Source of the DNA: an uncultured Gammaproteobacteria bacterium
GTDB lineage: Bacteria > Pseudomonadota > Gammaproteobacteria > Steroidobacterales > UBA11654
Assembly (NCBI GenBank): GCA_964008355.1
Contig: CAXGBD010000002.1
Coordinates: 1-44,928 of the forward strand
Reading direction: 5' to 3'
DNA length: 44,928 nt
This document shows positions 1 to 44,928 of this stretch, in pieces (the first letter of the stretch is position 1; every line of letters begins with the position of its first letter). The position numbers and the translations under genes are program-made. Below the pieces are notes generated by a model. That model had not been told where the DNA came from and made no database searches. It worked only from the letters and a program-made list of their open reading frames with translations.

Positions 1-12
1 ATTAGTTAAGGC

Positions 13-41
13 AAAAAAAAACAGAGCCAAGGCTCTGTTTT
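13..41. terminator. Rho-independent hairpin terminator, usable in both directions
   Basis: A8 run, stem CAGAGC, loop CAAG, stem GCTCTG, then a T-run. On the minus strand the hairpin is followed by T9 and lies directly after the TAG of the 42..215 frame. Confidence 0.7.
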
Positions 42-215
42 CTAAGTCGAGTCCTTCGGGTGTCTGAAGTGAGATTTCTTCTTCAGCCCCTTGCTCGCTA
101 TCTCTTCGAGCTTGGTGGGAATCTGCCTTTGTTTTTGCGCTTCTCCAGCTGATTCGCTTTCACCCTTTAGGTCTCTTTCTCTTTTTGACTCTTTCTTTCG
201 CTTCCTATAGTTCAC
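42..215 (-). CDS. Tentative small Lys/Arg/Glu-rich protein (57 codons, GTG start), or a non-coding transcript
   Basis: Below the ORF-track cutoff. Hand translation of the minus strand gives VNYRKRKKESKRERDLKGESESAGEAQKQRQIPTKLEEIASKGLKKKSHFRHPKDST*. The TAG at 44..42 is followed at once by the 13..41 terminator. The segment has strong purine skew and higher GC than the AT-rich 216..590 spacer. Against it: no ATG, no clear Shine-Dalgarno, and an in-frame TAA at 251..249 limits the frame. Confidence 0.25.
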   Translation of the reverse strand: MNYRKRKKESKRERDLKGESESAGEAQKQRQIPTKLEEIASKGLKKKSHFRHPKDST

Positions 216-591
216 TTCTGAATCGGTCTTTAAGAGATGGTTGAAATATTACGTAAGACTGAATTTTTTTCAAGATTTTTTTATAAAAAAATAATAAATA
301 ATTTTGGTTATTTTTTGATGTCCTATTAATCAAAGATATTTAGATTAATAAGCATATATAAGCTATTGAATATTCAATAAAAATAAAATACTAGATAATG
401 ATTATTTGTCCTATTCCAATTGTGTGATAATTAGAATACTTCTTTTCTAGTTTACTCATCTTGCGCAAAACTAATTATTATTGAGATCAATTACTTTTTT
501 TTACTCAGTTGAAAGTCTTGATTTTACTAAAGGCTCCAATTTGAATTTGTTAAAAATAGATCAATTTAACATACTAAAGAAAATCAAGAAT

Positions 592-1368
592 ATGAACTCT
601 AATAATCAAGTAACAATCGATCTCAATGCGGATCTGGGTGAATTTCAAACCAATACTCAGTATTCAAATGAACTACAAATGTTAAACCATGTGAGTTCGG
701 GTAACATCGCTTGTGGTGGCCATGCTGGCAACGATGAGAGCATGAAAAAAATCATTGTTGCTTGTCAGAAAAATAAAATATCCATTGGTGCACACCCCTC
801 CTATCCAGACCAGATCAGTTTTGGCAGACGCACAATTGAGATTACGGAATCTAAACTAAAGGAGTCATTGACTCATCAAATCAATAGGCTCTTAGATTTA
901 TCAAAGGAGCTCAATACCAAACTAACCCATGTGAAAGCACATGGAGCTCTTTATCATGATGTGTCAACTATTAACAATGTTGCAGCACTCTTTGTTGATG
1001 TCATCAATCAAATTGATCCAAATCTATATATTTTGGGGCCACCAGGTTCGGCGATAGAGAGTGTCGTAGAAGAGCATAGGATGCATTTCATCTGCGAAGC
1101 TTTTCTAGACAGACGATATAGTGACAGTGGGTTTCTACTTAATCGGAGTCTGCAGGGAGCTATTTTAGAAAATATATCAGAGCGTTGTGAGCAAGCAGTA
1201 AATATTGTTTGTCATCATAAAGTGCAAACAGAAACTGGAGGTTTTTTCAATCTTAAAGCTGAGACACTGTGTCTTCATAGTGACAGTCCCAATGCAGTTA
1301 AAACGGCAGCCAGGGTCTGTTCAGAACTTGCAAAAGTAAACATTACAATTCAAAGCTTTGTTGAATGA
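592..1368 (+). CDS. pxpA: 5-oxoprolinase subunit A (LamB/YcsF family)
   Basis: Family motifs DLNADLGE and ACGGHAGN. ATG 592 (MNSNNQVTIDLNADLGE) is preferred over the TTG at 481 of the track ORF. The stop overlaps the next start (ATGA at 1365..1368). Confidence 0.85.
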   Translation: MNSNNQVTIDLNADLGEFQTNTQYSNELQMLNHVSSGNIACGGHAGNDESMKKIIVACQKNKISIGAHPSYPDQISFGRRTIEITESKLKESLTHQINRLLDLSKELNTKLTHVKAHGALYHDVSTINNVAALFVDVINQIDPNLYILGPPGSAIESVVEEHRMHFICEAFLDRRYSDSGFLLNRSLQGAILENISERCEQAVNIVCHHKVQTETGGFFNLKAETLCLHSDSPNAVKTAARVCSELAKVNITIQSFVE

Positions 1369-2069
1369 AAAAAATTGTTAACCCACCAATTATCCACTAC
1401 GGTGACGATGCCTTATTGGTAAAAATTCAACACTTAGCATTAACCTGTAAACCGAACGAATATGCTCTTGCACTGTTGGCCTATCTAAGAGCATCCAACA
1501 ATGACTGGATCGATGTCGTTCCCGCTGAAGAAAGTCTCGCGGTTAGATACAGCCCCTTTAGATTGTCTGCTAAAGAAGCGTACAGCAACTTGGAAAAACA
1601 GATTGATGAATTCGACTACCAGCCGTTAACGCAAAACAATCAATTAATTCATATTCCTGTTTGTTACCACGATAAATTTGCACCAGATATGCACACTGTA
1701 ACCCAGCAGAAAGTATTGAGTAGGGAAGAGGTCATCAAGATCCATAGCAGCATTACATATCAAGTAACCATGATTGGATTTACACCCGGGTTTTCCTATC
1801 TTGGTGAATTGCCGGAGCAGTTATTCATGCCGCGTCTTGCTGTTCCAAAATTGCATTTATTACCAGGATCAATCGGTATTTCAGGATATAGAACAGGAAT
1901 TTATCCCCTCGGAGGACCTGGAGGGTGGCAAATTATTGGGTGCACACCAATGAAATTATTTGATTCAGAATTAAACAATCCATTTAAGTTATCGACTGGC
2001 ATGACCATTAAATTCTCAGCGATATCGATTGAACAATTTCAAGACCATCAAAATCAAGTGACCAGATGA
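1365..2069 (+). CDS. pxpB: 5-oxoprolinase subunit B (KipI / allophanate hydrolase subunit 1-like)
   Basis: 234 aa with the GFTPGFSYLG and GGWQIIG motifs typical of the KipI/PxpB family. ATGA overlaps link it to both neighbours. Confidence 0.8.
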   Translation: MKKIVNPPIIHYGDDALLVKIQHLALTCKPNEYALALLAYLRASNNDWIDVVPAEESLAVRYSPFRLSAKEAYSNLEKQIDEFDYQPLTQNNQLIHIPVCYHDKFAPDMHTVTQQKVLSREEVIKIHSSITYQVTMIGFTPGFSYLGELPEQLFMPRLAVPKLHLLPGSIGISGYRTGIYPLGGPGGWQIIGCTPMKLFDSELNNPFKLSTGMTIKFSAISIEQFQDHQNQVTR

Positions 2070-3001
2070 GCATCGAAGTAATCACACCAGGACTGCAAAC
2101 CACGATTCAAGATGAGGGTCGAAGTGGCTGGCGTCATATGGGGGTTCCACAATCTGGTGCTGCAGACCTTTTCTCTTGTAAGGCTGCCAATTATTTGCTT
2201 GGGAAAGCATGTGATTCTGCAGTGATAGAATGCACACTCACAGGACCCAGATTATCTTTTCTAAAAGAGATGCAAATTTTAATCACAGGGTCTGACATGA
2301 ATCCTAAGATCAATGACAAGCAACTCGATATGTATAAACCCTACAGTGTTAATGTTGGAGATGAGCTGGTGATGAGTGCTTGTTCTTATGGATGTCGTAG
2401 TTATATAGCTTTCTCTGATGATTTAGTGTGCAACCCAATAATGGGTAGCCAGTCAACCTATCTGCCTGCTAATTTTGGCGGTTTCAATGGGAAAATTCTG
2501 CAGAAAGGAGACATCATTCAGACCATAAGCTCGCCTAATCTCACAAGTAAACTTCAGGATTCTGCTGAGATTACAGGTCAGGATTTTACTAATCAATGGT
2601 GTCTCAAAGCAATTCCGGGACCAGAGTTTGAAGTTCTGGATCAATCTTCACAAACCCTTTTGTTTTCTGAAACTTTTAAGGTATCCAACGATTCAGATCG
2701 CATGGGGAGTCGCTTAATTGGTAAGAATCTAAATGTTAAAACAACCGATCATATGACAAGTGGACCACTGTTTCCTGGTACCCTTCAATGCCCTAAGGAT
2801 GGATCTCCAATATTATTGGGTTCAGACGCCCAAACGCTGGGTGGCTACCCGAGATTGATTCAAGTTCCACTTTTCAATCAACATTTAATCGGTCAACTAA
2901 GACCGGGTGACTCTATAGAATTTAGAAGAATTTCAAATGAGGAAGCTGTTGAAGAGTTAAAACAACAAGCATTATCATTTCCCTTTATTGCTAATATATA
3001 A
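2066..3001 (+). CDS. pxpC: 5-oxoprolinase subunit C (KipA / allophanate hydrolase subunit 2-like)
   Basis: 311 aa starting IEVITPGLQTTIQDEGR, followed by GVPQSGAAD and DAQTLGGYP motifs of the KipA/PxpC family. It completes a pxpA-B-C operon. Confidence 0.8.
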   Translation: MSIEVITPGLQTTIQDEGRSGWRHMGVPQSGAADLFSCKAANYLLGKACDSAVIECTLTGPRLSFLKEMQILITGSDMNPKINDKQLDMYKPYSVNVGDELVMSACSYGCRSYIAFSDDLVCNPIMGSQSTYLPANFGGFNGKILQKGDIIQTISSPNLTSKLQDSAEITGQDFTNQWCLKAIPGPEFEVLDQSSQTLLFSETFKVSNDSDRMGSRLIGKNLNVKTTDHMTSGPLFPGTLQCPKDGSPILLGSDAQTLGGYPRLIQVPLFNQHLIGQLRPGDSIEFRRISNEEAVEELKQQALSFPFIANI

Positions 3002-3020
3002 TGCATGCAGTTTCAAAGTT

Positions 3021-3097
3021 GCGCCTGTAGCTCAGTTGGATAGAGTACCTGGCTTCGAACCAGGTGGTCGGGGGTTCGAATCCCTCCAGGCGCGCCA
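3021..3097 (+). tRNA. tRNA-Arg (anticodon TCG)
   Basis: 77-nt cloverleaf. Acceptor stem GCGCCTG/CAGGCGC, D-arm GCTCAGTTGGATAGAGT, anticodon stem CCTGG/CCAGG with loop CTTCGAA, T-arm GGGGGTTCGAATCCCTC, discriminator G and an encoded CCA. Confidence 0.93.
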
Positions 3098-3112
3098 CCA
3101 ATTTGAATCAAA

Positions 3113-3904
3113 TTACCAGGGGATTGGTGTGCCATCACAATTGACAAAAAATGGTTCACTATCCAATGTCAGATGATCTATATATCGAATCATCTGTGTC
3201 ACTGATTCCAGAGTCGTAATCATTGGAATCTTTCCTTCTAGAATCATTTGTATCAGTATGACGGGGACAATTTTTGTTAAATGTTCAGGGATGGGATCAC
3301 CCAGTTTTAGATCTAGAAAACCTCGAGTATCGACTAAGCCAGGATTAATGAGGGAAACCATAATTTTTTCAGACTTCAATTCATGATAAAGGTTATGTGC
3401 TGCCAAATGAAGTGCGGCTTTGCTGGCTCTATAGGAATACAGCGTAACTGGGGGTGCTATCTGACCATTAGATCCGGCTGCGCTAGCCAGGAATACAATT
3501 TTTTTCATATTCCCTAGTCGGATATTCTCAATTAATTTTTCTGTGACACGAATGGGACCTATGGCATTCACTTCAAAGCTTTTTGTGAACATTTTATAAT
3601 CAATTTGTCCAAATTTTTGGGGATCCGGTGGCCCAAGATAAGCGGCATTGTTGATCAATAAATCGATAGGTTTTTCTTTTAATTGAGCAGCCAGATCATT
3701 AACACTTTCATCTTGGGTTATATCCAGTGATTTTAGTGTAAGATTAGAGTGATCCTTTTCCAGTTGGATCAAATCATCCGCTGCCTCCGGATTTCGACAG
3801 GTTGCGATTACTTCCCAATCAATCAAAAGATATTGTTTGACAAATTCAAGTCCAATGCCTCGATTGGAACCGGTGATTAAAACTGTTCTGTCTACATCAG
3901 TCAT
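3113..3904 (-). CDS. Short-chain dehydrogenase/reductase (SDR)
   Basis: N-terminal TGSNRGIG dinucleotide-binding motif, NNAA, and the catalytic YxxxK (YSYRASK). ATG 3904 (MTDVDRTVLITG) follows a GGAG site. The longer track ORF would overlap the upstream Rieske gene. Confidence 0.85.
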   Translation of the reverse strand: MTDVDRTVLITGSNRGIGLEFVKQYLLIDWEVIATCRNPEAADDLIQLEKDHSNLTLKSLDITQDESVNDLAAQLKEKPIDLLINNAAYLGPPDPQKFGQIDYKMFTKSFEVNAIGPIRVTEKLIENIRLGNMKKIVFLASAAGSNGQIAPPVTLYSYRASKAALHLAAHNLYHELKSEKIMVSLINPGLVDTRGFLDLKLGDPIPEHLTKIVPVILIQMILEGKIPMITTLESVTQMIRYIDHLTLDSEPFFVNCDGTPIPW

Positions 3905-3914
3905 CGATACTCCT

Positions 3915-5030
3915 CTATAGTCTTGGAATTTCAGGATATGACCACCCTTCTGGGTTGGCTTTTCTTGCAACAGAAGGGACAACACAGTAGTTGTTATTGG
4001 CAATCATTTCTCGCCATTTTTTTTGATCAATTTGCCAGCCTTTTGCTTTCATTTCATGCATTATTTCCCAGTAAACTTTTATAATTGTGTCTTCGTGAAG
4101 ACCGACAATAGGTGACATACCATCGGGACCACCCTTAGGCACTTGGGCTTCAGCAATATCCTTGTCTTCAAAAATGTTCTTCAAATTTCTCTCAAGTGCT
4201 ATAGGGTCATTTTCTTTTTCAGTCATAAAATTTCTAAAGAAATAATAGCGCATCATTGTGCTTGTTTCATCTATCGGTGTTGAGAATTCATAAAAGCAAT
4301 TGAATGTTCCAGAGCCCATTGCACCAATTTCCACTTCACCTCGGAGTGTTTGTCCAGCTAAAAAATATTTTAAAACAGATTTAACTTGTGTTCCTTTCTC
4401 TCTAATATTTTTCCATTCACCTTTGCTATAGGTTGATTCGGTATGAATAAATGCAGTCAGCCCATAATCAGTTCTCCTGACTTCGTGAGGGGGTGGTTGA
4501 ACTGGGTTTTCTTGATCTAGAAATGATATGCCATGAACAATTGGAAGATGAACATAGTCTAAGTTACTGAACTTTGCCAAATGAAAATTAGATTCAAAAA
4601 CGACATCATATTCAACATAGGTATAACTTGGATCGTCGAGTTCCGGAATGTCAAAAATTGGTACCGCCTGTTCAGGTTGATCCCCTAGAAAAGTCCAGAT
4701 CAATCCATGTTTATCTACTGCGGGATAGTGATCAATTTTGGCTTCAGGGGTTACTTTTTCAGAATCATCACTACCGATAGAAGGTATTTTTCTACAGCGT
4801 CCCTTGTTGTCATATTGCCAGCCATGGAAAGGACACACTATCATCCCTTCCTCGCTACACGAACCATCTGACAAACTCGAGCCTCTGTGTGGACAAACAT
4901 TACTCAGACAGGCTGGGTTGCCTGCTTTATCTCTAAATAAAACAAAATCAGAACCGAGCATTTTCACATACAGAGGCTGATCCTTTAAATCACTGCTTCG
5001 TGCTGCCACATACCAAAGATTGGTGTACAT
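3915..5030 (-). CDS. Rieske [2Fe-2S] non-heme-iron oxygenase, alpha-only VanA/PaO-like type (subfamily A)
   Basis: Rieske motif CPHRG...CPFHGW and mononuclear-iron motif DYVHLPIVH (D-x2-H-x4-H). 371 aa with no adjacent beta subunit. Confidence 0.85.
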   Translation of the reverse strand: MYTNLWYVAARSSDLKDQPLYVKMLGSDFVLFRDKAGNPACLSNVCPHRGSSLSDGSCSEEGMIVCPFHGWQYDNKGRCRKIPSIGSDDSEKVTPEAKIDHYPAVDKHGLIWTFLGDQPEQAVPIFDIPELDDPSYTYVEYDVVFESNFHLAKFSNLDYVHLPIVHGISFLDQENPVQPPPHEVRRTDYGLTAFIHTESTYSKGEWKNIREKGTQVKSVLKYFLAGQTLRGEVEIGAMGSGTFNCFYEFSTPIDETSTMMRYYFFRNFMTEKENDPIALERNLKNIFEDKDIAEAQVPKGGPDGMSPIVGLHEDTIIKVYWEIMHEMKAKGWQIDQKKWREMIANNNYCVVPSVARKANPEGWSYPEIPRL

Positions 5031-5136
5031 CGTCTTAATCGTTATCTATATTAATTAACTGGTGATCATATTTTGTAGGACGATCACTCATCTACATATA
5101 ATGGTAGTATAGCAATCAATAAAAATGAAATGAGTT

Positions 5137-6447
5137 ATGAATAAAAGTTTTTCATCTGATGAATCTAGAAAACTAGGCCCTATATTATTGATGCCCGGTA
5201 TTAGTAGGGTCAGCGCTATTAGTTTCTTTCCAGTAGCAATGTTAAATACCTCGGTATTTGCTTTTATGAATTTCATGCAACCCTATGTCCTAGAAGAGCA
5301 TCTTGGGATTGCAAGAAACATACAAGGGGCTGTTGTTGGTTCAATTAGCACAATGCAGGAATTAATAATTATATTATTAACTGCTTTCATGGGAGCATTG
5401 GCTGATAAGGTCGGAAGACGACCCATTTTTTCAATAGGCCTCTTATTGATGGCGCTTGCTTATTTACTGTTTCCCCTATCCACTGAGTTTTACCATCTCT
5501 ATCTCATTCGAGCCATTTTTGCTGTAGGAGTATCTGCCGCTTCAACTATACTGCTGGTTTATACAGGCGATTATCCTCAAGAACGTTCAAGGGCAAAATG
5601 GAATGGTTTCATGGGTTTATTCCAGGGAATAGGAGTGATGGCAACGTCGTTAGTCTTAACAAAAATGCCAATGGTTTTCAAAGCAAGGGGGTTTGATCCT
5701 ATTGATGCTGGAACCTATACCTTTTGGATAGCGACCATTATTTGCTTATTAGCATCCCTGATAGTTTTTACTTTATTGAAACCAGGATTGAAGACAATAA
5801 AAATTCAGAAGCCCAAACTGGGTTTATTGATAAAGGAGGGTTATACAGCTGCTAAAAAAGATTCTAGAGTCAGATTAGCCTTCATTGCTTCTCTGGCTGC
5901 TAGGGGTGATATTTTTGTGGTAGGAGCCTTTACATTTTTGTGGATGACTCGTTTTGCCATAGATAATGGCATGACCATTGACGAGGGTTATGCCCGTGGA
6001 GCGATCATTGTGCCCATCATAGCTGGCACGGTAGTAATTACCGCCCCCTTATTTGGTTTCCTGTTTGATCGATTGCATAGACTTTATGGAGTCATGATTG
6101 CATTTACACTGTCATCCTCAGGTTATTTAATGATGGGTCTCGTTGATGATCCGATGTCATCCTCAATAATACCGACAGCCATTTTCTTGGGCATGGGTGA
6201 AGGCGCATCGATTATTTCTTCGACATCTTTGATGGGGAAAACAGCTCCGGCAGCAATTAGAGGAACGCTTTTTGGTGCTTTTGCAATGTGTGGTGCCATT
6301 GGTCAAATTATTGCCGGTGGAGCGGGTGGTTTTTTGTTTGATTATATTTATACAGGTCCATTTTTACTCATGGCCTGTCTAAATTTTCTTGTTTTGCTCG
6401 TGGCCATCTATACATGGGTTTCTCGAAAGAAAAATAACTTAGAATAA
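5137..6447 (+). CDS. MFS transporter (type X, paralogue of 19734..21068)
   Basis: About 12 hydrophobic segments and an ADKVGRRP loop motif. The N-terminus GPILLMPGISR is shared with the 19734..21068 product. Confidence 0.8.
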   Translation: MNKSFSSDESRKLGPILLMPGISRVSAISFFPVAMLNTSVFAFMNFMQPYVLEEHLGIARNIQGAVVGSISTMQELIIILLTAFMGALADKVGRRPIFSIGLLLMALAYLLFPLSTEFYHLYLIRAIFAVGVSAASTILLVYTGDYPQERSRAKWNGFMGLFQGIGVMATSLVLTKMPMVFKARGFDPIDAGTYTFWIATIICLLASLIVFTLLKPGLKTIKIQKPKLGLLIKEGYTAAKKDSRVRLAFIASLAARGDIFVVGAFTFLWMTRFAIDNGMTIDEGYARGAIIVPIIAGTVVITAPLFGFLFDRLHRLYGVMIAFTLSSSGYLMMGLVDDPMSSSIIPTAIFLGMGEGASIISSTSLMGKTAPAAIRGTLFGAFAMCGAIGQIIAGGAGGFLFDYIYTGPFLLMACLNFLVLLVAIYTWVSRKKNNLE

Positions 6448-6534
6448 AGTTCAAATTACAATTTAATTGTTTTTCCTTTTCCCAATTTCATTTTTAATGC
6501 ATGATAAAAAGCTAATACATATTGGAGGTTACAC

Positions 6535-7098
6535 ATGAGTAATGCACATCCTTGGCTGGAACAAATACCTTGGACAACCAAAGCATTGCCTAGAGACATG
6601 TTGGAGCATCGTATTCAGAGAGCTCTTACATTGAGCAATCTTGGAATGTTGGGCACACTAGGTTTACATGGACCAATAGTGAGTCCGTTGGAGTTCTATG
6701 CAGATAAATTCACCGTTTATATTTTCCCCCAACCTGGCAGCCCAAAGCTTAAAGCCATGCAGAGAGATCCAAGGGTTTCATTTGCAGTGGCAAACCCCAT
6801 GGCTGGATGGGTGGTGGCTCAGGGTGCACAATTGTTTGGCAAGGCAGAATTATTGGATCCTGGCACAGCAGATTGGGAGTATGGTATGACTATTTTTAGA
6901 TGGCAGGCATCGTCGGCAGAGATTGGGTTCGGATTTGATCAACCGCCTCAAGGAATTCTTATGAAATTAGATCCTGATCGGATTGTCTATACCGAGCATT
7001 TTCTTAGAAAAGACGGTTATGGGCCTCGGCAAATATGGCGTAAGGATGAGAAGGCAGAACAAGCTTCTGATGGTTTAACAGAATCAGAAAATACCTAA
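6535..7098 (+). CDS. Pyridoxamine 5'-phosphate oxidase-like split-barrel flavoprotein (FMN- or possibly F420-binding)
   Basis: 187 aa, GGAGG ribosome-binding site, and the pattern GMLGT..GPIVSPLEFY...KLKAMQRDPRVSFAV typical of PNPOx-like proteins. Confidence 0.6.
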   Translation: MSNAHPWLEQIPWTTKALPRDMLEHRIQRALTLSNLGMLGTLGLHGPIVSPLEFYADKFTVYIFPQPGSPKLKAMQRDPRVSFAVANPMAGWVVAQGAQLFGKAELLDPGTADWEYGMTIFRWQASSAEIGFGFDQPPQGILMKLDPDRIVYTEHFLRKDGYGPRQIWRKDEKAEQASDGLTESENT

Positions 7099-7115
7099 TT
7101 ATAAAATTAGAAAAT

Positions 7116-8321
7116 TTAAGTATTAGGAGTTTTAACAAATTGGAAGTAGATTCCTAAAACAATTACTGCCAAGGCACCAAAGAAAAAAGGATAGTTTGGA
7201 TTGATATTATAGAGCAGGGCACCAATTGTAGGTCCAAAAATCATGCCTACTACTGGTGCTGCCGATAACAGACCTGCCATTTCTCCTTGTTCATGTTGTT
7301 CAACACTTAAGGTTGCAGCTGAGTTTAATACTGGAGAGATCATGCTAAAAGCAACACCAATGCCGGCAAATGATAAATAATAGTAGTTCAGGTTCTCTAT
7401 GTATGGAATTGACAACAGTACCAATCCAAAAATAAAAAAACTGAGTCGCAATAAGATTTTTACAGGTATATTTATGAGTTGTAAGACTACAGCTTGCATC
7501 AGTGTTGTGGCTAGAGCCATTGAGAGCAACGCAATGCTGGTTGCTTTAATGATTTCATTATAACCCGTAACACCAAGTCGATCTTCAATAAAGAATGCCG
7601 CTATGACTTGTGTTCCAGTAAATACCAAAAATACAACTGCCCAACCAATAAGGTAGGGTATGATTCGCTTGTCATAAAATTTTAAATTGTGATTTTGTAC
7701 TGGTTGAGCCTGCAGTCTTTGATTTGGCTCAATTAAAAACTTCATTGCTAAAAGACCGCCTATGATTGCCAGGGCTGCACCAAAATACAATGGAAATAAG
7801 GGATGAATGAAAGCAAGCCCACCTCCAAGGGCAGGACCAATCATGGTACCAATACCAGACGACATACCAATGAGTGCCATGCCTTGGGTTCTATGTTTAT
7901 CCTCGGTTGAATCTGAGATATAGGCAACCGCAGCGGGTTGGATACCTCCAATAAGACCCCCATAGATTAATCTGATCACAAATAATATGGAAAATAACTG
8001 CCAAGTGGCAAACAATCCCCATAAGCCAAGTTGAATTCCAAATGCAAACAATGCATAAGCTAATGCATAACTGAATAGACCTATAATAAAAACAGGTTTT
8101 CTGCCAATTGACTGACTTTTTTTACCCCAATAAAAGGATGAAAATACCAAAGCCACATTAGAAACGGCAAGCAATATGCCAAATTGATTTGTACTCAGAC
8201 CAATGCTTCGGGATAAAGGAGCAAAAATGATATAGAGCATTGAAAATCCGGCTCCATAAATAATCAAGCCGATAATCAAAATGATTTTGTCTAGACTAAT
8301 CCTAGATTGTCTTTCATTCAT
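7116..8321 (-). CDS. MFS transporter
   Basis: 401 aa, multi-pass hydrophobic protein with a GKKSQSIGRKP loop motif between TM2 and TM3. Confidence 0.8.
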   Translation of the reverse strand: MNERQSRISLDKIILIIGLIIYGAGFSMLYIIFAPLSRSIGLSTNQFGILLAVSNVALVFSSFYWGKKSQSIGRKPVFIIGLFSYALAYALFAFGIQLGLWGLFATWQLFSILFVIRLIYGGLIGGIQPAAVAYISDSTEDKHRTQGMALIGMSSGIGTMIGPALGGGLAFIHPLFPLYFGAALAIIGGLLAMKFLIEPNQRLQAQPVQNHNLKFYDKRIIPYLIGWAVVFLVFTGTQVIAAFFIEDRLGVTGYNEIIKATSIALLSMALATTLMQAVVLQLINIPVKILLRLSFFIFGLVLLSIPYIENLNYYYLSFAGIGVAFSMISPVLNSAATLSVEQHEQGEMAGLLSAAPVVGMIFGPTIGALLYNINPNYPFFFGALAVIVLGIYFQFVKTPNT

Positions 8322-8347
8322 TAGCTGTATTGGAGATTATTATAATA

Positions 8348-9283
8348 TTACTTAGAGGTTCTCTCTTGGACATCTATTCTGAGTCCTGCAGGGGATCTTA
8401 AACTACAAACAGGACCGTTTCCATATATTAAATTAAGATCTCCAAAATGGGCTAGATCAACCCCTATTGTTTTTGCTTTTTGAGTGAATGCTTTCATAGA
8501 ATTGGTTAAAAAAGAGCAATGCAAAACCCCTAGTGCGGGGGGAGAAGCTAATTTAAAACGGTTCACTTGATCGGATGCTCCTACATAGCTAATGATTTCT
8601 ACTGTCCCATATCTGTCTTTTTCATCACCGGAGAGTAGTCTTAGATTCAATCCTCCCCCTTGGGGTAAACCAATCATTTTCTCGATGTGTTCTCCAAATA
8701 ACTCTTCGTGTAGAGTTTCTTTCAAGTTGAATAGATCCGAATAGAATTTTCCTTCCCTGGCGGTATCCGGAACGATGACCACCAAGGAGGTGATACCACC
8801 ATAACCTTTTGCCGATAATTTTATTTTCTCTTCTAGCCACTCCATGAAAACAATATTTGTTTCATCGTGACCGGGCATTTGTACTTCAATGACATCTGCT
8901 TGTAATGTTTCTATCCTGTATTCGATGTACTTGGATCTGAATGAATAACCCATTTGTTGCAACTCATCATATTTTTTTGGTAAATCTTTGCAGGAAAGGT
9001 CCAGATTCTTGGGACCCAAATCGGTGCTATTGGCATCTTTTCTGACGGGATCATTGGGAGTCTTAAATTCCACTAAGTGAAGTTGACCAATTTCGACTCC
9101 AGGCGTTCTGACTAAAGCTTGAGTTCTTATATTATCGGGATCTATCCCCCATAGTGTTGCTAAGTTTTCATCTAAACCAGTTATTTTCTTTACCAATTCT
9201 AGATCAAACGTATCAACCCAAAGATCAAGTGCTGAATTGAGGTTCTCTACTCCTATTGCGATGGTTGAAATTGAACTGGGCAT
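8348..9283 (-). CDS. Two-domain VOC (glyoxalase / extradiol dioxygenase) family protein
   Basis: 311 aa with two glyoxalase-like beta-alpha-beta-beta-beta modules by eye (IAIGVENLNSALDLW..., ITSLVVIVPDTAREGKFY...). It lies 26 nt upstream of the MFS gene on the same strand. Confidence 0.55.
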   Translation of the reverse strand: MPSSISTIAIGVENLNSALDLWVDTFDLELVKKITGLDENLATLWGIDPDNIRTQALVRTPGVEIGQLHLVEFKTPNDPVRKDANSTDLGPKNLDLSCKDLPKKYDELQQMGYSFRSKYIEYRIETLQADVIEVQMPGHDETNIVFMEWLEEKIKLSAKGYGGITSLVVIVPDTAREGKFYSDLFNLKETLHEELFGEHIEKMIGLPQGGGLNLRLLSGDEKDRYGTVEIISYVGASDQVNRFKLASPPALGVLHCSFLTNSMKAFTQKAKTIGVDLAHFGDLNLIYGNGPVCSLRSPAGLRIDVQERTSK

Positions 9284-9466
9284 AAGGGTTCTATCTTTTA
9301 TTTTTAATTTAAATCAACGTATCACAGATCTTCATCACAATCCTTGATCTAGATCTATGTTTAACCAGTTTATCCCTCGTTTTGCTAGCATGGTCTCTGA
9401 TGAAAAATACTGCTATTGTAGGTAGAATAAGCAATCTAATGAATGATTGATTCAAATACTGGGAAA

Positions 9467-10654
9467 ATGTTTTCGCAAGATAATCTACCGCTTAAAGGAA
9501 TAAAAGTTACAGAGTTCACCCATATGATTATGGGACCTGCGGTAGGTGCTATTCTTGCTGATTTGGGTGCTGAAGTTATCAGAATTGAACCGGTTACTGG
9601 AGATAAGACGAGATTATTGCCTGGTTCTGGGATTGGCTTTTTTACTTCTTTTAATCGAAATAAAAGATCTATTGCTCTGGATATAAAATCAGACCAAGGC
9701 AAGGATATTGCATTAAAACTGATTCAGGAATCAGATGTACTGATCGAGAATTTCAGACCTGGCACCATGGAAAGACTTGGATTCGGCTACGAGGATCTGA
9801 AACCTTTAAACAACAGGTTGATTTATTGCTCAGCCAAAGGATTTCTCCAGGGCCCTTATGAAAATAGAACAGCCTTGGATGAAATTGCTCAAATGATGGG
9901 TGGGCTTGCTCATATGACCGGACCCATTGGCCAGCCTTTGAGAGCTGGTTCATCGGTGATTGACATTATGGGTGGTATGTTTGGTGTCATTGGTATTTTA
10001 GCTGCTTGCGAACAACTAAAAACTACTGGTAGAGGCCAAAAAATAACCAGTGCTTTATTTGAAAATGTGGCGTATTTGATGACACAACATATGGCTCAAT
10101 ATGCCATTACTGGAGAAGCGGTTCCACCGATGCCGGTTCGTAAATCCGTTTGGGCTATTTATGAGGTCTTTCAAACCAAGGGGGATGAGCAAGTGTTTGT
10201 TGGGGTTGTCAGCGATGCACAGTGGCAATCATTTTGTAAGGCTTTTGATTTACTGGAATTGTTAGAGAATTCTGATTTGAATGAAAATGCCGGCAGAGTG
10301 GAGCATAGAGATCTCATCATCCCCATCATCACTGAAACATTCAAACAATATACCAAATTGGAGTTGATGCAGAAATTGGAAGAAACAGGATTACCGTTTG
10401 CACCGATATCCAAGCCAGAAGACCTTTTCGAAGATCCGCATTTGAATGCATCTGATGGTTTGGTTGCAATCGATCTTCCCGAAGGAGGGCAAGTTAAACT
10501 ACCAACTTTGCCGATAGAAATGGATGGCAATCGATTTGGGGTGAGGTATCAACCTTCACAACCTGGAGAGCACACCAGAGAGATTTTGAGAGAGCTTGAT
10601 TTTGACGATGAGATAATTGATCAGATGGTGAATGAATCGGTTGTGTCAGAATAA
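9467..10654 (+). CDS. Family III CoA-transferase (CaiB/BaiF type)
   Basis: N-terminus PLKGIKVTEFTHMIMGPAVGAILADLGAEVIRIEP is the family signature. ATG 9467 gives the usual N-terminal length, and the track start at 9443 is also possible. Confidence 0.85.
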   Translation: MFSQDNLPLKGIKVTEFTHMIMGPAVGAILADLGAEVIRIEPVTGDKTRLLPGSGIGFFTSFNRNKRSIALDIKSDQGKDIALKLIQESDVLIENFRPGTMERLGFGYEDLKPLNNRLIYCSAKGFLQGPYENRTALDEIAQMMGGLAHMTGPIGQPLRAGSSVIDIMGGMFGVIGILAACEQLKTTGRGQKITSALFENVAYLMTQHMAQYAITGEAVPPMPVRKSVWAIYEVFQTKGDEQVFVGVVSDAQWQSFCKAFDLLELLENSDLNENAGRVEHRDLIIPIITETFKQYTKLELMQKLEETGLPFAPISKPEDLFEDPHLNASDGLVAIDLPEGGQVKLPTLPIEMDGNRFGVRYQPSQPGEHTREILRELDFDDEIIDQMVNESVVSE

Positions 10655-10659
10655 CCGCA

Positions 10660-12024
10660 TTAGTGTGATTCGGCATAATTTCCTGTTTGACTTTCGGTTA
10701 TATGTTTTCGGTAATGTTTGATGCATTTAAATCCTGCGATAATGCCAATGATCCCGACTGTGATTGATACCATGGTCATGGAATAGCGAATCATGCTTTC
10801 ATCTTTGAAAAAGTAATCGTTTAGTAGTCCCACACTAGTAGGCCCTAGTGTGTAACCTGTCATGCTGATGACAAAGTAATAGATGGCGGTGACTTGTCCT
10901 CTGATTTGATTAGGAGTGATGTTGATTATTGCAATGGGGGCAAGAGCTGTCTGGGCAGCTGCAGTAATTATTTGAGGAAGAAACATCAGAGTTGCTAACT
11001 GATAAGTAGGCATCAGGGGCACTAGTGAGGCGCTGACGGCCATTATGATGAAGCAATACGCGAACAATTTAACGTGTGCAGCATTATCACCCTTGTTAAA
11101 TAGTTTATCTCCAAATACACCACTCATGGTTGCACCAAGTGGTCCACCGATAAGAAACACCAATCCTTGCCAAAGTGCAATTGTGCCGATGTCTATGTTA
11201 TATGTTCTGATGTACATTGCAGGCATCCATGACAAGAATGCATATCCAATCAGAACTGAACATGCCATCGATAGAAACAACCATCCATAAGTTTTCTTTC
11301 TTGCTAAAAGAAAATCAATCGTTTGTTTTACGGAAATTTCATCGGTCTGCTGACCGTCTTGTCCCCTGATTATTATTTTGTCTTTTCTTGAAGGTTCTTT
11401 AACGGTTCTCATCAGCACTGCAACAATTAACCCTGGGAGACCCACCAACAGAAATAGAGCTTGCCAGGCGAAAATTTCACCTATGTATGGAAGGATGATT
11501 GGAGGCGCATCGCTGACATAGGCTATAATTTGCCCCCCACCGATGAACGCTATGCCAGATCCAACAGAGACACCCATATTGAAAAATCCCAAGGCCTTGC
11601 CCCGTTTCTCAGCGGGGAAGTAATCACTGATCATTGATAGTCCACTGGGACTTAGAGTCGCTTCTCCAACGCCTACACCAACGCGAGCTAGGAACAACTG
11701 AGTGTAATTCCTAGCCAATCCACAGGCTGCCGTCATCAGACACCAGATTGTTATGCCTGTGGCAATAATTGCTCTTCTGCTTTTTTTATCTGCCAATCGG
11801 CCAATGGGTATGCCCATGGTTGTATAAAACAGTGCAAACGCAAATCCCAACAATAAACTAACTTGAGTATCAGACAGATCCAAGTCTGTTTTTACATCTT
11901 GCACTACCAAGGCAAGTATTTGACGATCTAGAAATGAAACAATATAGGCAATGGTTAGAATAATAACGGCATACCAAGCTCTTTTATTTGAAGGGTAGGT
12001 TTGGATCGTATTGTTTTCAGACAT
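10660..12024 (-). CDS. MFS transporter (Spinster-like)
   Basis: 454 aa with LDRQILALVV, GRLADKKSRR and about 12 TM segments. It is the last gene of the amine-oxidase operon. Confidence 0.8.
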   Translation of the reverse strand: MSENNTIQTYPSNKRAWYAVIILTIAYIVSFLDRQILALVVQDVKTDLDLSDTQVSLLLGFAFALFYTTMGIPIGRLADKKSRRAIIATGITIWCLMTAACGLARNYTQLFLARVGVGVGEATLSPSGLSMISDYFPAEKRGKALGFFNMGVSVGSGIAFIGGGQIIAYVSDAPPIILPYIGEIFAWQALFLLVGLPGLIVAVLMRTVKEPSRKDKIIIRGQDGQQTDEISVKQTIDFLLARKKTYGWLFLSMACSVLIGYAFLSWMPAMYIRTYNIDIGTIALWQGLVFLIGGPLGATMSGVFGDKLFNKGDNAAHVKLFAYCFIIMAVSASLVPLMPTYQLATLMFLPQIITAAAQTALAPIAIINITPNQIRGQVTAIYYFVISMTGYTLGPTSVGLLNDYFFKDESMIRYSMTMVSITVGIIGIIAGFKCIKHYRKHITESQTGNYAESH

Positions 12025-12041
12025 CTGGGTTCAATTAGTTA

Positions 12042-12698
12042 TTATTTTTCCATCCAGCTTAAATCAATTTTTTTATTAGCATCCAAGACTGAATATATTT
12101 TGCCAATTGTTGTTTTATCTTCGATGCATTTTATGATCATGAGTGCCAGATCTTCACGGGACATTCTTCCCAGAATGCACTCTTCTGTCAAGAGACCATC
12201 ACCCGTGGCAGAGTCATTGGTGAGTTGACCCGGTCTAATGATTGTAAAATCCAAACCAGAGTTTCTAAGAATATTCTCTGCCTTTGTTTTTTCGTCAGTG
12301 ATGGGACCTAGTATTGGTTTTAGAACATCTGGCAAATGAGGCTTGCTTTCTCCTGAACCAATGCTAGTGATGAAAATGAGTCTTTTAAATTCAAGGTCAA
12401 CTGCCGATTCAATAATATATTTATTGCCCAAGAAATCAGATCTGGTTCCTTGTTCATTACTCGATCCACCTACTAAGCTAATGACCGTGGCCTCATTGGT
12501 GATGTTACTCATAGCATTAATGACTTGATTGGCATTTAATGCATCTGCTAAGAAAGCATTAGCCCCTAAGGCACTCAAATACTCTCTATCTTTTTCCTTT
12601 CGAGCAGCTGTGTATAAAATATAACTCTTTTTTAGAAGTAGTTTTGATAGAGCCAAGCCGGTGGCTCCTGTTGCCCCGAACAGAATAACAGTTGTCAT
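12042..12698 (-). CDS. NAD(P)H-binding atypical SDR (NmrA / flavin-reductase-like)
   Basis: 218 aa with an N-terminal ILFGATGATG Rossmann motif. Confidence 0.7.
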   Translation of the reverse strand: MTTVILFGATGATGLALSKLLLKKSYILYTAARKEKDREYLSALGANAFLADALNANQVINAMSNITNEATVISLVGGSSNEQGTRSDFLGNKYIIESAVDLEFKRLIFITSIGSGESKPHLPDVLKPILGPITDEKTKAENILRNSGLDFTIIRPGQLTNDSATGDGLLTEECILGRMSREDLALMIIKCIEDKTTIGKIYSVLDANKKIDLSWMEK

Positions 12699-12710
12699 TC
12701 AATCAACTTG

Positions 12711-14138
12711 CTAGAGATTCAGTAAAATGTCAAGAGCAGCACGTTCACCAGCCTCCATGGCTCCTTCCATTCCTGTTGATAGGCGAGCGGTATGAGTTCC
12801 TGCAAAATAGAGTCGTCCGAATGGTTTCGTTAAAATATCACTAAATTTCTTGATTTGCCCTGGACTTAGATAGGCTCCATGGCCTTTGGTCCAGGGATGG
12901 GTGTGCCAATTTTGTACTGCTATGGGCTCTACTTTTCCTTTGGAACTGGGGCGAATTTTAGCCAACTCATCTATGAGATCTTGGACGATGATGTCATCGT
13001 TTTTGTCTTGCCATTTTTTTGTTCGATTGCCAGAGATTGATATCCAATAGTAACCGTGACCCTCTGGGTCTCTGGTCATTTTCACCCAAGTACCGGTTCC
13101 TTCGGCCCACATTATCGGAGGGAGCCCATCTTTTTCCCAGAACGGTTCTTTGATATCAAGAAAAACGGAAATATTTTCATCATAGGGTATTTGCTCTACT
13201 GCAGCTGCATGGAGTTCTGGCAGGGTAGGTTCGATGGTTATTTCTCGAAGCATAGTTAATGGAGTGGTACACACGGCATACTGAGCCTTATAGGTTCTTC
13301 CCGTGCTGTCTTTAATTTCAACACCTTCATCTTTGACTCGAATACCAGTTACTTTTGTGTTTAAGTCAATGTTGCGTTTGAGTAGTGTTGTCATGCCGTC
13401 GGTCAATCGACTCGTACCTCCCTCAATGCCAAACAAGGTATTCACTTCACGAAAGGAAAATAATCTTTGTAAACGTAGTTGCCATAGGGTAGAGACTTCA
13501 CGAAGATCTTTACCGGTGTGTCGCTCTTGGATAATTCTCAATGCCTCTGGATCAATATTTTGTTGTTGTAGGTAGTCGTAGTAGGAAGTATCCAAATAGG
13601 CAGCTTCGGGTTCCAACCACGAGCCTAAATGTTCAAGCGGCGATTGTTTAGGGAAAAATGCATTGGCCTGCGCTATGGGTGGCAATGACTTGGTCTTACC
13701 CATAATCTTGTTTGTCGGTGAAGTTGCCCATTGTTCCATCGCTACAGTTTTTCCATTGATGTAGAACGACATGGCTGGAAAACCAGTGCCAGTTCCCGGT
13801 CCTAACCAAGGGATAAAAGCAAGCCCGAGACGTTTAGCCATATCCACTGTCCGAGGGTGAGATTCAGCGCTTAACTCATTCGCTCCCGCATTCGGCTTAT
13901 GTTTCTTATCATCCAGAGTGTAAACACGACCGCCAATACGATTACTGCCTTCCAGGATCAGAACGTCTAAACCTTGTTCTTCTAAAATTAAAGCCGTGTT
14001 GAGCCCAGATACCCCTGCGCCGATGACGATAACTTGGGCATCTTGATTTCCTGATCTACCAAAAGCTAGTTCTCCAGGAACAGCTACTGCTGCGCCTAAC
14101 AATTGTATTGTACGTCTACGGTTAATAAGTGTTTTCAT
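12711..14138 (-). CDS. Flavin-containing amine oxidase with a twin-arginine signal
   Basis: Tat-like N-terminus INRRRTIQLLGAAVA, the FAD motif VIGAGVSGL...EGSNRIGGR, and the C-terminal FAGTHT...GMEGAMEAGERAA motif typical of the amine-oxidase family. Confidence 0.8.
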   Translation of the reverse strand: MKTLINRRRTIQLLGAAVAVPGELAFGRSGNQDAQVIVIGAGVSGLNTALILEEQGLDVLILEGSNRIGGRVYTLDDKKHKPNAGANELSAESHPRTVDMAKRLGLAFIPWLGPGTGTGFPAMSFYINGKTVAMEQWATSPTNKIMGKTKSLPPIAQANAFFPKQSPLEHLGSWLEPEAAYLDTSYYDYLQQQNIDPEALRIIQERHTGKDLREVSTLWQLRLQRLFSFREVNTLFGIEGGTSRLTDGMTTLLKRNIDLNTKVTGIRVKDEGVEIKDSTGRTYKAQYAVCTTPLTMLREITIEPTLPELHAAAVEQIPYDENISVFLDIKEPFWEKDGLPPIMWAEGTGTWVKMTRDPEGHGYYWISISGNRTKKWQDKNDDIIVQDLIDELAKIRPSSKGKVEPIAVQNWHTHPWTKGHGAYLSPGQIKKFSDILTKPFGRLYFAGTHTARLSTGMEGAMEAGERAALDILLNL

Positions 14139-14394
14139 TCCATCTCCTAAAAAAATAGTACAAACAGCTACATCTTAGATGATGTAGAGACTAGACATTA
14201 ACATAGGTCTTTGTCTAGTAATTGATATAGATCAGTTTTTATATGATTTAGATCAATTTCAAAACCAATATCAATCTATATCATTGATAAGTAATGGATA
14301 TTGATATTATTCTTGAAGCCGGTTTAGTAGTCTGCAAACTAAAATCTTGCTCTCGACTTAGGGCGGAAGATAGGAAGATTAGGAGGGACGAGTT

Positions 14395-15552
14395 ATGATG
14401 TTTACTAATGTTTGGTATGTAGCTGAATCGAGCGATAAAATCAAGGATCAGCCTGTGGGAGTGACAATGTTGGGCCGGGATTTCGTGCTATTTCGCGATC
14501 AGTCCGGTAAACCAGTTTGTCTCAGTGGCGTTTGTCCACACCGCGGGGCTGACTTGTCTCAGGGAAAGTGTGAGCCTGATGGCACGGTCGGTTGTCCTTT
14601 TCATGCGTGGCGTTTTGACAGTAACGGCAGATGCACAAAGATTCCTTCCAACAAAGATCCGGTCGGTGAGATTCCCGATGCAGCACGTGTTGATTCTTAC
14701 CCAACGGAAGAAAAATATGGTTACATCTGGGTATTCTTGGGCGATGATCTAGAAAATGCAGAGCCAATCTTCGACATACCAGAATACAAAGATTCGGCAT
14801 GGTCCAGTGTGACACATGCCGTGACCTGGAACTGTAATCAGCATTGGGCAAAGCAGCTTGATCTCGATCACGTGCATTTACCGATCGTACATGGTATCGG
14901 CTTCGGTGGTGACAACCCAGTTAGACCCCCGGATCATACGGTTGAATATCGTAATGACGGCGGCTTTGAAGCCAAGATCTCTGGCAAGCCGGATATCACA
15001 AAGGGCAAGTGGTTGGAGCTACGCGATACACGCAGTGAGGTGTCTTCGAAATTCAAGTATTTCGTGCCTGGATTTACATCACGTGGCAAAGTTGCTGTCG
15101 GCGGGGTAGAAAAAGGGCTCTATAACATTTTCTATCAGTTCACGACACCGATCGATGAAGAACACACGCGGATGTACTACACGTTTTTCCGTAACTTCAT
15201 GACGGGACCGGAGGGTGATGCTGAACACCTGCGCCGCAATTGTCGGAATATTTATCAGGATAAATCATTGGCGGAAAAGGTCATGCCGAAACGAGCACCG
15301 GATGTACCGGTCTATCCGATGATTACCGCAGACCGCGAGGATAAACTTATCGGTGCATATTGGAAAGTCCTTCAGAACTTGCGGAGCAAGGGCTGGCAGA
15401 TCGACCGGGTACAGCTTGAAGCGTTGGATCAAAACGGTGACCACCGGACTATCCCTTCACCCGCACGTCGGCAGGAAGGTCCTGAGAAATGGGTATTCGA
15501 AGAAATACCCCGCATTGCTGGCACTGATAAGGCACAGCGTGATATAGCCTGA
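14395..15552 (+). CDS. Rieske non-heme-iron oxygenase (subfamily A), GC-rich copy
   Basis: CPHRG...CPFHAW plus DHVHLPIVH, with an AGGAGG site 8 nt upstream. It is a clear paralogue of 3915..5030 but has much higher GC and GC-ending codons. Confidence 0.85.
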   Translation: MMFTNVWYVAESSDKIKDQPVGVTMLGRDFVLFRDQSGKPVCLSGVCPHRGADLSQGKCEPDGTVGCPFHAWRFDSNGRCTKIPSNKDPVGEIPDAARVDSYPTEEKYGYIWVFLGDDLENAEPIFDIPEYKDSAWSSVTHAVTWNCNQHWAKQLDLDHVHLPIVHGIGFGGDNPVRPPDHTVEYRNDGGFEAKISGKPDITKGKWLELRDTRSEVSSKFKYFVPGFTSRGKVAVGGVEKGLYNIFYQFTTPIDEEHTRMYYTFFRNFMTGPEGDAEHLRRNCRNIYQDKSLAEKVMPKRAPDVPVYPMITADREDKLIGAYWKVLQNLRSKGWQIDRVQLEALDQNGDHRTIPSPARRQEGPEKWVFEEIPRIAGTDKAQRDIA

Positions 15553-15616
15553 ACGCAATCGATCAATGTCGGAACCAAGGTACCGGCTGCAATACAACAG
15601 ATTAAGGAGAGCAACG

Positions 15617-15973
15617 ATGAGTCGAGTAAGTAAAATCAACAAAGAACAAAGTGACGGACACTGGAATCTTGTGCGTTTCCGATCAGATGCGTATGACGCC
15701 TGCCAGGCACTTGAAGAAATCGCCTTCGCTGATGGCGCCTTGTCGACAAAGACCAAGGAACTAATGGCGGTTAGTATTTCAATACAAACTGGATGTGAGG
15801 CTGCTATTCAGAAGCACATCGACCGGGCCGCTGAACAGGGAGCAAGTTTTGAGGAGTCATTAGAAGCTATTGAGGTAAGTATCGCCATGGGTGGCAGTAC
15901 AGCCGCTGCCGCTGCGCATGTCGCTTTTTATGCCTTGGACCAGGTCTACTCACGCGAAATTCTCAAGTTCTAA
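15617..15973 (+). CDS. Carboxymuconolactone decarboxylase (CMD/AhpD-like) family protein
   Basis: The pattern FADGALSTKTKELMAVSISIQTGCEAAIQKHIDRAAEQGAS matches CMD-family proteins, with only the first Cys of the usual CxxC present. ATG 15617 follows AAGGAG, and the track start at 15566 has no such site. Confidence 0.65.
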   Translation: MSRVSKINKEQSDGHWNLVRFRSDAYDACQALEEIAFADGALSTKTKELMAVSISIQTGCEAAIQKHIDRAAEQGASFEESLEAIEVSIAMGGSTAAAAAHVAFYALDQVYSREILKF

Positions 15974-16037
15974 CTATAAACAGCCTCTGGAGAAATTCTA
16001 AGCCAGACTGAGTGCCTCTCAAGAGCGAATAACCTGG

Positions 16038-16955
16038 ATGCATCACCTAGAATTCAACAAGACAGGTCCTTTGCAAATCTTTTACGATCTGTTTGAAGAG
16101 CATATGTCCCTGGATGACAATTACCAGTTCTACTCGAACAGCAAAAAAGCAGGAATCAACACGTTTCTCAGCTCCGATATATTCAGCGCTGAGAAAGTTT
16201 CAACGATCATCCTTGAAGAATATTCAATCCGGGGAAAACTGGGCGGCAACGTCATGTTGACTTTTCCCGATCCTGAATACGATGTGCCTATTTTTGCATT
16301 TCAGCTGGGCGGGAATGCCACCAAATCCAAATCATTTGCCCTGTTAGATATCAGTCCAACATTACCCGATTTAGACTACGAGCCTCTGATTCCGGTATTC
16401 GAAAAATACAGAAAACTTCTCGACTTGCCTCGATCAAAAATTGATTGGGTCAATAGCACGAGCTCGCCGTACCTGCTGCTTTGCCAATACGATACTCTGG
16501 ATATCAAGCTGTTCCTCGAAGCCACAAGGGAATACCTGAAGGTATGGATCGAACATTATTACAAACCGGGCAAAAAACTAACCAATGAAAAGGCCTTTGA
16601 GAACGTCAACAATGCCATCATTAAATACAAACGGGTCCTGCACGACAACGATCCTGCTTACGGCATATTTCACAAAGAGTGGGGCGAACCCGTCGCCGAC
16701 GCATTCTTTTATATAGAGACCCGCAATCATCCATCAATCCCACCGCCGGATCATTCCGGAAAGACAAAAAAAGCATGGGAAAACAAGAGCTTGAATATTC
16801 TCTGGGAAATCCAGGCACAGGAGCGCGTTTTACAGGCTCCCGAGCAGGTACAAAAGCGTATTATTGACACCATTGAAGCGAAAGCGTCTGACGACAATAT
16901 GGGAATCATCACGCTGGAATTATTCGACAAATATAAAGAAGCTATATTCGTCTAA
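16038..16955 (+). CDS. Divergent ferredoxin-dependent bilin reductase (FDBR)-fold protein with a C-terminal extension
   Basis: Hand alignment to remembered PcyA. ILEEYSIRGKLGGNVMLTFPDPEYDVPIFAFQLGG...LLDISPT aligns with [36 protein letters not shown]...IADLSPT. NDPAYGIFHKEWGEPVADAFF aligns with [21 protein letters not shown]. Confidence 0.5.
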   Translation: MHHLEFNKTGPLQIFYDLFEEHMSLDDNYQFYSNSKKAGINTFLSSDIFSAEKVSTIILEEYSIRGKLGGNVMLTFPDPEYDVPIFAFQLGGNATKSKSFALLDISPTLPDLDYEPLIPVFEKYRKLLDLPRSKIDWVNSTSSPYLLLCQYDTLDIKLFLEATREYLKVWIEHYYKPGKKLTNEKAFENVNNAIIKYKRVLHDNDPAYGIFHKEWGEPVADAFFYIETRNHPSIPPPDHSGKTKKAWENKSLNILWEIQAQERVLQAPEQVQKRIIDTIEAKASDDNMGIITLELFDKYKEAIFV

Positions 16956-17001
16956 ACCGTCCGGTTAAACCTAATAAAAAAATGCACTTTTTTTAACTTT
17001 C

Positions 17002-17871
17002 TTACTTAAGCGGAGGTGCCGGAGTTTGTTCTCTTGCATAGTATTCCAGACTGGAAATGCTGGGTCCGTAATCTTCCGTTGGGGCGCTGAGCATATGTGG
17101 ATAATTTTCTTCAGCGAATTGCCTGATATGCTTTGGAATGATATCGATTGAATTTGATTTAATCATGGCTCCAACGTATACACAATGACCAGGTGTATCT
17201 CCCATTAACATCCAAGGTAGCCAGGGTGTTATGCGACTCCAGGTTCCATTGTAGTGCACTGAAGTTAATTCAGGATTTTGTAATTCGTCTAATGATACAA
17301 AATAGCGCATCATTTCAGAGACTTGAGCCATTGGACCTGATGATTCTCTGACCCACTTATCAGGTTGCAGCGCATTGGGATAATAAAGGTGCATATCAGT
17401 ATTTAAAACCACGGTATCACCTATTATTCTCCAGGGGAAAAGCAGAGGAATTTTGATTGGCTGTTGTTTTTCCTTTCCTGGAAAATCTTCAGGAGCAAGG
17501 ATCAGCCACTCACTGATCGTATAATTAAAGGGATCATTGGCGACGTGAACGACATTAACCACTTCTTCTGTCCAGGGATTGGTCCATTCATGAATGATTT
17601 CACCGCTTCGAGAATTGGTGTAGAAAATAACCTCCTTATTTAATCGACGAATCGTACCGTCCTCTTGCTGAGGCAGCAGTCGGGTACACAAAAATGTTTC
17701 AAATCCGCACAATTCTTTTACAGCCTCACCAGGCTTAACACCAAGAATTTGGCCATTGACATAACTAATTGATTCATTCTCTGAGTTTAAATCACCCTGG
17801 ATTCTAGCCCAGGCGTCTCTGTTCCATGTATTGGATTGAAAATTTATTTCATGTTCAAATTCAATGGTCAT
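17002..17871 (-). CDS. DUF1838-like protein of unknown function
   Basis: The core EVIFYTNSRSGEIIHEWTNPWTEEVVNVVHVANDPFN resembles my recollection of DUF1838. There is no signal peptide. ATG 17871 follows AAGGAG. Confidence 0.45.
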   Translation of the reverse strand: MTIEFEHEINFQSNTWNRDAWARIQGDLNSENESISYVNGQILGVKPGEAVKELCGFETFLCTRLLPQQEDGTIRRLNKEVIFYTNSRSGEIIHEWTNPWTEEVVNVVHVANDPFNYTISEWLILAPEDFPGKEKQQPIKIPLLFPWRIIGDTVVLNTDMHLYYPNALQPDKWVRESSGPMAQVSEMMRYFVSLDELQNPELTSVHYNGTWSRITPWLPWMLMGDTPGHCVYVGAMIKSNSIDIIPKHIRQFAEENYPHMLSAPTEDYGPSISSLEYYAREQTPAPPLK

Positions 17872-17884
17872 TCTTTTCTCCTTG

Positions 17885-18412
17885 TTAACGCGATTCACGC
17901 ATGATGTAATTAATAATTAATTTTCTTGTATCTGGATCTTCAATTCCTTCCATTCTCATCCTATTTCCAGGAATAAAATCTTTAGGATTGGACATGAAAG
18001 CATCCAATGCCTCTGGTGTCCAGATCAACCCGTTATTTTTCATCTGGATGAGTGCATCAGAATATGTGAAATTGTCAGAGATACCTGCAGGTTTAGCAAA
18101 AATACGATATAAACTTGGAGCCATTCGATCTCTATCATTAGCTTTTATTGAATGACAGAATCTACACTTGCCCCCATCCCAGTTGGAAAAGGCATCTGCT
18201 TCCATTTGCTTTTGTTCATCGCTGATCATTGGTAGTTCATTGAGATAATAATCTGGCAGATCCAGATTGGCAGTTAATTGCTTAATCTCATCTGGGGTGG
18301 CATTGGTTGTATTGGTCAATGGATAGGCACCAAATATTAGGTAGGGCAAATAACAAGATACTGCTAGTAAAATTAAAACCAAAAGCCAGTCTTTTTTCTT
18401 GCCAATTTTCAT
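17885..18412 (-). CDS. Membrane-anchored class I c-type cytochrome
   Basis: N-terminal TM anchor WLLVLILLAVSCYLPYLIF, heme motif CRFCH, and a distal PGNRM Met ligand as in cytochrome c2/c550. Confidence 0.8.
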   Translation of the reverse strand: MKIGKKKDWLLVLILLAVSCYLPYLIFGAYPLTNTTNATPDEIKQLTANLDLPDYYLNELPMISDEQKQMEADAFSNWDGGKCRFCHSIKANDRDRMAPSLYRIFAKPAGISDNFTYSDALIQMKNNGLIWTPEALDAFMSNPKDFIPGNRMRMEGIEDPDTRKLIINYIMRESR

Positions 18413-18431
18413 TGCTTACCCATCTTAATAA

Positions 18432-18953
18432 TCAAGTGAAAATATTAAATCGCCAAACCCGGTAACGGATCATATGATAAATACCTATGAGTACAATAAA
18501 CAAGATGATAGCGATATATAAAAATGCAAATACACTGTGAAGATAACCAGAAAAAACCCACAGAGCATGATTAACAGATTCCGAGCTCGATTGAAATTGT
18601 ATCAACCCGTCAGACCAAGCGGTAACCACACCGGTAAGCCCCTGAGCAATGAAGGAACAATAAAGAGTAAACTGAAGAACATGCAATTGATTGAAAGCTT
18701 CTTGTGGTAATTTTTGTTGTTTGTTTTGAGGAGGGAAGTGCCACCAAATATAAACCCTGAGAAAACTAAATGCGAATAAGATGGAAGCAATTGCCAAATG
18801 AAAACTTCTTAACGAAGCCCTTTCAGGTGATTCGATCGGAACTCTAGGGGCCACAGACATGTTGATGAAAACCACAATGAATAGTACAAGAATTAGCCAA
18901 CTTAATAACGTGGATGTCTTATCTGCTACTGTTGTTTTTTGTAAGTGATCCAC
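18432..18953 (-). CDS. Cytochrome b561 (CybB-like) membrane protein
   Basis: Four TM helices with His residues placed as in E. coli CybB (RSFHLAI, QLHVLQF, VNHAL...YLHSV). The position of the first CybB HW motif reads SW. The GTG start lies 2 nt after the upstream stop. Confidence 0.55.
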   Translation of the reverse strand: MDHLQKTTVADKTSTLLSWLILVLFIVVFINMSVAPRVPIESPERASLRSFHLAIASILFAFSFLRVYIWWHFPPQNKQQKLPQEAFNQLHVLQFTLYCSFIAQGLTGVVTAWSDGLIQFQSSSESVNHALWVFSGYLHSVFAFLYIAIILFIVLIGIYHMIRYRVWRFNIFT

Positions 18954-18955
18954 GT

Positions 18956-19741
18956 TTAAAGATTTTGCATAAAGGTTTTAAAAGTGTCGACAATCGTTGC
19001 CGAGTCTAAGTCAGTTTCATAATTCTTGCCACTGATTTCTTTATAGGTTGCATCTGGTCTGAGTTCTTTTGCTACGTTAAAAAACGGATATAAAACATCA
19101 TCTGGGGCACACATTATCAGCATGGGGCAATCAATTTGCTTAAAAAGGCTTATGAAGTCCTGCTCCCAAACCGATTCGTGTGCTTGGTGTACTGAATGAT
19201 AAGCTCTCAAGGTGTCCAGCGTTTCTCTGTGGTGCAGTTCAAGGTGGCCTCTTGCTCCAAGGATATCTCCCACTAAATTCCACGCCATCATCAAGTGGCT
19301 GCCGTCATCGACTGGACTCCAATCTGCACCCATAGATGCTCGCATGACCTCTTTTTCTTCTACCGTTGCGGCAAAGGGACCGATCATGGTTATTGAGGAG
19401 ATTAAACTTGGGTATTCATTGGCAATTTCGACTGCCATACAGGATCCTGTGTGGTGGCCAAAGAGGTGAAGTTTTTCCAATGAGAGAGCTTCAAAAATTT
19501 GTAGCAACCAATCGCAATATTCTTTCATAGTTGGGGTATTGACAGGGTCAAAACTTGCTCCGAAACCGGGGGTATCAATAGCATACATGGAGTGTTCATT
19601 TCCAAGTTGATTCATTATTGCTTCAAACATCCTTGAAGAACTGGGAACTTGATGCAGGAAAACAATCGGTAAGCCTTCACCTTCAACAAAGCGGATATGA
19701 CACTGTCCCTCAGAAGTATCAATATATTTTTTTCTAATCAT
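18956..19741 (-). CDS. Alpha/beta-hydrolase-fold protein with a non-canonical nucleophile elbow
   Basis: Fold markers VFLHQ, DTPGFGAS and an elbow reading FGHHTGS instead of G-x-S/D-x-G. The start overlaps the MFS stop (ATGATTAG). Confidence 0.7.
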   Translation of the reverse strand: MIRKKYIDTSEGQCHIRFVEGEGLPIVFLHQVPSSSRMFEAIMNQLGNEHSMYAIDTPGFGASFDPVNTPTMKEYCDWLLQIFEALSLEKLHLFGHHTGSCMAVEIANEYPSLISSITMIGPFAATVEEKEVMRASMGADWSPVDDGSHLMMAWNLVGDILGARGHLELHHRETLDTLRAYHSVHQAHESVWEQDFISLFKQIDCPMLIMCAPDDVLYPFFNVAKELRPDATYKEISGKNYETDLDSATIVDTFKTFMQNL

Positions 19742-21068
19742 TTATATGCACCTCGTCAGGTTGTAATTTTGATTGAAACAGCATACCAGGGGCTCTTATT
19801 CTGACAATAATTGTAGCCAAAAGTAGCACACTATGCATTCCACATATGAAAAGGAATGGACCTGAAGGTCCCAGTTGATCAAATAGTCGACCCCCCAAAG
19901 CGGTCGCTGTTAGAATGCCTATTGCTCCAAAAAGCGTGCTGATACCTATAATCGAACCCCGTTGTTTAGCAGGAGCTTCTTGCCCGATCAGGCTACTTGT
20001 GGCTATGACGGTCCCAATGGCACTGCAGGAAACTAGAATAAAGAAGGGTAGATTGGAATAATTCAATGGGGAATCGATCAAGGCCATAGAACCATAGGCA
20101 ATGGTTCCCAAAGTCATCGCCACAATCATGCCGCTTACCCGATTGATACGGTCAAGTATTGCGCCAAAAATAAAAGCCCAAACAATACTCACTAAATTGG
20201 TTACAACAATAACCCGGACAACTAGTTGGATCGAATCGGCTGCAGACAATCCCATCATTGCTCCACTCTGTATCGCCCATAGTGAGATAAATATGCCATT
20301 AACTGAAACATCTGCTCTTGCCAGAAACGTTGTCCCAAACGAGAGTGCGATTCTCGGGTTCTTAAATGATTGTATGCCGACTGTAACCAGCTCTTTTACA
20401 GAAGGTTTCTGACTCAATTTTTCCGGAGTTCCGCCTTTTAATCCCAGTTGAAAAATCAGTCCAGAAATCAGGAATACAATTCCAACAATGATCATTGTAT
20501 ATCGTCCAGATGTAACTGGATCGAGACCGTTGTTGGTAAAGTATTTGGGAAGTTGACCCAGTATAAAAGCGAAGACAGCAACACCTAAGGCATTCAATAC
20601 CGAGTGCATGCTAATAAACTTAGCCCTTGATTGTTCCTTAGGATAATCATTGACGATGATTGCAATCGTTGAGGCAAGTGCAGCTGCACCTAAAGCAAAT
20701 AGGGCCCGATACGCGAACAACTCACCTGTGGATGTCGCGAAGGGATACAAAGCAAAACCAATGGCCGAAACCACCGTTCCAAAAACCATGACTGATCGCC
20801 TGCCTATCCGATCTGCTAGGATGCCAAAAAATGCAACGAATAATATTGCTATAATTTCTTGAATAAAAGCTAAATCCCCACTGATGGTTCCTTGATTGGA
20901 TTTCGGGATAGCAAGATTCTCCGTGAGTATATATCCTTGAATGAAGTTCATTCCAGCCAGTACTCCAATACAAATAAAGCAGGCGTAGAAATATGTAATG
21001 ACATTGAACCGAGAGATTCCTGGTGCCAATTGTATTGGGCCGAATTTATTGTTCAAATCTTTCTCCAT
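19734..21068 (-). CDS. MFS transporter (type X, paralogue of 5137..6447)
   Basis: 444 aa with GPIQLAPGISR and ADRIGRRS, collinear with the 5137..6447 product. Confidence 0.8.
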   Translation of the reverse strand: MEKDLNNKFGPIQLAPGISRFNVITYFYACFICIGVLAGMNFIQGYILTENLAIPKSNQGTISGDLAFIQEIIAILFVAFFGILADRIGRRSVMVFGTVVSAIGFALYPFATSTGELFAYRALFALGAAALASTIAIIVNDYPKEQSRAKFISMHSVLNALGVAVFAFILGQLPKYFTNNGLDPVTSGRYTMIIVGIVFLISGLIFQLGLKGGTPEKLSQKPSVKELVTVGIQSFKNPRIALSFGTTFLARADVSVNGIFISLWAIQSGAMMGLSAADSIQLVVRVIVVTNLVSIVWAFIFGAILDRINRVSGMIVAMTLGTIAYGSMALIDSPLNYSNLPFFILVSCSAIGTVIATSSLIGQEAPAKQRGSIIGISTLFGAIGILTATALGGRLFDQLGPSGPFLFICGMHSVLLLATIIVRIRAPGMLFQSKLQPDEVHIND

Positions 21069-21096
21069 GCTCTAGTAGGAATCGCCTATGAATCAT

Positions 21097-22164
21097 TTAC
21101 CAGTAATGCACCCAACGAGCATTTTCCAGAAATTTTTTGTATGCGTCCTGTTTATTTTTAGGTAGGGTTTTTAGATACAGTCCAGAATCATATCGTTCCT
21201 GATATTGATCAAATACAGGTTGGTATAATTTCAAATGCAAATCTGGAATTCGATGTTTTTCTCTGAAGGCTTTGATTGGAATGGAAGCCGCTATTTTTGT
21301 CTCAAAAACCCCAGCCTTTGCTATTTCTAAGCCTCTAGGACCAAATATCGCAGAACGCCCTGGCCCTCCATAATTTGCATCGTCAAAAAAACCGGGGTTG
21401 CGTTCCCCAGTATTGATTGAGTTGTTGGCAATTAATGTATACAGACTGTTATGGTAGGAGGTGAGTCGCATATCCTCATATTCAAATCCACCGGTTGCAA
21501 CTCGGCAAATAATTTCAGCCCCCTTAAAGGCCATACATCGAAATAACTCAGGTTCAAATTGAACAGCCGACATGGCGATGTTTCCAATATCAGTTTGAAC
21601 AACAGGAATCACCTGATCTTGTCCATACATTTCTATAAAACGATCATAAACATCATATATGGAACTGGTGTACTGTTCTGATCCTGGAAATAGGCCACGG
21701 ACATTTCTCTGTTTCCAATGTTTTGCAACAACATCACCATCAGGGCCCATCATCACCATTAAGTGTAGGATGTGTTCAGGCCAATCAGGATCCTTGGCGT
21801 ATGTTCCGAAAACAATATAGCAGCCGTGTTCTTTGCATTTTTTTCCTATTTCTTCAGTTTCTACTCCCGGGACCTCGATGGCTACTTTGTAGTGCTCTTC
21901 CTTAGACCAATTACTGAATCCGGTGATGGGGAATTCATGAAAGCATATGAGATCACTTCTACCACCAAAGCCTTGAGTAATATCGATGCATTCCAGCAAG
22001 TAGTCCAAGTTTTTTCTTATGCCTTTAGGAGGATTTTTTCCATCTACACCCTGGACTCTGGTTTGGGCAATGGCGATCGAGATCATGTCTTTTTTTAAAG
22101 GAGCAGTGGAGTAGGTTCCATCTGCACGGACCATAGCATCTTTCTCTTTGTTTTCTGAGGGCAT
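21097..22164 (-). CDS. Carbon-nitrogen hydrolase, aliphatic amidase/formamidase-like, with Ser at the catalytic Cys position
   Basis: ICFHEFP (Glu), KHWKQ (Lys), and IAMSAVQFEPELFRCMAFKGAEIICR aligned to AmiE [29 protein letters not shown]. ATG 22164 (MPSENKE) follows AGGAG. Confidence 0.75.
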   Translation of the reverse strand: MPSENKEKDAMVRADGTYSTAPLKKDMISIAIAQTRVQGVDGKNPPKGIRKNLDYLLECIDITQGFGGRSDLICFHEFPITGFSNWSKEEHYKVAIEVPGVETEEIGKKCKEHGCYIVFGTYAKDPDWPEHILHLMVMMGPDGDVVAKHWKQRNVRGLFPGSEQYTSSIYDVYDRFIEMYGQDQVIPVVQTDIGNIAMSAVQFEPELFRCMAFKGAEIICRVATGGFEYEDMRLTSYHNSLYTLIANNSINTGERNPGFFDDANYGGPGRSAIFGPRGLEIAKAGVFETKIAASIPIKAFREKHRIPDLHLKLYQPVFDQYQERYDSGLYLKTLPKNKQDAYKKFLENARWVHYW

Positions 22165-22340
22165 AAAGCTGCTCCTAGGACACATTAAATTATTTGAGAC
22201 TATAGCATATATATCAGAGTTTGTAGTTGGGCCTAATTATTCACATTCATTGAATCTTGCAGTCAAAAAGAGAAGTGAGAATGACATAATTCAGCCCGGT
22301 ACAGGTAAGCAAAAACGCATAAAATAATCTTATTGTTATA

Positions 22341-23810
22341 ATGTGGAGTGTGGGAAAACCGATTACAACTGGTCAAGAGTATATTGAAAGTTTGCGAAAT
22401 CGTGAGCTTTCTGTATATCTCTTTGGCGAGCAGATCGATGATCCAGTTGAACACCCCATCATTAGACCTTCTATTAATGCGTTAGCAGCAACCTACGATC
22501 TTGCACAAACAAACCCAGATTTAGCTGCTTCTGTTTCGCCTTATACCGGCGAAAAGATTAATCGATTTCTACATATTGCTGAGAATGCAGACGATCTTAT
22601 TTTGCAGAACAAAATGCAGAGAAAATTAGGTCAACTAACAGGTACTTGCTTTCAAAGATGTGTTGGAATGGATGCTATTAATAGTCTGCATTCAGTGACC
22701 TATGACATGGACCAAAAATATCAATCAGATTATCACCAGAAATTTTTATCCTTTCTTACCATGGTGCAACATGGTGGGTTTGTTATCAGTGGAGCAATGA
22801 CTGATGTCAAAGGGAATCGCAATTTATTGCCACATCAGCAATCTGATCCTGATCTTTACGTCCGAGTTGTGGATCGCAATGAAGATGGAGTTTTTATCCG
22901 TGGAGCAAAAGCCCATCAAACGGGGTGCATCAACTCGCATTGGTTGATTGTAATGCCAACATTAAGATTAACGGAAAAAGATAAAACATACGCTATTGTT
23001 GGAGCCATACCGGTTGATGCCAAAGGGATTACTTATATATATGGCAGACAATCGAGTGAAACCAGGCATATGGAAGAATCAACGATTGATACAGGCAATC
23101 AAAAATTTTCGGGACAAGAGGCATTGGTTATTTTTGAAAATGTTTTTATTCCGAACAAGTTTGTTTTTCTAGATGGTGAATATGAATTTGCTGCACCTTT
23201 GGTGGAACGATTCACTTGTTATCATCGAAGAAGTTATGTCTGCAAATCAGGGGTAGGGGATGTTTTAATTGGTGCCGCAGCTACTATTGCTGAATACAAT
23301 GGTGTCGACAAGGCATCACACGTCAAAGACAAGCTGACGGAAATGACACATTTGAATGAAACAATTTATGGGGTTGGCATATCTTCCAGCCAGGAGTCAG
23401 AAGCCATGCCATCCGGTGTTTATATGCCTAATGATATGTTGGCCAATGTTTGTAAACATCATGTAACAAAATTGACTTATGAAATCGGAAGACTGGCACA
23501 AGATCTAGCAGGGGGTTTGGTTGCAACGATGCCATCTGAGAAGGATTTAAAACATCCTGAATTGGGTAAAATTATTCAGAAATATCTCAAGACTAAACCG
23601 GATCTTGACCCTGAAGATCGTGTGCGCATACTCCGTCTCATTGAAAATATGACATTGGGACGCAATGCTGTAGGATATTTAACAGAATCTCTTCACGGTG
23701 CAGGCTCTCCACAAGCACAGAGGGTTCGAATTGCACAACAAATGCAATTAGACTTTAAAAAAGAATTGGCACGTGCCCTAGCCGGAATTGTTCCAGAGCC
23801 AAAGGTGTAA
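22341..23810 (+). CDS. abfD: 4-hydroxybutyryl-CoA dehydratase / vinylacetyl-CoA delta-isomerase family
   Basis: Collinear high similarity to remembered Clostridium aminobutyricum AbfD (YIESLR, HPIIRPSIN, GAMTDVKGNR, RGAKAHQTG, GRQS, GQEALV, ASHVKDKL.EMTHLNET, HGAGSPQAQR). Cluster-ligand motifs CFQRCVGMD and YHRRSYVCK are present. Confidence 0.85.
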   Translation: MWSVGKPITTGQEYIESLRNRELSVYLFGEQIDDPVEHPIIRPSINALAATYDLAQTNPDLAASVSPYTGEKINRFLHIAENADDLILQNKMQRKLGQLTGTCFQRCVGMDAINSLHSVTYDMDQKYQSDYHQKFLSFLTMVQHGGFVISGAMTDVKGNRNLLPHQQSDPDLYVRVVDRNEDGVFIRGAKAHQTGCINSHWLIVMPTLRLTEKDKTYAIVGAIPVDAKGITYIYGRQSSETRHMEESTIDTGNQKFSGQEALVIFENVFIPNKFVFLDGEYEFAAPLVERFTCYHRRSYVCKSGVGDVLIGAAATIAEYNGVDKASHVKDKLTEMTHLNETIYGVGISSSQESEAMPSGVYMPNDMLANVCKHHVTKLTYEIGRLAQDLAGGLVATMPSEKDLKHPELGKIIQKYLKTKPDLDPEDRVRILRLIENMTLGRNAVGYLTESLHGAGSPQAQRVRIAQQMQLDFKKELARALAGIVPEPKV

Positions 23811-23818
23811 CTGTTGAT

Positions 23819-24931
23819 TTAGTTCTTCAGCAGAGGAATAGGATCTAATACCCAATTTTTCTCAGTGTTTCTAGCTGGGCAAGGAACAGAATATGCGGTT
23901 TGATGTTCCTCTTCTTTCAGTTTTTTTGTATCAATCTTAAATCCTTTGCTTTTGAATCCTGCCAGTGTTTTTCGGTATTCGCCAACAACAGCATCTGATG
24001 GAACCAATATCTCTTTGTTCATGGTTGGAGGGGTAACAACGGGTTGAGTGACATTTAAAATCGTAATGTCTTCTTTGGCAATAGCAAGGTTTCTCTCTGT
24101 AACCATCGCATCCATAGACTCCTCCATAAGCCAGTTACGCATGTTGACAAAAAATATCTGAGTGTGAAACTCATCAATTGGTTTTTCGAAAAAATATTGA
24201 TGAAACCAACCAGTTTCTTTTTTGGTATGAATTTGTGTAATCAAAGCATTAGGACCATGGTATCCGCCTAAAACTTCGAGTTCACCAGACTCATCTCTTG
24301 CAGTCTCACCATAGGTTTTCTTATCCAGAGGAGGAGCATCAAAGACTTGAGAAAAATTTGCTCCCCATTGAGTTTGAGATATTTTAGTAGGGTTGACTTT
24401 GTAATCGTTTTTTACACCTGAGAATCCATGGGTTGGATGGACAAATTCATTGTGTGCCGGATCCAATCCATTTTCAATGGAGCGTTCATAATTATAATCA
24501 ATATCGATGGTAATAGTCTCATTAGCACGCCATCCCTCAGCTTCATATTCCTCAATTTCATAGAGTCCTGGTCTTTCTTCCTCGGAAAGATCACCCAGAA
24601 AGGCAAAAATGATGTCATATTTTTCAATCACTGGATAACTATCAACCTTCGCTCTTGCTGGAGGTTTTTCGTTGTAACCAATAGATGGCACGGTAATACA
24701 TTTTCCATCGCCATCAAATTGCCAACCATGGTATGGACAGGCGACTGCGTTATTTAAGCATTTTCCATCACCTAGAGAACCTCCACGATGAACACAGACG
24801 TTACTAAGACAGTGGGCTATGCCTTTCTGGTCCCTGAAAGCAACAAACTCAACACCAAGTATTTTTCGCTTGATCGGTTTATCTTCCAGTTCATTGGTTA
24901 AGCAAACGGGATACCAAAAATTGATATACAT
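23819..24931 (-). CDS. Rieske non-heme-iron oxygenase (subfamily B)
   Basis: CVHRGGSL...CPYHGWQF plus ENGLDPAHNEFVH. 370 aa. Confidence 0.85.
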   Translation of the reverse strand: MYINFWYPVCLTNELEDKPIKRKILGVEFVAFRDQKGIAHCLSNVCVHRGGSLGDGKCLNNAVACPYHGWQFDGDGKCITVPSIGYNEKPPARAKVDSYPVIEKYDIIFAFLGDLSEEERPGLYEIEEYEAEGWRANETITIDIDYNYERSIENGLDPAHNEFVHPTHGFSGVKNDYKVNPTKISQTQWGANFSQVFDAPPLDKKTYGETARDESGELEVLGGYHGPNALITQIHTKKETGWFHQYFFEKPIDEFHTQIFFVNMRNWLMEESMDAMVTERNLAIAKEDITILNVTQPVVTPPTMNKEILVPSDAVVGEYRKTLAGFKSKGFKIDTKKLKEEEHQTAYSVPCPARNTEKNWVLDPIPLLKN

Positions 24932-25033
24932 TTATTTTCCCCTATTAATCTGATCCAGATTGATTATATTCGTATCAGGCTAATAATTTAAGCCGGATAA
25001 GTAATTATTTGTAACAAGCATAGTGAGTTGTGA

Positions 25034-26143
25034 CTATGATTTCAAAAGTGGAACAGAATCTATGACCCAACCCTTGGCTTTTTTTCTAGCTGGACTGGGA
25101 ATGGCGTAAGCATGTGATAATTTATTTTCTCTAACGGTTTCAGTATCGATTCTCCATCCTTTCTCTTCCCATTTTTTCAACAACTCTCTATAGAGTTTAA
25201 TGGGTTTGTCAATGGGAACAAAAAATTCATTGTTACTTTCATTGGGCGTCAATAGTGGCTTGACCCCTAACAGAACATCTCGGTCTTGAAAAGCAACCAC
25301 TTGATTGCGTTCAATCACTCGATCATCATCTTTGGGATCAGTTAGAAAATTTCTGGTGGTAATGAGATAGAAATTAGTTTGGGTCTCATCGATTGGTGTT
25401 TCGAACGCATATTGATGAATAAAAACCTCAGGTGTTGGATGAATGTAAGTCCAAAGCGTTGATATGCCATGATGACCCGTTCCGGCTTCAATGAGTGCAT
25501 TCTCTTTGCGGCCCGAAGCTTTCTGCATTTTTTTCTCTTTCAAAGGAGGGGCAAACATTTTACTGAATAATCCAGTTCCCCACTCGGTCGATGTGATATC
25601 AATCTCAGGAGCTTTATAGTCCTCATTTTCACCTGAAAAACCATGGCTAGGATGGACAAACTCGTTGTGTGCGGCATCGATACCATTCTCAATGGATCGT
25701 TTATAATCAATATCAAATTGCAGAGATTGCCACGTTGTTCTCCATCCCTCCATTTCATATTCTTTGACCTCAAGAATGGGACACCTTTCTTCTTCTGGAA
25801 GGTCGCCGAGAAAACAGAAGATTAGACCATAAATTTCTTTGGTCGGGTAGGAATCAATTTTAGCTCTTTTTGGTATTTTTGCATTTTTTCCCAATGAAGG
25901 GATTCGATGGCATATTCCTTCACCATCAAATTGCCAGCCATGATAAGGGCACTCCACGCAGTCGCCTTTTATTTTGCCACCAGCTAAGGATCCTCCCCGA
26001 TGAATACATACATCGCTCAAACATCTTGGTTTACCAGATTGATCCCTAAACAAGACAAAGTTCTGCCCAAGCATTTTCTTTCGAATGGGTTGGTCAGTGA
26101 GATTGCCACTGGTTTCAGCTGGATACCAGAAATTGATAAACAT
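25034..26143 (-). CDS. Rieske non-heme-iron oxygenase (subfamily B), tandem paralogue
   Basis: CIHRGGSL...CPYHGWQF plus ENGIDAAHNEFVH. 369 aa. It has the same AATAGGGGA ribosome-binding region as 23819..24931. Confidence 0.85.
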   Translation of the reverse strand: MFINFWYPAETSGNLTDQPIRKKMLGQNFVLFRDQSGKPRCLSDVCIHRGGSLAGGKIKGDCVECPYHGWQFDGEGICHRIPSLGKNAKIPKRAKIDSYPTKEIYGLIFCFLGDLPEEERCPILEVKEYEMEGWRTTWQSLQFDIDYKRSIENGIDAAHNEFVHPSHGFSGENEDYKAPEIDITSTEWGTGLFSKMFAPPLKEKKMQKASGRKENALIEAGTGHHGISTLWTYIHPTPEVFIHQYAFETPIDETQTNFYLITTRNFLTDPKDDDRVIERNQVVAFQDRDVLLGVKPLLTPNESNNEFFVPIDKPIKLYRELLKKWEEKGWRIDTETVRENKLSHAYAIPSPARKKAKGWVIDSVPLLKS

Positions 26144-26254
26144 AATGAAGTCCCCTATTCAAATTTTAGCAATCTAACCTATCTAAGAAATTACAATTCA
26201 ACAATGATATAGATCAATTAACAAGGATTACCAAAATAATCGGTTTTCACTAAA

Positions 26255-27154
26255 TTAATTATTTTCTTTGTTCTGATTGAGCAGTTTCTGTTTAAATCCT
26301 GTAGGTGTAAAGACCGCAATTAGGGTGATCATAATCACAGTTCCTAAAACAACTAGAATCTCAGTTAAGTATTCCTGGGGGTATACCCAGAATTCTACCA
26401 ATAATCCCCATTTGCCAATCACTTCATAGGAACTGTATGCGATGATTGCGGTCGGAATGGCGTACCTGATAGCGGTAGTGACTTTCCAAAATTTAAATAA
26501 TCTCCACAATAGATAAACAGCCCAAGTGGTATTTAGAACAAAGAAGGCGTAGGTAATGGGATGATAAGCACCAATAAATGCATCTTCATAAAGCAGCAAA
26601 AGAATTATGTAGAAAAACCAAATTACGTATATCGTTTCGAGTGCGGTTATGGCTGCAAAGTTTCTTGGATAGCCGGGAGTTGGTTTTCCTGTTGATAGTT
26701 TAAAATTTCGCTGAATCCATTTGAAGAAATTGCATTTTGTTTCTCGATTCAATAAAAAGTAGAGCAAGGTTGTTAATAGAACCCCAATCGAGGACTGCAT
26801 CAATAAGTACTCTGGAAATCTATTGAGACTGCCATCGGGAAGAATTTGTTCAACTTCAAGATATTCTGCATAGAAAACAAAGGAAAACTCAACCCAGCCT
26901 GTCCACAGAAAAAGACCTGCAAAATAGCCCAACCAAGTTGCTGGCACTTCATTTTCTTTTTTCATCCCTATAAACAGGAGAATTCCTCCCAATATTCCAA
27001 GATAGAATGCCCCTTGGTATTGGTAGTCGGCGCCAAGAGTTTTTTCGACAAGCACCATCAGAGTGTGTCCCAATCCCTGAGTTAGAAATACTATTAGAAA
27101 GGCCAATATGCCTACATAAGGCGGTTTATAAAATACTTCTTTAACGTGGCTCAT
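26255..27154 (-). CDS. Polytopic membrane protein of unknown function
   Basis: 299 aa with about 8 hydrophobic, Trp/Tyr/Phe-rich segments. I recognise no family motif. Confidence 0.6.
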   Translation of the reverse strand: MSHVKEVFYKPPYVGILAFLIVFLTQGLGHTLMVLVEKTLGADYQYQGAFYLGILGGILLFIGMKKENEVPATWLGYFAGLFLWTGWVEFSFVFYAEYLEVEQILPDGSLNRFPEYLLMQSSIGVLLTTLLYFLLNRETKCNFFKWIQRNFKLSTGKPTPGYPRNFAAITALETIYVIWFFYIILLLLYEDAFIGAYHPITYAFFVLNTTWAVYLLWRLFKFWKVTTAIRYAIPTAIIAYSSYEVIGKWGLLVEFWVYPQEYLTEILVVLGTVIMITLIAVFTPTGFKQKLLNQNKENN

Positions 27155-27306
27155 CGTCCTATTCTAACACCGGTTAGGTCACATTTTAATTGGTTGTTGA
27201 TACATTGGTAAATTCTTAATATACAGATTATAGGAAAGTTCGAATACAATGCATTCTATATTTTGAAATGATGATAAAATTCAGCCTATTATAATATCGA
27301 GAAATC

Positions 27307-28281
27307 ATGACTGAGATAGATAAAGTTATGTATGTTTTTCCTGGACAAGGATCGCAGTATCCAGGGATGGGACAAGACTTGTACCATAGTTTTGAAACGG
27401 CAAAGGTAATCTTTGAACAGGCAAATGATATTTTAAACTATGATCTAGTTAAAATTGCATTTACAGATCCAGATGATCAGATTGGGCTCACTCGTTACAC
27501 CCAACCGATACTCTTAACACATCAGATGGCTTGTTTCAGGGTATTTCAGGAGTTAACGAGCTCAAAGATTACACCTGTTTTAGCTGCCGGTCACAGTTTG
27601 GGAGAATACACAGCATTAATTGTTGCCGGGGTTTTATCTTTCGAAGACGGTCTGAAGTTGGTCAGCAAACGAGGTGAATTGATGGGTGAATACGGTCAGG
27701 GTTCTATGCTAGCGCTGCCCTTGATGGGGGATGAGGCTCAATTGATTGCGGAAGATCACGGCTGTCAGGTTGCAACTATGAATCTGCCGCAGCAGACCGT
27801 AGTAGGAGGCAAAGACTCTGATATTGAAAAATTGGAATCTACTTTTGCCGAACTTTATCCAAGAAAAAGAGCTGTAAAACTCGATACTGAAGGCGCTTTT
27901 CATACGAATTTAATGAAAACAGCAGCATTGGCATTTAAAGAAACCTTGGAGAGAGCTAGTTTTGCTCCAACTACTATGGGCGTAGTCTCCAACTTCACTG
28001 CTGAACTACACGCGGAAGATGGATCGGCTACTAAGAATCTATTGTTCCAACAATTGTTTAAGCCGGTAAACTGGGTGGGTTGTTTAAAGACTTCCGTCTC
28101 ATTTGGTATCCAAACGATCATAGAGTTTGGAGGAGGCATTGGTAAGGAGCTTGAACCAGAGAACAAAAGACCCAATCTTGAGTCGATTATTAAGAAGAAT
28201 TTTAGAGCTCTTGAATACCCTATCGACTACTATCCGGCAATTAATTTAAAGACCGTTGAAGAGTCGGCACGATCTTTTTAG
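27307..28281 (+). CDS. fabD: Malonyl-CoA:ACP transacylase-type acyltransferase (FabD-like)
   Basis: VFPGQGSQYPGMG, TRYTQP, active-site GHSLGEYTAL and GAFHT. No other fab or acp genes lie nearby. Confidence 0.8.
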   Translation: MTEIDKVMYVFPGQGSQYPGMGQDLYHSFETAKVIFEQANDILNYDLVKIAFTDPDDQIGLTRYTQPILLTHQMACFRVFQELTSSKITPVLAAGHSLGEYTALIVAGVLSFEDGLKLVSKRGELMGEYGQGSMLALPLMGDEAQLIAEDHGCQVATMNLPQQTVVGGKDSDIEKLESTFAELYPRKRAVKLDTEGAFHTNLMKTAALAFKETLERASFAPTTMGVVSNFTAELHAEDGSATKNLLFQQLFKPVNWVGCLKTSVSFGIQTIIEFGGGIGKELEPENKRPNLESIIKKNFRALEYPIDYYPAINLKTVEESARSF

Positions 28282-28284
28282 CAG

Positions 28285-30624
28285 GTGACGCAGAAAATAA
28301 AACAAAATTCTTTTCTATCTCTTTTGGAGTTATTGTTTTTTGTTTTTCTTGGTTTTAATCCTATACATGCAGAAATAGTGATTGATGGAGAACTCAGCGA
28401 GGCTGAGTGGAATCAAGCACAAGTAATCGAAGATTTTGTTGTGACTAGACCTTTTAGTCTAGAAGCTCCCACATACAAAACAAAGGTTTTGATCTATTCA
28501 GACCTGGAAGGCATTTACGTTGGCTTTGTTAATCAGCAACCCATGGAGACCAGGGATCGGAGAAGACACAATCGCGACATGCTCAAACAAGACTACGACC
28601 GGAATATCGTCGTCATCGATTTTGATAACAAAGGCAACAGTGCCTATATGTTGGGCGTATCCTTAAGCGAATCGTTAATAGATTTCACTATCACTAATGA
28701 AAGTGAAACTGATGGGGATTGGGATGGGGAATGGTTTGCTAAAACATCAGAATCAGAAGAAAACTGGTACTCGGAGTTCTTCATTCCTTGGACCATGGTA
28801 TCGATGAATCAGCAAAAAGGTCCAAATCGAAAAATCGGTATTTCAACCAGTAGGCTGATTCAACATGAGGCAAAATACGTTGCTTTTCCGCAGGCATCAC
28901 CTCTGAGGAAAAAATTTCTCTCCTTGTTGCACACCATTGAAGTTGTTCAGTCCAACCCGAGACGACTTGATTTTTACCCCTATCTTGTAAGTAAGGGCAA
29001 TTTTGTGGATGACGATATGTCCTATCAGGCGGGTTCTGAAATATTTTTTGCCAATGGTAGCGGTGGTGAACTTAGCGTGACTCTCAACCCTGACTTCGGT
29101 CAGGTTGAAAGCGACAACATAGTCATTAACTATTCTGCACGAGAGACATTTTATTCTGATAAAAGGCCATTTTTTACTCAAAGCCAGTCCCTGTTTGAAA
29201 TTTCCAATGAATGGTATCCTGGTTTTGAACTATATTCGATCATTCACACCAGAAGAATAGGTGCTCGTCCAGATTATGATTGCTCAAAGTATGGTTCTGA
29301 CTCAGGTGGCAGTGATGAGGACGAGTTGCAATGTTTAAGCAGCCAAGAAATGAACAACGATATTGATGTGGCGCTCAAATATACTCAATTAGGCGATAAA
29401 ACAGATTTCGGCTTCTTCGGTGCTTTTGAGCATGATGAGGATTTTAGTGAGGGTAAGGACTTTTTCGCAGTTAGAACCTCACACAGAGCTGGAAACCACA
29501 AAATCGGCCACATGTTGACCCATGTTGATCGAAGTGCTATTGACCGGGATGCCACTGTCAATGCATTTGATTATCAATTTACCCCAAACGACATCATAAA
29601 ATTTGACAGTGTTCTTATGTTCTCTGATTCAAATCAGGAAAAGAGTGGATTTGGCTCAAGAAACGCTGTTGTTTTTGAGCACAACAAAAAATGGCGAAGC
29701 GGTGCCGAGTTCTATTATTACAATGACAAACTCAATATTGACGACATGGGATATTTGTATCGAAACAATTTGTTCTCTGGAGGGGCAAATGTGAGCTATA
29801 CCAGAACCGATTTCACCAAAGATTCGCCGGTTCTGAGTCGAAGCTATAGTTGGGATTTTTGGAGTGAAAACAATGCAGATGGAGAAACCATTGACAATTC
29901 TATTGTATTGTTTTTCATGCAGCAATTCAAAGACACATCAAGCATCCATTTAAACATATTTACTAATAGTGAGGGAATAGACGATGATGTAACGCGTGGC
30001 AGTTTATCCGCACCATTTCTAGAAAGTGGCAAAGGACTGGCTACTGACTTTAACTACAACACGAGAATTATTGGAAAATGGCAAGCAGATTTAAATGTGT
30101 ATGCACAAAAAAAGGACCGCCTTTCTTTTACTGAGCGTACCAGACGTGTATCGACAGGACTACGTTATTTTCCTTCCGACAATTTAAGATTCTATTTGCA
30201 ACTATCCCATACTAAAGTTAATAACTGGTTTATCTGGAGGAGCGACAACCACTATGCTACTTATCAATCAAGGAATACCACGATTAAGCTGAATTCCAGG
30301 TGGTACCCTGATGATCGTCAGGAGTTTCAGGTTAAGCTTGAAATGGTGGCTTTCAGAAACCAGGATGGCAAAGGATGGACTGCTGATACCTTGGGATACC
30401 TAAATAGTTTAGGTACCTCAGAATCAAGCATCAATTCAGGAAGACTCTCTTTTCAGATTAGATACAAATATGAGATTGCTCCTCTGTCCAATATTTACCT
30501 CGTCTACACTAGGGGCGGAAATAATTATTTTGATGATGAGTCAGGGACAAGCAGGATTTATAGGGAAACATGGCGAGATCCAGAAAGCAATCGGTTGGTG
30601 CTGAAAGCTCGAATCAAATTCTAA
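28285..30624 (+). CDS. Secreted CBM9-like + DUF5916 outer-membrane protein, copy 1
   Basis: GTG start 3 nt after the fabD-like stop. Signal peptide ends IHA/EIV, followed by an IDGELSEAEW CBM9-like N-terminus. DUF5916 hallmarks NPDFGQVESD, DKRPFFTQS and HTRRIG are present, and the C-terminus ends in Phe. Confidence 0.75.
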   Translation: MTQKIKQNSFLSLLELLFFVFLGFNPIHAEIVIDGELSEAEWNQAQVIEDFVVTRPFSLEAPTYKTKVLIYSDLEGIYVGFVNQQPMETRDRRRHNRDMLKQDYDRNIVVIDFDNKGNSAYMLGVSLSESLIDFTITNESETDGDWDGEWFAKTSESEENWYSEFFIPWTMVSMNQQKGPNRKIGISTSRLIQHEAKYVAFPQASPLRKKFLSLLHTIEVVQSNPRRLDFYPYLVSKGNFVDDDMSYQAGSEIFFANGSGGELSVTLNPDFGQVESDNIVINYSARETFYSDKRPFFTQSQSLFEISNEWYPGFELYSIIHTRRIGARPDYDCSKYGSDSGGSDEDELQCLSSQEMNNDIDVALKYTQLGDKTDFGFFGAFEHDEDFSEGKDFFAVRTSHRAGNHKIGHMLTHVDRSAIDRDATVNAFDYQFTPNDIIKFDSVLMFSDSNQEKSGFGSRNAVVFEHNKKWRSGAEFYYYNDKLNIDDMGYLYRNNLFSGGANVSYTRTDFTKDSPVLSRSYSWDFWSENNADGETIDNSIVLFFMQQFKDTSSIHLNIFTNSEGIDDDVTRGSLSAPFLESGKGLATDFNYNTRIIGKWQADLNVYAQKKDRLSFTERTRRVSTGLRYFPSDNLRFYLQLSHTKVNNWFIWRSDNHYATYQSRNTTIKLNSRWYPDDRQEFQVKLEMVAFRNQDGKGWTADTLGYLNSLGTSESSINSGRLSFQIRYKYEIAPLSNIYLVYTRGGNNYFDDESGTSRIYRETWRDPESNRLVLKARIKF

Positions 30625-30805
30625 TTAATCCAGTAAAAAACCCTAAAAAAATATAAAGCTTTTGATTATCACATCAGTTATTATTCTGCGATCAATATCA
30701 ACTCAATAAAGGAATCTGTCGCATCTATTTCTTCGAATTGATTTGAATCAATGTATTTTTTAATTAATATTTTGATAATTAAACTTAAGTGACTAAAAAA
30801 AATAA

Positions 30806-33166
30806 ATGACTAGTTTCATGAGGCATATTAATTTCAATGTTGTTTTTAATTTTTCTAGATTTCTAGTCATTGTTTTCGTATTTATTGCACAATTTACCGA
30901 AACTGCTCATTCGACAATTATCATTGACGGTGAACTGACTGAACCAGAATGGACACAAGCCCAGACACTTGATGAATATTCAGTAGTTATACCGTTCAGC
31001 CTAGAGCAACCTAGATACAGTACAAAAACCTTAGTGTATTCAGATGAATTCGGTCTTTATTTTGGTTTTATCAACCAACAACCAGAAGAGTCAAGAGATC
31101 GGAGAAAAAGTAATAGAGATATGCTACATGGTGACTACGATCGCAATATCGTGGCTATTGATTTTGATAACAAAGGTAATACGGGCTATATGCTGGGCAT
31201 TTCTTTAGGCGGATCCTTGTTAGATTTTGCTGTTACTAACGAAACCCAGACTGATGGTGATTGGGATGGTGAGTGGTATGCCAAAACATCAGAATCTAAA
31301 GAGAATTGGTATTCAGAATTTTTTATCCCCTGGGCGTTAGTTTCGATGAAAAAACAGGAAGGGTCTACCAGAAAAATTAGAGTTGGTTTCAGTAGAGGAG
31401 TACAACACCTGTCCCAAACTTATGGCTTACCAGAAATAAGCCCAATGAGAACAAAATTTCTTTCACTCTTTATCCCAATAGAGGTTAATCAATTCCAACA
31501 AGGTCGATTGGATTTTTATCCGTACATTGTTGCTAGTGATGATTATGAAAATGATAATTCTGCCTACCAAATTGGTACAGATATCTTTTATACCAATGGT
31601 GAAGGCAGTGAAATAACGGCAACGATCAATCCAGATTTTGGCCAGATTGAAAGTGATAGTCTAGTTGTGAATTATTCTGCCAGAGAAACATTTTATAGTG
31701 ATAAAAGGCCTTTTTTTACACAAAGCCACTCCCTCTTTGACATTCATGAGAACTGGTATCCAGGGTTTGAACTCTATTCCATCGTTCACACCAGAAGAAT
31801 AGGTTCTGCTCCAGACTATGACTGTTCTCAATACGGTTTAGCTAATGGAGGTAGCAATGAAGAGGAATTGGAATGTGAATTGAGTGAGGAGCCGATCAAC
31901 GATATTGATGCCGCTATCAAATACACGCGATTAGGTGAACAAACCGACATTGGTTTTTTTGGGGCTTTTGAACACGATGAAGATTTTAGCGAAGGGAAAG
32001 ATTTTTATGCTTTTAGAACTCTCCATAAGTCTGGATACCACACCATAGGACACATGATTACACACGCTAAAAGTGGAGCTATTAATCGCGATGCAACAGT
32101 GAACGTAATGGATTATAAATACAAACCCTCGGATGTGATTACTTTACAAAACTTCGTGTTTCATTCTGATTCCAATCAGGAAGAGGGAGGCTTAGGTGTA
32201 AGGAGTGTGGTCACTTTTGAACACAATAAAAATTGGCGCAATGGATTTGAAATTTACTATTTTGATGAACACTTAGATTTTAACGACATGGGTTATATGT
32301 GGCGAAACGACCTTCTTGCAGGTGGTGGTTTTGTCAGATATGAGAATACAGATTTTGGTGAAAATTCCAGGGTCTTGAGTAGAACTTATAATCTCGATTT
32401 TTTTGATAAAAACAATTCAGACAATGATAATTTAAAAGAATTTATCTCATTGTTTTATAGTCAAAGGAATAAGAATCGGTCCAGCTTCAATTGTAATTTA
32501 TTTTATAGCCCTCATGGCAATGACGATGAAGTCACTCGAGGAATGGGTATGGCACCATTCATTCAATTACGAAAAGAACTTGATTTCGATTGTGGGTATA
32601 GAAGTGGCATGAGAGGGAAATGGCAATGGAATTTGACTCTATCATCAGGCACTGGAGATTATTTTGTATTTAGTGCGGATAGGAAATCCATTAGAACTGG
32701 AGTTGGTTATTTTCCACAAGATAATTTGAAATTTAATTTTCATTTGCACCAGACCAAAACTGATAATTGGTTTATTTGGACAGATGTAAATCAATATGCA
32801 AGTTATGAATCAAAAAATACAAGAATCTCTACTGACATGAAATGGTATCCAAGTGAACGTCAAGAATTTCAAATAAAGTTACAAGCTGTTGCTTTCAGAA
32901 ATCAACAAGGACAAAGCTGGGTAGCAGATGAAGCTGGTTATCTCAATAGCACGGGAGCAGCTGTAGAGAGTATTAATTTGGGAAAAATTGCTTTTCAAAT
33001 TCGTTACAAGTACGAGATTGCTCCACTGTCAAACCTTTATCTCGTCTACACTAGAGGGGGTGATTACTATTTTGATGATGAAGCAGGCACCAGTAAGATC
33101 TATCGTAAGACGTGGGACAATCCCGAGAACAACAAACTGGTTCTAAAATTACGTATCAAGTTCTAA
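30806..33166 (+). CDS. Secreted CBM9-like + DUF5916 outer-membrane protein, copy 2
   Basis: Collinear paralogue of copy 1 with long identical blocks (YSARETFYSDKRPFFTQS, WYPGFELYSI, FGAFEHDEDFSEGKDF, QIRYKYEIAPLSN). It has a signal peptide and a C-terminal Phe. Confidence 0.75.
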   Translation: MTSFMRHINFNVVFNFSRFLVIVFVFIAQFTETAHSTIIIDGELTEPEWTQAQTLDEYSVVIPFSLEQPRYSTKTLVYSDEFGLYFGFINQQPEESRDRRKSNRDMLHGDYDRNIVAIDFDNKGNTGYMLGISLGGSLLDFAVTNETQTDGDWDGEWYAKTSESKENWYSEFFIPWALVSMKKQEGSTRKIRVGFSRGVQHLSQTYGLPEISPMRTKFLSLFIPIEVNQFQQGRLDFYPYIVASDDYENDNSAYQIGTDIFYTNGEGSEITATINPDFGQIESDSLVVNYSARETFYSDKRPFFTQSHSLFDIHENWYPGFELYSIVHTRRIGSAPDYDCSQYGLANGGSNEEELECELSEEPINDIDAAIKYTRLGEQTDIGFFGAFEHDEDFSEGKDFYAFRTLHKSGYHTIGHMITHAKSGAINRDATVNVMDYKYKPSDVITLQNFVFHSDSNQEEGGLGVRSVVTFEHNKNWRNGFEIYYFDEHLDFNDMGYMWRNDLLAGGGFVRYENTDFGENSRVLSRTYNLDFFDKNNSDNDNLKEFISLFYSQRNKNRSSFNCNLFYSPHGNDDEVTRGMGMAPFIQLRKELDFDCGYRSGMRGKWQWNLTLSSGTGDYFVFSADRKSIRTGVGYFPQDNLKFNFHLHQTKTDNWFIWTDVNQYASYESKNTRISTDMKWYPSERQEFQIKLQAVAFRNQQGQSWVADEAGYLNSTGAAVESINLGKIAFQIRYKYEIAPLSNLYLVYTRGGDYYFDDEAGTSKIYRKTWDNPENNKLVLKLRIKF

Positions 33167-33187
33167 TCTATTGTTTACTGGTTGCAA

Positions 33188-33595
33188 CTAATTAGCTTGT
33201 TCAAGTTCGATCAATGATCCCATAAAGTTTTTTGGATGCAAGAACAGTACAAGTTTGTTATTGGCTCCAAGATAGGGCTCACCCGTACCTAAAACTGTCA
33301 TTCCTTGACTGGTCAATTGATCTTTGGCAGCGAAGATGTCTTCAACCTCATAACACAGATGATGAATGCCACCTTTAGTATTTCTCTTTAAAAAACTATC
33401 AATTGGTGATTGATCTCCCAATGGTTGTATCAATTCTATTTTAGTATTTTCCAAATGAACAAAAACAGCAGTTACGCCGTGTTCAGGGAGTTCATGGGGT
33501 TTTGAAACTTTTGCTCCCAATACATCTCTATAGATTGATGTGGCCTCTTCTAGATCTGGTACCGCAACAGCAATGTGATTGAGTTTTCCTATCAT
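33188..33595 (-). CDS. mce: Methylmalonyl-CoA epimerase (VOC fold)
   Basis: 135 aa with KLNHIAVAVPDLEEA ... GIHHLCYEV motifs. ATGA overlap with meaB, within the mcm/pcc operon. Confidence 0.85.
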   Translation of the reverse strand: MIGKLNHIAVAVPDLEEATSIYRDVLGAKVSKPHELPEHGVTAVFVHLENTKIELIQPLGDQSPIDSFLKRNTKGGIHHLCYEVEDIFAAKDQLTSQGMTVLGTGEPYLGANNKLVLFLHPKNFMGSLIELEQAN

Positions 33596-34608
33596 TTGTT
33601 TTTACTCAGCTTACTTAAAAAATTGGCAATGATATTTTTTGCTTCTGTCTTTACCGACCGATTTTCTTCAGAGAGTTTTTCTTGCATAGTCTTTAATTTA
33701 TTCTGGATCTCTTCATCTTCATCAAGCGCGTCAAGTAATCCTTGTCTGGTTTCTTTTATCAGCCATTTTTCTTTTTGCTGGTTTCGATTGCTTTCCAGTT
33801 GGTGACTGATTAATAACAGTTCTCGTAAATTCTGGATGGACTGCCAGCATTTTTCAAGTCCTCTTTTTTTAAGAGCAGAACAAGCAATAATAGGCACTGA
33901 CCAATCTTTAATTCTTGGTTTCATCAGTTTTAAGGCATTTTTATAGTCCAGAACTGTGCTCCTTGATAAAGATTCCAGATCACCATCAGATTTATTGACT
34001 ACAATGATGTCAGATAATTCAATGATGCCTCTTTTAATCCCTTGCAATTCATCTCCACCACCCGGGTTCAGGAGTACAATGAAAATATCAGTCATTTCAA
34101 ACACTTCTGTCTCAGATTGTCCGACTCCAACGGTCTCCACCAGAGTGACATTAAATCTGGCTGCCTCAACAATGGCAATAGACTCTCTTGTGGAGCGATT
34201 CACACCGCCTAAATTGTTGCCCGAAGGCGAAGGTCTAATGAATACATTTTCATCTTGACTGAGAGAGGTCATTCTTGTTTTATCTGCCAGAATGGAACCG
34301 CCACTGATGGATGATGTGGGATCGACTGCCAAAATAGCCAATCGATTACCTTCTTTTAAAATCAGTTGCCCAAGCGCTTCGATGAAGGTGGACTTACCCA
34401 CGCCTGGAGTACCTGAAATGCCAATTCTTATGGAAGATTCATTGGCAGTACCTAGTTGTTCCAGCAATGCTTCGGCATTGGCACGGTCGTCGGTTTTTAT
34501 TGATTCCATCAGAGTGATCGCTTGTGCAATCGCTTTTCTGTTGCCCGACTTTATTCCATCAACCAAGTCAATTATTTCAGATGCTTCCAATTCAATCCTC
34601 AAATTCAA
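33592..34608 (-). CDS. meaB: Methylmalonyl-CoA mutase-associated GTPase (MeaB/ArgK)
   Basis: P-loop GTPGVGKST, VETVGVGQSE and NKSD. The apparent TTG start overlaps the pccA stop by 17 nt. Confidence 0.85.
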   Translation of the reverse strand: MNLRIELEASEIIDLVDGIKSGNRKAIAQAITLMESIKTDDRANAEALLEQLGTANESSIRIGISGTPGVGKSTFIEALGQLILKEGNRLAILAVDPTSSISGGSILADKTRMTSLSQDENVFIRPSPSGNNLGGVNRSTRESIAIVEAARFNVTLVETVGVGQSETEVFEMTDIFIVLLNPGGGDELQGIKRGIIELSDIIVVNKSDGDLESLSRSTVLDYKNALKLMKPRIKDWSVPIIACSALKKRGLEKCWQSIQNLRELLLISHQLESNRNQQKEKWLIKETRQGLLDALDEDEEIQNKLKTMQEKLSEENRSVKTEAKNIIANFLSKLSKNK

Positions 34609-36565
34609 GAATAGTTTGATCTACCATTAGATTATCGCCTTCTTTTGTGAATATCGATTTTATGATTACGTCATCAATTGCTCGCAAGCTGTTTTCCATT
34701 TTCATTGCTTCAACTATAGCTAATTCTTCTCCTGCTTTGACATGTTGTCCCTCCTTCACACAAATTTTTATTAAAAGTCCAGGCATCGGGGATAATAAGA
34801 ATTTTGATAGGTCTGGTGCTATTTTCTCAGGCATCAACTGGTTTAGTTCTGCAGTTCTGTTGCGTGTAACCAAGGCTTCCAGAACCCGACCACGGTAGGT
34901 CAATCGGTAGCCAGGGTGTAGATTCTCAAGCTGAAAGTAATAAATATCATCATTAACCCTAGCTTTCACTATCGGGTTATTGGGTGTTGAGGCTAAATCA
35001 ATAATGAAGATACTTGAGTCGATCAGGATTTCTGTTGTTTTTGATGATTTCTTAATGATTAGATCAATTTTTTTCTTGTTGAAAGAAACCGACCATGAAG
35101 ATTTTTTAGTCTCAGTTGCGATGGCAGTTTGGTATCGTTCTATGCTGTTTTGATGAATGCAAGCCAACACCGAGGCGACAATGAGCGTTTCATTTTCACT
35201 CGCTATTTCTCCTTGAAATCCATCCGGAAACTGTTCCTGTATAAAATTTGTTGTGGTATTGCCTTCTCGATATTTCTTTCTCTGCATGATAGAGCTTAAA
35301 AAGTTTATATTATGAGAAATACCTGAAATATGGAATTGATCCAGAGCAAGTAGCATTCTATCAATACTTTTTTCACGATCTTCCCCATAAGCAATCAGTT
35401 TTGCAATCATCGGATCATAGAATATGGATACATCACTGCCTTCTTCAATACCTGTATCGATTCTGATGAAATCCAAATGATCTGGAACACAATATTTACT
35501 CACTCTACCGATAGATGGCATAAAATCCCGGTAGGGATCCTCTGCATAAATTCTCGTTTCAATTGCTGAGCCTTTGACTTGTAGATCTTCTTGTTTAAAT
35601 TTCAGAACTTCTCCTGAAGCAATCCGGATCATTTCTTCTACTAGGTCAAGCCCGGTAGTCATTTCAGTGACTGGATGTTCGACTTGAAGCCTTGTATTCA
35701 TTTCAAGAAAGTAAAACTTTTGATTTTTATCAACAATGAATTCAACAGTGCCAGCAGATTCATAATCTACAGCTTTGGCCAATGTCACAGCTTGTTCACC
35801 CATTGCTATTCTAGTGTTATTGTCAATAAAAGGTGATGGCGCTTCTTCCACTACTTTTTGGTGTCTTCTTTGTATGGAGCATTCTCTTTCACCGACATAA
35901 ATAGTATGGCCTTGTTGGTCAGCCAAGATTTGAATTTCAATATGATGAGGCTCGGTAATGTATTTTTCTGCAAAAACTCTGTTATCTCCAAAACTTGCTA
36001 AACTTTCATTTTGAGCTCTGATGAATCCATCTGTGCATTGTTGATCATCGAAGGCAATACGCATTCCTTTACCACCCCCTCCAGCACTCGCTTTTAACAT
36101 TATTGGGTAACCGATTTCATTAGCAACTTCAACAGCTTGTTTTGAATTTTGGAGTGCTTCAGTGAATCCTGGTATGACATTAACACCTGCTTCTTCGGCA
36201 ATTATTTTTGATTGTATTTTATCTCCCATACTGGTTATTGCTTGGGGCTTAGGGCCGATAAATATAATGCCTTCCTGCTCTAGAGCTTCAGCAAAAGCTT
36301 CGTTTTCAGCCAAGAAACCATAGCCGGGATGAACCGCATCAGCTTTCGTTTGTGTACAAGCTTTGATGATATTTTCAATGACAAGATAGCTTTCAGAAGA
36401 AGCTGATCCGCCGATGTGAACAGATTCATCAGCTCTTGATACATGCATGGCGTTTTGGTCTGCATCAGAATAAACTGCAACCGTTTTGATTCCCATTTGA
36501 TTGCACGTTTTGATTATTCTACAAGCAATCTCTCCACGATTGGCAATCAGTATCTTTTTAAACAT
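34592..36565 (-). CDS. pccA: Propionyl-CoA carboxylase alpha subunit (biotin carboxylase + BCCP)
   Basis: MFKKILIANRGEIACR N-terminus, ATP-grasp GGGGKGMR, and the biotinylation motif EAMKMEN. ATG 36565 is preferred over the track start at 36601, which would overlap pccB. Confidence 0.9.
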   Translation of the reverse strand: MFKKILIANRGEIACRIIKTCNQMGIKTVAVYSDADQNAMHVSRADESVHIGGSASSESYLVIENIIKACTQTKADAVHPGYGFLAENEAFAEALEQEGIIFIGPKPQAITSMGDKIQSKIIAEEAGVNVIPGFTEALQNSKQAVEVANEIGYPIMLKASAGGGGKGMRIAFDDQQCTDGFIRAQNESLASFGDNRVFAEKYITEPHHIEIQILADQQGHTIYVGERECSIQRRHQKVVEEAPSPFIDNNTRIAMGEQAVTLAKAVDYESAGTVEFIVDKNQKFYFLEMNTRLQVEHPVTEMTTGLDLVEEMIRIASGEVLKFKQEDLQVKGSAIETRIYAEDPYRDFMPSIGRVSKYCVPDHLDFIRIDTGIEEGSDVSIFYDPMIAKLIAYGEDREKSIDRMLLALDQFHISGISHNINFLSSIMQRKKYREGNTTTNFIQEQFPDGFQGEIASENETLIVASVLACIHQNSIERYQTAIATETKKSSWSVSFNKKKIDLIIKKSSKTTEILIDSSIFIIDLASTPNNPIVKARVNDDIYYFQLENLHPGYRLTYRGRVLEALVTRNRTAELNQLMPEKIAPDLSKFLLSPMPGLLIKICVKEGQHVKAGEELAIVEAMKMENSLRAIDDVIIKSIFTKEGDNLMVDQTILEFED

Positions 36566-36570
36566 TTTAT

Positions 36571-38103
36571 CTAAAGCGGTATATTGTCGTGCTTTCGCCA
36601 AGGATTGGACTGTTCTTTATTTTTCAACATTTCAAATGAGTGACATAGTTTTTCACGTGTTTGATACGGTAAAACGATATCATCTATATAGCCTCGACTG
36701 GCTGCTATGAACGGATTAGCAAATTTTTCTCTGTATTCATTGGTCCTTTTTTCTATTTTCTCTTCATTGCCAATATCTTGCCTAAAGATGATTTCTACAG
36801 CACCTTTTGGACCCATAACAGCAATTTCAGCTGATGGCCAAGCAAAATTAATATCACCTCGTATGTGTTTTGAACTCATTACATCGTATGCACCGCCGTA
36901 GGCTTTTCGGGTGATTAATGTGACTTTAGGTACCGTGGCTTCAGCGTAGGCGAAGAGAAGTTTGGCTCCATGTTTGATGATTCCACCGTACTCCTGTGAG
37001 GTTCCAGGCATAAATCCTGGAACATCCACCAGAGTGAGTAGAGGAATATTAAAGGCATCGCAAAAACGGACAAATCGACCACCTTTAATGGAGGCATTAA
37101 TATCAAGACACCCAGCAAGAACAAGTGGCTGATTCCCTACCACTCCAATGGTGGATCCATTCAGTCGGATGAAACCAATAACAATGTTTTGTGCATAATT
37201 GGATTGTATTTCAAAAAAATCACCCTCATCGGCGATTTTATTGATCACATCTTTAATGTCATAGGGTTTAGCAGGATCATCAGGTATCAATGTATCTAAA
37301 GAGTGTTCGGCTCGTTCAATGGGATCTTTTGTGGGAACAATTGGTGTTTTTTCTTTATTGTTTTGCGGAAGATGGCTGAGAAACTCCCTGGTCATCAATA
37401 AAGCTTCGGTGTCATTTTTAAATGTTAGGTCTGCTACACCAGATTTTCTACTGTGGGTAGATGCACCTCCCAACTCCTCTGCCGTAACTTCTTCGTGAGT
37501 GACTGTTTTAACAACATCTGGCCCCGTGACAAACATGTATGAACTGTCCTCAACCATAACAATAAAATCTGTCATTGCTGGCGAATACACTGCTCCACCT
37601 GCACACGGTCCCATGACGAGGGAAATTTGTGGAATGACACCTGAGGCCAATACGTTTCTTTGAAACACTTCGGCATAACCGCCCAGAGATACGACTCCTT
37701 CTTGTATTCTTGCACCTCCTGAATCGTTGAGCCCGATTAATGGTGCACCATTACGGACTGCGTGATCCATAACTTTGCAAATTTTTTCTGCATGAGCTTC
37801 CGATAAGGATCCTCCAAAAACGGTAAAATCCTGGCTGAACACATAAACCAATCTACCGTTGATCTTGCCATAACCGGTGACTACACCATCACCTGGTATT
37901 TTTTGTTCTTCCATACCAAAGTCGACTGCTCGATGCTCGACAAACATATCCCACTCTTGAAAACTATCCTCATCAAGAAGGATATCAAGCCGTTCTCTGG
38001 CAGTTAATTTACCCTTGGCATGTTGCTTTTTAATCCGATCTTCGCCACCACCTAATTTGGCAGCATTAGCCCTTTTTTCCAGCTCTTTAATATTTTTTTT
38101 CAT
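36571..38103 (-). CDS. pccB: Propionyl-CoA carboxylase beta subunit (carboxyltransferase)
   Basis: 510 aa, collinear with PccB/methylmalonyl-CoA carboxyltransferase 12S ([30 protein letters not shown]). Confidence 0.9.
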
Positions 38104-38109
38104 ACACTT

Positions 38110-40236
38110 CTAACCAATTAGATCCAAAACTTCCATGGCTGCTTTGGCGATATTGGTGCCGGGTCCAAACACAGCTCCAACACCTGCAGCTTTAAGAACA
38201 GGGATGTCTTGTTCGGGGATGATGCCACCACAAACCACCACGATGTTTTCTGCTTGTTCATTCTTTAATGCATCAAGTAGCATCGGCACCAAGGTTTTAT
38301 GGCCTGCAGCCTGTGTTGAAACACCAAGGATATGTACATCATTTTCAACTGCTTGCTTTGCAGCTTCTTCTGGAGTTTGAAACAAAGGGCCAATATCGAC
38401 ATCAAAACCCATGTCTGCAAATGCCGTAGCAATTACTTTAGCTCCTCTGTCATGGCCATCTTGACCTAATTTGGCAACTAAAATCCTAGGCCTTCTTCCA
38501 AAATCTTTTGTAAATGATGAGATTTTTTCTTCAATTTTCATAAAATATTCATCCCCATCATACTCACTACGATACACTCCACTGATCGATTGGGCTACTG
38601 CTTGATGACGGCCAAAAACATTCTCCATGGCCATCGATATTTCACCAACGGTTGCTCTTTCTCTGGCAGCATCAATTGCAATTTCTAATAAATTAACTGA
38701 CTCATCTCTGGCAGCAGTTTCTAATTTTTCTAATGCTTCTTGGCATTGTTTTTCACGGCGATTATTTTTGATAGACTGAATTTTATTAATTTGCTGATCC
38801 CTGACATCCTGGTTATCAATTGCGAGGATTTCAACGTCTTCTTGATCCTTTGAAAAATAATCGTTTACACCTACGATTATTTCTTCTTTTTTATCAATTC
38901 TAGCTTGTCTAATGGCTGCTGACTCTTCAATTCTTAATTTGGGTAGACCTGCTTGTACCGCTTTAGTCATCCCACCGAGTTCTTCTGCTTCTTCAATCAA
39001 TTTTCTTGCCTCATTGATCAGCGATGCTGTTAAAGATTCAACATAATACGAACCTGCCAAGGGGTCAACGACTTTGGTTATGCCAGTTTCCTCTCTCAAA
39101 ACCAATTGGGTGTTTCTTGCAATTTGGGCAGAGAATGGGGTTGGTAGAGCCAAGGCTTCATCAAACGAATTGGTATGGAGTGATTGTGTTCCTCCTAAAA
39201 CTGCTGCCATGGCTTCTATTGTAGTTCTAATGATGTTGTTGTGAGGATCTTGACTAGTTAGGCTCACCCCAGAGGTCTGGCAGTGTGTTCGTAGCATTAG
39301 AGATTTTGGGTTTTTGGGATTGAATTCTTTTTCAATCAACTCAGACCATAACACTCTAGCAGCTCTAAGTTTTGCAACTTCCATAAAAAAATTCATGCCA
39401 ATCCCAAAGAAGAATGAAAGCCTAGGAGCAAATGCATCCACTTCTAATCCTTTATTGATAGCAGCTCTGACGTATTCAATACCATCTGCTAAAGTGTAAG
39501 CCAACTCTTGTGTACAAGTTGCTCCTGCTTCTAGCATGTGGTACCCAGAAATGGAAACAGAATTAAATTTTGGTAAATATTTTGATGAATAATAAATAAT
39601 ATCTGCAACAATTCTCATTGAATCGTTAGGTGGGTAAATGTAAGTATTACGAACCATGAATTCCTTTAGAATGTCATTTTGTAAGGTTCCATTGAGCTCT
39701 TCTTTAACCACTCCTTGTTCTTCCGCTGCAACAATGAACATAGCCATAATTGGTATAACCGCACCATTCATAGTCATCGAAACCGACATTTTATTGAGAG
39801 GAATTTGATCAAATAAAATTTTCATGTCTTCAACCGTGTCTATTGCGACACCTGCTTTACCCACGTCACCAGTAACCCTAGGATGATCCGAGTCGTATCC
39901 TCGATGAGTGGCTAAATCAAAGGCAACCGATAACCCTGTTTGACCAGCATCGATATTGTCTCGATAAAACTGATTGGACTCTTCAGCGGTAGAAAATCCC
40001 GAATACTGTCTAACCGTCCAAGGTCGTTTTGCGTACATGGTTGCTCTTGGGCCTCTCAGGTAGGGAGGCAGGCCAGGAAATGAGTCCAAGTGGCTGGTGT
40101 CTTCTAGATCTTCTGCCGTATAAAGTGGCTTGACGGCGATTCCTTCTAATGTCTTCCAGCTAAGATCTTCAAGGGATTCACCTCGAAGCTCTTCGTCTAC
40201 TTTTTGTTGCCAATCTTCTTTATTAGATTTACTCAT
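38110..40236 (-). CDS. mcm: Methylmalonyl-CoA mutase, single-chain large form with a B12-binding domain
   Basis: [11 protein letters not shown] and [13 protein letters not shown] are present, together with the C-terminal cobalamin motif [14 protein letters not shown] 40236 (MSKSNKED) follows AGAGGA. Confidence 0.9.
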
Positions 40237-40413
40237 TTTCCTCTTTTTTGTATTGATCAGAACCGTTACCGGTCTATTGTATAGGTCTGTACCGATCAAT
40301 CATAGAAGTTAACCCTATAACGAAAATGATTTATTATTCAATTATATAAAAAATTACAAATTTGATAGTGCAGAGTTATAGTTAGTGTTAGTTTAATAAT
40401 TAGGAAGAGAATT

Positions 40414-41454
40414 ATGAAATTAGGAATAGGATTGGGTTATTCACCAGCCAAGTTGACAATACCCATGGAAGATATTTTGGAGGCTGAGAAACTAGGATAT
40501 GATTCAGTTTGGTCTGCAGAATCCTATGGTTCTGATGCTGTTTCTGTTGCCGCATATGTTTTGGCTTCAACCACTAAAATCAAAGTAGGAACCGCAATCA
40601 TGCAGATGCAGGCTAGAACACCAACCATGACTGCAATGACTGCTTTGTCACTCAATGCACTATCAGGGGGTAGGTTTTTACTCGGACTCGGGCCCTCAGG
40701 ACCCCAAGTAGTGGAGGGTTGGTATGGACAACCTTATGGAAGACCGCTCACACGAACAAAAGAATACATCTCAATCGTCAGGAAAATCATAGCCCGAGAA
40801 GCAGCCCTGACACACGAAGGTTATCATTACCAAATTCCCTATACTGGTGAAGGCTCAAGTGGTCTTGGCAAACCATTGAAAAGCATTCTTCACAGCACCA
40901 GTGATTTAAAAATTTATACTGCATCCATCACCCCCGCAGGGTTAAGGTGTGCGGGCGAGGTTTCCGACGGAGTTTTCCCTATGTGGATGAATCCTGAGAA
41001 GTTTAATCTCATTGGAGATCATGTTGAAGAAGGCTTTGCAAAAGCGGGTGAGAGCAAAGGTTACCAGAATTTTGATGTTGCTCCTTTTGTTCCTGTTGTA
41101 ATGGGTAGTAATGTTGATTTTTGTATCATGGCGATGAAACCAATGATGGCACTTTATATTGGGGGCATGGGAGCTAAATCCAAAAATTTTTATACCGACT
41201 ATGCGAAACGACTTGGATACGAAGAAGCCGCTGATACTATTCAAGATCTATATTTGCAGGGCAAGAAAGAAGAAGCCACTATGGCTGTTCCAAATGAACT
41301 TGTTGACGAGTGTGCCTTGATTGGCCCAGCTGAAAGAATTAAAGAGCGACTACAGCCCTGGAAAGAATTGGACAAGACAGGGAAGATTGGCACCTTGGTA
41401 TTAGGCAATGTGTCAAAGGAAGCTCTAAGAGTAATTGCCGAAGAAATACTTTAG
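40414..41454 (+). CDS. Luciferase-like (LLM class) F420-dependent oxidoreductase
   Basis: 346 aa starting MKLGIGLGY, with GYDSVWSAE and GRFLLGLGPSGPQVVEGWYG, typical of LLM F420-dependent enzymes. Confidence 0.7.
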   Translation: MKLGIGLGYSPAKLTIPMEDILEAEKLGYDSVWSAESYGSDAVSVAAYVLASTTKIKVGTAIMQMQARTPTMTAMTALSLNALSGGRFLLGLGPSGPQVVEGWYGQPYGRPLTRTKEYISIVRKIIAREAALTHEGYHYQIPYTGEGSSGLGKPLKSILHSTSDLKIYTASITPAGLRCAGEVSDGVFPMWMNPEKFNLIGDHVEEGFAKAGESKGYQNFDVAPFVPVVMGSNVDFCIMAMKPMMALYIGGMGAKSKNFYTDYAKRLGYEEAADTIQDLYLQGKKEEATMAVPNELVDECALIGPAERIKERLQPWKELDKTGKIGTLVLGNVSKEALRVIAEEIL

Positions 41455-41462
41455 AAATCGTT

Positions 41463-41675
41463 GTGAAAAAAGCGGGATTAATTTTAATTTTGATTACTGC
41501 TGCTTTGCTTTTGGGGTATGGAGCTTATGAAATGATCCTAGATCAGGAGATGTCATTGTTGGTCAAAATCGCTGTGGTTGGTTTGTACTTAGGTTTTGTT
41601 ATAGTATTTATTGCTGTTTTGTTGCAAAGAATAAAAGAACAAAAATCAGATAAATATATTGAAGTGGAGAAATAA
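41463..41675 (+). CDS. Small two-TM membrane protein
   Basis: 70 aa, GTG start 8 nt after the LLM stop, with two hydrophobic helices. Its stop lies 1 nt before the ybjQ-like start. Confidence 0.45.
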   Translation: MKKAGLILILITAALLLGYGAYEMILDQEMSLLVKIAVVGLYLGFVIVFIAVLLQRIKEQKSDKYIEVEK

Positions 41676-41676
41676 T

Positions 41677-41997
41677 ATGCTTGTTGTAACCAGCCCAGAT
41701 ATTCCAGGCAGAACCATTCTTAAAACTCTTGGTATCGTTAGAGGCAGTTCAATCAGGGCTAGACATATTGGAAAAGACATTGTTGCGGGTCTCAGAAATA
41801 TTGTCGGTGGTGAGATTCACGAGTACGAAAAATTGCTTGCTGAAAGCCGAGAACAAGCCTTGGATAGAATGAAAAAAAATGCTAAAGAAGTTGGTGGCAA
41901 TGCCGTTATCAGTATGCAGTTCACTACATCAGTTCTAATGGGTGGAGCAGCTGAGATGATGGCTTATGGCACTGCAGTTGTCATCGAGGAGGAGTGA
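41677..41997 (+). CDS. ybjQ: YbjQ/UPF0145 family protein
   Basis: MLVVTSPDIPGRTILKTLGIVRG...GGNAVI...YGTAVVI family pattern. ATG 41677 follows GGAGA. Confidence 0.75.
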   Translation: MLVVTSPDIPGRTILKTLGIVRGSSIRARHIGKDIVAGLRNIVGGEIHEYEKLLAESREQALDRMKKNAKEVGGNAVISMQFTTSVLMGGAAEMMAYGTAVVIEEE

Positions 41998-42000
41998 ACA

Positions 42001-42393
42001 ATGAACTATAAGGCTTGGTTCCGTTTTCTGATCATTTTTCCAATGGTATTGGTTATTGCTGCCGTTGCTCTTGATTTCAGTTATCCGTTTCCTGAGTCAG
42101 TTAGCGAATATTATGCCTTACTCGCAGTGAGTGGCTTCAGTAGAATTTATTATGCTTACCTATTGGCTGCTCTTGCTGGTTTTATAGCAGATATGTGCCT
42201 CTTTTTCTTTGTTAAGAACTCAAGGGAGATTTGGCTAATTTTAATTTCAGTATTTTATGTACTTGGAGCACTGATGCCTGAACTTACCATTATGACTCCA
42301 GTTTCCATTGTGATGGTACAGATCGCTTCATTACTGGGAGGAATAAAAATAGCAGTTGCCTATTATTCTCCCCATATAAGAGACTTGTTTTGA
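42001..42393 (+). CDS. Small polytopic membrane protein
   Basis: 130 aa with about 4 hydrophobic segments, starting 3 nt after the ybjQ-like stop. Confidence 0.5.
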   Translation: MNYKAWFRFLIIFPMVLVIAAVALDFSYPFPESVSEYYALLAVSGFSRIYYAYLLAALAGFIADMCLFFFVKNSREIWLILISVFYVLGALMPELTIMTPVSIVMVQIASLLGGIKIAVAYYSPHIRDLF

Positions 42394-42408
42394 GTGCCTA
42401 GACTTATA

Positions 42409-42436
42409 AAAAGGGGGCTAGTTATAGCCCCCTTTT
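42409..42436. terminator. Bidirectional rho-independent terminator
   Basis: Perfect 12-bp stem AAAAGGGGGCTA / TAGCCCCCTTTT with loop GTTA, placed between convergent genes and with T-runs on both strands. Confidence 0.85.
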
Positions 42437-42441
42437 CCTTA

Positions 42442-42891
42442 TTATCCCAATAACTTCTTTTTTGAAGTGAGGGATATTTTTTTGGGTTTTCGATGTTCTG
42501 GAATAATTTTCTCCATGCCAATGTATAGCATTCCATTGGACAAGGCTGCACCTTTAACGACCATATCATCAGATAGAATAAATTTTCGTTCAAAATTTCT
42601 AGCCGCAAGCCCTTGATGCATCAATCCATCTGCAGCTTCCTTAGGTCGATTACCTTTGATCGTCAAGTTTTCTCCGGTAACCTCAACATCAACATCACTT
42701 TCATCAAATCCAGCAACAGCTAATTCGATCGTGTACTGATCATCAGACAATTTTCTGATGTTATAAGGTGGATAATTGGCATTTTGAGACTTTGAGTTTG
42801 CCAGCAGTGATAGGGTATCAAAGGTTCTATCAAAACCTACAGCAAAGGGTGAGATGTCTCTCCATACTGAATCAAATATTGTATTAACCAT
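42442..42891 (-). CDS. ibpA: Small heat-shock protein, IbpA/Hsp20 family
   Basis: Collinear with E. coli IbpA (GFDR.F, YPPYN, AVAGF, ERNFERKF, NGMLYI, IPE..KP). ATG 42891 follows AAGGAG. Confidence 0.85.
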   Translation of the reverse strand: MVNTIFDSVWRDISPFAVGFDRTFDTLSLLANSKSQNANYPPYNIRKLSDDQYTIELAVAGFDESDVDVEVTGENLTIKGNRPKEAADGLMHQGLAARNFERKFILSDDMVVKGAALSNGMLYIGMEKIIPEHRKPKKISLTSKKKLLG

Positions 42892-42961
42892 AATTTTCTC
42901 CTTTTTGTTAAGCAAGTTAATCATTCATTTGTAGACCCAATTAATGGCATCCACATTCTAG

Positions 42962-42989
42962 ATATATGGATAATCTGATGGACTTCAAG
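42962..42989 (-). promoter_or_regulatory. Sigma-32 (RpoH)-type heat-shock promoter for the sHSP gene
   Basis: The minus strand reads CTTGAAG, then 12-14 nt, then CCATATAT, against the consensus CTTGAA-N13-17-CCCCATNT. It lies about 70 nt upstream of the ATG. Confidence 0.4.
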
Positions 42990-43044
42990 TCATGAAAAAG
43001 GAAATTATTACTGAAAATATATTGGAGAGATAGCAGGCAAATAA

Positions 43045-44928
43045 TTAAATTACTGGGTAAGCACTATCTACCAATGAATGTATCTTATCGGAAAGCATCA
43101 AAGAAGATTGATTGGGAAGGGATGTTTGATTTATTGGGTTATACAATGTGTCTCTTAGTACAGGAATTCTCTTCATATCCTGGATAAAAGATTCCATTTC
43201 TCTTGGGTAAAATTCTTGTCCATGAATGCCTCCTGCGGATTTAGAAATGGATTCATCCATAAGTGTTCCACCTAGGTCATTAGCCCCTGCATTAAGACAA
43301 GATAAGGCAGCATTTTTTCCCAATTTAACCCAGCTGGTTTGAATATTTTTTATTATGGGATGCAAGTACAATCTAGAGACTGCATGCATTAATAGGACTT
43401 CTCTGAATGTCGGACCAGGACGTGCCTGACCTCTTCGGTACATTGGAGATTCCATACTGACAAAGGGTAGTGGTATAAATTCAGTAATACCCCCCGTTTT
43501 GTTTTGCAGATCTCGGATCTTCATCAGGTGAGTGGCCCAATCACCGATATTCTCCTGGTGACCAAACATTATTGTTGAAGTAGTATTAATGCCCACTTCG
43601 TGAGCGGTAGCGATTATTTCAAGCCAGGTTTTGGTGTCAATTTTATCTGGGCAAATCCTATTTCTGATTCGGTCGTCCAGAATTTCTGCAGCGGTTCCAG
43701 GCATACTATTGAGTCCAGATTCTTTAAGCAAAAGTAGGAAATTCTTGATGGAGTGGCCTAAGGTGCTAGCTCCATGGTGAATTTCCAAAGGTGAGAATGC
43801 GTGAATGTGGATATTGGGCACTTTGTCCTTAATTGCTAGGCAAATATCCACATAGGTTTGACCAGTAAAATGCGGGTGTATGCCCCCTTGCAAACAGACT
43901 TCGGTTGCCCCTTTATAAGACGCTTCTAAGGCACGGTCTGCAATTTCATCACAAGAGATTAGATAAGGTTTACCTCTTAGATTTTCTCTAGTTTTTCCTT
44001 TAGAGTATGCACAAAAAAAACACGAATATTTACAGATATTGGTGTAATTGATATTCCGTGTGATCACGTAACTGACACTATCACCATTCATTTGCTCTCT
44101 GAGTTCATTAGCATGATTCAGTATAAAATTCATCTGATGACCTCTTGCTTTAAACAGGTCAGTGATTTCAGCGTGATCCAATGGTTGGCTTTTCATTGCT
44201 TTTCTGACGGTTTGAGCAATGCTTGAGTGTTGTGGCATAGTGTTATTTCTGATCCAATTCACCGGGTGACCATACTCAGGAACTTCCAACGATTCACCAC
44301 ACCGCCAATGATTTTGTCTAGCGTATCCTTCTGAATCTGAAAGTTCCTGGATAAAGTGCTGTAGCTGAGGGTCATACCATTCTTTTTTAGAGTCAATGTA
44401 TTCAGGGTAAATGGTTAACCTTTCTTGTAATTTTTTACCTGTTTCTTTGGTTGCCTGTTCCAGTATGTTCAATTCTGGCCATGGAGATTCTGGATTGACA
44501 TAATCTTGAGTTATCGGAGAAACACCACCCCAATCATTGATTCCAGCATCGATCAGCTTGGTCAAAGCATTCATGTTGAGATTGGGCGGGCATTGGATGT
44601 TCATTTTTGATCCAAAAATAATGCGTGAGACGGCTAATGTCCACAATAATTCTCGCAAGTCAGCAGGGGGAGTATTGTGCATTTTAGTTCCCGGTTTCGG
44701 GACAAAATTTTGAATAATTATTTCTTGTATATGACCGAATGTTTGATGTAGTTTTCTTATTTCCAAAAGACTCTCAATGCGCTCTCGTTGGGTCTCACCT
44801 ATACCAATTAAAATTCCTGTTGTCAGTGGCACAGAGGCTTCACCCGCTGCAAGTATAGTGCTCAATCTCAGTTCTGGGTTTTTATCAGGTGAACCATAAT
44901 GAGCCTGGCCTTTCATACAAAGTCTCTT
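43045..44928 (-). CDS. fbiC: FO (7,8-didemethyl-8-hydroxy-5-deazariboflavin) synthase, fused CofG-CofH, 5' end outside the window
   Basis: The frame stays open to the window edge. The N-terminal part visible here is mid-CofG (GILIGIGET). The second radical-SAM domain has CKYSCFFCAY, then GGIHP and the GANDLGGT motif of CofH. Confidence 0.8.
   Translation of the reverse strand, partial: KRLCMKGQAHYGSPDKNPELRLSTILAAGEASVPLTTGILIGIGETQRERIESLLEIRKLHQTFGHIQEIIIQNFVPKPGTKMHNTPPADLRELLWTLAVSRIIFGSKMNIQCPPNLNMNALTKLIDAGINDWGGVSPITQDYVNPESPWPELNILEQATKETGKKLQERLTIYPEYIDSKKEWYDPQLQHFIQELSDSEGYARQNHWRCGESLEVPEYGHPVNWIRNNTMPQHSSIAQTVRKAMKSQPLDHAEITDLFKARGHQMNFILNHANELREQMNGDSVSYVITRNINYTNICKYSCFFCAYSKGKTRENLRGKPYLISCDEIADRALEASYKGATEVCLQGGIHPHFTGQTYVDICLAIKDKVPNIHIHAFSPLEIHHGASTLGHSIKNFLLLLKESGLNSMPGTAAEILDDRIRNRICPDKIDTKTWLEIIATAHEVGINTTSTIMFGHQENIGDWATHLMKIRDLQNKTGGITEFIPLPFVSMESPMYRRGQARPGPTFREVLLMHAVSRLYLHPIIKNIQTSWVKLGKNAALSCLNAGANDLGGTLMDESISKSAGGIHGQEFYPREMESFIQDMKRIPVLRDTLYNPINQTSLPNQSSLMLSDKIHSLVDSAYPVI

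Follow-up and report, generated by a model that had tools for sequence, protein, structure and literature searches.

Known kinds of acquired DNA and the layout of the locus

In naturally transformable bacteria, small genomic islets arise from imported DNA through illegitimate recombination, in some cases homology-facilitated, and genes of ferredoxin-dependent bilin reductases (FDBRs), such as those of PebS and PcyX, are a known cargo of marine phages. The locus described here, lying in a window of 44,928 nucleotides (the whole stretch of DNA analysed) from an uncultured gammaproteobacterium, shares with such islets the foreign composition, the sharp gene-sized boundaries, the replacement of a short resident stretch, the intergenic insertion at an operon end, and the lack of an integrase, a transposase or a target duplication. 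It differs from them in having no anchoring homology at either junction and in its uncultured host, whose competence is putative. With genomic islands and integron cassettes it has in common a deviant composition, accessory metabolic cargo and, for its module B, presence or absence between close lineages, while module A is found in both the window and sister lineages. Unlike them, it has no tRNA target, integrase, direct repeats or attC, and its 2.6 kb would come from two events. An integron cassette carries at its 3' end an attC, i.e., imperfect inverted repeats of about 60-120 nt, and has constant ends, whereas at module B no attC was seen, the stop codon of the FDBR-like gene being followed only by a 5-bp hairpin, and the ends differ among four contexts. 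As with phage PebS and PcyX, an FDBR-family gene seems to move horizontally alone among marine microbes, but the searched viral contigs and phage genomes hold no copy, and the gene is received by heterotrophs of the dark ocean and not by cyanobacteria or cyanophages.

Lateral acquisition from higher-GC donors is supported, and the whole locus is very probably explained by two separate transfers of foreign DNA into one intergenic site, without a recognisable mobile element. The earlier note, which had inferred a lateral cassette from a higher-GC donor, was thus right as to lateral origin, for which there is now comparative evidence, but not as to a single cassette, the two modules differing in age and source. 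Its statement that an integrase, a transposase and flanking direct repeats are lacking was borne out: no mobility family was found by the Pfam scan of all 39 genes of the 45-kb window, and no flanking repeats beyond chance 10-mers by the repeat search. The sole tRNA of the window lies 11 kb away (3021-3097), and neither an adjacent tRNA nor an attC or target duplication was detected at the locus by the tRNA, Rfam and repeat scans.

Features of the locus and of the related Rieske gene, in positions of the window
Feature	Position	Strand	Basis and remarks
Native-composition Rieske paralogue	3915..5030	-	GC3 0.309; clade with P0229, P0232-P0236
Flavin amine oxidase, left flank	12711..14138	-	Pfam Amino_oxidase E 1e-52; GC3 0.380
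Divergent-promoter spacer, two hairpin palindromes	14139..14216	.	Sequence inspection; GC 0.333; sister lineage conserves spacer
Relic of luciferase-like monooxygenase (LLM) gene: promoter region and truncated 5' end	14217..14330	+	Similarity to contig L083
Module A, older foreign DNA: leader, Rieske alpha subunit, AhpD/carboxymuconolactone decarboxylase (CMD)-like gene, trailing spacer	14331..16018	+	
Rieske [2Fe-2S] non-heme-iron oxygenase alpha subunit, VanA/DdmC/KshA type, 385 aa (predicted)	14395..15552	+	Pfam
AhpD/CMD-fold protein, 118 aa (predicted)	15617..15973	+	Pfam CMD (PF02627) 53.3 bits, cut-off 23
Module B, recent insertion, 969 nt	16019..16987	+	Donor-homologous 16022-16976; filler of 11 nt 16977-16987
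FDBR-fold protein with C-terminal PCP_red domain, 305 aa (predicted)	16038..16955	+	Pfam Fe_bilin_red
Remnant of ancestral CMD-DUF1838 spacer	16988..17001	.	Sister-lineage homology restarts at 16988
DUF1838 protein, right flank	17002..17898	-	Pfam DUF1838 E 5.7e-46; GC3 0.371

The amine oxidase opens a minus-strand operon of native composition and is close to its counterpart in the sister lineage (96% amino acid identity, dS 0.15), and the DUF1838 gene, the last of another such operon, is unusually diverged from it (dS 1.1). One palindrome of the promoter spacer is also scored as a terminator-like hairpin (14168-14187). The stretch 14217-14321 is 85.7% identical to positions 3331-3435 of L083, which extend across the 5' end of an LLM gene that is intact there and whose product begins MDIDIILEA, and the relic ORF ATGGATATTGATATTATTCTTGAAGCCGGTTTAGTAG is read at about 14294-14330; the relic (GC 0.246) also holds an inverted repeat (14258-14275 / 14300-14317) and a promoter-like site (14284-14313). 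By composition, then, the foreign DNA begins on the left near 14331, the leader 14331-14394 having GC 0.453 against the value immediately upstream. The relic could have been imported along with module A and not be native. The AT-rich spacers by which the genes had been said to be bounded are indeed there (GC 0.324 in 14139-14394 and 0.304 in 16956-17001), but the left one is in part this gene relic.

Composition, age and source of the two modules

The three plus-strand genes had been described as richer in GC than their surroundings, and the spot counts given for this (35, 32, 25 and 15 G+C per 60 nt) were reproduced exactly, the 60-nt lines having on average 28.6 G+C inside the three genes vs 23.9 elsewhere (Mann-Whitney p = 2.5e-11). 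The GC3 values are 0.497 (14395-15552), 0.478 (15566-15973) and 0.526 (16038-16955), compared with a mean of 0.347 (sd 0.030, maximum 0.397) in the remaining 36 genes of the window, i.e., z of 5.0, 4.4 and 6.0 for the oxygenase, CMD-like and FDBR-like genes, respectively, and the tetranucleotide deviation has its window-wide maximum at 14501-17000 (z = 4.3). The preference for GC-ending codons also stands: from the rest of the window to the three genes, the share of AGA among the arginine codons falls from 0.46 to 0.12 and that of CGC and CGG together rises from 0.11 to 0.52, with GGC (0.20 to 0.44), CCG (0.14 to 0.33) and CTG (0.14 to 0.25) likewise raised. The Rieske-CMD homologues take the GC3 of the genome that holds them (0.51 in L008; 0.65 and 0.60 in L010, the neighbours there having 0.63-0.77), and thus a high GC3 is not intrinsic to these genes.

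The sister lineage (contigs L088-90) is syntenic with the window at 86-92% nucleotide identity and has the Rieske-CMD pair at the same locus, the homology running through module A to 16018. The window-to-sister dS of 0.255 for the Rieske gene and 0.215 for the CMD-like gene falls within the range of most flanking genes (0.15-0.6), which indicates that module A was acquired before the split of the two lineages. The same placement and composition in relatives, which the earlier note had set against lateral gain, are seen for module A in the only sister lineage recovered, where module B is absent; since module A is equally foreign in the sister (GC3 of 0.53 and 0.48 for the Rieske and CMD-like genes, 0.31-0.42 in the flanks), its transfer is dated by this, not refuted. 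As no relative lacking module A was found, its gain is argued from composition and phylogeny. The Rieske protein nests in the P0119-P0133 clade, two members of which have recovered loci, both in DNA of 49-56% GC, and its closest relative (89% amino acid identity) is in a 49% GC genome. At the nucleotide level the best relative of module A is only 78% identical, and the synonymous sites are saturated with respect to the nearest outside relative (dS 1.9).

Module B is absent from all three sister contigs, and it is fixed, as is the whole 2.6-kb region, in every recovered window-type contig that reaches the locus. Compared with L013, it is 95.6% identical over exactly 16022-16976 with unrelated flanks, so that the FDBR-like ORF is accompanied by just 16 nt of donor sequence on its 5' side and 21 nt on its 3' side. 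The gene is syntenic between L013 and L001, where it is 78% and its neighbours 72-76% identical; this similar divergence speaks for vertical descent, and the gene is accordingly considered native in that gammaproteobacterial lineage of 52-56% GC. Copies in two further contexts are about 98-99% identical to module B over the available stretches, with different breakpoints: in a desaturase-FDBR-LLM-LLM array (L083-87) 100 nt more of the donor 3' flank is retained, and in a BVMO-FDBR arrangement (L063) 150 nt of the donor 5' flank, for which reason neither copy is derivable from the other. These copies belong either to other organisms or to other sites in the same genome.

Predicted enzymes of the locus

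The three genes are predicted to form an oxidoreductase set. The Rieske protein passes the Pfam thresholds for Rieske (85 bits) and VanA_C (31.8 bits, cut-off 23.5), its top PDB sequence matches are phthalate dioxygenase, SxtT and DdmC, and the Rieske ligand and Dx2Hx4H iron motifs are present (CPHRG...CPFHAW, DHVHLPIVH). In the CxH...CxxH and Dx2Hx4H motifs and the VanA_C domain it is like the VanA, DdmC, KshA and phthalate oxygenases, and, as in numerous organisms that degrade aromatic or methylated compounds, its genome has several paralogues; unlike VanA-type systems, module A has no reductase or ferredoxin partner and has a conserved AhpD/CMD-like one. The paralogy claimed previously with the gene 3915..5030 holds (47.7% amino acid identity over the full length, with the quoted motifs in both), and the two Rieske genes are no recent duplicates but members of separate deep clades of the subfamily. 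In three unrelated contexts (L006-8, L009-11 and L088-90) the Rieske gene is immediately followed by the CMD-like one. The start listed for the latter, 15566, is that of the longest ORF; 15617 is likelier, being where the gene callers place it in all related contigs. AhpD proteins canonically carry CxxCxxxH, and this redox motif is absent from the present protein, which reads GCEAAIQKH with the second Cys replaced by Ala. As a working guess, the Rieske-CMD pair would oxygenate a dissolved organic compound.

The FDBR-like protein scores 65.8 bits for Fe_bilin_red (PF05996, cut-off 31) and falls far under the cut-offs of the NCBIfam equivalogs PebA, PcyA and PebB. Its AlphaFold2 model (pLDDT 92.4) matches the alpha/beta/alpha sandwich fold of FDBRs with TM of 0.6-0.73, the Foldseek order being PcyA (2g18, E 1.5e-10, target-normalised TM 0.73), PebB, PebA, HY2 and then RCCR, while the PCP_red domain matches 2kru at an rmsd of 0.8 A. 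The central catalytic Asp (PcyA Asp105, PebS Asp105, PebA Asp84) is replaced by an invariant Gln89 and the equivalent of PcyA His88 is Val, with Glu60 (PcyA Glu76) and Asp205 of the DPAYG motif (HY2 Asp256, PebA Asp205, PcyA Asp220) invariant in 30 sequences. Like pre-PcyA proteins, it passes the PF05996 threshold and is found in non-photosynthetic bacteria. The active-site residues tabulated for these are Ala/Asn/Glu/Ser in Pre-1, Val/Asn/Asp/Asp in Pre-2 and Ala/Thr/Asp/Arg in Pre-3 (PMC13446030, Table 2), none of which is matched by the signature Glu/Val/Gln/Asp seen here. The pre-PcyA genes are clustered with those of heme oxygenase, a BBAG globin, V4R and Fe-S proteins or, in Pre-2, of a B12-binding protein and a globin, and no such partner family is among the Pfam-annotated genes of the window or of the other contexts. 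About half of the FDBR-like family bears the extra C-terminal PCP_red domain. The family is small and without a characterised member, and its active site, as predicted, fits no characterised FDBR class; the working guess is that the protein uses ferredoxin to reduce a planar substrate, bilin-like or other, independently of the Rieske-CMD pair.

In plants, the Rieske oxygenase PAO (pheophorbide a oxygenase) operates with the FDBR-fold reductase RCCR (red chlorophyll catabolite reductase). This pairing is mentioned in PMC10151467. By analogy, both modules might serve one tetrapyrrole pathway in which a macrocycle is opened and then reduced, and in favour of this are, besides the plant precedent, the occurrence of PCP_red on both the FDBR-like protein and Rieske homologues 47-49% identical, and RCCR among the structural matches. 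Such a joint function is nevertheless very unlikely. The modules differ in arrival time and are never adjacent outside the window lineage, the Rieske protein matches VanA_C and has no PaO domain, and in the Foldseek list RCCR (E 3e-7) comes after every FDBR class. Nor is the PCP_red domain specific, as fusions of it with radical-SAM, Usp, rubredoxin-like and flavin-reductase proteins also occur. Clustering of the neighbouring ORFs at 36 gammaproteobacterial loci gave no recurrent neighbour family of the FDBR-like gene, and the Pfam-scanned immediate neighbours at four Bacteroidota loci include no tetrapyrrole gene.

Alternative histories, proposed sequence of events and significance

That no transfer took place at all, the GC-richness reflecting a gene-specific constraint (expression level, amino acid content) or an assembly or binning artefact, is extremely improbable. 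The FDBR-like gene does have an odd amino acid make-up (GC2 0.307), and several contigs of public assemblies end inside it or at its edges; but the deviation is greatest at the third position of codons and in the choice among synonymous ones, and homologues track the GC3 of their hosts. The contig breaks obey the k-1 rule expected for a segment common to several contexts, de Bruijn contigs of other samples ending k-1 bases inside the edges of module B, and both junctions recur in at least nine independent assemblies at 99.6-100% identity to the window, so that the arrangement is not a chimera. This recurrence, the presence of the gene in the window and its absence in the sister lineage, a direct sign of gain, and the dS values refute the reading. 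A joint arrival of the three genes with a later loss of the FDBR-like gene in the sister lineage, as their adjacency, common orientation, similar GC3 and equal intergenic spacers (64 nt each) might suggest, is also most improbable. The dS of the FDBR-like gene to outside copies is 0.085 (L013) and 0.016 (L083 type) vs about 0.25 between window and sister. Moreover, the corresponding site in L088 is, in the DNA-level alignment, an unrelated spacer of about 90 nt without a deletion scar, the donor-like similarity ends sharply at 16022 and 16976, and the Rieske-CMD pair and the FDBR-like gene are non-adjacent in every other context found.

Given two separate transfers, the means of entry may be considered. 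A vehicle that went unrecognised, be it a phage or gene-transfer-agent particle, a small non-autonomous element or something like an integron cassette, would account for near-identical copies in at least four contexts with every segment of single-gene size, and it agrees with the carriage of FDBR genes by marine phages, the structures of PebS and PcyX being in the Foldseek list. It is unlikely all the same, as the breakpoints vary by context, whereas a defined element would keep constant ends; no target duplication or terminal repeats were found at the module B junctions; and 2.9 million viral contigs, 50,697 phage genomes and 72,556 plasmids yielded no relative. Since the junctions have neither duplications nor inverted repeats, illegitimate or microhomology-mediated recombination of taken-up DNA would be the likeliest route. 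That one gene sits in three or more low-GC contexts, each with breakpoints of its own, would be unusual if insertion were random, which suggests selection.

The two-transfer history would then run as follows. The recipient is a globally distributed, low-GC (40%) marine bacterium of the deep ocean, and its taxon is uncertain, since among the bins that contain its proteins four bear the name Gammaproteobacteria and two Marinimicrobia. In the older step, preceding the split of the window and sister lineages, the Rieske and AhpD/CMD pair from a donor of about 50% GC would have settled beside the amine-oxidase operon, probably displacing a luciferase-like monooxygenase gene, of which the promoter region and first codons were left as a relic. 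In the recent step, restricted to the window lineage, the 969-nt piece, in effect one promoterless FDBR-fold/PCP_red gene from the 52-56% GC gammaproteobacterial lineage, would have taken the place of the spacer of about 90 nt behind the CMD-like gene; at the 3' end of the Rieske-CMD array it would presumably be transcribed by read-through. The same allele group also reached two or more further contexts, where the breakpoints differ.

Lateral transfer itself is ordinary, but the resolution of this locus is exceptional for an uncultured organism, with the empty sister site, a syntenic donor lineage, exact breakpoints and two more independent landing sites, and it offers a clean natural case of the capture of a promoterless single gene into operons without mobility genes. 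The cargo is of greater interest, being a small branch within the superfamily of bilin reductases, new in its domain combination and in its predicted active-site signature. A bolder and rather doubtful reading is that dark-ocean heterotrophs have in the FDBR-fold/PCP_red gene an enzyme class yet to be characterised, and that this gene is under strong positive selection, now passing as naked single-gene DNA from one lineage to another, unrelated one and entering the 3' ends of existing oxygenase operons. The bins concerned are named Gammaproteobacteria, Marinimicrobia and Dehalococcoidia. Should this be true, the FDBR family would gain a catalytic variant with the central Asp changed to Gln, and, if the substrate were bilins or other linear tetrapyrroles that sink out of the photic zone, a role in tetrapyrrole salvage or signalling would come to light in non-photosynthetic mesopelagic bacteria. 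An uncharacterised FDBR branch spreading among abundant deep-ocean heterotrophs would thus make a good biochemical target.

Composition and content of the foreign region

The three plus-strand genes wedged between the amine oxidase and DUF1838 genes, described in the earlier note as a GC-rich cassette, differ in composition from the rest of the window, whose overall G+C is 40.2%. Their GC3 values lie 4.4 to 6.0 sd outside those of the remaining 36 genes (0.287-0.397, mean 0.347, sd 0.030). All four 60-nt spot counts reported earlier were reproduced exactly; the shift noticed in codon use is evident for arginine, with AGA falling from 0.46 to 0.12 and CGC plus CGG rising from 0.11 to 0.52, and the window's largest tetranucleotide deviation was found at 14501-17000 (z 4.3). 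The compositional observation is confirmed. The oxygenase of the cassette and its native-composition counterpart are indeed paralogues, 47.7% identical and both carrying the motifs quoted for them, and mobility genes are absent from the window, which also has neither a flanking repeat nor a tRNA adjacent to the cassette. The main inference, lateral acquisition from a higher-GC donor, was right, and it is refined here to a two-step history, in which module A comprises the Rieske oxygenase and the AhpD/carboxymuconolactone decarboxylase (CMD)-like gene, and module B the gene of a protein resembling ferredoxin-dependent bilin reductases (FDBR-like).

Coordinates of the features discussed (window unless a comparison contig is named)
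Feature	Sequence	Position	Strand	Remarks
tRNA-Arg (anticodon TCG)	window	3021-3097		
SDR	window	3113-4003		longest ORF, TTG start
Rieske oxygenase	window	3915-5030		native composition
Amine oxidase	window	12711-14138	-	left flank
Palindromes, divergent spacer	window	14168-14222		CTACATCttagatGATGTAG and ACTAGACA...TGTCTAGT
LLM-like tract	window	14217-14321		
Inverted repeat, 18 nt	window	14258-14317		
Module A	window	14331-16018	+	
Rieske [2Fe-2S] non-heme-iron oxygenase alpha subunit	window	14395-15552	+	VanA_C catalytic domain; GC3 0.497
AhpD/CMD-fold protein	window	15617-15973	+	118 aa; GC3 0.478 (15566/15617-15973)
Module B	window	16019-16987		
FDBR-like protein	window	16038-16955	+	305 aa; Pfam Fe_bilin_red, 65.8 bits, cut-off 31; GC3 0.526
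DUF1838	window	17002-17898	-	right flank
Rieske/VanA_C, tandem	window	23819-24931; 25034-26143		native composition
LLM subfamily	L013	4725-5756		
LLM subfamily	L044			
LLM subfamily	L023	7964-8968		
LLM subfamily	L046	5708-6715		
LLM subfamily	L043	8044-9054		
LLM subfamily	L083	3408-5425		
PCP_red fusions	L057	1-524; 8001-9434		
DUF1838	L057	1329-2417; 13814-14677		near PCP_red-fused Rieske gene
DUF1838	L026	8249-8995		near FDBR-like gene

The solved structures nearest to the Rieske product of the cassette are phthalate dioxygenase, SxtT, DdmC and NdmA, and in the CMD protein the AhpD motif is without its second Cys. Rieske genes of the VanA_C type number four in the 45-kb window, where they occur together with five MFS transporters; the tandem pair shows 48.7% mutual identity and about 32-35% to the other two. 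The longest SDR frame shares 89 nt with the upstream Rieske gene, and its true start is probably located further downstream of the TTG because the SDR domain begins at residue 38-40. The tRNA-Arg lies between 5-oxoprolinase-like genes and the SDR gene with its Rieske neighbour and has no connection with the foreign region.

Two steps of acquisition

The Rieske-CMD pair is a conserved unit found without the FDBR-like gene in two outside contexts, one of 49% GC (89% and 75% amino acid identity, 78% at the nucleotide level) and one of 55% GC (81% amino acid identity), in both of which the GC3 of the pair equals that of its surroundings. In a neighbour-joining tree the Rieske protein of module A is nested within the clade of these outside relatives, while the native-composition paralogue belongs to a separate clade, with 73-77% identity to the homologous proteins P0229 and P0232-P0236. 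The pair is present at the same locus in the sister lineage (contigs L088, L089 and L090), with dS to the window of 0.255 and 0.215, similar to that of the flanking genes (mostly 0.15-0.6), and with GC3 of 0.53 and 0.48 its composition is no less foreign there. Synonymous sites are saturated even towards the nearest outside relative (dS 1.9), and the true donor is therefore unsampled. Module A is the older acquisition of the two. One scaffold (L064 8165-8647, FUCH17-1 scaffold_2534) is window-like up to 15638, 22 nt inside the CMD gene; beyond that point it has 483 nt of unrelated low-GC sequence, in which a membrane-like protein is encoded on the opposite strand; it is either a variant without the CMD and FDBR-like genes or a misjoin.

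The sister lineage provides the empty site for module B. Its three contigs are syntenic with the window (92% nucleotide identity over 6113-16018, 86-89% over 16988-27974), and all three carry in order the amine oxidase, spacer, Rieske and CMD genes, a 147-nt spacer and DUF1838, with the FDBR-like gene absent; where the sister has about 90 nt of unrelated spacer, the window has the 969 nt of module B. Neither duplication nor inverted repeats were found at the module B junctions. These contigs were reached via 86%-identical members of the DUF1838 cluster; with the amine-oxidase flank as bait, the genome-collection scan was empty, and a protein search gave no homologues between 48% and 99% identity. 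The donor lineage is represented by L013 (Fu_MAG_100, DASCMH01), a contig of a 52% GC gammaproteobacterial MAG that matches the window at 95.6% identity from 16022 to 16976, with unrelated sequence on either side of exactly these limits. Around the FDBR-like gene L013 is syntenic with the 56% GC contig L001, and since the gene (78%) and its neighbours (72-76%) are similarly identical between the two, it was vertically inherited in that lineage. The dS of the FDBR-like gene between the window and L013 is 0.085, against about 0.25 for the window and the sister lineage, so that the transfer was later than the window/sister split. Module B is a recent insertion. The DUF1838 gene of the window differs from that of the sister in a patchy manner (dS 1.1, 82% nucleotide identity; neighbours about 0.3); a recombination tract tied to the insertion was ruled out as the cause, as the divergence is not concentrated at the junction. 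Other DUF1838 genes are found in L057, close to a Rieske gene fused to PCP_red, and in L026, close to an FDBR-like gene.

The left spacer holds what may be a trace of the earlier step. The LLM-like tract shares 86% identity with the sequence spanning the start of the first luciferase-like monooxygenase (LLM) gene in contig L083 and retains a 12-codon stump, MDIDIILEAGLV-stop, kept also in the sister lineage; G+C steps from 0.246 (14217-14330) to 0.453 (14331-14394). In the simplest reading module A would have replaced an LLM gene, whose promoter region and first codons would have been left behind, though the relic may instead have been imported together with module A. The divergent spacer also contains two near-perfect palindromes, and the 18-nt inverted repeat overlaps a promoter-like site and looks like an operator; L083 has part of this spacer element in two places, ahead of the desaturase gene and ahead of the first LLM gene. 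No Rfam match (structured RNA or riboswitch) was obtained for the spacers, and promoter and terminator scans of them gave hits no more frequent than in shuffled sequence. In about five lineages a gene of the LLM subfamily of the relic (N-terminus MDI[DE]IILE) lies no more than a few kb from that of the FDBR-like protein, and the two are possibly associated in function.

Reality and spread of the arrangement

Both the FDBR-like protein and the DUF1838 flank protein were found in identical form, each in about 180 blocks of the public collections, and the whole arrangement across both junctions in at least nine independent assemblies with 99.6-100% nucleotide identity, including those of Tara Oceans PRJEB1787 and PRJEB4352, ERZ837174, ERZ840877, BERT20-1 and GCA_002896255.2. 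Several contigs end in the gene, which might suggest a chimeric assembly; they stop k-1 bases inside approximately 16031-38 or 16976 (k141 at 16836, k127 at 16850, k119 at 16858), as expected of a de Bruijn graph segment common to several contexts and not of a wrong join, and with the junctions recovered in many assemblies the chimera was ruled out. All recovered window-type contigs that reach the site carry the FDBR-like gene. Of the MAGs with proteins at least 90% identical to native window genes, four bear the name Gammaproteobacteria and two Candidatus Marinimicrobia, and one MAG named Dehalococcoidia is represented in the FDBR-like cluster. This abundant mesopelagic organism has been binned inconsistently, and its taxonomic placement is unsettled.

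The same allele group has landed elsewhere. In contigs L083-L087, one of them from a MAG named Dehalococcoidia, the FDBR-like gene follows a fatty-acid desaturase gene after a 2-nt gap and precedes two LLM genes; this copy shares 99.1% identity with window 16037-16976 and extends about 100 nt further into the L013-like 3' flank. In L063 (GC 0.384) the gene lies behind that of a Baeyer-Villiger-type monooxygenase, with 150 nt of L013-like 5' flank retained, the window copy having the shortest donor flanks of the three contexts. As L063 has the longer 5' flank and L083 the longer 3' flank, neither copy was derived from the other, and at least two, probably three, insertion events with different breakpoints have occurred. 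In the window and L083 the gene stands without an upstream region at the 3' end of an existing gene array, from which it would be expressed by read-through. One contig (L082 9985-11041, Ga0373647_0004678) combines the window-type left context (Rieske-CMD) with the L083-type allele and 3' tail; it is a genuine recombinant, or else the assembly path switched from one context to the other within the shared gene.

A phage or plasmid vector was considered for the transfer and rejected, since no FDBR-like copy was found in the viral contigs, phage genomes and plasmids searched. From a classical island or an integron cassette the region differs in every feature compared except composition and, for module B, presence/absence; it is of the same kind as small islets inserted by illegitimate recombination, and the transfer is thus an event of a known kind.

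The FDBR-like protein and its proposed function

An AlphaFold2 model built from 30 homologues is confident (pLDDT 92.4) and in superposition ranks PcyA as the best match, then PebB, PebA and HY2, with RCCR only after those; its residues ~250-300 overlay the isolated PCP_red domain of protochlorophyllide reductase subunit B (rmsd 0.8 A). In a profile alignment to PcyA/PebA, the invariant Glu60, Val72, Gln89 and Asp205 correspond to PcyA Glu76, His88, Asp105 and Asp220, the last equivalent to HY2 Asp256. The protein thus agrees with the FDBR superfamily in family profile and fold but lacks the central catalytic Asp and has an extra domain, and it differs from pre-PcyA in gene context and active-site signature; it is best called an uncharacterised variant of the superfamily. 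The family is small, with only 20 clusters (50% identity) at E <= 1e-30 among 1.84 billion representatives; its members are nearly all from uncultured gammaproteobacterial MAGs, with distant relatives in Bacteroidota and Ignavibacteria. No paper on this family or on the FDBR+PCP_red architecture was found in the literature search; two recent FDBR phylogenies name unplaced, uncharacterised lineages, giving no details.

ORF clustering of 36 gammaproteobacterial loci revealed no recurrent family beside the FDBR-like gene, only lineage-specific synteny. Its neighbours in Bacteroidota are unrelated (secretion-tail proteins, AbiEii/RloB, glycosidases, rubrerythrin), and neither a tetrapyrrole gene nor an electron-transfer partner was detected by Pfam among the immediate neighbours at four Bacteroidota loci, or among the Pfam-annotated neighbours looked up in the remaining contexts. 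Among the contexts found, the gene stands beside Rieske-CMD only in the window lineage, and their neighbourhood therefore looks historical, not functional. PCP_red is carried also by some Rieske homologues, and a functional link through this domain was rejected as non-specific, because it is fused as well to radical-SAM/SPASM, Usp, rubredoxin-like and flavin-reductase proteins. Fusions of PCP_red (PF08369) were seen in L057 and in the proteins P0397, P0424, P0427 and P0429, often as 3-5 tandem copies, and a role of the domain outside protochlorophyllide reductase is apparently undescribed in the literature searched.

The FDBR-like gene is under purifying selection, with a dN/dS of 0.02 between distant copies and of 0.26-0.44 between recently diverged ones. 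The Rieske-CMD pair is regarded as a putative oxygenase module for a dissolved organic substrate, and the FDBR-like protein as a putative ferredoxin-dependent reductase acting on a planar substrate, bilin-like or other, with a tetrapyrrole as that substrate being rather doubtful. Beyond the earlier note, the analysis adds a history in two steps, an empty site, a donor lineage, the precise junctions and the spread of the third gene to several contexts, and the significance lies mostly in the cargo, the FDBR-like gene.

What the first reader, a model, noticed from the sequence alone, without database searches (positions are those of the whole stretch)
16038..16955. Bilin-reductase-fold protein next to a Rieske oxygenase, a PaO/RCCR-like pairing in an apparent heterotroph
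Direct observation: by hand alignment the 305-aa product matches my recollection of the ferredoxin-dependent bilin reductase family. ILEEYSIRGKLGGNVMLTFPDPEYDVPIFAFQLGG...LLDISPT aligns with PcyA [36 protein letters not shown]...IADLSPT, and NDPAYGIFHKEWGEPVADAFF aligns with [21 protein letters not shown]. In that alignment the Glu (PcyA E76) is kept, but the His88 and Asp105 proton-donor positions read Val and Gln. A C-terminal extension of about 60 aa has no PcyA counterpart. Established knowledge: this fold family holds PcyA, PebA/B, PebS and HY2, and also plant red chlorophyll catabolite reductase, which acts right after the Rieske-type pheophorbide a oxygenase. Inference: a Rieske oxygenase two genes upstream of such a protein, with no photosynthesis, heme oxygenase, ferredoxin or phytochrome gene in view, suggests an uncharacterised tetrapyrrole-processing module (chlorophyll-, heme- or bilin-derived substrate) rather than phycobilin synthesis.
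Basis: partly seen in the sequence, partly recalled or inferred. Interest (0 to 1): 0.8.

Follow-up and report, generated by a model that had tools for sequence, protein, structure and literature searches.

The report
Divergent bilin-reductase-fold gene, recently transferred
The gene really does encode a bilin-reductase-fold protein, from an uncharacterized bacterial branch with an altered active site and an extra tail domain, but its position next to a Rieske oxygenase is a recent patchwork of gene transfers, not a conserved chlorophyll-breakdown-like module.

Summary
ORF 16038-16955 passes Pfam Fe_bilin_red (65.8 bits, cutoff 31). Its AlphaFold model (pLDDT 93.6) matches PcyA, PebB, PebA and HY2 better than RCCR. 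The 60-aa extension is a PCP_red domain.

The protein belongs to a compact, uncharacterized clade (99% bootstrap; 93% with tail-bearing relatives in other phyla). The clade comes from uncultured Gammaproteobacteria. Its E/V/Q/D signature matches no characterized FDBR and no published pre-PcyA lineage.

The PaO/RCCR-like cassette reading does not hold for this window:
- Nucleotide homology to the closest relative (95.6%) covers only the gene plus about 20 bp on each side.
- The Rieske/CMD pair is a separate unit, 78% identical to its counterpart on another contig of that same MAG.
- No other locus carries the trio.
- Neither Rieske subfamily has a PaO domain, and the window holds four such oxygenases.

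Some support for the broader idea remains. One subclade keeps an RCCR-like / Rieske / FDBR-like cluster, and some Rieske oxygenases carry the same PCP_red tail.

The most likely function is ferredoxin-driven reduction of a tetrapyrrole. This is inferred, not shown.

The parts
16038..16955 (+). Gene for the 305-aa FDBR-fold protein (Gln-type clade, long form with tail).
   Evidence: ORF. Pfam PF05996 at 65.8 bits. AF2 pLDDT 93.6. Foldseek hits to FDBRs. More than 100 homolog clusters.
16107..16709 (+). FDBR catalytic-fold domain (residues 24-224). Key codons: Glu60 at 16215-16217, Val72 at 16251-16253, Gln89 at 16302-16304, Asp205 at 16650-16652.
   Evidence: Pfam envelope. Residue mapping by profile and MAFFT alignment. 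Codon coordinates. Glu60, Val72, Gln89 and Asp205 are invariant in 44 family members.
16803..16934 (+). C-terminal PCP_red-type helical module (residues 256-299). It is absent from about half of the family, the ~236-aa short forms.
   Evidence: Weak Pfam PF08369 hit. Precomputed PF08369 on many homologs. Foldseek to 2kru at 0.8 A over 48 aa and to 2l09. Profile hits to asr4154 and BchB. A tail HMM also hits the C-termini of Rieske-A-like oxygenases.
16022..16976 (.). Horizontally shared segment: the only stretch of the window with nucleotide homology (95.6%) to the L001/L023/L034 population. It is the gene plus 16 bp upstream and 21 bp downstream.
   Evidence: blastn of the window against the loci. 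Window GC is 40.2% against 51.7% for L001. The gene's GC3 is 0.526, z = 3.3 against the window's genes.
14395..15973 (+). Neighbouring Rieske-A (14395-15552) and CMD-family (15566-15973) pair. This is a separate conserved two-gene unit, also compositionally foreign. I do not regard it as part of the FDBR-like protein's system.
   Evidence: Pfam Rieske + VanA_C and CMD. GC3 z = 2.7 and 2.3. The pair is conserved as TetR-Rieske-CMD-MFS without an FDBR-like gene on 24 contigs. It is 78% nucleotide-identical to L085 over exactly 14395-15974.

Best explanation
[quoted passage not shown] It belongs to a distinct, uncharacterized clade found in uncultured Gammaproteobacteria, with more distant tail-bearing relatives in other phyla.

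Shown:
- Family and fold membership.
- An invariant active-site signature: Glu60 (PcyA Glu76 position), Val72 (His88), Gln89 (Asp105) and Asp205 (PcyA Asp220 / HY2 Asp256 / PebS Asp206).
- A C-terminal PCP_red module on the long forms.
- A stand-alone gene with no conserved operon.
- In this window, recent arrival as a single-gene horizontal transfer that landed next to an unrelated Rieske/CMD pair.

Inferred mechanism: the protein binds a tetrapyrrole in the canonical FDBR pocket. The ligand is most likely linear (biliverdin-like or another bilin-type catabolite), possibly cyclic. The protein carries out a ferredoxin-driven, proton-coupled two-electron reduction, using Asp205 and/or Glu60 as proton donors. 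The central carboxylate is replaced by an amide, as in land-plant HY2. The PCP_red tail serves either to dock the electron donor or to cap the pocket.
For: - Family and fold.
- Clade distinctness: in an exhaustive search of 1.84 billion representatives, scores drop from E ~1e-40 within the clade to ~1e-11 for the nearest outsiders. NJ bootstrap is 99% for the core family and 93% for core plus second tier. NCBIfam equivalogs are far below cutoff.
- Signature: E/V/Q/D in every core family member, and not combined in any outsider.
- An amide at the central position is compatible with activity. Tomato HY2, the best-scoring solved relative, has Asn there. Pre-1 E91Q and Pre-2 D91N stay active (PMC13446030).
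- Ferredoxin dependence is plausible for non-canonical relatives: 4Fe-4S ferredoxin::FDBR-like fusions P0186 and P0219 exist.
- Stand-alone gene: immediate neighbours differ in almost every one of 28 lineages.
- Transfer: homology to L001 is confined to 16022-16976 at 95.6%. The L001 arrangement is syntenic with L004/L013/L014 at 72-80% for both gene and flanks, so inheritance there is vertical. GC3 outlier, z = 3.3.
- The Rieske/CMD pair has a separate history.
Against: - No substrate, product or electron donor has been demonstrated for any member.
- No heme oxygenase, bilin-binding acceptor or ferredoxin is consistently nearby, so the source of a bilin substrate is unknown.
- In Pre-3, the Asp-to-Asn change at the equivalent position lowered activity and shifted binding to heme and protoporphyrin IX. 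Gln89 could therefore mean a porphyrin ligand or a non-catalytic role.
- PCP_red is a promiscuous module, so the tail says little about substrate.
- The NJ tree lacks verified pre-PcyA reference sequences.
Confidence: 0.55

Rival explanations
1. Bacterial PaO/RCCR-like catabolic module. A Rieske oxygenase opens or oxygenates a chlorophyll- or heme-derived tetrapyrrole. FDBR-fold reductases (this protein and/or the RCCR-like paralog) then reduce the product.
For: - Rieske oxygenase is the neighbour family shared by the most lineages: 5 of 28 within four genes, and 3 of 48 immediate-neighbour slots.
- One subclade keeps RCCR-like(-)/Rieske-B(+)/FDBR-like(+), often with a luciferase-like monooxygenase. 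The FDBR-like proteins there are 73-75% identical and the Rieske proteins 89-90%, whereas contexts elsewhere change even at 94% identity.
- In the window the gene inserted beside a Rieske gene, with no terminator predicted between them.
Against: - About 23 of 28 lineages have no Rieske gene within four genes. Several sit among housekeeping genes such as PEPCK/DapE/DapD, MnmE and thymidylate synthase.
- Rieske neighbours in different lineages are different paralogs, 32-51% identical.
- No PaO domain on either subfamily.
- Enrichment is weak: P = 0.01-0.17 for 1-3% background, before allowing for shared ancestry.
- The RCCR-like family is itself stand-alone, with no Rieske neighbour in three sampled genomes.
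- The window's juxtaposition is recent and composite.
Confidence: 0.15
2. Non-catalytic (or no longer reductive) tetrapyrrole-binding protein. It would act as a porphyrin or heme carrier, chaperone or sensor that uses the FDBR pocket.
For: - The central catalytic Asp is invariantly Gln and His88 is Val.
- Pre-3 D96N gains heme/PPIX binding and loses most activity.
- The fold is shared with coproporphyrinogen oxidase (hit 5eo6).
- Cytochrome or heme-related genes are near several loci: the window (cytochrome c and b561), L015, L045, L007 and L073. A HemF-like gene lies in L007.
Against: - Glu60 and Asp205, the two other proton-donor positions, are invariant. That is more than a simple binding protein would be expected to need.
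- Amide substitutions at this site are compatible with catalysis in HY2, Pre-1 and Pre-2.
- The cytochrome neighbours are not consistent across lineages.
Confidence: 0.15
3. A reductase or isomerase for a substrate that is not a tetrapyrrole (for example a product of the many oxygenases in these catabolic islands), with the FDBR fold recruited to new chemistry.
For: - Neighbours in many loci are oxygenases or redox enzymes of xenobiotic or aromatic type: TauD, PhyH, Rieske, FAD monooxygenase, luciferase-like, NmrA-like, amine oxidase.
- No tetrapyrrole pathway gene is consistently linked.
Against: - Every characterized member of this fold (FDBRs, RCCR, CPO) acts on tetrapyrroles.
- The retained DPAYG-type motif and Glu60 correspond to bilin-contacting or proton-donor positions.
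- The oxygenase neighbours are not conserved either.
Confidence: 0.1

Closest known systems
Phytochromobilin synthase HY2 (land plants; PDB 6kmd/6kme)
   Same: - Best-scoring solved relative by profile (E 1.8e-7).
- Same fold.
- An amide (Asn) instead of Asp at the PcyA-D105 position, and the A-ring Asp (D256/D263) kept as Asp205.
   Different: - HY2 has a compensating Asp (AtHY2 D116 / tomato D123) at or near the His88 position. This protein has Val72 and no insertion there (alignment).
- HY2 lacks Glu at the E76 position and has no PCP_red tail.
- HY2 is plastid-targeted and works with heme oxygenase to make the phytochrome chromophore.
PcyA, PebA, PebB and PebS (canonical cyanobacterial, phage and algal FDBRs)
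   Same: - Pfam family, fold and the 'DxSPT' motif.
- Glu at the PcyA E76 position.
- A DPA(H/Y)G-type motif as in PebA.
   Different: - Central Asp replaced by Gln; His88 replaced by Val.
- Equivalog scores about one-sixth of the cutoffs; 16-19% identity.
- Extra tail, heterotroph host, no phycobiliprotein context.
[quoted passage not shown] 2023, PMC10151467; Frascogna et al. 2026, PMC13446030)
   Same: FDBR-like proteins of non-photosynthetic bacteria that lack the full PcyA catalytic triad. Pre-1 also occurs in gammaproteobacteria.
   Different: - Published signatures are A/N(T)/E/S, V/N/D/D and A/T/D/R, against E/V/Q/D here.
- Pre-PcyA genes sit with heme oxygenase, Fe-S, V4R and BBAG globin genes, or with a B12-binding protein plus a globin. 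None of these is seen here.
- No PCP_red tail is reported for them.
- This family may correspond to one of the two unplaced, uncharacterized clades mentioned in PMC13193486. I could not check, because those trees are held only as images.
Red chlorophyll catabolite reductase (RCCR) with pheophorbide a oxygenase (PaO)
   Same: - Same fold superfamily (Foldseek E 1.7e-7).
- A Rieske oxygenase lies nearby in some lineages.
- A bacterial RCCR-like paralog (PF06405) shares a cluster with the FDBR-like gene in one subclade.
   Different: - The target has no PF06405 hit, and RCCR is undetectable by sequence profile.
- The Rieske proteins lack the PaO domain.
- Linkage is not conserved, and the window's adjacency is recent.
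PCP_red domain (PF08369): C-terminus of DPOR subunit BchB/ChlB; Nostoc asr4154
   Same: The tail superposes on 2kru at 0.8 A over 48 aa. The family profile hits asr4154 and BchB.
   Different: Here the domain is fused to an FDBR fold. It is also found fused to Rieske oxygenases, radical SAM/SPASM, Usp and rubredoxin-like domains, and in tandem arrays. It is therefore a general module, not a tetrapyrrole-specific one.

Membership tests
FDBR superfamily (Pfam PF05996 Fe_bilin_red) | Profile-HMM score above the curated gathering threshold | tested here: met
   65.8 bits against 31, E 5.9e-18, residues 24-224.
FDBR superfamily (Pfam PF05996 Fe_bilin_red) | FDBR alpha/beta/alpha sandwich fold | tested here: met
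   AF2 pLDDT 93.6. Foldseek: PcyA E 1.3e-10 with TM 0.73; PebB, PebA and HY2 all at probability 1.00.
FDBR superfamily (Pfam PF05996 Fe_bilin_red) | Central Asp (PcyA D105 / PebS D105) that protonates the bilin | tested here: not met
   Gln89, invariant in 44 family members. Land-plant HY2 likewise has Asn here.
FDBR superfamily (Pfam PF05996 Fe_bilin_red) | A-ring-side Asp (HY2 D256 / PebS D206 / PcyA D220) | tested here: met
   Asp205 in an invariant DPA motif.
FDBR superfamily (Pfam PF05996 Fe_bilin_red) | Ferredoxin-dependent reduction of biliverdin or a dihydrobiliverdin | not testable with these tools
   Needs a biochemical assay.
PcyA, PebA and PebB orthologs (NCBIfam equivalogs NF002760, NF009720, NF009723) | Equivalog model score above cutoff | tested here: not met
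   33, 43.8 and 30.8 bits against cutoffs of 206, 263 and 327.
PcyA | Catalytic triad Glu76, His88, Asp105 | tested here: not met
   Only Glu is kept (Glu60). His becomes Val72 and Asp becomes Gln89.
Pre-PcyA (pre-1, pre-2, pre-3) | Lineage-specific active-site residues (Table 2 of PMC13446030) | tested here: not met
   E/V/Q/D against A/N(T)/E/S, V/N/D/D and A/T/D/R.
Pre-PcyA (pre-1, pre-2, pre-3) | Gene cluster with heme oxygenase, Fe-S protein, V4R pair and BBAG globin (pre-1, pre-3), or B12-binding protein plus globin (pre-2) | tested here: not met
   None of these appears among annotated neighbours in the sampled loci.
Pre-PcyA (pre-1, pre-2, pre-3) | Phylogenetic position on the PcyA/PcyX branch | tested here: inconclusive
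   The NJ tree puts the family in its own clade (93-99% bootstrap), apart from the labelled PcyA group. No verified pre-PcyA sequences were available, and deep nodes are unreliable.
RCCR (Pfam PF06405) | Profile-HMM match to RCC_reductase | tested here: not met
   No PF06405 hit at E <= 1. RCCR is absent from the profile-versus-PDB hits. There is only fold similarity, weaker than to FDBRs.
PaO/RCCR-type two-enzyme module | Partner oxygenase of the PaO/Tic55/CAO type (Rieske + PaO domain PF08417) | tested here: not met
   Rieske-A and Rieske-B hit only Rieske, VanA_C and KshA_C.
PaO/RCCR-type two-enzyme module | Evolutionarily conserved linkage or co-occurrence of the oxygenase and reductase genes | tested here: inconclusive
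   The trio is found nowhere else. Rieske genes fill 3 of 48 immediate-neighbour slots, P 0.01-0.17. Linkage is conserved only within one subclade, together with an RCCR-like gene.
PCP_red domain (Pfam PF08369) | Profile or structural match of the C-terminal ~45 residues | tested here: met
   The window protein itself is sub-threshold (16.5 bits against 32.5), but homologs carry PF08369. Foldseek to 2kru gives 0.8 A over 48 aa. The profile hits asr4154 at E 0.025.

The most novel reading that the evidence does not exclude
The Gln-type, PCP_red-tailed proteins are an early-diverging 'archae-FDBR' lineage that does not make chromophores. Instead they work in bacterial breakdown of chlorophyll- or heme-derived tetrapyrroles. 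In at least one gammaproteobacterial subclade they would form a three-enzyme unit with a VanA-type Rieske oxygenase and an RCCR-like paralog, a bacterial counterpart of the plant PaO/RCCR step. The PCP_red module, found on both the FDBR-like protein and some Rieske oxygenases, would be a portable adaptor that recruits one shared electron donor to otherwise unrelated ferredoxin-dependent enzymes.
Probability: 0.12. Interest if true: 0.85.

Novelty: new variant of a known kind. Interest (0 to 1): 0.48.

Why it matters
FDBRs are the enzymes that make the chromophores of phycobilisomes and phytochromes. [quoted passage not shown]

This family is a well-defined, uncharacterized candidate for that question:
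- It has an unusual active site, with an amide in place of the central Asp while Glu and the A-ring Asp are kept.
- It has an extra domain.
- It has no heme-oxygenase or bilin-acceptor partner.

Determining its substrate would show what the fold does outside chromophore synthesis. It could also bear on how marine heterotrophs dispose of tetrapyrroles, about which little is known.

The shared PCP_red tail on FDBR-like and Rieske enzymes is a testable lead on how such enzymes find their reductant.

The result also has a practical lesson.

Tried and rejected
- I searched the supplements of the three FDBR phylogeny papers for NCBI accessions of family members (MBM4221217, MBN8280190, MDH4022579, MCL4791364, MEZ5562822). 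The trees are held only as images and one paper has no held supplement, so I could not tell whether the family is already in those trees.
- Literature searches for PCP_red/PF08369 and for PF05996/FDBR-like found nothing on this family. A search on bacterial RCCR/PaO found only plant papers.
I made up for this with the metagenome scan using the alignment (56 loci) and 12 context look-ups.
- I considered that window ORF 26255-27154, next to the Rieske-B pair, was an RCCR-like protein. Rejected: it has no Pfam hit and no similarity to the L017 RCCR-like protein.
- I considered the PCP_red tail as evidence for a tetrapyrrole lid, by analogy with BchB. This was weakened: the domain occurs in arrays and on radical SAM/SPASM, Usp, rubredoxin-like and Rieske proteins.
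- I considered co-transfer of the three GC3-outlier genes as one cassette. Rejected: the Rieske/CMD pair is 78% and the FDBR-like gene 95.6% identical to the same donor-like lineage, where they lie on different contigs.
- Model coordinates are not exposed, so I could not examine pocket geometry or tail placement.
- The first bootstrap attempt timed out. I redid it with a numpy NJ.
- tblastn against plasmid and phage collections found no family member, so no transfer vector was identified.
- The promoter/terminator scan around the gene was uninformative.
Full report
**1. Observation**

Pfam Fe_bilin_red (PF05996) scores 65.8 bits against a gathering cutoff of 31 (E 5.9e-18, residues 24-224).
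- A profile built from 44 family members hits tomato HY2 (1.8e-7), PebA (1.5e-5), PcyA (5.8e-5) and PebB (6e-4) among PDB sequences. It does not hit RCCR.
- An AlphaFold2 model made with that alignment is confident (pLDDT 93.6, pTM 0.92).
- The model's top 42 Foldseek hits in the PDB are all FDBRs or RCCR. FDBRs come first (PcyA 2g18 at E 1.3e-10 and TM 0.73; PebB, PebA, HY2), then RCCR from E 1.7e-7. Coproporphyrinogen oxidase appears only at E ~0.1.

The roughly 60-aa extension is a PCP_red domain (PF08369).
- The window protein's own hit is weak.
- Many homologs carry a precomputed PF08369 hit.
- The model superposes on the BchB PCP_red NMR structure at 0.8 A over 48 residues.

**2. What family it is**

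The word-indexed search found 116 homolog clusters at 42-99% identity. Every named member comes from a Gammaproteobacteria MAG, and none from a cultured organism. About half are ~300 aa with the tail and half are ~236 aa without it. The alignment has 37 invariant positions, including Glu60, Tyr62, Val72, Gln89, Asp104, Asp205 and Glu227.

An exhaustive HMMER search of 1.84 billion representatives shows that the family is compact and isolated.
- About 20 representatives score at E <= 1e-30. These include a second tier at ~30% identity: P0156, P0157, P0159 and P0163 carry the tail, and P0153 does not.
- There is then a gap to E ~1e-11 for canonical-size FDBR-like proteins.

The nearest outsiders are themselves uncharacterized.
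- P0180 clusters with the *Ca.* Schekmanbacteria protein OGL42193.1. That is the group Rockwell et al. placed between FDBRs and RCCR.
- P0186 and P0219 are 4Fe-4S ferredoxin::FDBR-like fusions.
- None reaches an NCBIfam equivalog cutoff.

Active-site signatures separate the groups. Every core family member reads E/V/Q/D at the four positions. Three second-tier proteins also read E/V/Q/D, and one reads N/V/H/D. All outsiders have Asp, Glu, Asn or Thr at the central position, and none combines Glu at the first position with Gln at the third.

The published signatures are pre-1 A/N(T)/E/S, pre-2 V/N/D/D and pre-3 A/T/D/R. None matches. A pre-1-like sequence (P0200, V/N/E/S) falls far from the family.

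In an NJ tree (231 columns, 56 taxa, 200 bootstraps) the core family has 99% support and core plus second tier has 93%. This clade is separate from the groups labelled by PcyA, PebA and HY2 PDB fragments. Deep branching order should not be trusted, and I had no verified pre-PcyA sequences. The family could be one of the two unplaced, uncharacterized clades noted by Frascogna et al. 2026, which I could not check.

**3. Is the Rieske/CMD/FDBR-like arrangement a module?**

I gathered about 75 family loci in 28 lineages (80% identity clusters) from GTDB genomes, JGI metagenomes and context look-ups. The trio occurs in none of them. Immediate neighbours differ in nearly every lineage. They include:
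- GST and cytochrome c
- DUF2207 and UbiD
- TPR and cytochrome oxidase
- MnmE and a methyltransferase
- PEPCK, DapE, ArsC and DapD
- thymidylate synthase
- TauD
- a PHA-granule protein
- MbnB and DUF2063

The strongest evidence comes from the closest relatives.
- L001, L023 and L034 are one population (99.97% identical to one another) whose FDBR-like protein is 94% identical to the window's.
- Nucleotide homology to the window (95.6%) spans only 16022-16976. That is the gene plus 16 bp upstream and 21 bp downstream. Nothing else in 45 kb matches.
- The L001 arrangement is syntenic over more than 15 kb with L004, L013 and L014, at 72-80% identity for gene and flanks alike. Inheritance in that lineage is therefore vertical.
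- The window is 40.2% GC and L001 is 51.7%.
- Within the window, three genes are GC3 outliers: Rieske-A 0.497 (z 2.7), CMD 0.478 (z 2.3) and the FDBR-like gene 0.526 (z 3.3). The other 33 genes all lie between 0.30 and 0.40.

The Rieske/CMD pair has its own history.
- Its closest relative (P0380, 89% aa) lies in TetR-Rieske-CMD-MFS on 24 contigs, with no FDBR-like gene.
- One of those contigs belongs to the same MAG as L001 (GCA_036010905.1, contigs 9 and 16). Another belongs to the same assembly as L023.
- The pair is only 78% nucleotide-identical to the window, over exactly 14395-15974.

So two units that are on different contigs in the donor-like lineage arrived in the window's genome at different times and ended up side by side. 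The adjacency is recent and composite.

Other points weigh against a PaO-like reading.
- The window has four Rieske/VanA_C oxygenases in 45 kb.
- Neither subfamily has the PaO domain, even at E <= 0.1.

**4. What remains of the idea**

In an unbiased clustering of neighbours, Rieske oxygenase was still the family shared by the most lineages: 5 of 28 within four genes, and 3 of 48 immediate-neighbour slots. For a 1-3% background this gives P = 0.012-0.17, before allowing for shared ancestry, so it is weak. The Rieske neighbours are different paralogs, 32-51% identical. Apart from the window's own, they belong to subfamily B, not to the window's adjacent subfamily A.

One subclade is different. 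L017, L018, L019, L022, L073 and L074 keep a Rieske-B gene immediately upstream on the same strand.
- Except in L019, whose contig ends too soon, a divergently transcribed 274-311-aa gene lies just upstream of the Rieske gene.
- In L017, L018, L022 and L074 a luciferase-like monooxygenase lies further upstream.
- In L017 and L018 the divergent gene passes Pfam's RCC_reductase threshold (28.6 and 28.0 bits, cutoff 24.9). In L022 it falls just below (22.4 bits).
- This arrangement holds across 73-75% FDBR-like protein identity, with the Rieske proteins 89-90% identical.

The RCCR-like family is large (at least 158 clusters, Gammaproteobacteria). It too is generally stand-alone.
- No Rieske neighbour in three long contigs.
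- Once directly upstream of ferrochelatase.
- Once in the same assembly as a short-form FDBR-like gene but on a different contig.

Rieske-A relatives at 47-49% identity (P0483-P0488, P0491, P0492, P0495; ~470 aa) carry a C-terminal PCP_red domain. An HMM of the FDBR-like tails hits residues ~417-466 in eight of them (E 3e-8 to 3e-5). PCP_red also occurs in tandem arrays and fused to radical SAM/SPASM, Usp and rubredoxin-like domains. It is therefore a general module attached to electron-requiring enzymes and not a tetrapyrrole marker. A donor-docking role is a reasonable hypothesis, but it is untested.

**5. Mechanism**

Shown:
- FDBR fold and family membership.
- The invariant Glu60/Gln89/Asp205 signature.
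- The tail.
- No signal peptide evident in the N-terminal sequence.
- Stand-alone gene status.

Inferred: a ferredoxin-driven, proton-coupled two-electron reduction of a tetrapyrrole bound in the canonical pocket, with Asp205 and/or Glu60 as proton donors.

An amide at the central site does not preclude catalysis. Land-plant HY2 has Asn there. Pre-1 E91Q and Pre-2 D91N remain active.

There is a caution. Pre-3 D96N lost most activity and co-purified with heme and protoporphyrin IX. A porphyrin ligand or a binding-only role therefore cannot be excluded.

No heme oxygenase, bilin acceptor or ferredoxin is consistently linked, so the physiological substrate is unknown.

My estimates are:

| Explanation | Estimate |
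|---|---|
| Tetrapyrrole reductase, stand-alone | 0.55 |
| Rieske-coupled catabolic module | 0.15 |
| Non-catalytic tetrapyrrole binder | 0.15 |
| Non-tetrapyrrole chemistry | 0.10 |

**6. Comparison, novelty and verdict**

The protein works most like a two-electron FDBR of the HY2/pre-PcyA kind. It is a member of the FDBR superfamily. It is not a member of PcyA, PebA, PebB, any published pre-PcyA lineage, or RCCR.

I rate it a new variant of a known kind: a distinct clade with an altered catalytic centre and an added domain. It is of moderate interest to people working on FDBR origins, who have asked for "archae-FDBR" or "pre-PebA" candidates.

The more interesting leads lie outside the window:
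- the RCCR-like/Rieske-B/FDBR-like cluster in a sister subclade;
- the PCP_red tail shared with Rieske oxygenases.

No family member was found on known plasmids or phages.

Noticed in passing
window 14395-16955: A 2.6-kb compositional island. Rieske-A, CMD and the FDBR-like gene have GC3 of 0.48-0.53 (z 2.3-3.3), while the other 33 genes lie at 0.30-0.40. The island is composite: its two units are 78% and 95.6% identical to genes that lie on different contigs in one MAG (GCA_036010905.1).
   Followed up: yes
window 3915-5030(-), 14395-15552(+), 23819-24931(-), 25034-26143(-): Four Rieske/VanA_C oxygenases in 45 kb, in two subfamilies: A (3915 and 14395; 48% identical to each other) and B (23819 and 25034; 49% identical to each other). 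No VanB-type reductase gene was seen among the annotated ORFs.
   Followed up: partly
L017:3455-4390(-), L018:2339-3163(-), L022:2332-3156(-), L073:23-847(-), L074:3544-4368(-): A bacterial RCCR-like protein (Pfam RCC_reductase above threshold in L017 and L018), transcribed divergently from a Rieske-B/FDBR-like gene pair. The family has at least 158 clusters in Gammaproteobacteria MAGs and is uncharacterized. L073 and L074 are assigned by size and position only.
   Followed up: partly
L076:7001-7813 and 7950-9014: In a 2.57-Mb contig the RCCR-like gene lies directly upstream of ferrochelatase on the same strand (137-bp gap). This is a possible link to heme metabolism.
   Followed up: no
P0483-P0488, P0491, P0492, P0495 (residues ~417-466): VanA-type Rieske oxygenases of Gammaproteobacteria with a C-terminal PCP_red domain homologous to the FDBR-like tail (tail HMM hits eight of them at E 3e-8 to 3e-5). 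This suggests a module shared between two kinds of electron-requiring enzyme.
   Followed up: partly
P0191, P0206, P0211, P0223, P0229, P0237: PCP_red occurs as 3-5 tandem copies fused to radical SAM/SPASM, universal stress protein and rubredoxin-like domains. The domain's function is unknown, and it is clearly not confined to protochlorophyllide reductase.
   Followed up: no
P0186 and P0219: N-terminal 4Fe-4S ferredoxin domain fused to an FDBR-like domain that keeps the central Asp, in an uncharacterized clade. This would be a self-contained ferredoxin-bilin-reductase architecture.
   Followed up: no
window 26255-27154(-); L012:6290-7204(+); L007:14895-15845(-): A 299-aa protein with no Pfam match, next to the window's Rieske-B pair. 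It has homologs (E 1e-50 to 1e-55) 5-9 kb from the FDBR-like gene in two other lineages. In L007 it is followed by a small ferredoxin (Fer4/DUF3470).
   Followed up: partly
L007:3179-4060(+): A 293-aa protein just below the Pfam coproporphyrinogen oxidase threshold (30.2 bits against 31.8), about 4 kb upstream of the FDBR-like gene. It would be another member of the same fold superfamily in the same neighbourhood.
   Followed up: no
L001:11081-12699; L004:9116-10740; L006:2692-4316: An MbnB/TglH/ChrH-family gene plus a DUF2063/HvfC_N gene lies immediately downstream of the FDBR-like gene in the vertically inherited arrangement of the window's closest relatives. L001 also has hemerythrin and DUF2249 genes upstream.
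   Followed up: no
window 17002-18953(-): A DUF1838 protein, a c-type cytochrome and a cytochrome b561 form a convergent three-gene run that ends 46 bp from the FDBR-like stop codon. Cytochrome genes also lie near the family in L007, L015, L045 and L073, but not consistently.
   Followed up: partly

Follow-up and report, generated by a model that had tools for sequence, protein, structure and literature searches.

The six minus-strand genes at positions 17002-22164 of the analyzed window (a 44,928-nt stretch of contig CAXGBD010000002.1 from an uncultured gammaproteobacterium) are, on balance, probably a mosaic particular to this lineage, in which three or more modules, each conserved independently, are transcribed together, rather than one dedicated pathway. 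We favor a mosaic over a single unit because the gene for a nitrilase-fold (CN_hydrolase) protein, the gene pair for a cytochrome b561 and a cytochrome c, and the gene for a DUF1838 protein each recur in separate contexts. A previous sequence-only reading of this DNA had assigned the six genes to the families listed in Table 1; all these assignments are correct (by Pfam and, for the cytochrome c, by PDB matches), and we also agree that the combination is unlike any described pathway.

With ATG 22164 adopted as the start of the nitrilase-fold gene and ATG 17871, the start used by the orthologs, as that of the DUF1838 gene, the list of open reading frames reproduces the packing described in that reading, namely intergenic gaps of 28, -8, 2, 19 and 13 nt. 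The host is a deep-sea bacterium with a 1.4-Mb genome, a coding density of 93% and a median same-strand gap of 14 nt; 69% of such gaps are 30 nt or shorter, and 16 runs of at least six genes are packed as tightly as the block. Because close packing is the norm in this genome, the spacing of the block is unremarkable on its own. The block is transcribed in situ: contigs from marine metatranscriptomes, which carry no strand information and may fuse overlapping transcripts or include DNA carry-over, span 16037-20027, 19999-22059 and 15000-21843 and bridge every junction. Coverage by RNA contigs falls at 22060-22380, on the side of the upstream divergent intergenic region, within which the depth is 0-1.5 in three of four metatranscriptomes, both flanks being covered; in run X26, the region is covered. 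This region, which contains a weak sigma-70-like site on the minus strand (22217-22189) and in which a search for an inverted repeat found none, is probably the promoter region of the block.

Table 1 Genes of the block, its upstream region and paralogous loci elsewhere in the host genome
Feature	Coordinates	Strand	Listed open reading frame	Basis or content
Nitrilase-superfamily (CN_hydrolase) protein, 355 aa	21097..22164	-	21097-22185	Pfam PF00795, 56 bits
MFS transporter, 444 aa	19734..21068	-	19734-21068	Pfam MFS_1, 113 bits
Alpha/beta-hydrolase-fold protein (ABH), 261 aa	18956..19741	-	18956-19741	Pfam Abhydrolase_1, 60 bits
Divergent cytochrome b561 (PF01292, Ni_hydr_CYTB), 173 aa	18432..18953	-	18432-18953	Pfam, 35.3 bits (cut-off 30.1)
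Membrane-anchored class I (mitochondrial/c2/c552-type) cytochrome c, 175 aa	17885..18412	-	17885-18412	PDB matches, heme motif CRFCH
DUF1838 protein, 289 aa, leaderless	17002..17871	-	17002-17898	Pfam PF08894, 157.6 bits
Divergent intergenic region	22165..22340	.		Between the block and a plus-strand HpaB/4-hydroxybutyryl-CoA-dehydratase-family gene
Paralogous locus C12				TonB receptor, two GxHxG ABHs, secreted Thr-type CN-hydrolase, secreted DUF1838
Paralogous locus C4				MFS paralog directly upstream of Tat-DUF1838
Paralogous locus C36				FAD_binding_4, 604-aa secreted protein, Tat-DUF1838, lipoprotein cytochrome c
Second C4 locus				Tat-FAD_binding_4/BBE, three DUF1838 genes, diheme cytochrome c

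The earlier proposal of a single transcription unit is borne out insofar as the genes are co-directional and closely packed, RNA contigs run across the junctions and coverage dips upstream, but the six genes are not conserved as one unit. Conservation in other genomes, on which the sequence-only reading had staked its proposal, is found for a five-gene core: 19 of the family's 20 species genomes keep the order MFS-ABH-b561-cytochrome c-DUF1838, and the five genes are intact open reading frames with median identities of 62, 52, 55, 59 and 78%, respectively. The nitrilase-fold gene occupies its position in one genus only (the window and genome L011), whereas genomes of the other genus have a 559-aa ABH of the 'His-elbow' type described below, or nothing, in its place; it is a variable, exchangeable accessory of the block. 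Beyond the family, where the neighborhood counts are based on rather small sets of loci, sampled unevenly and called with a crude ORF finder, the block breaks up: only the b561 and cytochrome c genes remain together, and DUF1838 orthologs with 58-71% identity are found in other contexts. Because the five core genes never part within the family and are joined by RNA contigs, the cytochromes may be functionally linked to the flanking genes in this lineage.

Both hydrolase-fold proteins lack the textbook nucleophile, as had been recognized from the sequence, with Ser for Cys in the nitrilase-fold protein and His for Ser in the ABH; they are, however, not degenerate enzymes, as had been supposed; each belongs to a strongly conserved subfamily in which the substitution is fixed. 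The nitrilase-fold protein, in which no signal peptide was detected, retains the Glu and Lys of the catalytic triad, and the Ser occupies the Cys position in a gap-free register (MSAVQFEPE versus ICWDQWFPE in alignments to AmiF and to paralogs from the genome). The motif (M/L/I)SAVQFEPE is present in 120 of 120 homolog clusters (67-92% identical) and FHEFP in 119 of them. The best PDB and NCBIfam matches are AmiE and AmiF (branch 2 of the nitrilase superfamily), which are of equal length and share the fold and the catalytic Glu and Lys; nevertheless, the protein scores 48 and 35 bits with the equivalog models against cut-offs of 427 and 406, has the invariant Ser instead of the nucleophilic Cys and, unlike AmiE and AmiF, has paralogs that combine Thr at the nucleophile position with export signals. 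In three unrelated genomes, orthologs of this protein (69-73% identity) have a Rieske/VanA_C gene no more than 5 kb away; in two of the three, that gene is 60-62% identical to Rieske_b of the window.

The ABH, also with no detectable signal peptide, is predicted to adopt the canonical alpha/beta-hydrolase fold with a helical cap (AF2 model, pLDDT 93; TM ~0.8 to esterases, fluoroacetate/haloalkane dehalogenases and the AidH lactonase) and, as is typical of the superfamily, keeps the acid Asp after strand 7 (Asp215). It differs from these enzymes in the nucleophile elbow, which is GHHTG in place of GxSxG and where the His falls on Ser102 of PDB chain 4g5x in the alignment, in the presence of Asn240 at the position of the triad His, and in the change from HG to HQ in the oxyanion loop (LHQxPSS). 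The residues H96, H97, T98, G99, D215, G238 and N240 are invariant among 44 homologs (38-89% identity); the protein, which has 502 relatives at E<=1e-5, belongs to a widespread His-elbow subfamily, and the subfamily-wide invariance of the His elbow, the Asn and the HQ implies non-canonical chemistry or binding.

The MFS transporter, with about 12 hydrophobic segments by hydropathy, has orthologs (59-70% identity) upstream of the ABH gene in 18 family genomes. The closest NCBIfam models, MamH (145.5 bits, cut-off 300) and MamZ (130 bits, cut-off 650), are matched well under their equivalog cut-offs. In the mamXY genes of magnetosomes, an MFS gene is likewise located beside genes for b-type and c-type cytochromes (PMC3847676). 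Unlike in the MamH/MamZ/MamX system, however, the b cytochrome of the block is a PF01292 protein instead of a YedZ-like ferric-reductase domain, its c cytochrome belongs to class I and is not a magnetochrome, and further magnetosome genes are absent.

The b561 protein belongs to the same family as Escherichia coli CybB, a membrane superoxide:ubiquinone oxidoreductase (PMC11869295), and shares with it the four-helix membrane bundle and the conserved His pair of TM2 and TM4 (His52 and His139). It differs from CybB in the lack of the TM1 His ligand (replaced by Ser-Trp), in always being paired or fused with a class I cytochrome c, and in its very small family, with only 29 relatives at E<=1e-3 among 1.84 billion representatives; comparison with PDB sequences yielded no match, including to any solved b561. 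In CybB, the TM2/TM4 His pair holds the periplasmic-side heme. His91 and His160, predicted to lie on the cytoplasmic side, are kept throughout the family but not in the sister-family proteins. The cytochrome c contains a single N-terminal TM segment (residues 10-28, by hydropathy) and a GNRM motif that probably provides the Met ligand. It scores below the cut-off in Pfam but matches PDB cytochromes c in a phmmer search (E=1.5e-16), Paracoccus c552 among them, with c552 and c2 matched at E around 1e-12. The N-terminal anchor and the mitochondrial-type class I heme domain are features it shares with the membrane-anchored c552, cy and CycM of Paracoccus, Rhodobacter and Bradyrhizobium, which carry electrons between bc1 and oxidases. 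None of these is known to be paired with a b561, whereas the cytochrome c of the block adjoins its partner b561 in two families and is fused to it in others. In the sister family, the b561 (~30% identity) and cytochrome c (~40%) genes are adjacent without MFS, ABH or DUF1838; the fusions are single proteins of 393-424 aa encoded among housekeeping genes (metH, gatCA, mreC and rodA). The two cytochromes are thus an autonomous pair.

The DUF1838 gene is the most conserved one in the block (77-81% identity within the family). Its product has no match among PDB sequences and no invariant Cys or His; the AF2 model (pLDDT 93.2, pTM 0.89) predicts a closed beta-barrel with flanking helices, for which the best PDB fold matches (PsbO, LmcA and a hemophore) have TM of at most 0.31. 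Orthologs with at least 58% identity have no signal, relatives at ~50% carry Tat signals, and there are eight paralogs in the 1.4-Mb genome. The loci of the 58-71% identical orthologs elsewhere contain no cytochromes nearby; a long His-elbow ABH is encoded in the vicinity at seven of them and a short one at two. Elsewhere, the genes that flank leaderless orthologs encode ADH_N_2 enone reductases, Flavodoxin_2 quinone reductases and a UbiC-like protein; within the family, the flanking gene encodes an NAD_binding_10 protein. The location of DUF1838 paralogs beside c-type cytochromes at two other loci of this genome (C36 and the second C4 locus) hints at a real connection; the number of CxxCH genes within 3 kb of DUF1838 genes is 3 of ~15, against 0.46 expected (Poisson P ~0.012).

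The sequence-only reading had taken the block for an oxidative or detoxification module. In an integrated version of it, the MFS transporter imports, the cytoplasmic ABH and DUF1838 proteins oxidize or rearrange, and electrons flow via two b561 hemes to the cytochrome c and a terminal oxidase. The unchanged gene order and the RNA contigs across all junctions agree with this version, His91 and His160 could hold a second heme facing the cytoplasm, and the paralogous loci with cytochromes c (C36 and the second C4 locus) fit as well. We nevertheless consider such a module unlikely: synteny inside one streamlined family is weak evidence, the cytochrome pair occurs alone in the sister family and fused among housekeeping genes, the 58-71% DUF1838 orthologs have no nearby cytochromes, the His91/His160 pair is not kept in the sister family, and neither the ABH nor the DUF1838 protein contains a redox-cofactor motif.

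Improbable, too, is pure genomic adjacency, with genes that share just a strand and a read-through transcript but serve unrelated processes, the cytochromes being, for example, respiratory carriers from bc1 to an oxidase. The dense packing of the genome would suit this explanation, as would the synteny of the entire neighborhood across the family, the presence of bc1 in the host genome, the resemblance of the cytochrome c to the c552 shuttle and the fusion genes among housekeeping genes. However, partnerships of His-elbow ABH, DUF1838, CN-hydrolase and MFS are seen again at independent loci and in further lineages, and therefore at least those genes are linked; moreover, the MFS stop and the ABH start overlap by 8 nt in the window, and in the other genomes of the family the two genes are adjacent as well, and in most of these the matches overlap or abut.

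In the LcoA-BcnA(-PsrA) system of Gram-negative bacteria, which detoxifies lipid peroxyls, a PF01292 b561 shares an operon with, or is fused to, a secreted beta-barrel lipocalin that binds ubiquinone-8/octaprenyl ligands, and NAD(P)H-dependent reductases accompany the system (PMC9113575). An analogous envelope protection, in which the DUF1838 barrel would carry a quinone, isoprenoid or lipid-derived electrophile and nearby NAD(P)H-dependent reductases would complete detoxification, is in line with the operon of a b561 and a soluble, confidently modeled beta-barrel, with the ADH_N_2, Flavodoxin_2, UbiC-like and NAD_binding_10 neighbors, and with the absence of YceI from all 20 family genomes, in each of which the operon b561 is the only PF01292 protein. 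It is nonetheless unlikely, given that the DUF1838 protein is not a YceI lipocalin (no YceI Pfam match, and its 50 closest folds, none with a TM above 0.31, include no YceI structure) and has no export signal, unlike BcnA, that the cytochrome c gene lies between those for b561 and DUF1838, that b561 fuses with this cytochrome c instead of a barrel, and that the reductase neighbors are common catabolic genes. The b561 of the block also differs from the LcoA-BcnA system in lacking the TM1 His.

Under the mosaic reading, modules would have been packed together in a streamlined genome. The first would be the Ser-type nitrilase-fold protein, functionally tied to neighboring Rieske (VanA-type) oxygenases. 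The second would be a small membrane b/c cytochrome unit, self-sufficient in related bacteria, in which the periplasmic heme c lies beside a periplasmic-side heme b (His52/His139), possibly with a second, cytoplasmic-side heme (His91/His160), and which would link the cytochrome-c level of the periplasm to the membrane or quinone side by electron transfer. The third would comprise the MFS transporter, the His-elbow ABH and the leaderless DUF1838 barrel, as part of a widespread uncharacterized gene network in which DUF1838 paralogs recur with His-elbow ABHs, Ser/Thr-type nitrilase-fold proteins, transporters, FAD-linked oxidases and c-type cytochromes. The layout of the block, its pattern of conservation, its transcription and the fusion of b561 with cytochrome c are direct observations, whereas the roles proposed for the DUF1838, His-elbow ABH and Ser-type nitrilase-fold proteins derive from gene context alone. 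The MFS transporter might import a small organic compound, perhaps of a phenolic, quinonoid or nitrogen-containing type, which the cytoplasmic ABH and DUF1838 proteins would bind or convert by non-hydrolase chemistry; electron coupling of this processing to the cytochrome pair would be optional, not obligatory. Overall, we read the block as substrate uptake and processing located beside a small membrane b/c cytochrome unit.

We consider it slightly more probable than otherwise that the six-gene block (17002-22164) is a mosaic: three modules that a streamlined lineage has packed into a single transcription unit. The first module would be an exchangeable accessory with a nitrilase fold (CN-hydrolase) that is tied to Rieske oxygenases; the second, an autonomous unit of a b561-type cytochrome and a cytochrome c; and the third, consisting of the MFS protein, an alpha/beta-fold protein of the subfamily with His instead of Ser at the nucleophile elbow (ABH) and DUF1838, would be part of a widespread uncharacterised network. 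For all the non-cytochrome components, we infer the mechanism from context.

The ORF listing contains six minus-strand ORFs within 17002-22185, and with the ATGs at 22164 and 17871, the starts used by the orthologues, the gaps of 28, -8, 2, 19 and 13 nt that the sequence-only reading had given are reproduced exactly. The host is a streamlined marine gammaproteobacterium with a genome of about 1.5-1.7 Mb (the MAG comprises 1.4 Mb and is 83% complete) and occurs in metagenomes from marine, seawater and hydrothermal-vent sources. A crude ORF call shows this MAG to be ~93% coding, with a median same-strand gap of 14 nt, 69% of such gaps at 30 nt or less, and 16 runs of at least six genes packed as tightly as the block. 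Tight packing is the genome-wide norm, and therefore the spacing of the block alone says little. Several marine and hydrothermal-vent metatranscriptomes contain the stretch nearly whole (88-97% of sampled words). In the region examined, 15000-25000, RNA contigs extend over 16037-20027 (two runs), 19999-22059 (one run) and 15000-21843 (one run), and every gene junction of the block is bridged. The depth drops to 0-1.5 in the divergent intergenic region (22014-22347) in three of the four runs, which argues for RNA over DNA carry-over and for a transcription start in this region. The four downstream genes are covered 2-3 times deeper than the MFS and nitrilase-fold genes, and in two runs contigs break near 20000-20027, so that an internal start there is possible. 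The proposal of a single transcription unit is thus supported by the bridged junctions but, given that the contigs carry no strand information, a polycistronic transcript is not proven. A promoter scan yielded fewer promoter-like sites than were found in shuffled sequences, and a terminator scan after DUF1838 gave nothing convincing.

We scanned species-representative genomes with DUF1838, which gave 80 loci, and then combined tblastn of all six proteins with ORF clustering. The arrangement MFS-ABH-b561-cytochrome c-DUF1838 is present in the closest relatives, MAGs labelled Woeseia, Woeseiaceae or Gammaproteobacteria. Within the GTDB family of the window (sampled as 20 species genomes from two genera, all about 1.1-1.6 Mb), b561 is found in 19 genomes, and the order of these five genes is unchanged wherever the locus is complete, with median identities of 62% (MFS), 52% (ABH), 55% (b561), 59% (cytochrome c) and 78% (DUF1838). 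The nitrilase-fold gene occupies its position in the block only in the window and in one further locus (L011); other relatives carry a 559-aa ABH gene there, or nothing. Accordingly, the idea that all six genes form one conserved unit is not supported, the nitrilase-fold gene lying outside the conserved core: an ordered five-gene core is found within the family, but the six-gene set is not conserved beyond it. The flanks are syntenic as well: upstream lie Rieske oxygenase genes and a gene of the SDR or HpaB family, and downstream NAD_binding_10, a second MFS and CoA-transferase genes; thus, the conservation at the family level is partly general synteny. In the family relatives, the latter three genes follow DUF1838 directly; in the window, other genes intervene (Table), and the RNA contigs of three runs break exactly at 16037.

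The block b561 scores 35.3 bits with the Ni_hydr_CYTB profile (PF01292, cut-off 30.1), about half of its family orthologues score just under this cut-off, and it is the sole PF01292 protein of each family genome. Typical b561 proteins hold two haems b through four His ligands, one in TM1, one in TM2 and two in TM4. Here, the TM1 His is absent (SW or GW); His52 (TM2) and His139 (TM4), which correspond to the periplasmic-side haem pair of E. coli CybB, are conserved in the family and the sister family, and His91 and His160 only within the family. The neighboring protein retains CRFCH and GNRM, has one N-terminal hydrophobic segment and matches class I cytochromes c in the PDB (E=1.5e-16), including the membrane-anchored c552 of Paracoccus; its score with Pfam Cytochrom_C is 15.2, under the cut-off of 21.3. 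The CxxCH motif, the distal Met and this homology identify it, at the sequence level, as a real class I cytochrome c. Across 300 genomes sampled from the order Steroidobacterales, identity among b561 relatives is at least 49% in the family and falls abruptly to ~30% in sister families, where the gene adjoining b561 again encodes an anchored cytochrome c (~40% identity) and no MFS, ABH or DUF1838 gene lies within 1.5 kb of the pair. The wider flanks of the sister-family pair are variable; hydantoinase A/B, IclR and aldehyde dehydrogenase genes recur in them. One more b561 carrier, outside the order, came from 400 sampled genomes of the class Gammaproteobacteria, and among 1.84 billion representative proteins only 29 match b561 at E<=1e-3. 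Several of these are fusions of 393-424 aa (Table) in which extra helices join the b561 domain to the same class I cytochrome c domain; the fusion genes sit amid the housekeeping genes metH, gatCA, mreC and rodA. The fusions and the conserved adjacency are strong evidence that b561 and cytochrome c constitute a single functional unit, independent of the other genes. The fusion proteins look like a single-polypeptide b/c cytochrome, undescribed so far, and the evidence they give for a new minimal b/c cytochrome unit is firm. A role as a bc1 substitute was rejected because 19 of the 20 family genomes encode bc1 cytochrome b. A genuinely integrated oxidative module that exports electrons across the membrane, in favor of which the ordered core and the bridged junctions can be cited and against which the independence of the cytochrome pair weighs, appears to us less probable than a mosaic.

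The nitrilase-fold protein belongs to the CN_hydrolase superfamily (PF00795, 56 bits, cut-off 23.2), scores far under the AmiE/AmiF equivalog models (NF009802, 47.9 vs 427; NF009803, 34.9 vs 406) and, by hydropathy, has no hydrophobic segment and no leader. The Glu (FHEFP) and Lys (KHWKQRN) of the triad are kept, and Ser replaces Cys in MSAVQFEPE, leaving the Glu-Lys-Cys triad incomplete. The motif (M/L/I)SAVQFEPE, Ser included, is present in all 120 of the closest homologue clusters (67-92% identity). In three unrelated genomes, orthologues with 69-73% identity have a Rieske/VanA_C oxygenase encoded no more than 5 kb away, which in two of the three is 60-62% identical to the product of Rieske_b, the Rieske oxygenase gene upstream of the block. 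This recurrence indicates that the conserved partner of the nitrilase-fold gene is the upstream oxygenase module.

For ABH, Abhydrolase_1 gives 60 bits in Pfam, and the AF2 model (pLDDT 93) shows a capped, canonical alpha/beta-hydrolase fold, with TM scores of 0.77-0.83 to solved esterases and dehalogenases; hydropathy detects neither a hydrophobic segment nor a leader. The elbow reads GHHTG, and His97 aligns to the nucleophile Ser102 of PDB chain 4g5x. Asp215 is retained and Asn240 occupies the expected position of the triad His, so that ABH lacks both the Ser, Asp or Cys expected of an elbow nucleophile and the His after strand 8. Residues H96, H97, T98, G99, D215, G238 and N240 are invariant in 44 homologues (38-89% identity), and there are at least 502 relatives, some in cultured Methylonatrum and Sandaracinobacteroides. 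The 559-aa ABH of other family loci carries LHQSP and G(F/Y)HTG, and this long form is thus a His-elbow paralogue of the short form in the block. In other lineages, a FAD_binding_4 protein of ~530 aa adjoins short-ABH homologues in 3/3 loci examined, two of which also have, next to the homologue, a gene for a UbiE-like methyltransferase and one for a small protein without annotation. The observation that both hydrolase-fold proteins lack the textbook nucleophile (Ser for Cys in one, His97 at the elbow in the other) therefore stands. Their description as 'degenerate' does not: the substitutions are invariant in large subfamilies (44 ABH homologues and 120 nitrilase-fold clusters), and we rejected the decaying-hydrolase interpretation on this ground. 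By these alignments, both are fixed, selected variants, either non-canonical enzymes or binding proteins.

DUF1838 matches PF08894 with 157.6 bits (cut-off 25) over profile positions 4-230 of 232. There is no sequence match to it among solved structures in the PDB, and the literature mentions it only twice, in gene tables for Streptomyces clusters, and assigns no function. The AF2 model (pLDDT 93.2, pTM 0.89) is a beta-barrel with long strands, one helix at the N terminus and further helices at the C terminus; its best PDB fold matches (PsbO, LmcA and a haemophore) reach TM scores of at most 0.31, which for this model amounts to a generic barrel resemblance with no functional lead. The near-invariant residues are Asp, Glu, Tyr, Asn, Arg, Trp and Pro; the absence of Cys and His among them speaks against a metal or haem centre, and the pattern would fit a ligand-binding or acid-base catalytic pocket. 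Hydropathy reveals no leader and no hydrophobic segment in the block protein. The clade at 58% identity or higher is leaderless, and relatives at ~50% carry Tat signals; a hidden upstream signal peptide was rejected, the upstream frames of orthologues appearing non-coding, with no room for one in 42 of 81. Many other Gamma- and Alphaproteobacteria encode DUF1838 orthologues (58-71% identity) without cytochromes. The recurrent neighbors there are the long His-elbow ABH (7 loci), the short one (L060 and L064), a second MFS, an ADH_N_2-type enone reductase (12 loci) and a Flavodoxin_2 quinone reductase (8 loci), along with a flavin reductase with a luciferase-like monooxygenase, a PQQ dehydrogenase and a UbiC-like protein. 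In the order, DUF1838 has undergone a large expansion: genomes of 2-4 Mb contain up to 42 candidates each, some holding 20-40, often as tandem pairs; 14 well-known control genomes contain no DUF1838 match.

In the b561-lipocalin detoxification system LcoA-BcnA (PMC9113575), a YceI-family lipocalin (PF04264) is linked or fused to b561, which differs from the composition found here. None of the 20 family genomes has a PF04264 match. DUF1838, for its part, matches no YceI profile, and its top fold matches include no YceI structure, so that its assignment as a YceI lipocalin was rejected. An analogue of LcoA-BcnA, with which the block shares a b561, is again rated below a mosaic. Among the NCBIfam models, the MFS protein (MFS_1) is closest to MamH/MamZ, yet far below the cut-offs (NF040986, 145.5 vs 300; NF040998, 130.2 vs 650); its membership, which would imply an iron-redox system, was rejected on account of these scores and the lack of other magnetosome features, and the likeness may be taken as a loose analogy.

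The host MAG contains 8 DUF1838 genes, mostly with Tat or Sec leaders, several of them in loci where partnerships seen in the block recur (Table). The set on contig C12 is a periplasmic counterpart of the window's set. On C36, the lipoprotein cytochrome c is 35% identical to that of the block, and the 604-aa secreted protein has no Pfam match. Of about 15 CxxCH genes in this MAG, 3 are no more than 3 kb away from DUF1838 genes, with 0.46 expected (P ~0.012). Unlike the block cytochrome c, the DUF1838 paralogues and cytochromes c on C36 and C4 have flanking FAD_binding_4 genes; no such gene is present among the window ORFs annotated at 481-41454, so that the block lacks the makeup of a PCMH-type flavocytochrome c. 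Pure adjacency of the block genes, which the genome-wide compactness favors and the recurrence of ABH, DUF1838, nitrilase-fold and MFS partnerships at other loci disfavors, is also less probable than a mosaic. No described system has the composition of the block, in agreement with the initial impression that the combination matches no recognised pathway.

Loci in the window, in other contigs of its MAG and in other genomes (L, homologous loci; P, homologous proteins)
Source	Coordinates	Strand	Content
Window	481-3001		LamB/YcsF, CT_C_D and CT_A_B in a row (PxpABC-type 5-oxoprolinase set)
Window	14139-17001		Bilin-reductase-like, CMD, Rieske and amine-oxidase genes, between DUF1838 and NAD_binding_10, MFS and CoA-transferase
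Window	17002-22164	minus	Six-gene block
Window	26255-27154		299-aa ORF without any Pfam match
Window	28285-33166		Two adjoining large genes (779 and 786 aa), sole Pfam match DUF5916
Window	33188-40299		Complete propionyl-CoA to succinyl-CoA set: glyoxalase-type epimerase, MeaB, both propionyl-CoA carboxylase subunits, methylmalonyl-CoA mutase
C4			MFS paralogue, then directly Tat-DUF1838
C4, second locus			Tat-FAD_binding_4/BBE oxidase, three DUF1838 genes, dihaem cytochrome c
C12	3946-10381		TonB-dependent receptor flanked by two ABH-fold genes (GxHxG elbows); divergent from the receptor, secreted nitrilase-fold paralogue (Thr at Cys position), then secreted DUF1838
C36	5456-10164	plus	Tight: FAD_binding_4 (523 aa), 604-aa secreted protein, Tat-DUF1838, lipoprotein cytochrome c
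L089	8038-9579		Gene for ~117-aa unannotated protein beside ~386-aa UbiE-like methyltransferase, near His-elbow ABH homologue
L090	12072-13594		As in L089
L139-L146 (sister family)	e.g. L140:8740-9939		b561-cytochrome c fusions (P0252, P0255, P0259)

Other genes of the window also deserve mention. Hydantoinase A/B recurs beside the sister-family b561-cytochrome c pair and beside an ABH homologue (L091); along with the 5-oxoprolinase set, this may point to lactams or cyclic amides as a common theme. The propionyl-CoA to succinyl-CoA set is ordinary-looking, and its presence indicates that the island feeds CoA-ester catabolism.

The analysis resolves an odd operon into defined, testable modules and describes a type of catabolic or redox gene cluster composed of uncharacterised families. 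Four of the six genes (those for DUF1838, the His-elbow ABH, the Ser-type nitrilase-fold protein and b561) belong to conserved families of no known function, and members of the very small b561 family invariably come with a class I cytochrome c, as a partner or as a fused domain. Individual families have cultured carriers that can be used for experiments: Haliea sp. E17 and Niveispirillum carry DUF1838 relatives, and Methylonatrum kenyense and Sandaracinobacteroides saxicola the His-elbow ABH. It is conceivable, if rather unlikely, that DUF1838 barrels, His-elbow ABHs and Ser/Thr-type nitrilase-fold proteins form an electrophile-directed toolkit that is linked to respiration via b561-cytochrome c. 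If so, these would be unrecognised enzymes or carriers in periplasmic and cytoplasmic versions, with quinonoid, phenolic or lipid-derived electrophiles as targets, and in this family the dedicated b561-cytochrome c unit would wire them to the respiratory chain, as a functional analogue of LcoA-BcnA built from entirely different parts. Whatever its mechanism, the block is retained across species despite the small genomes and so is probably important to the cell.
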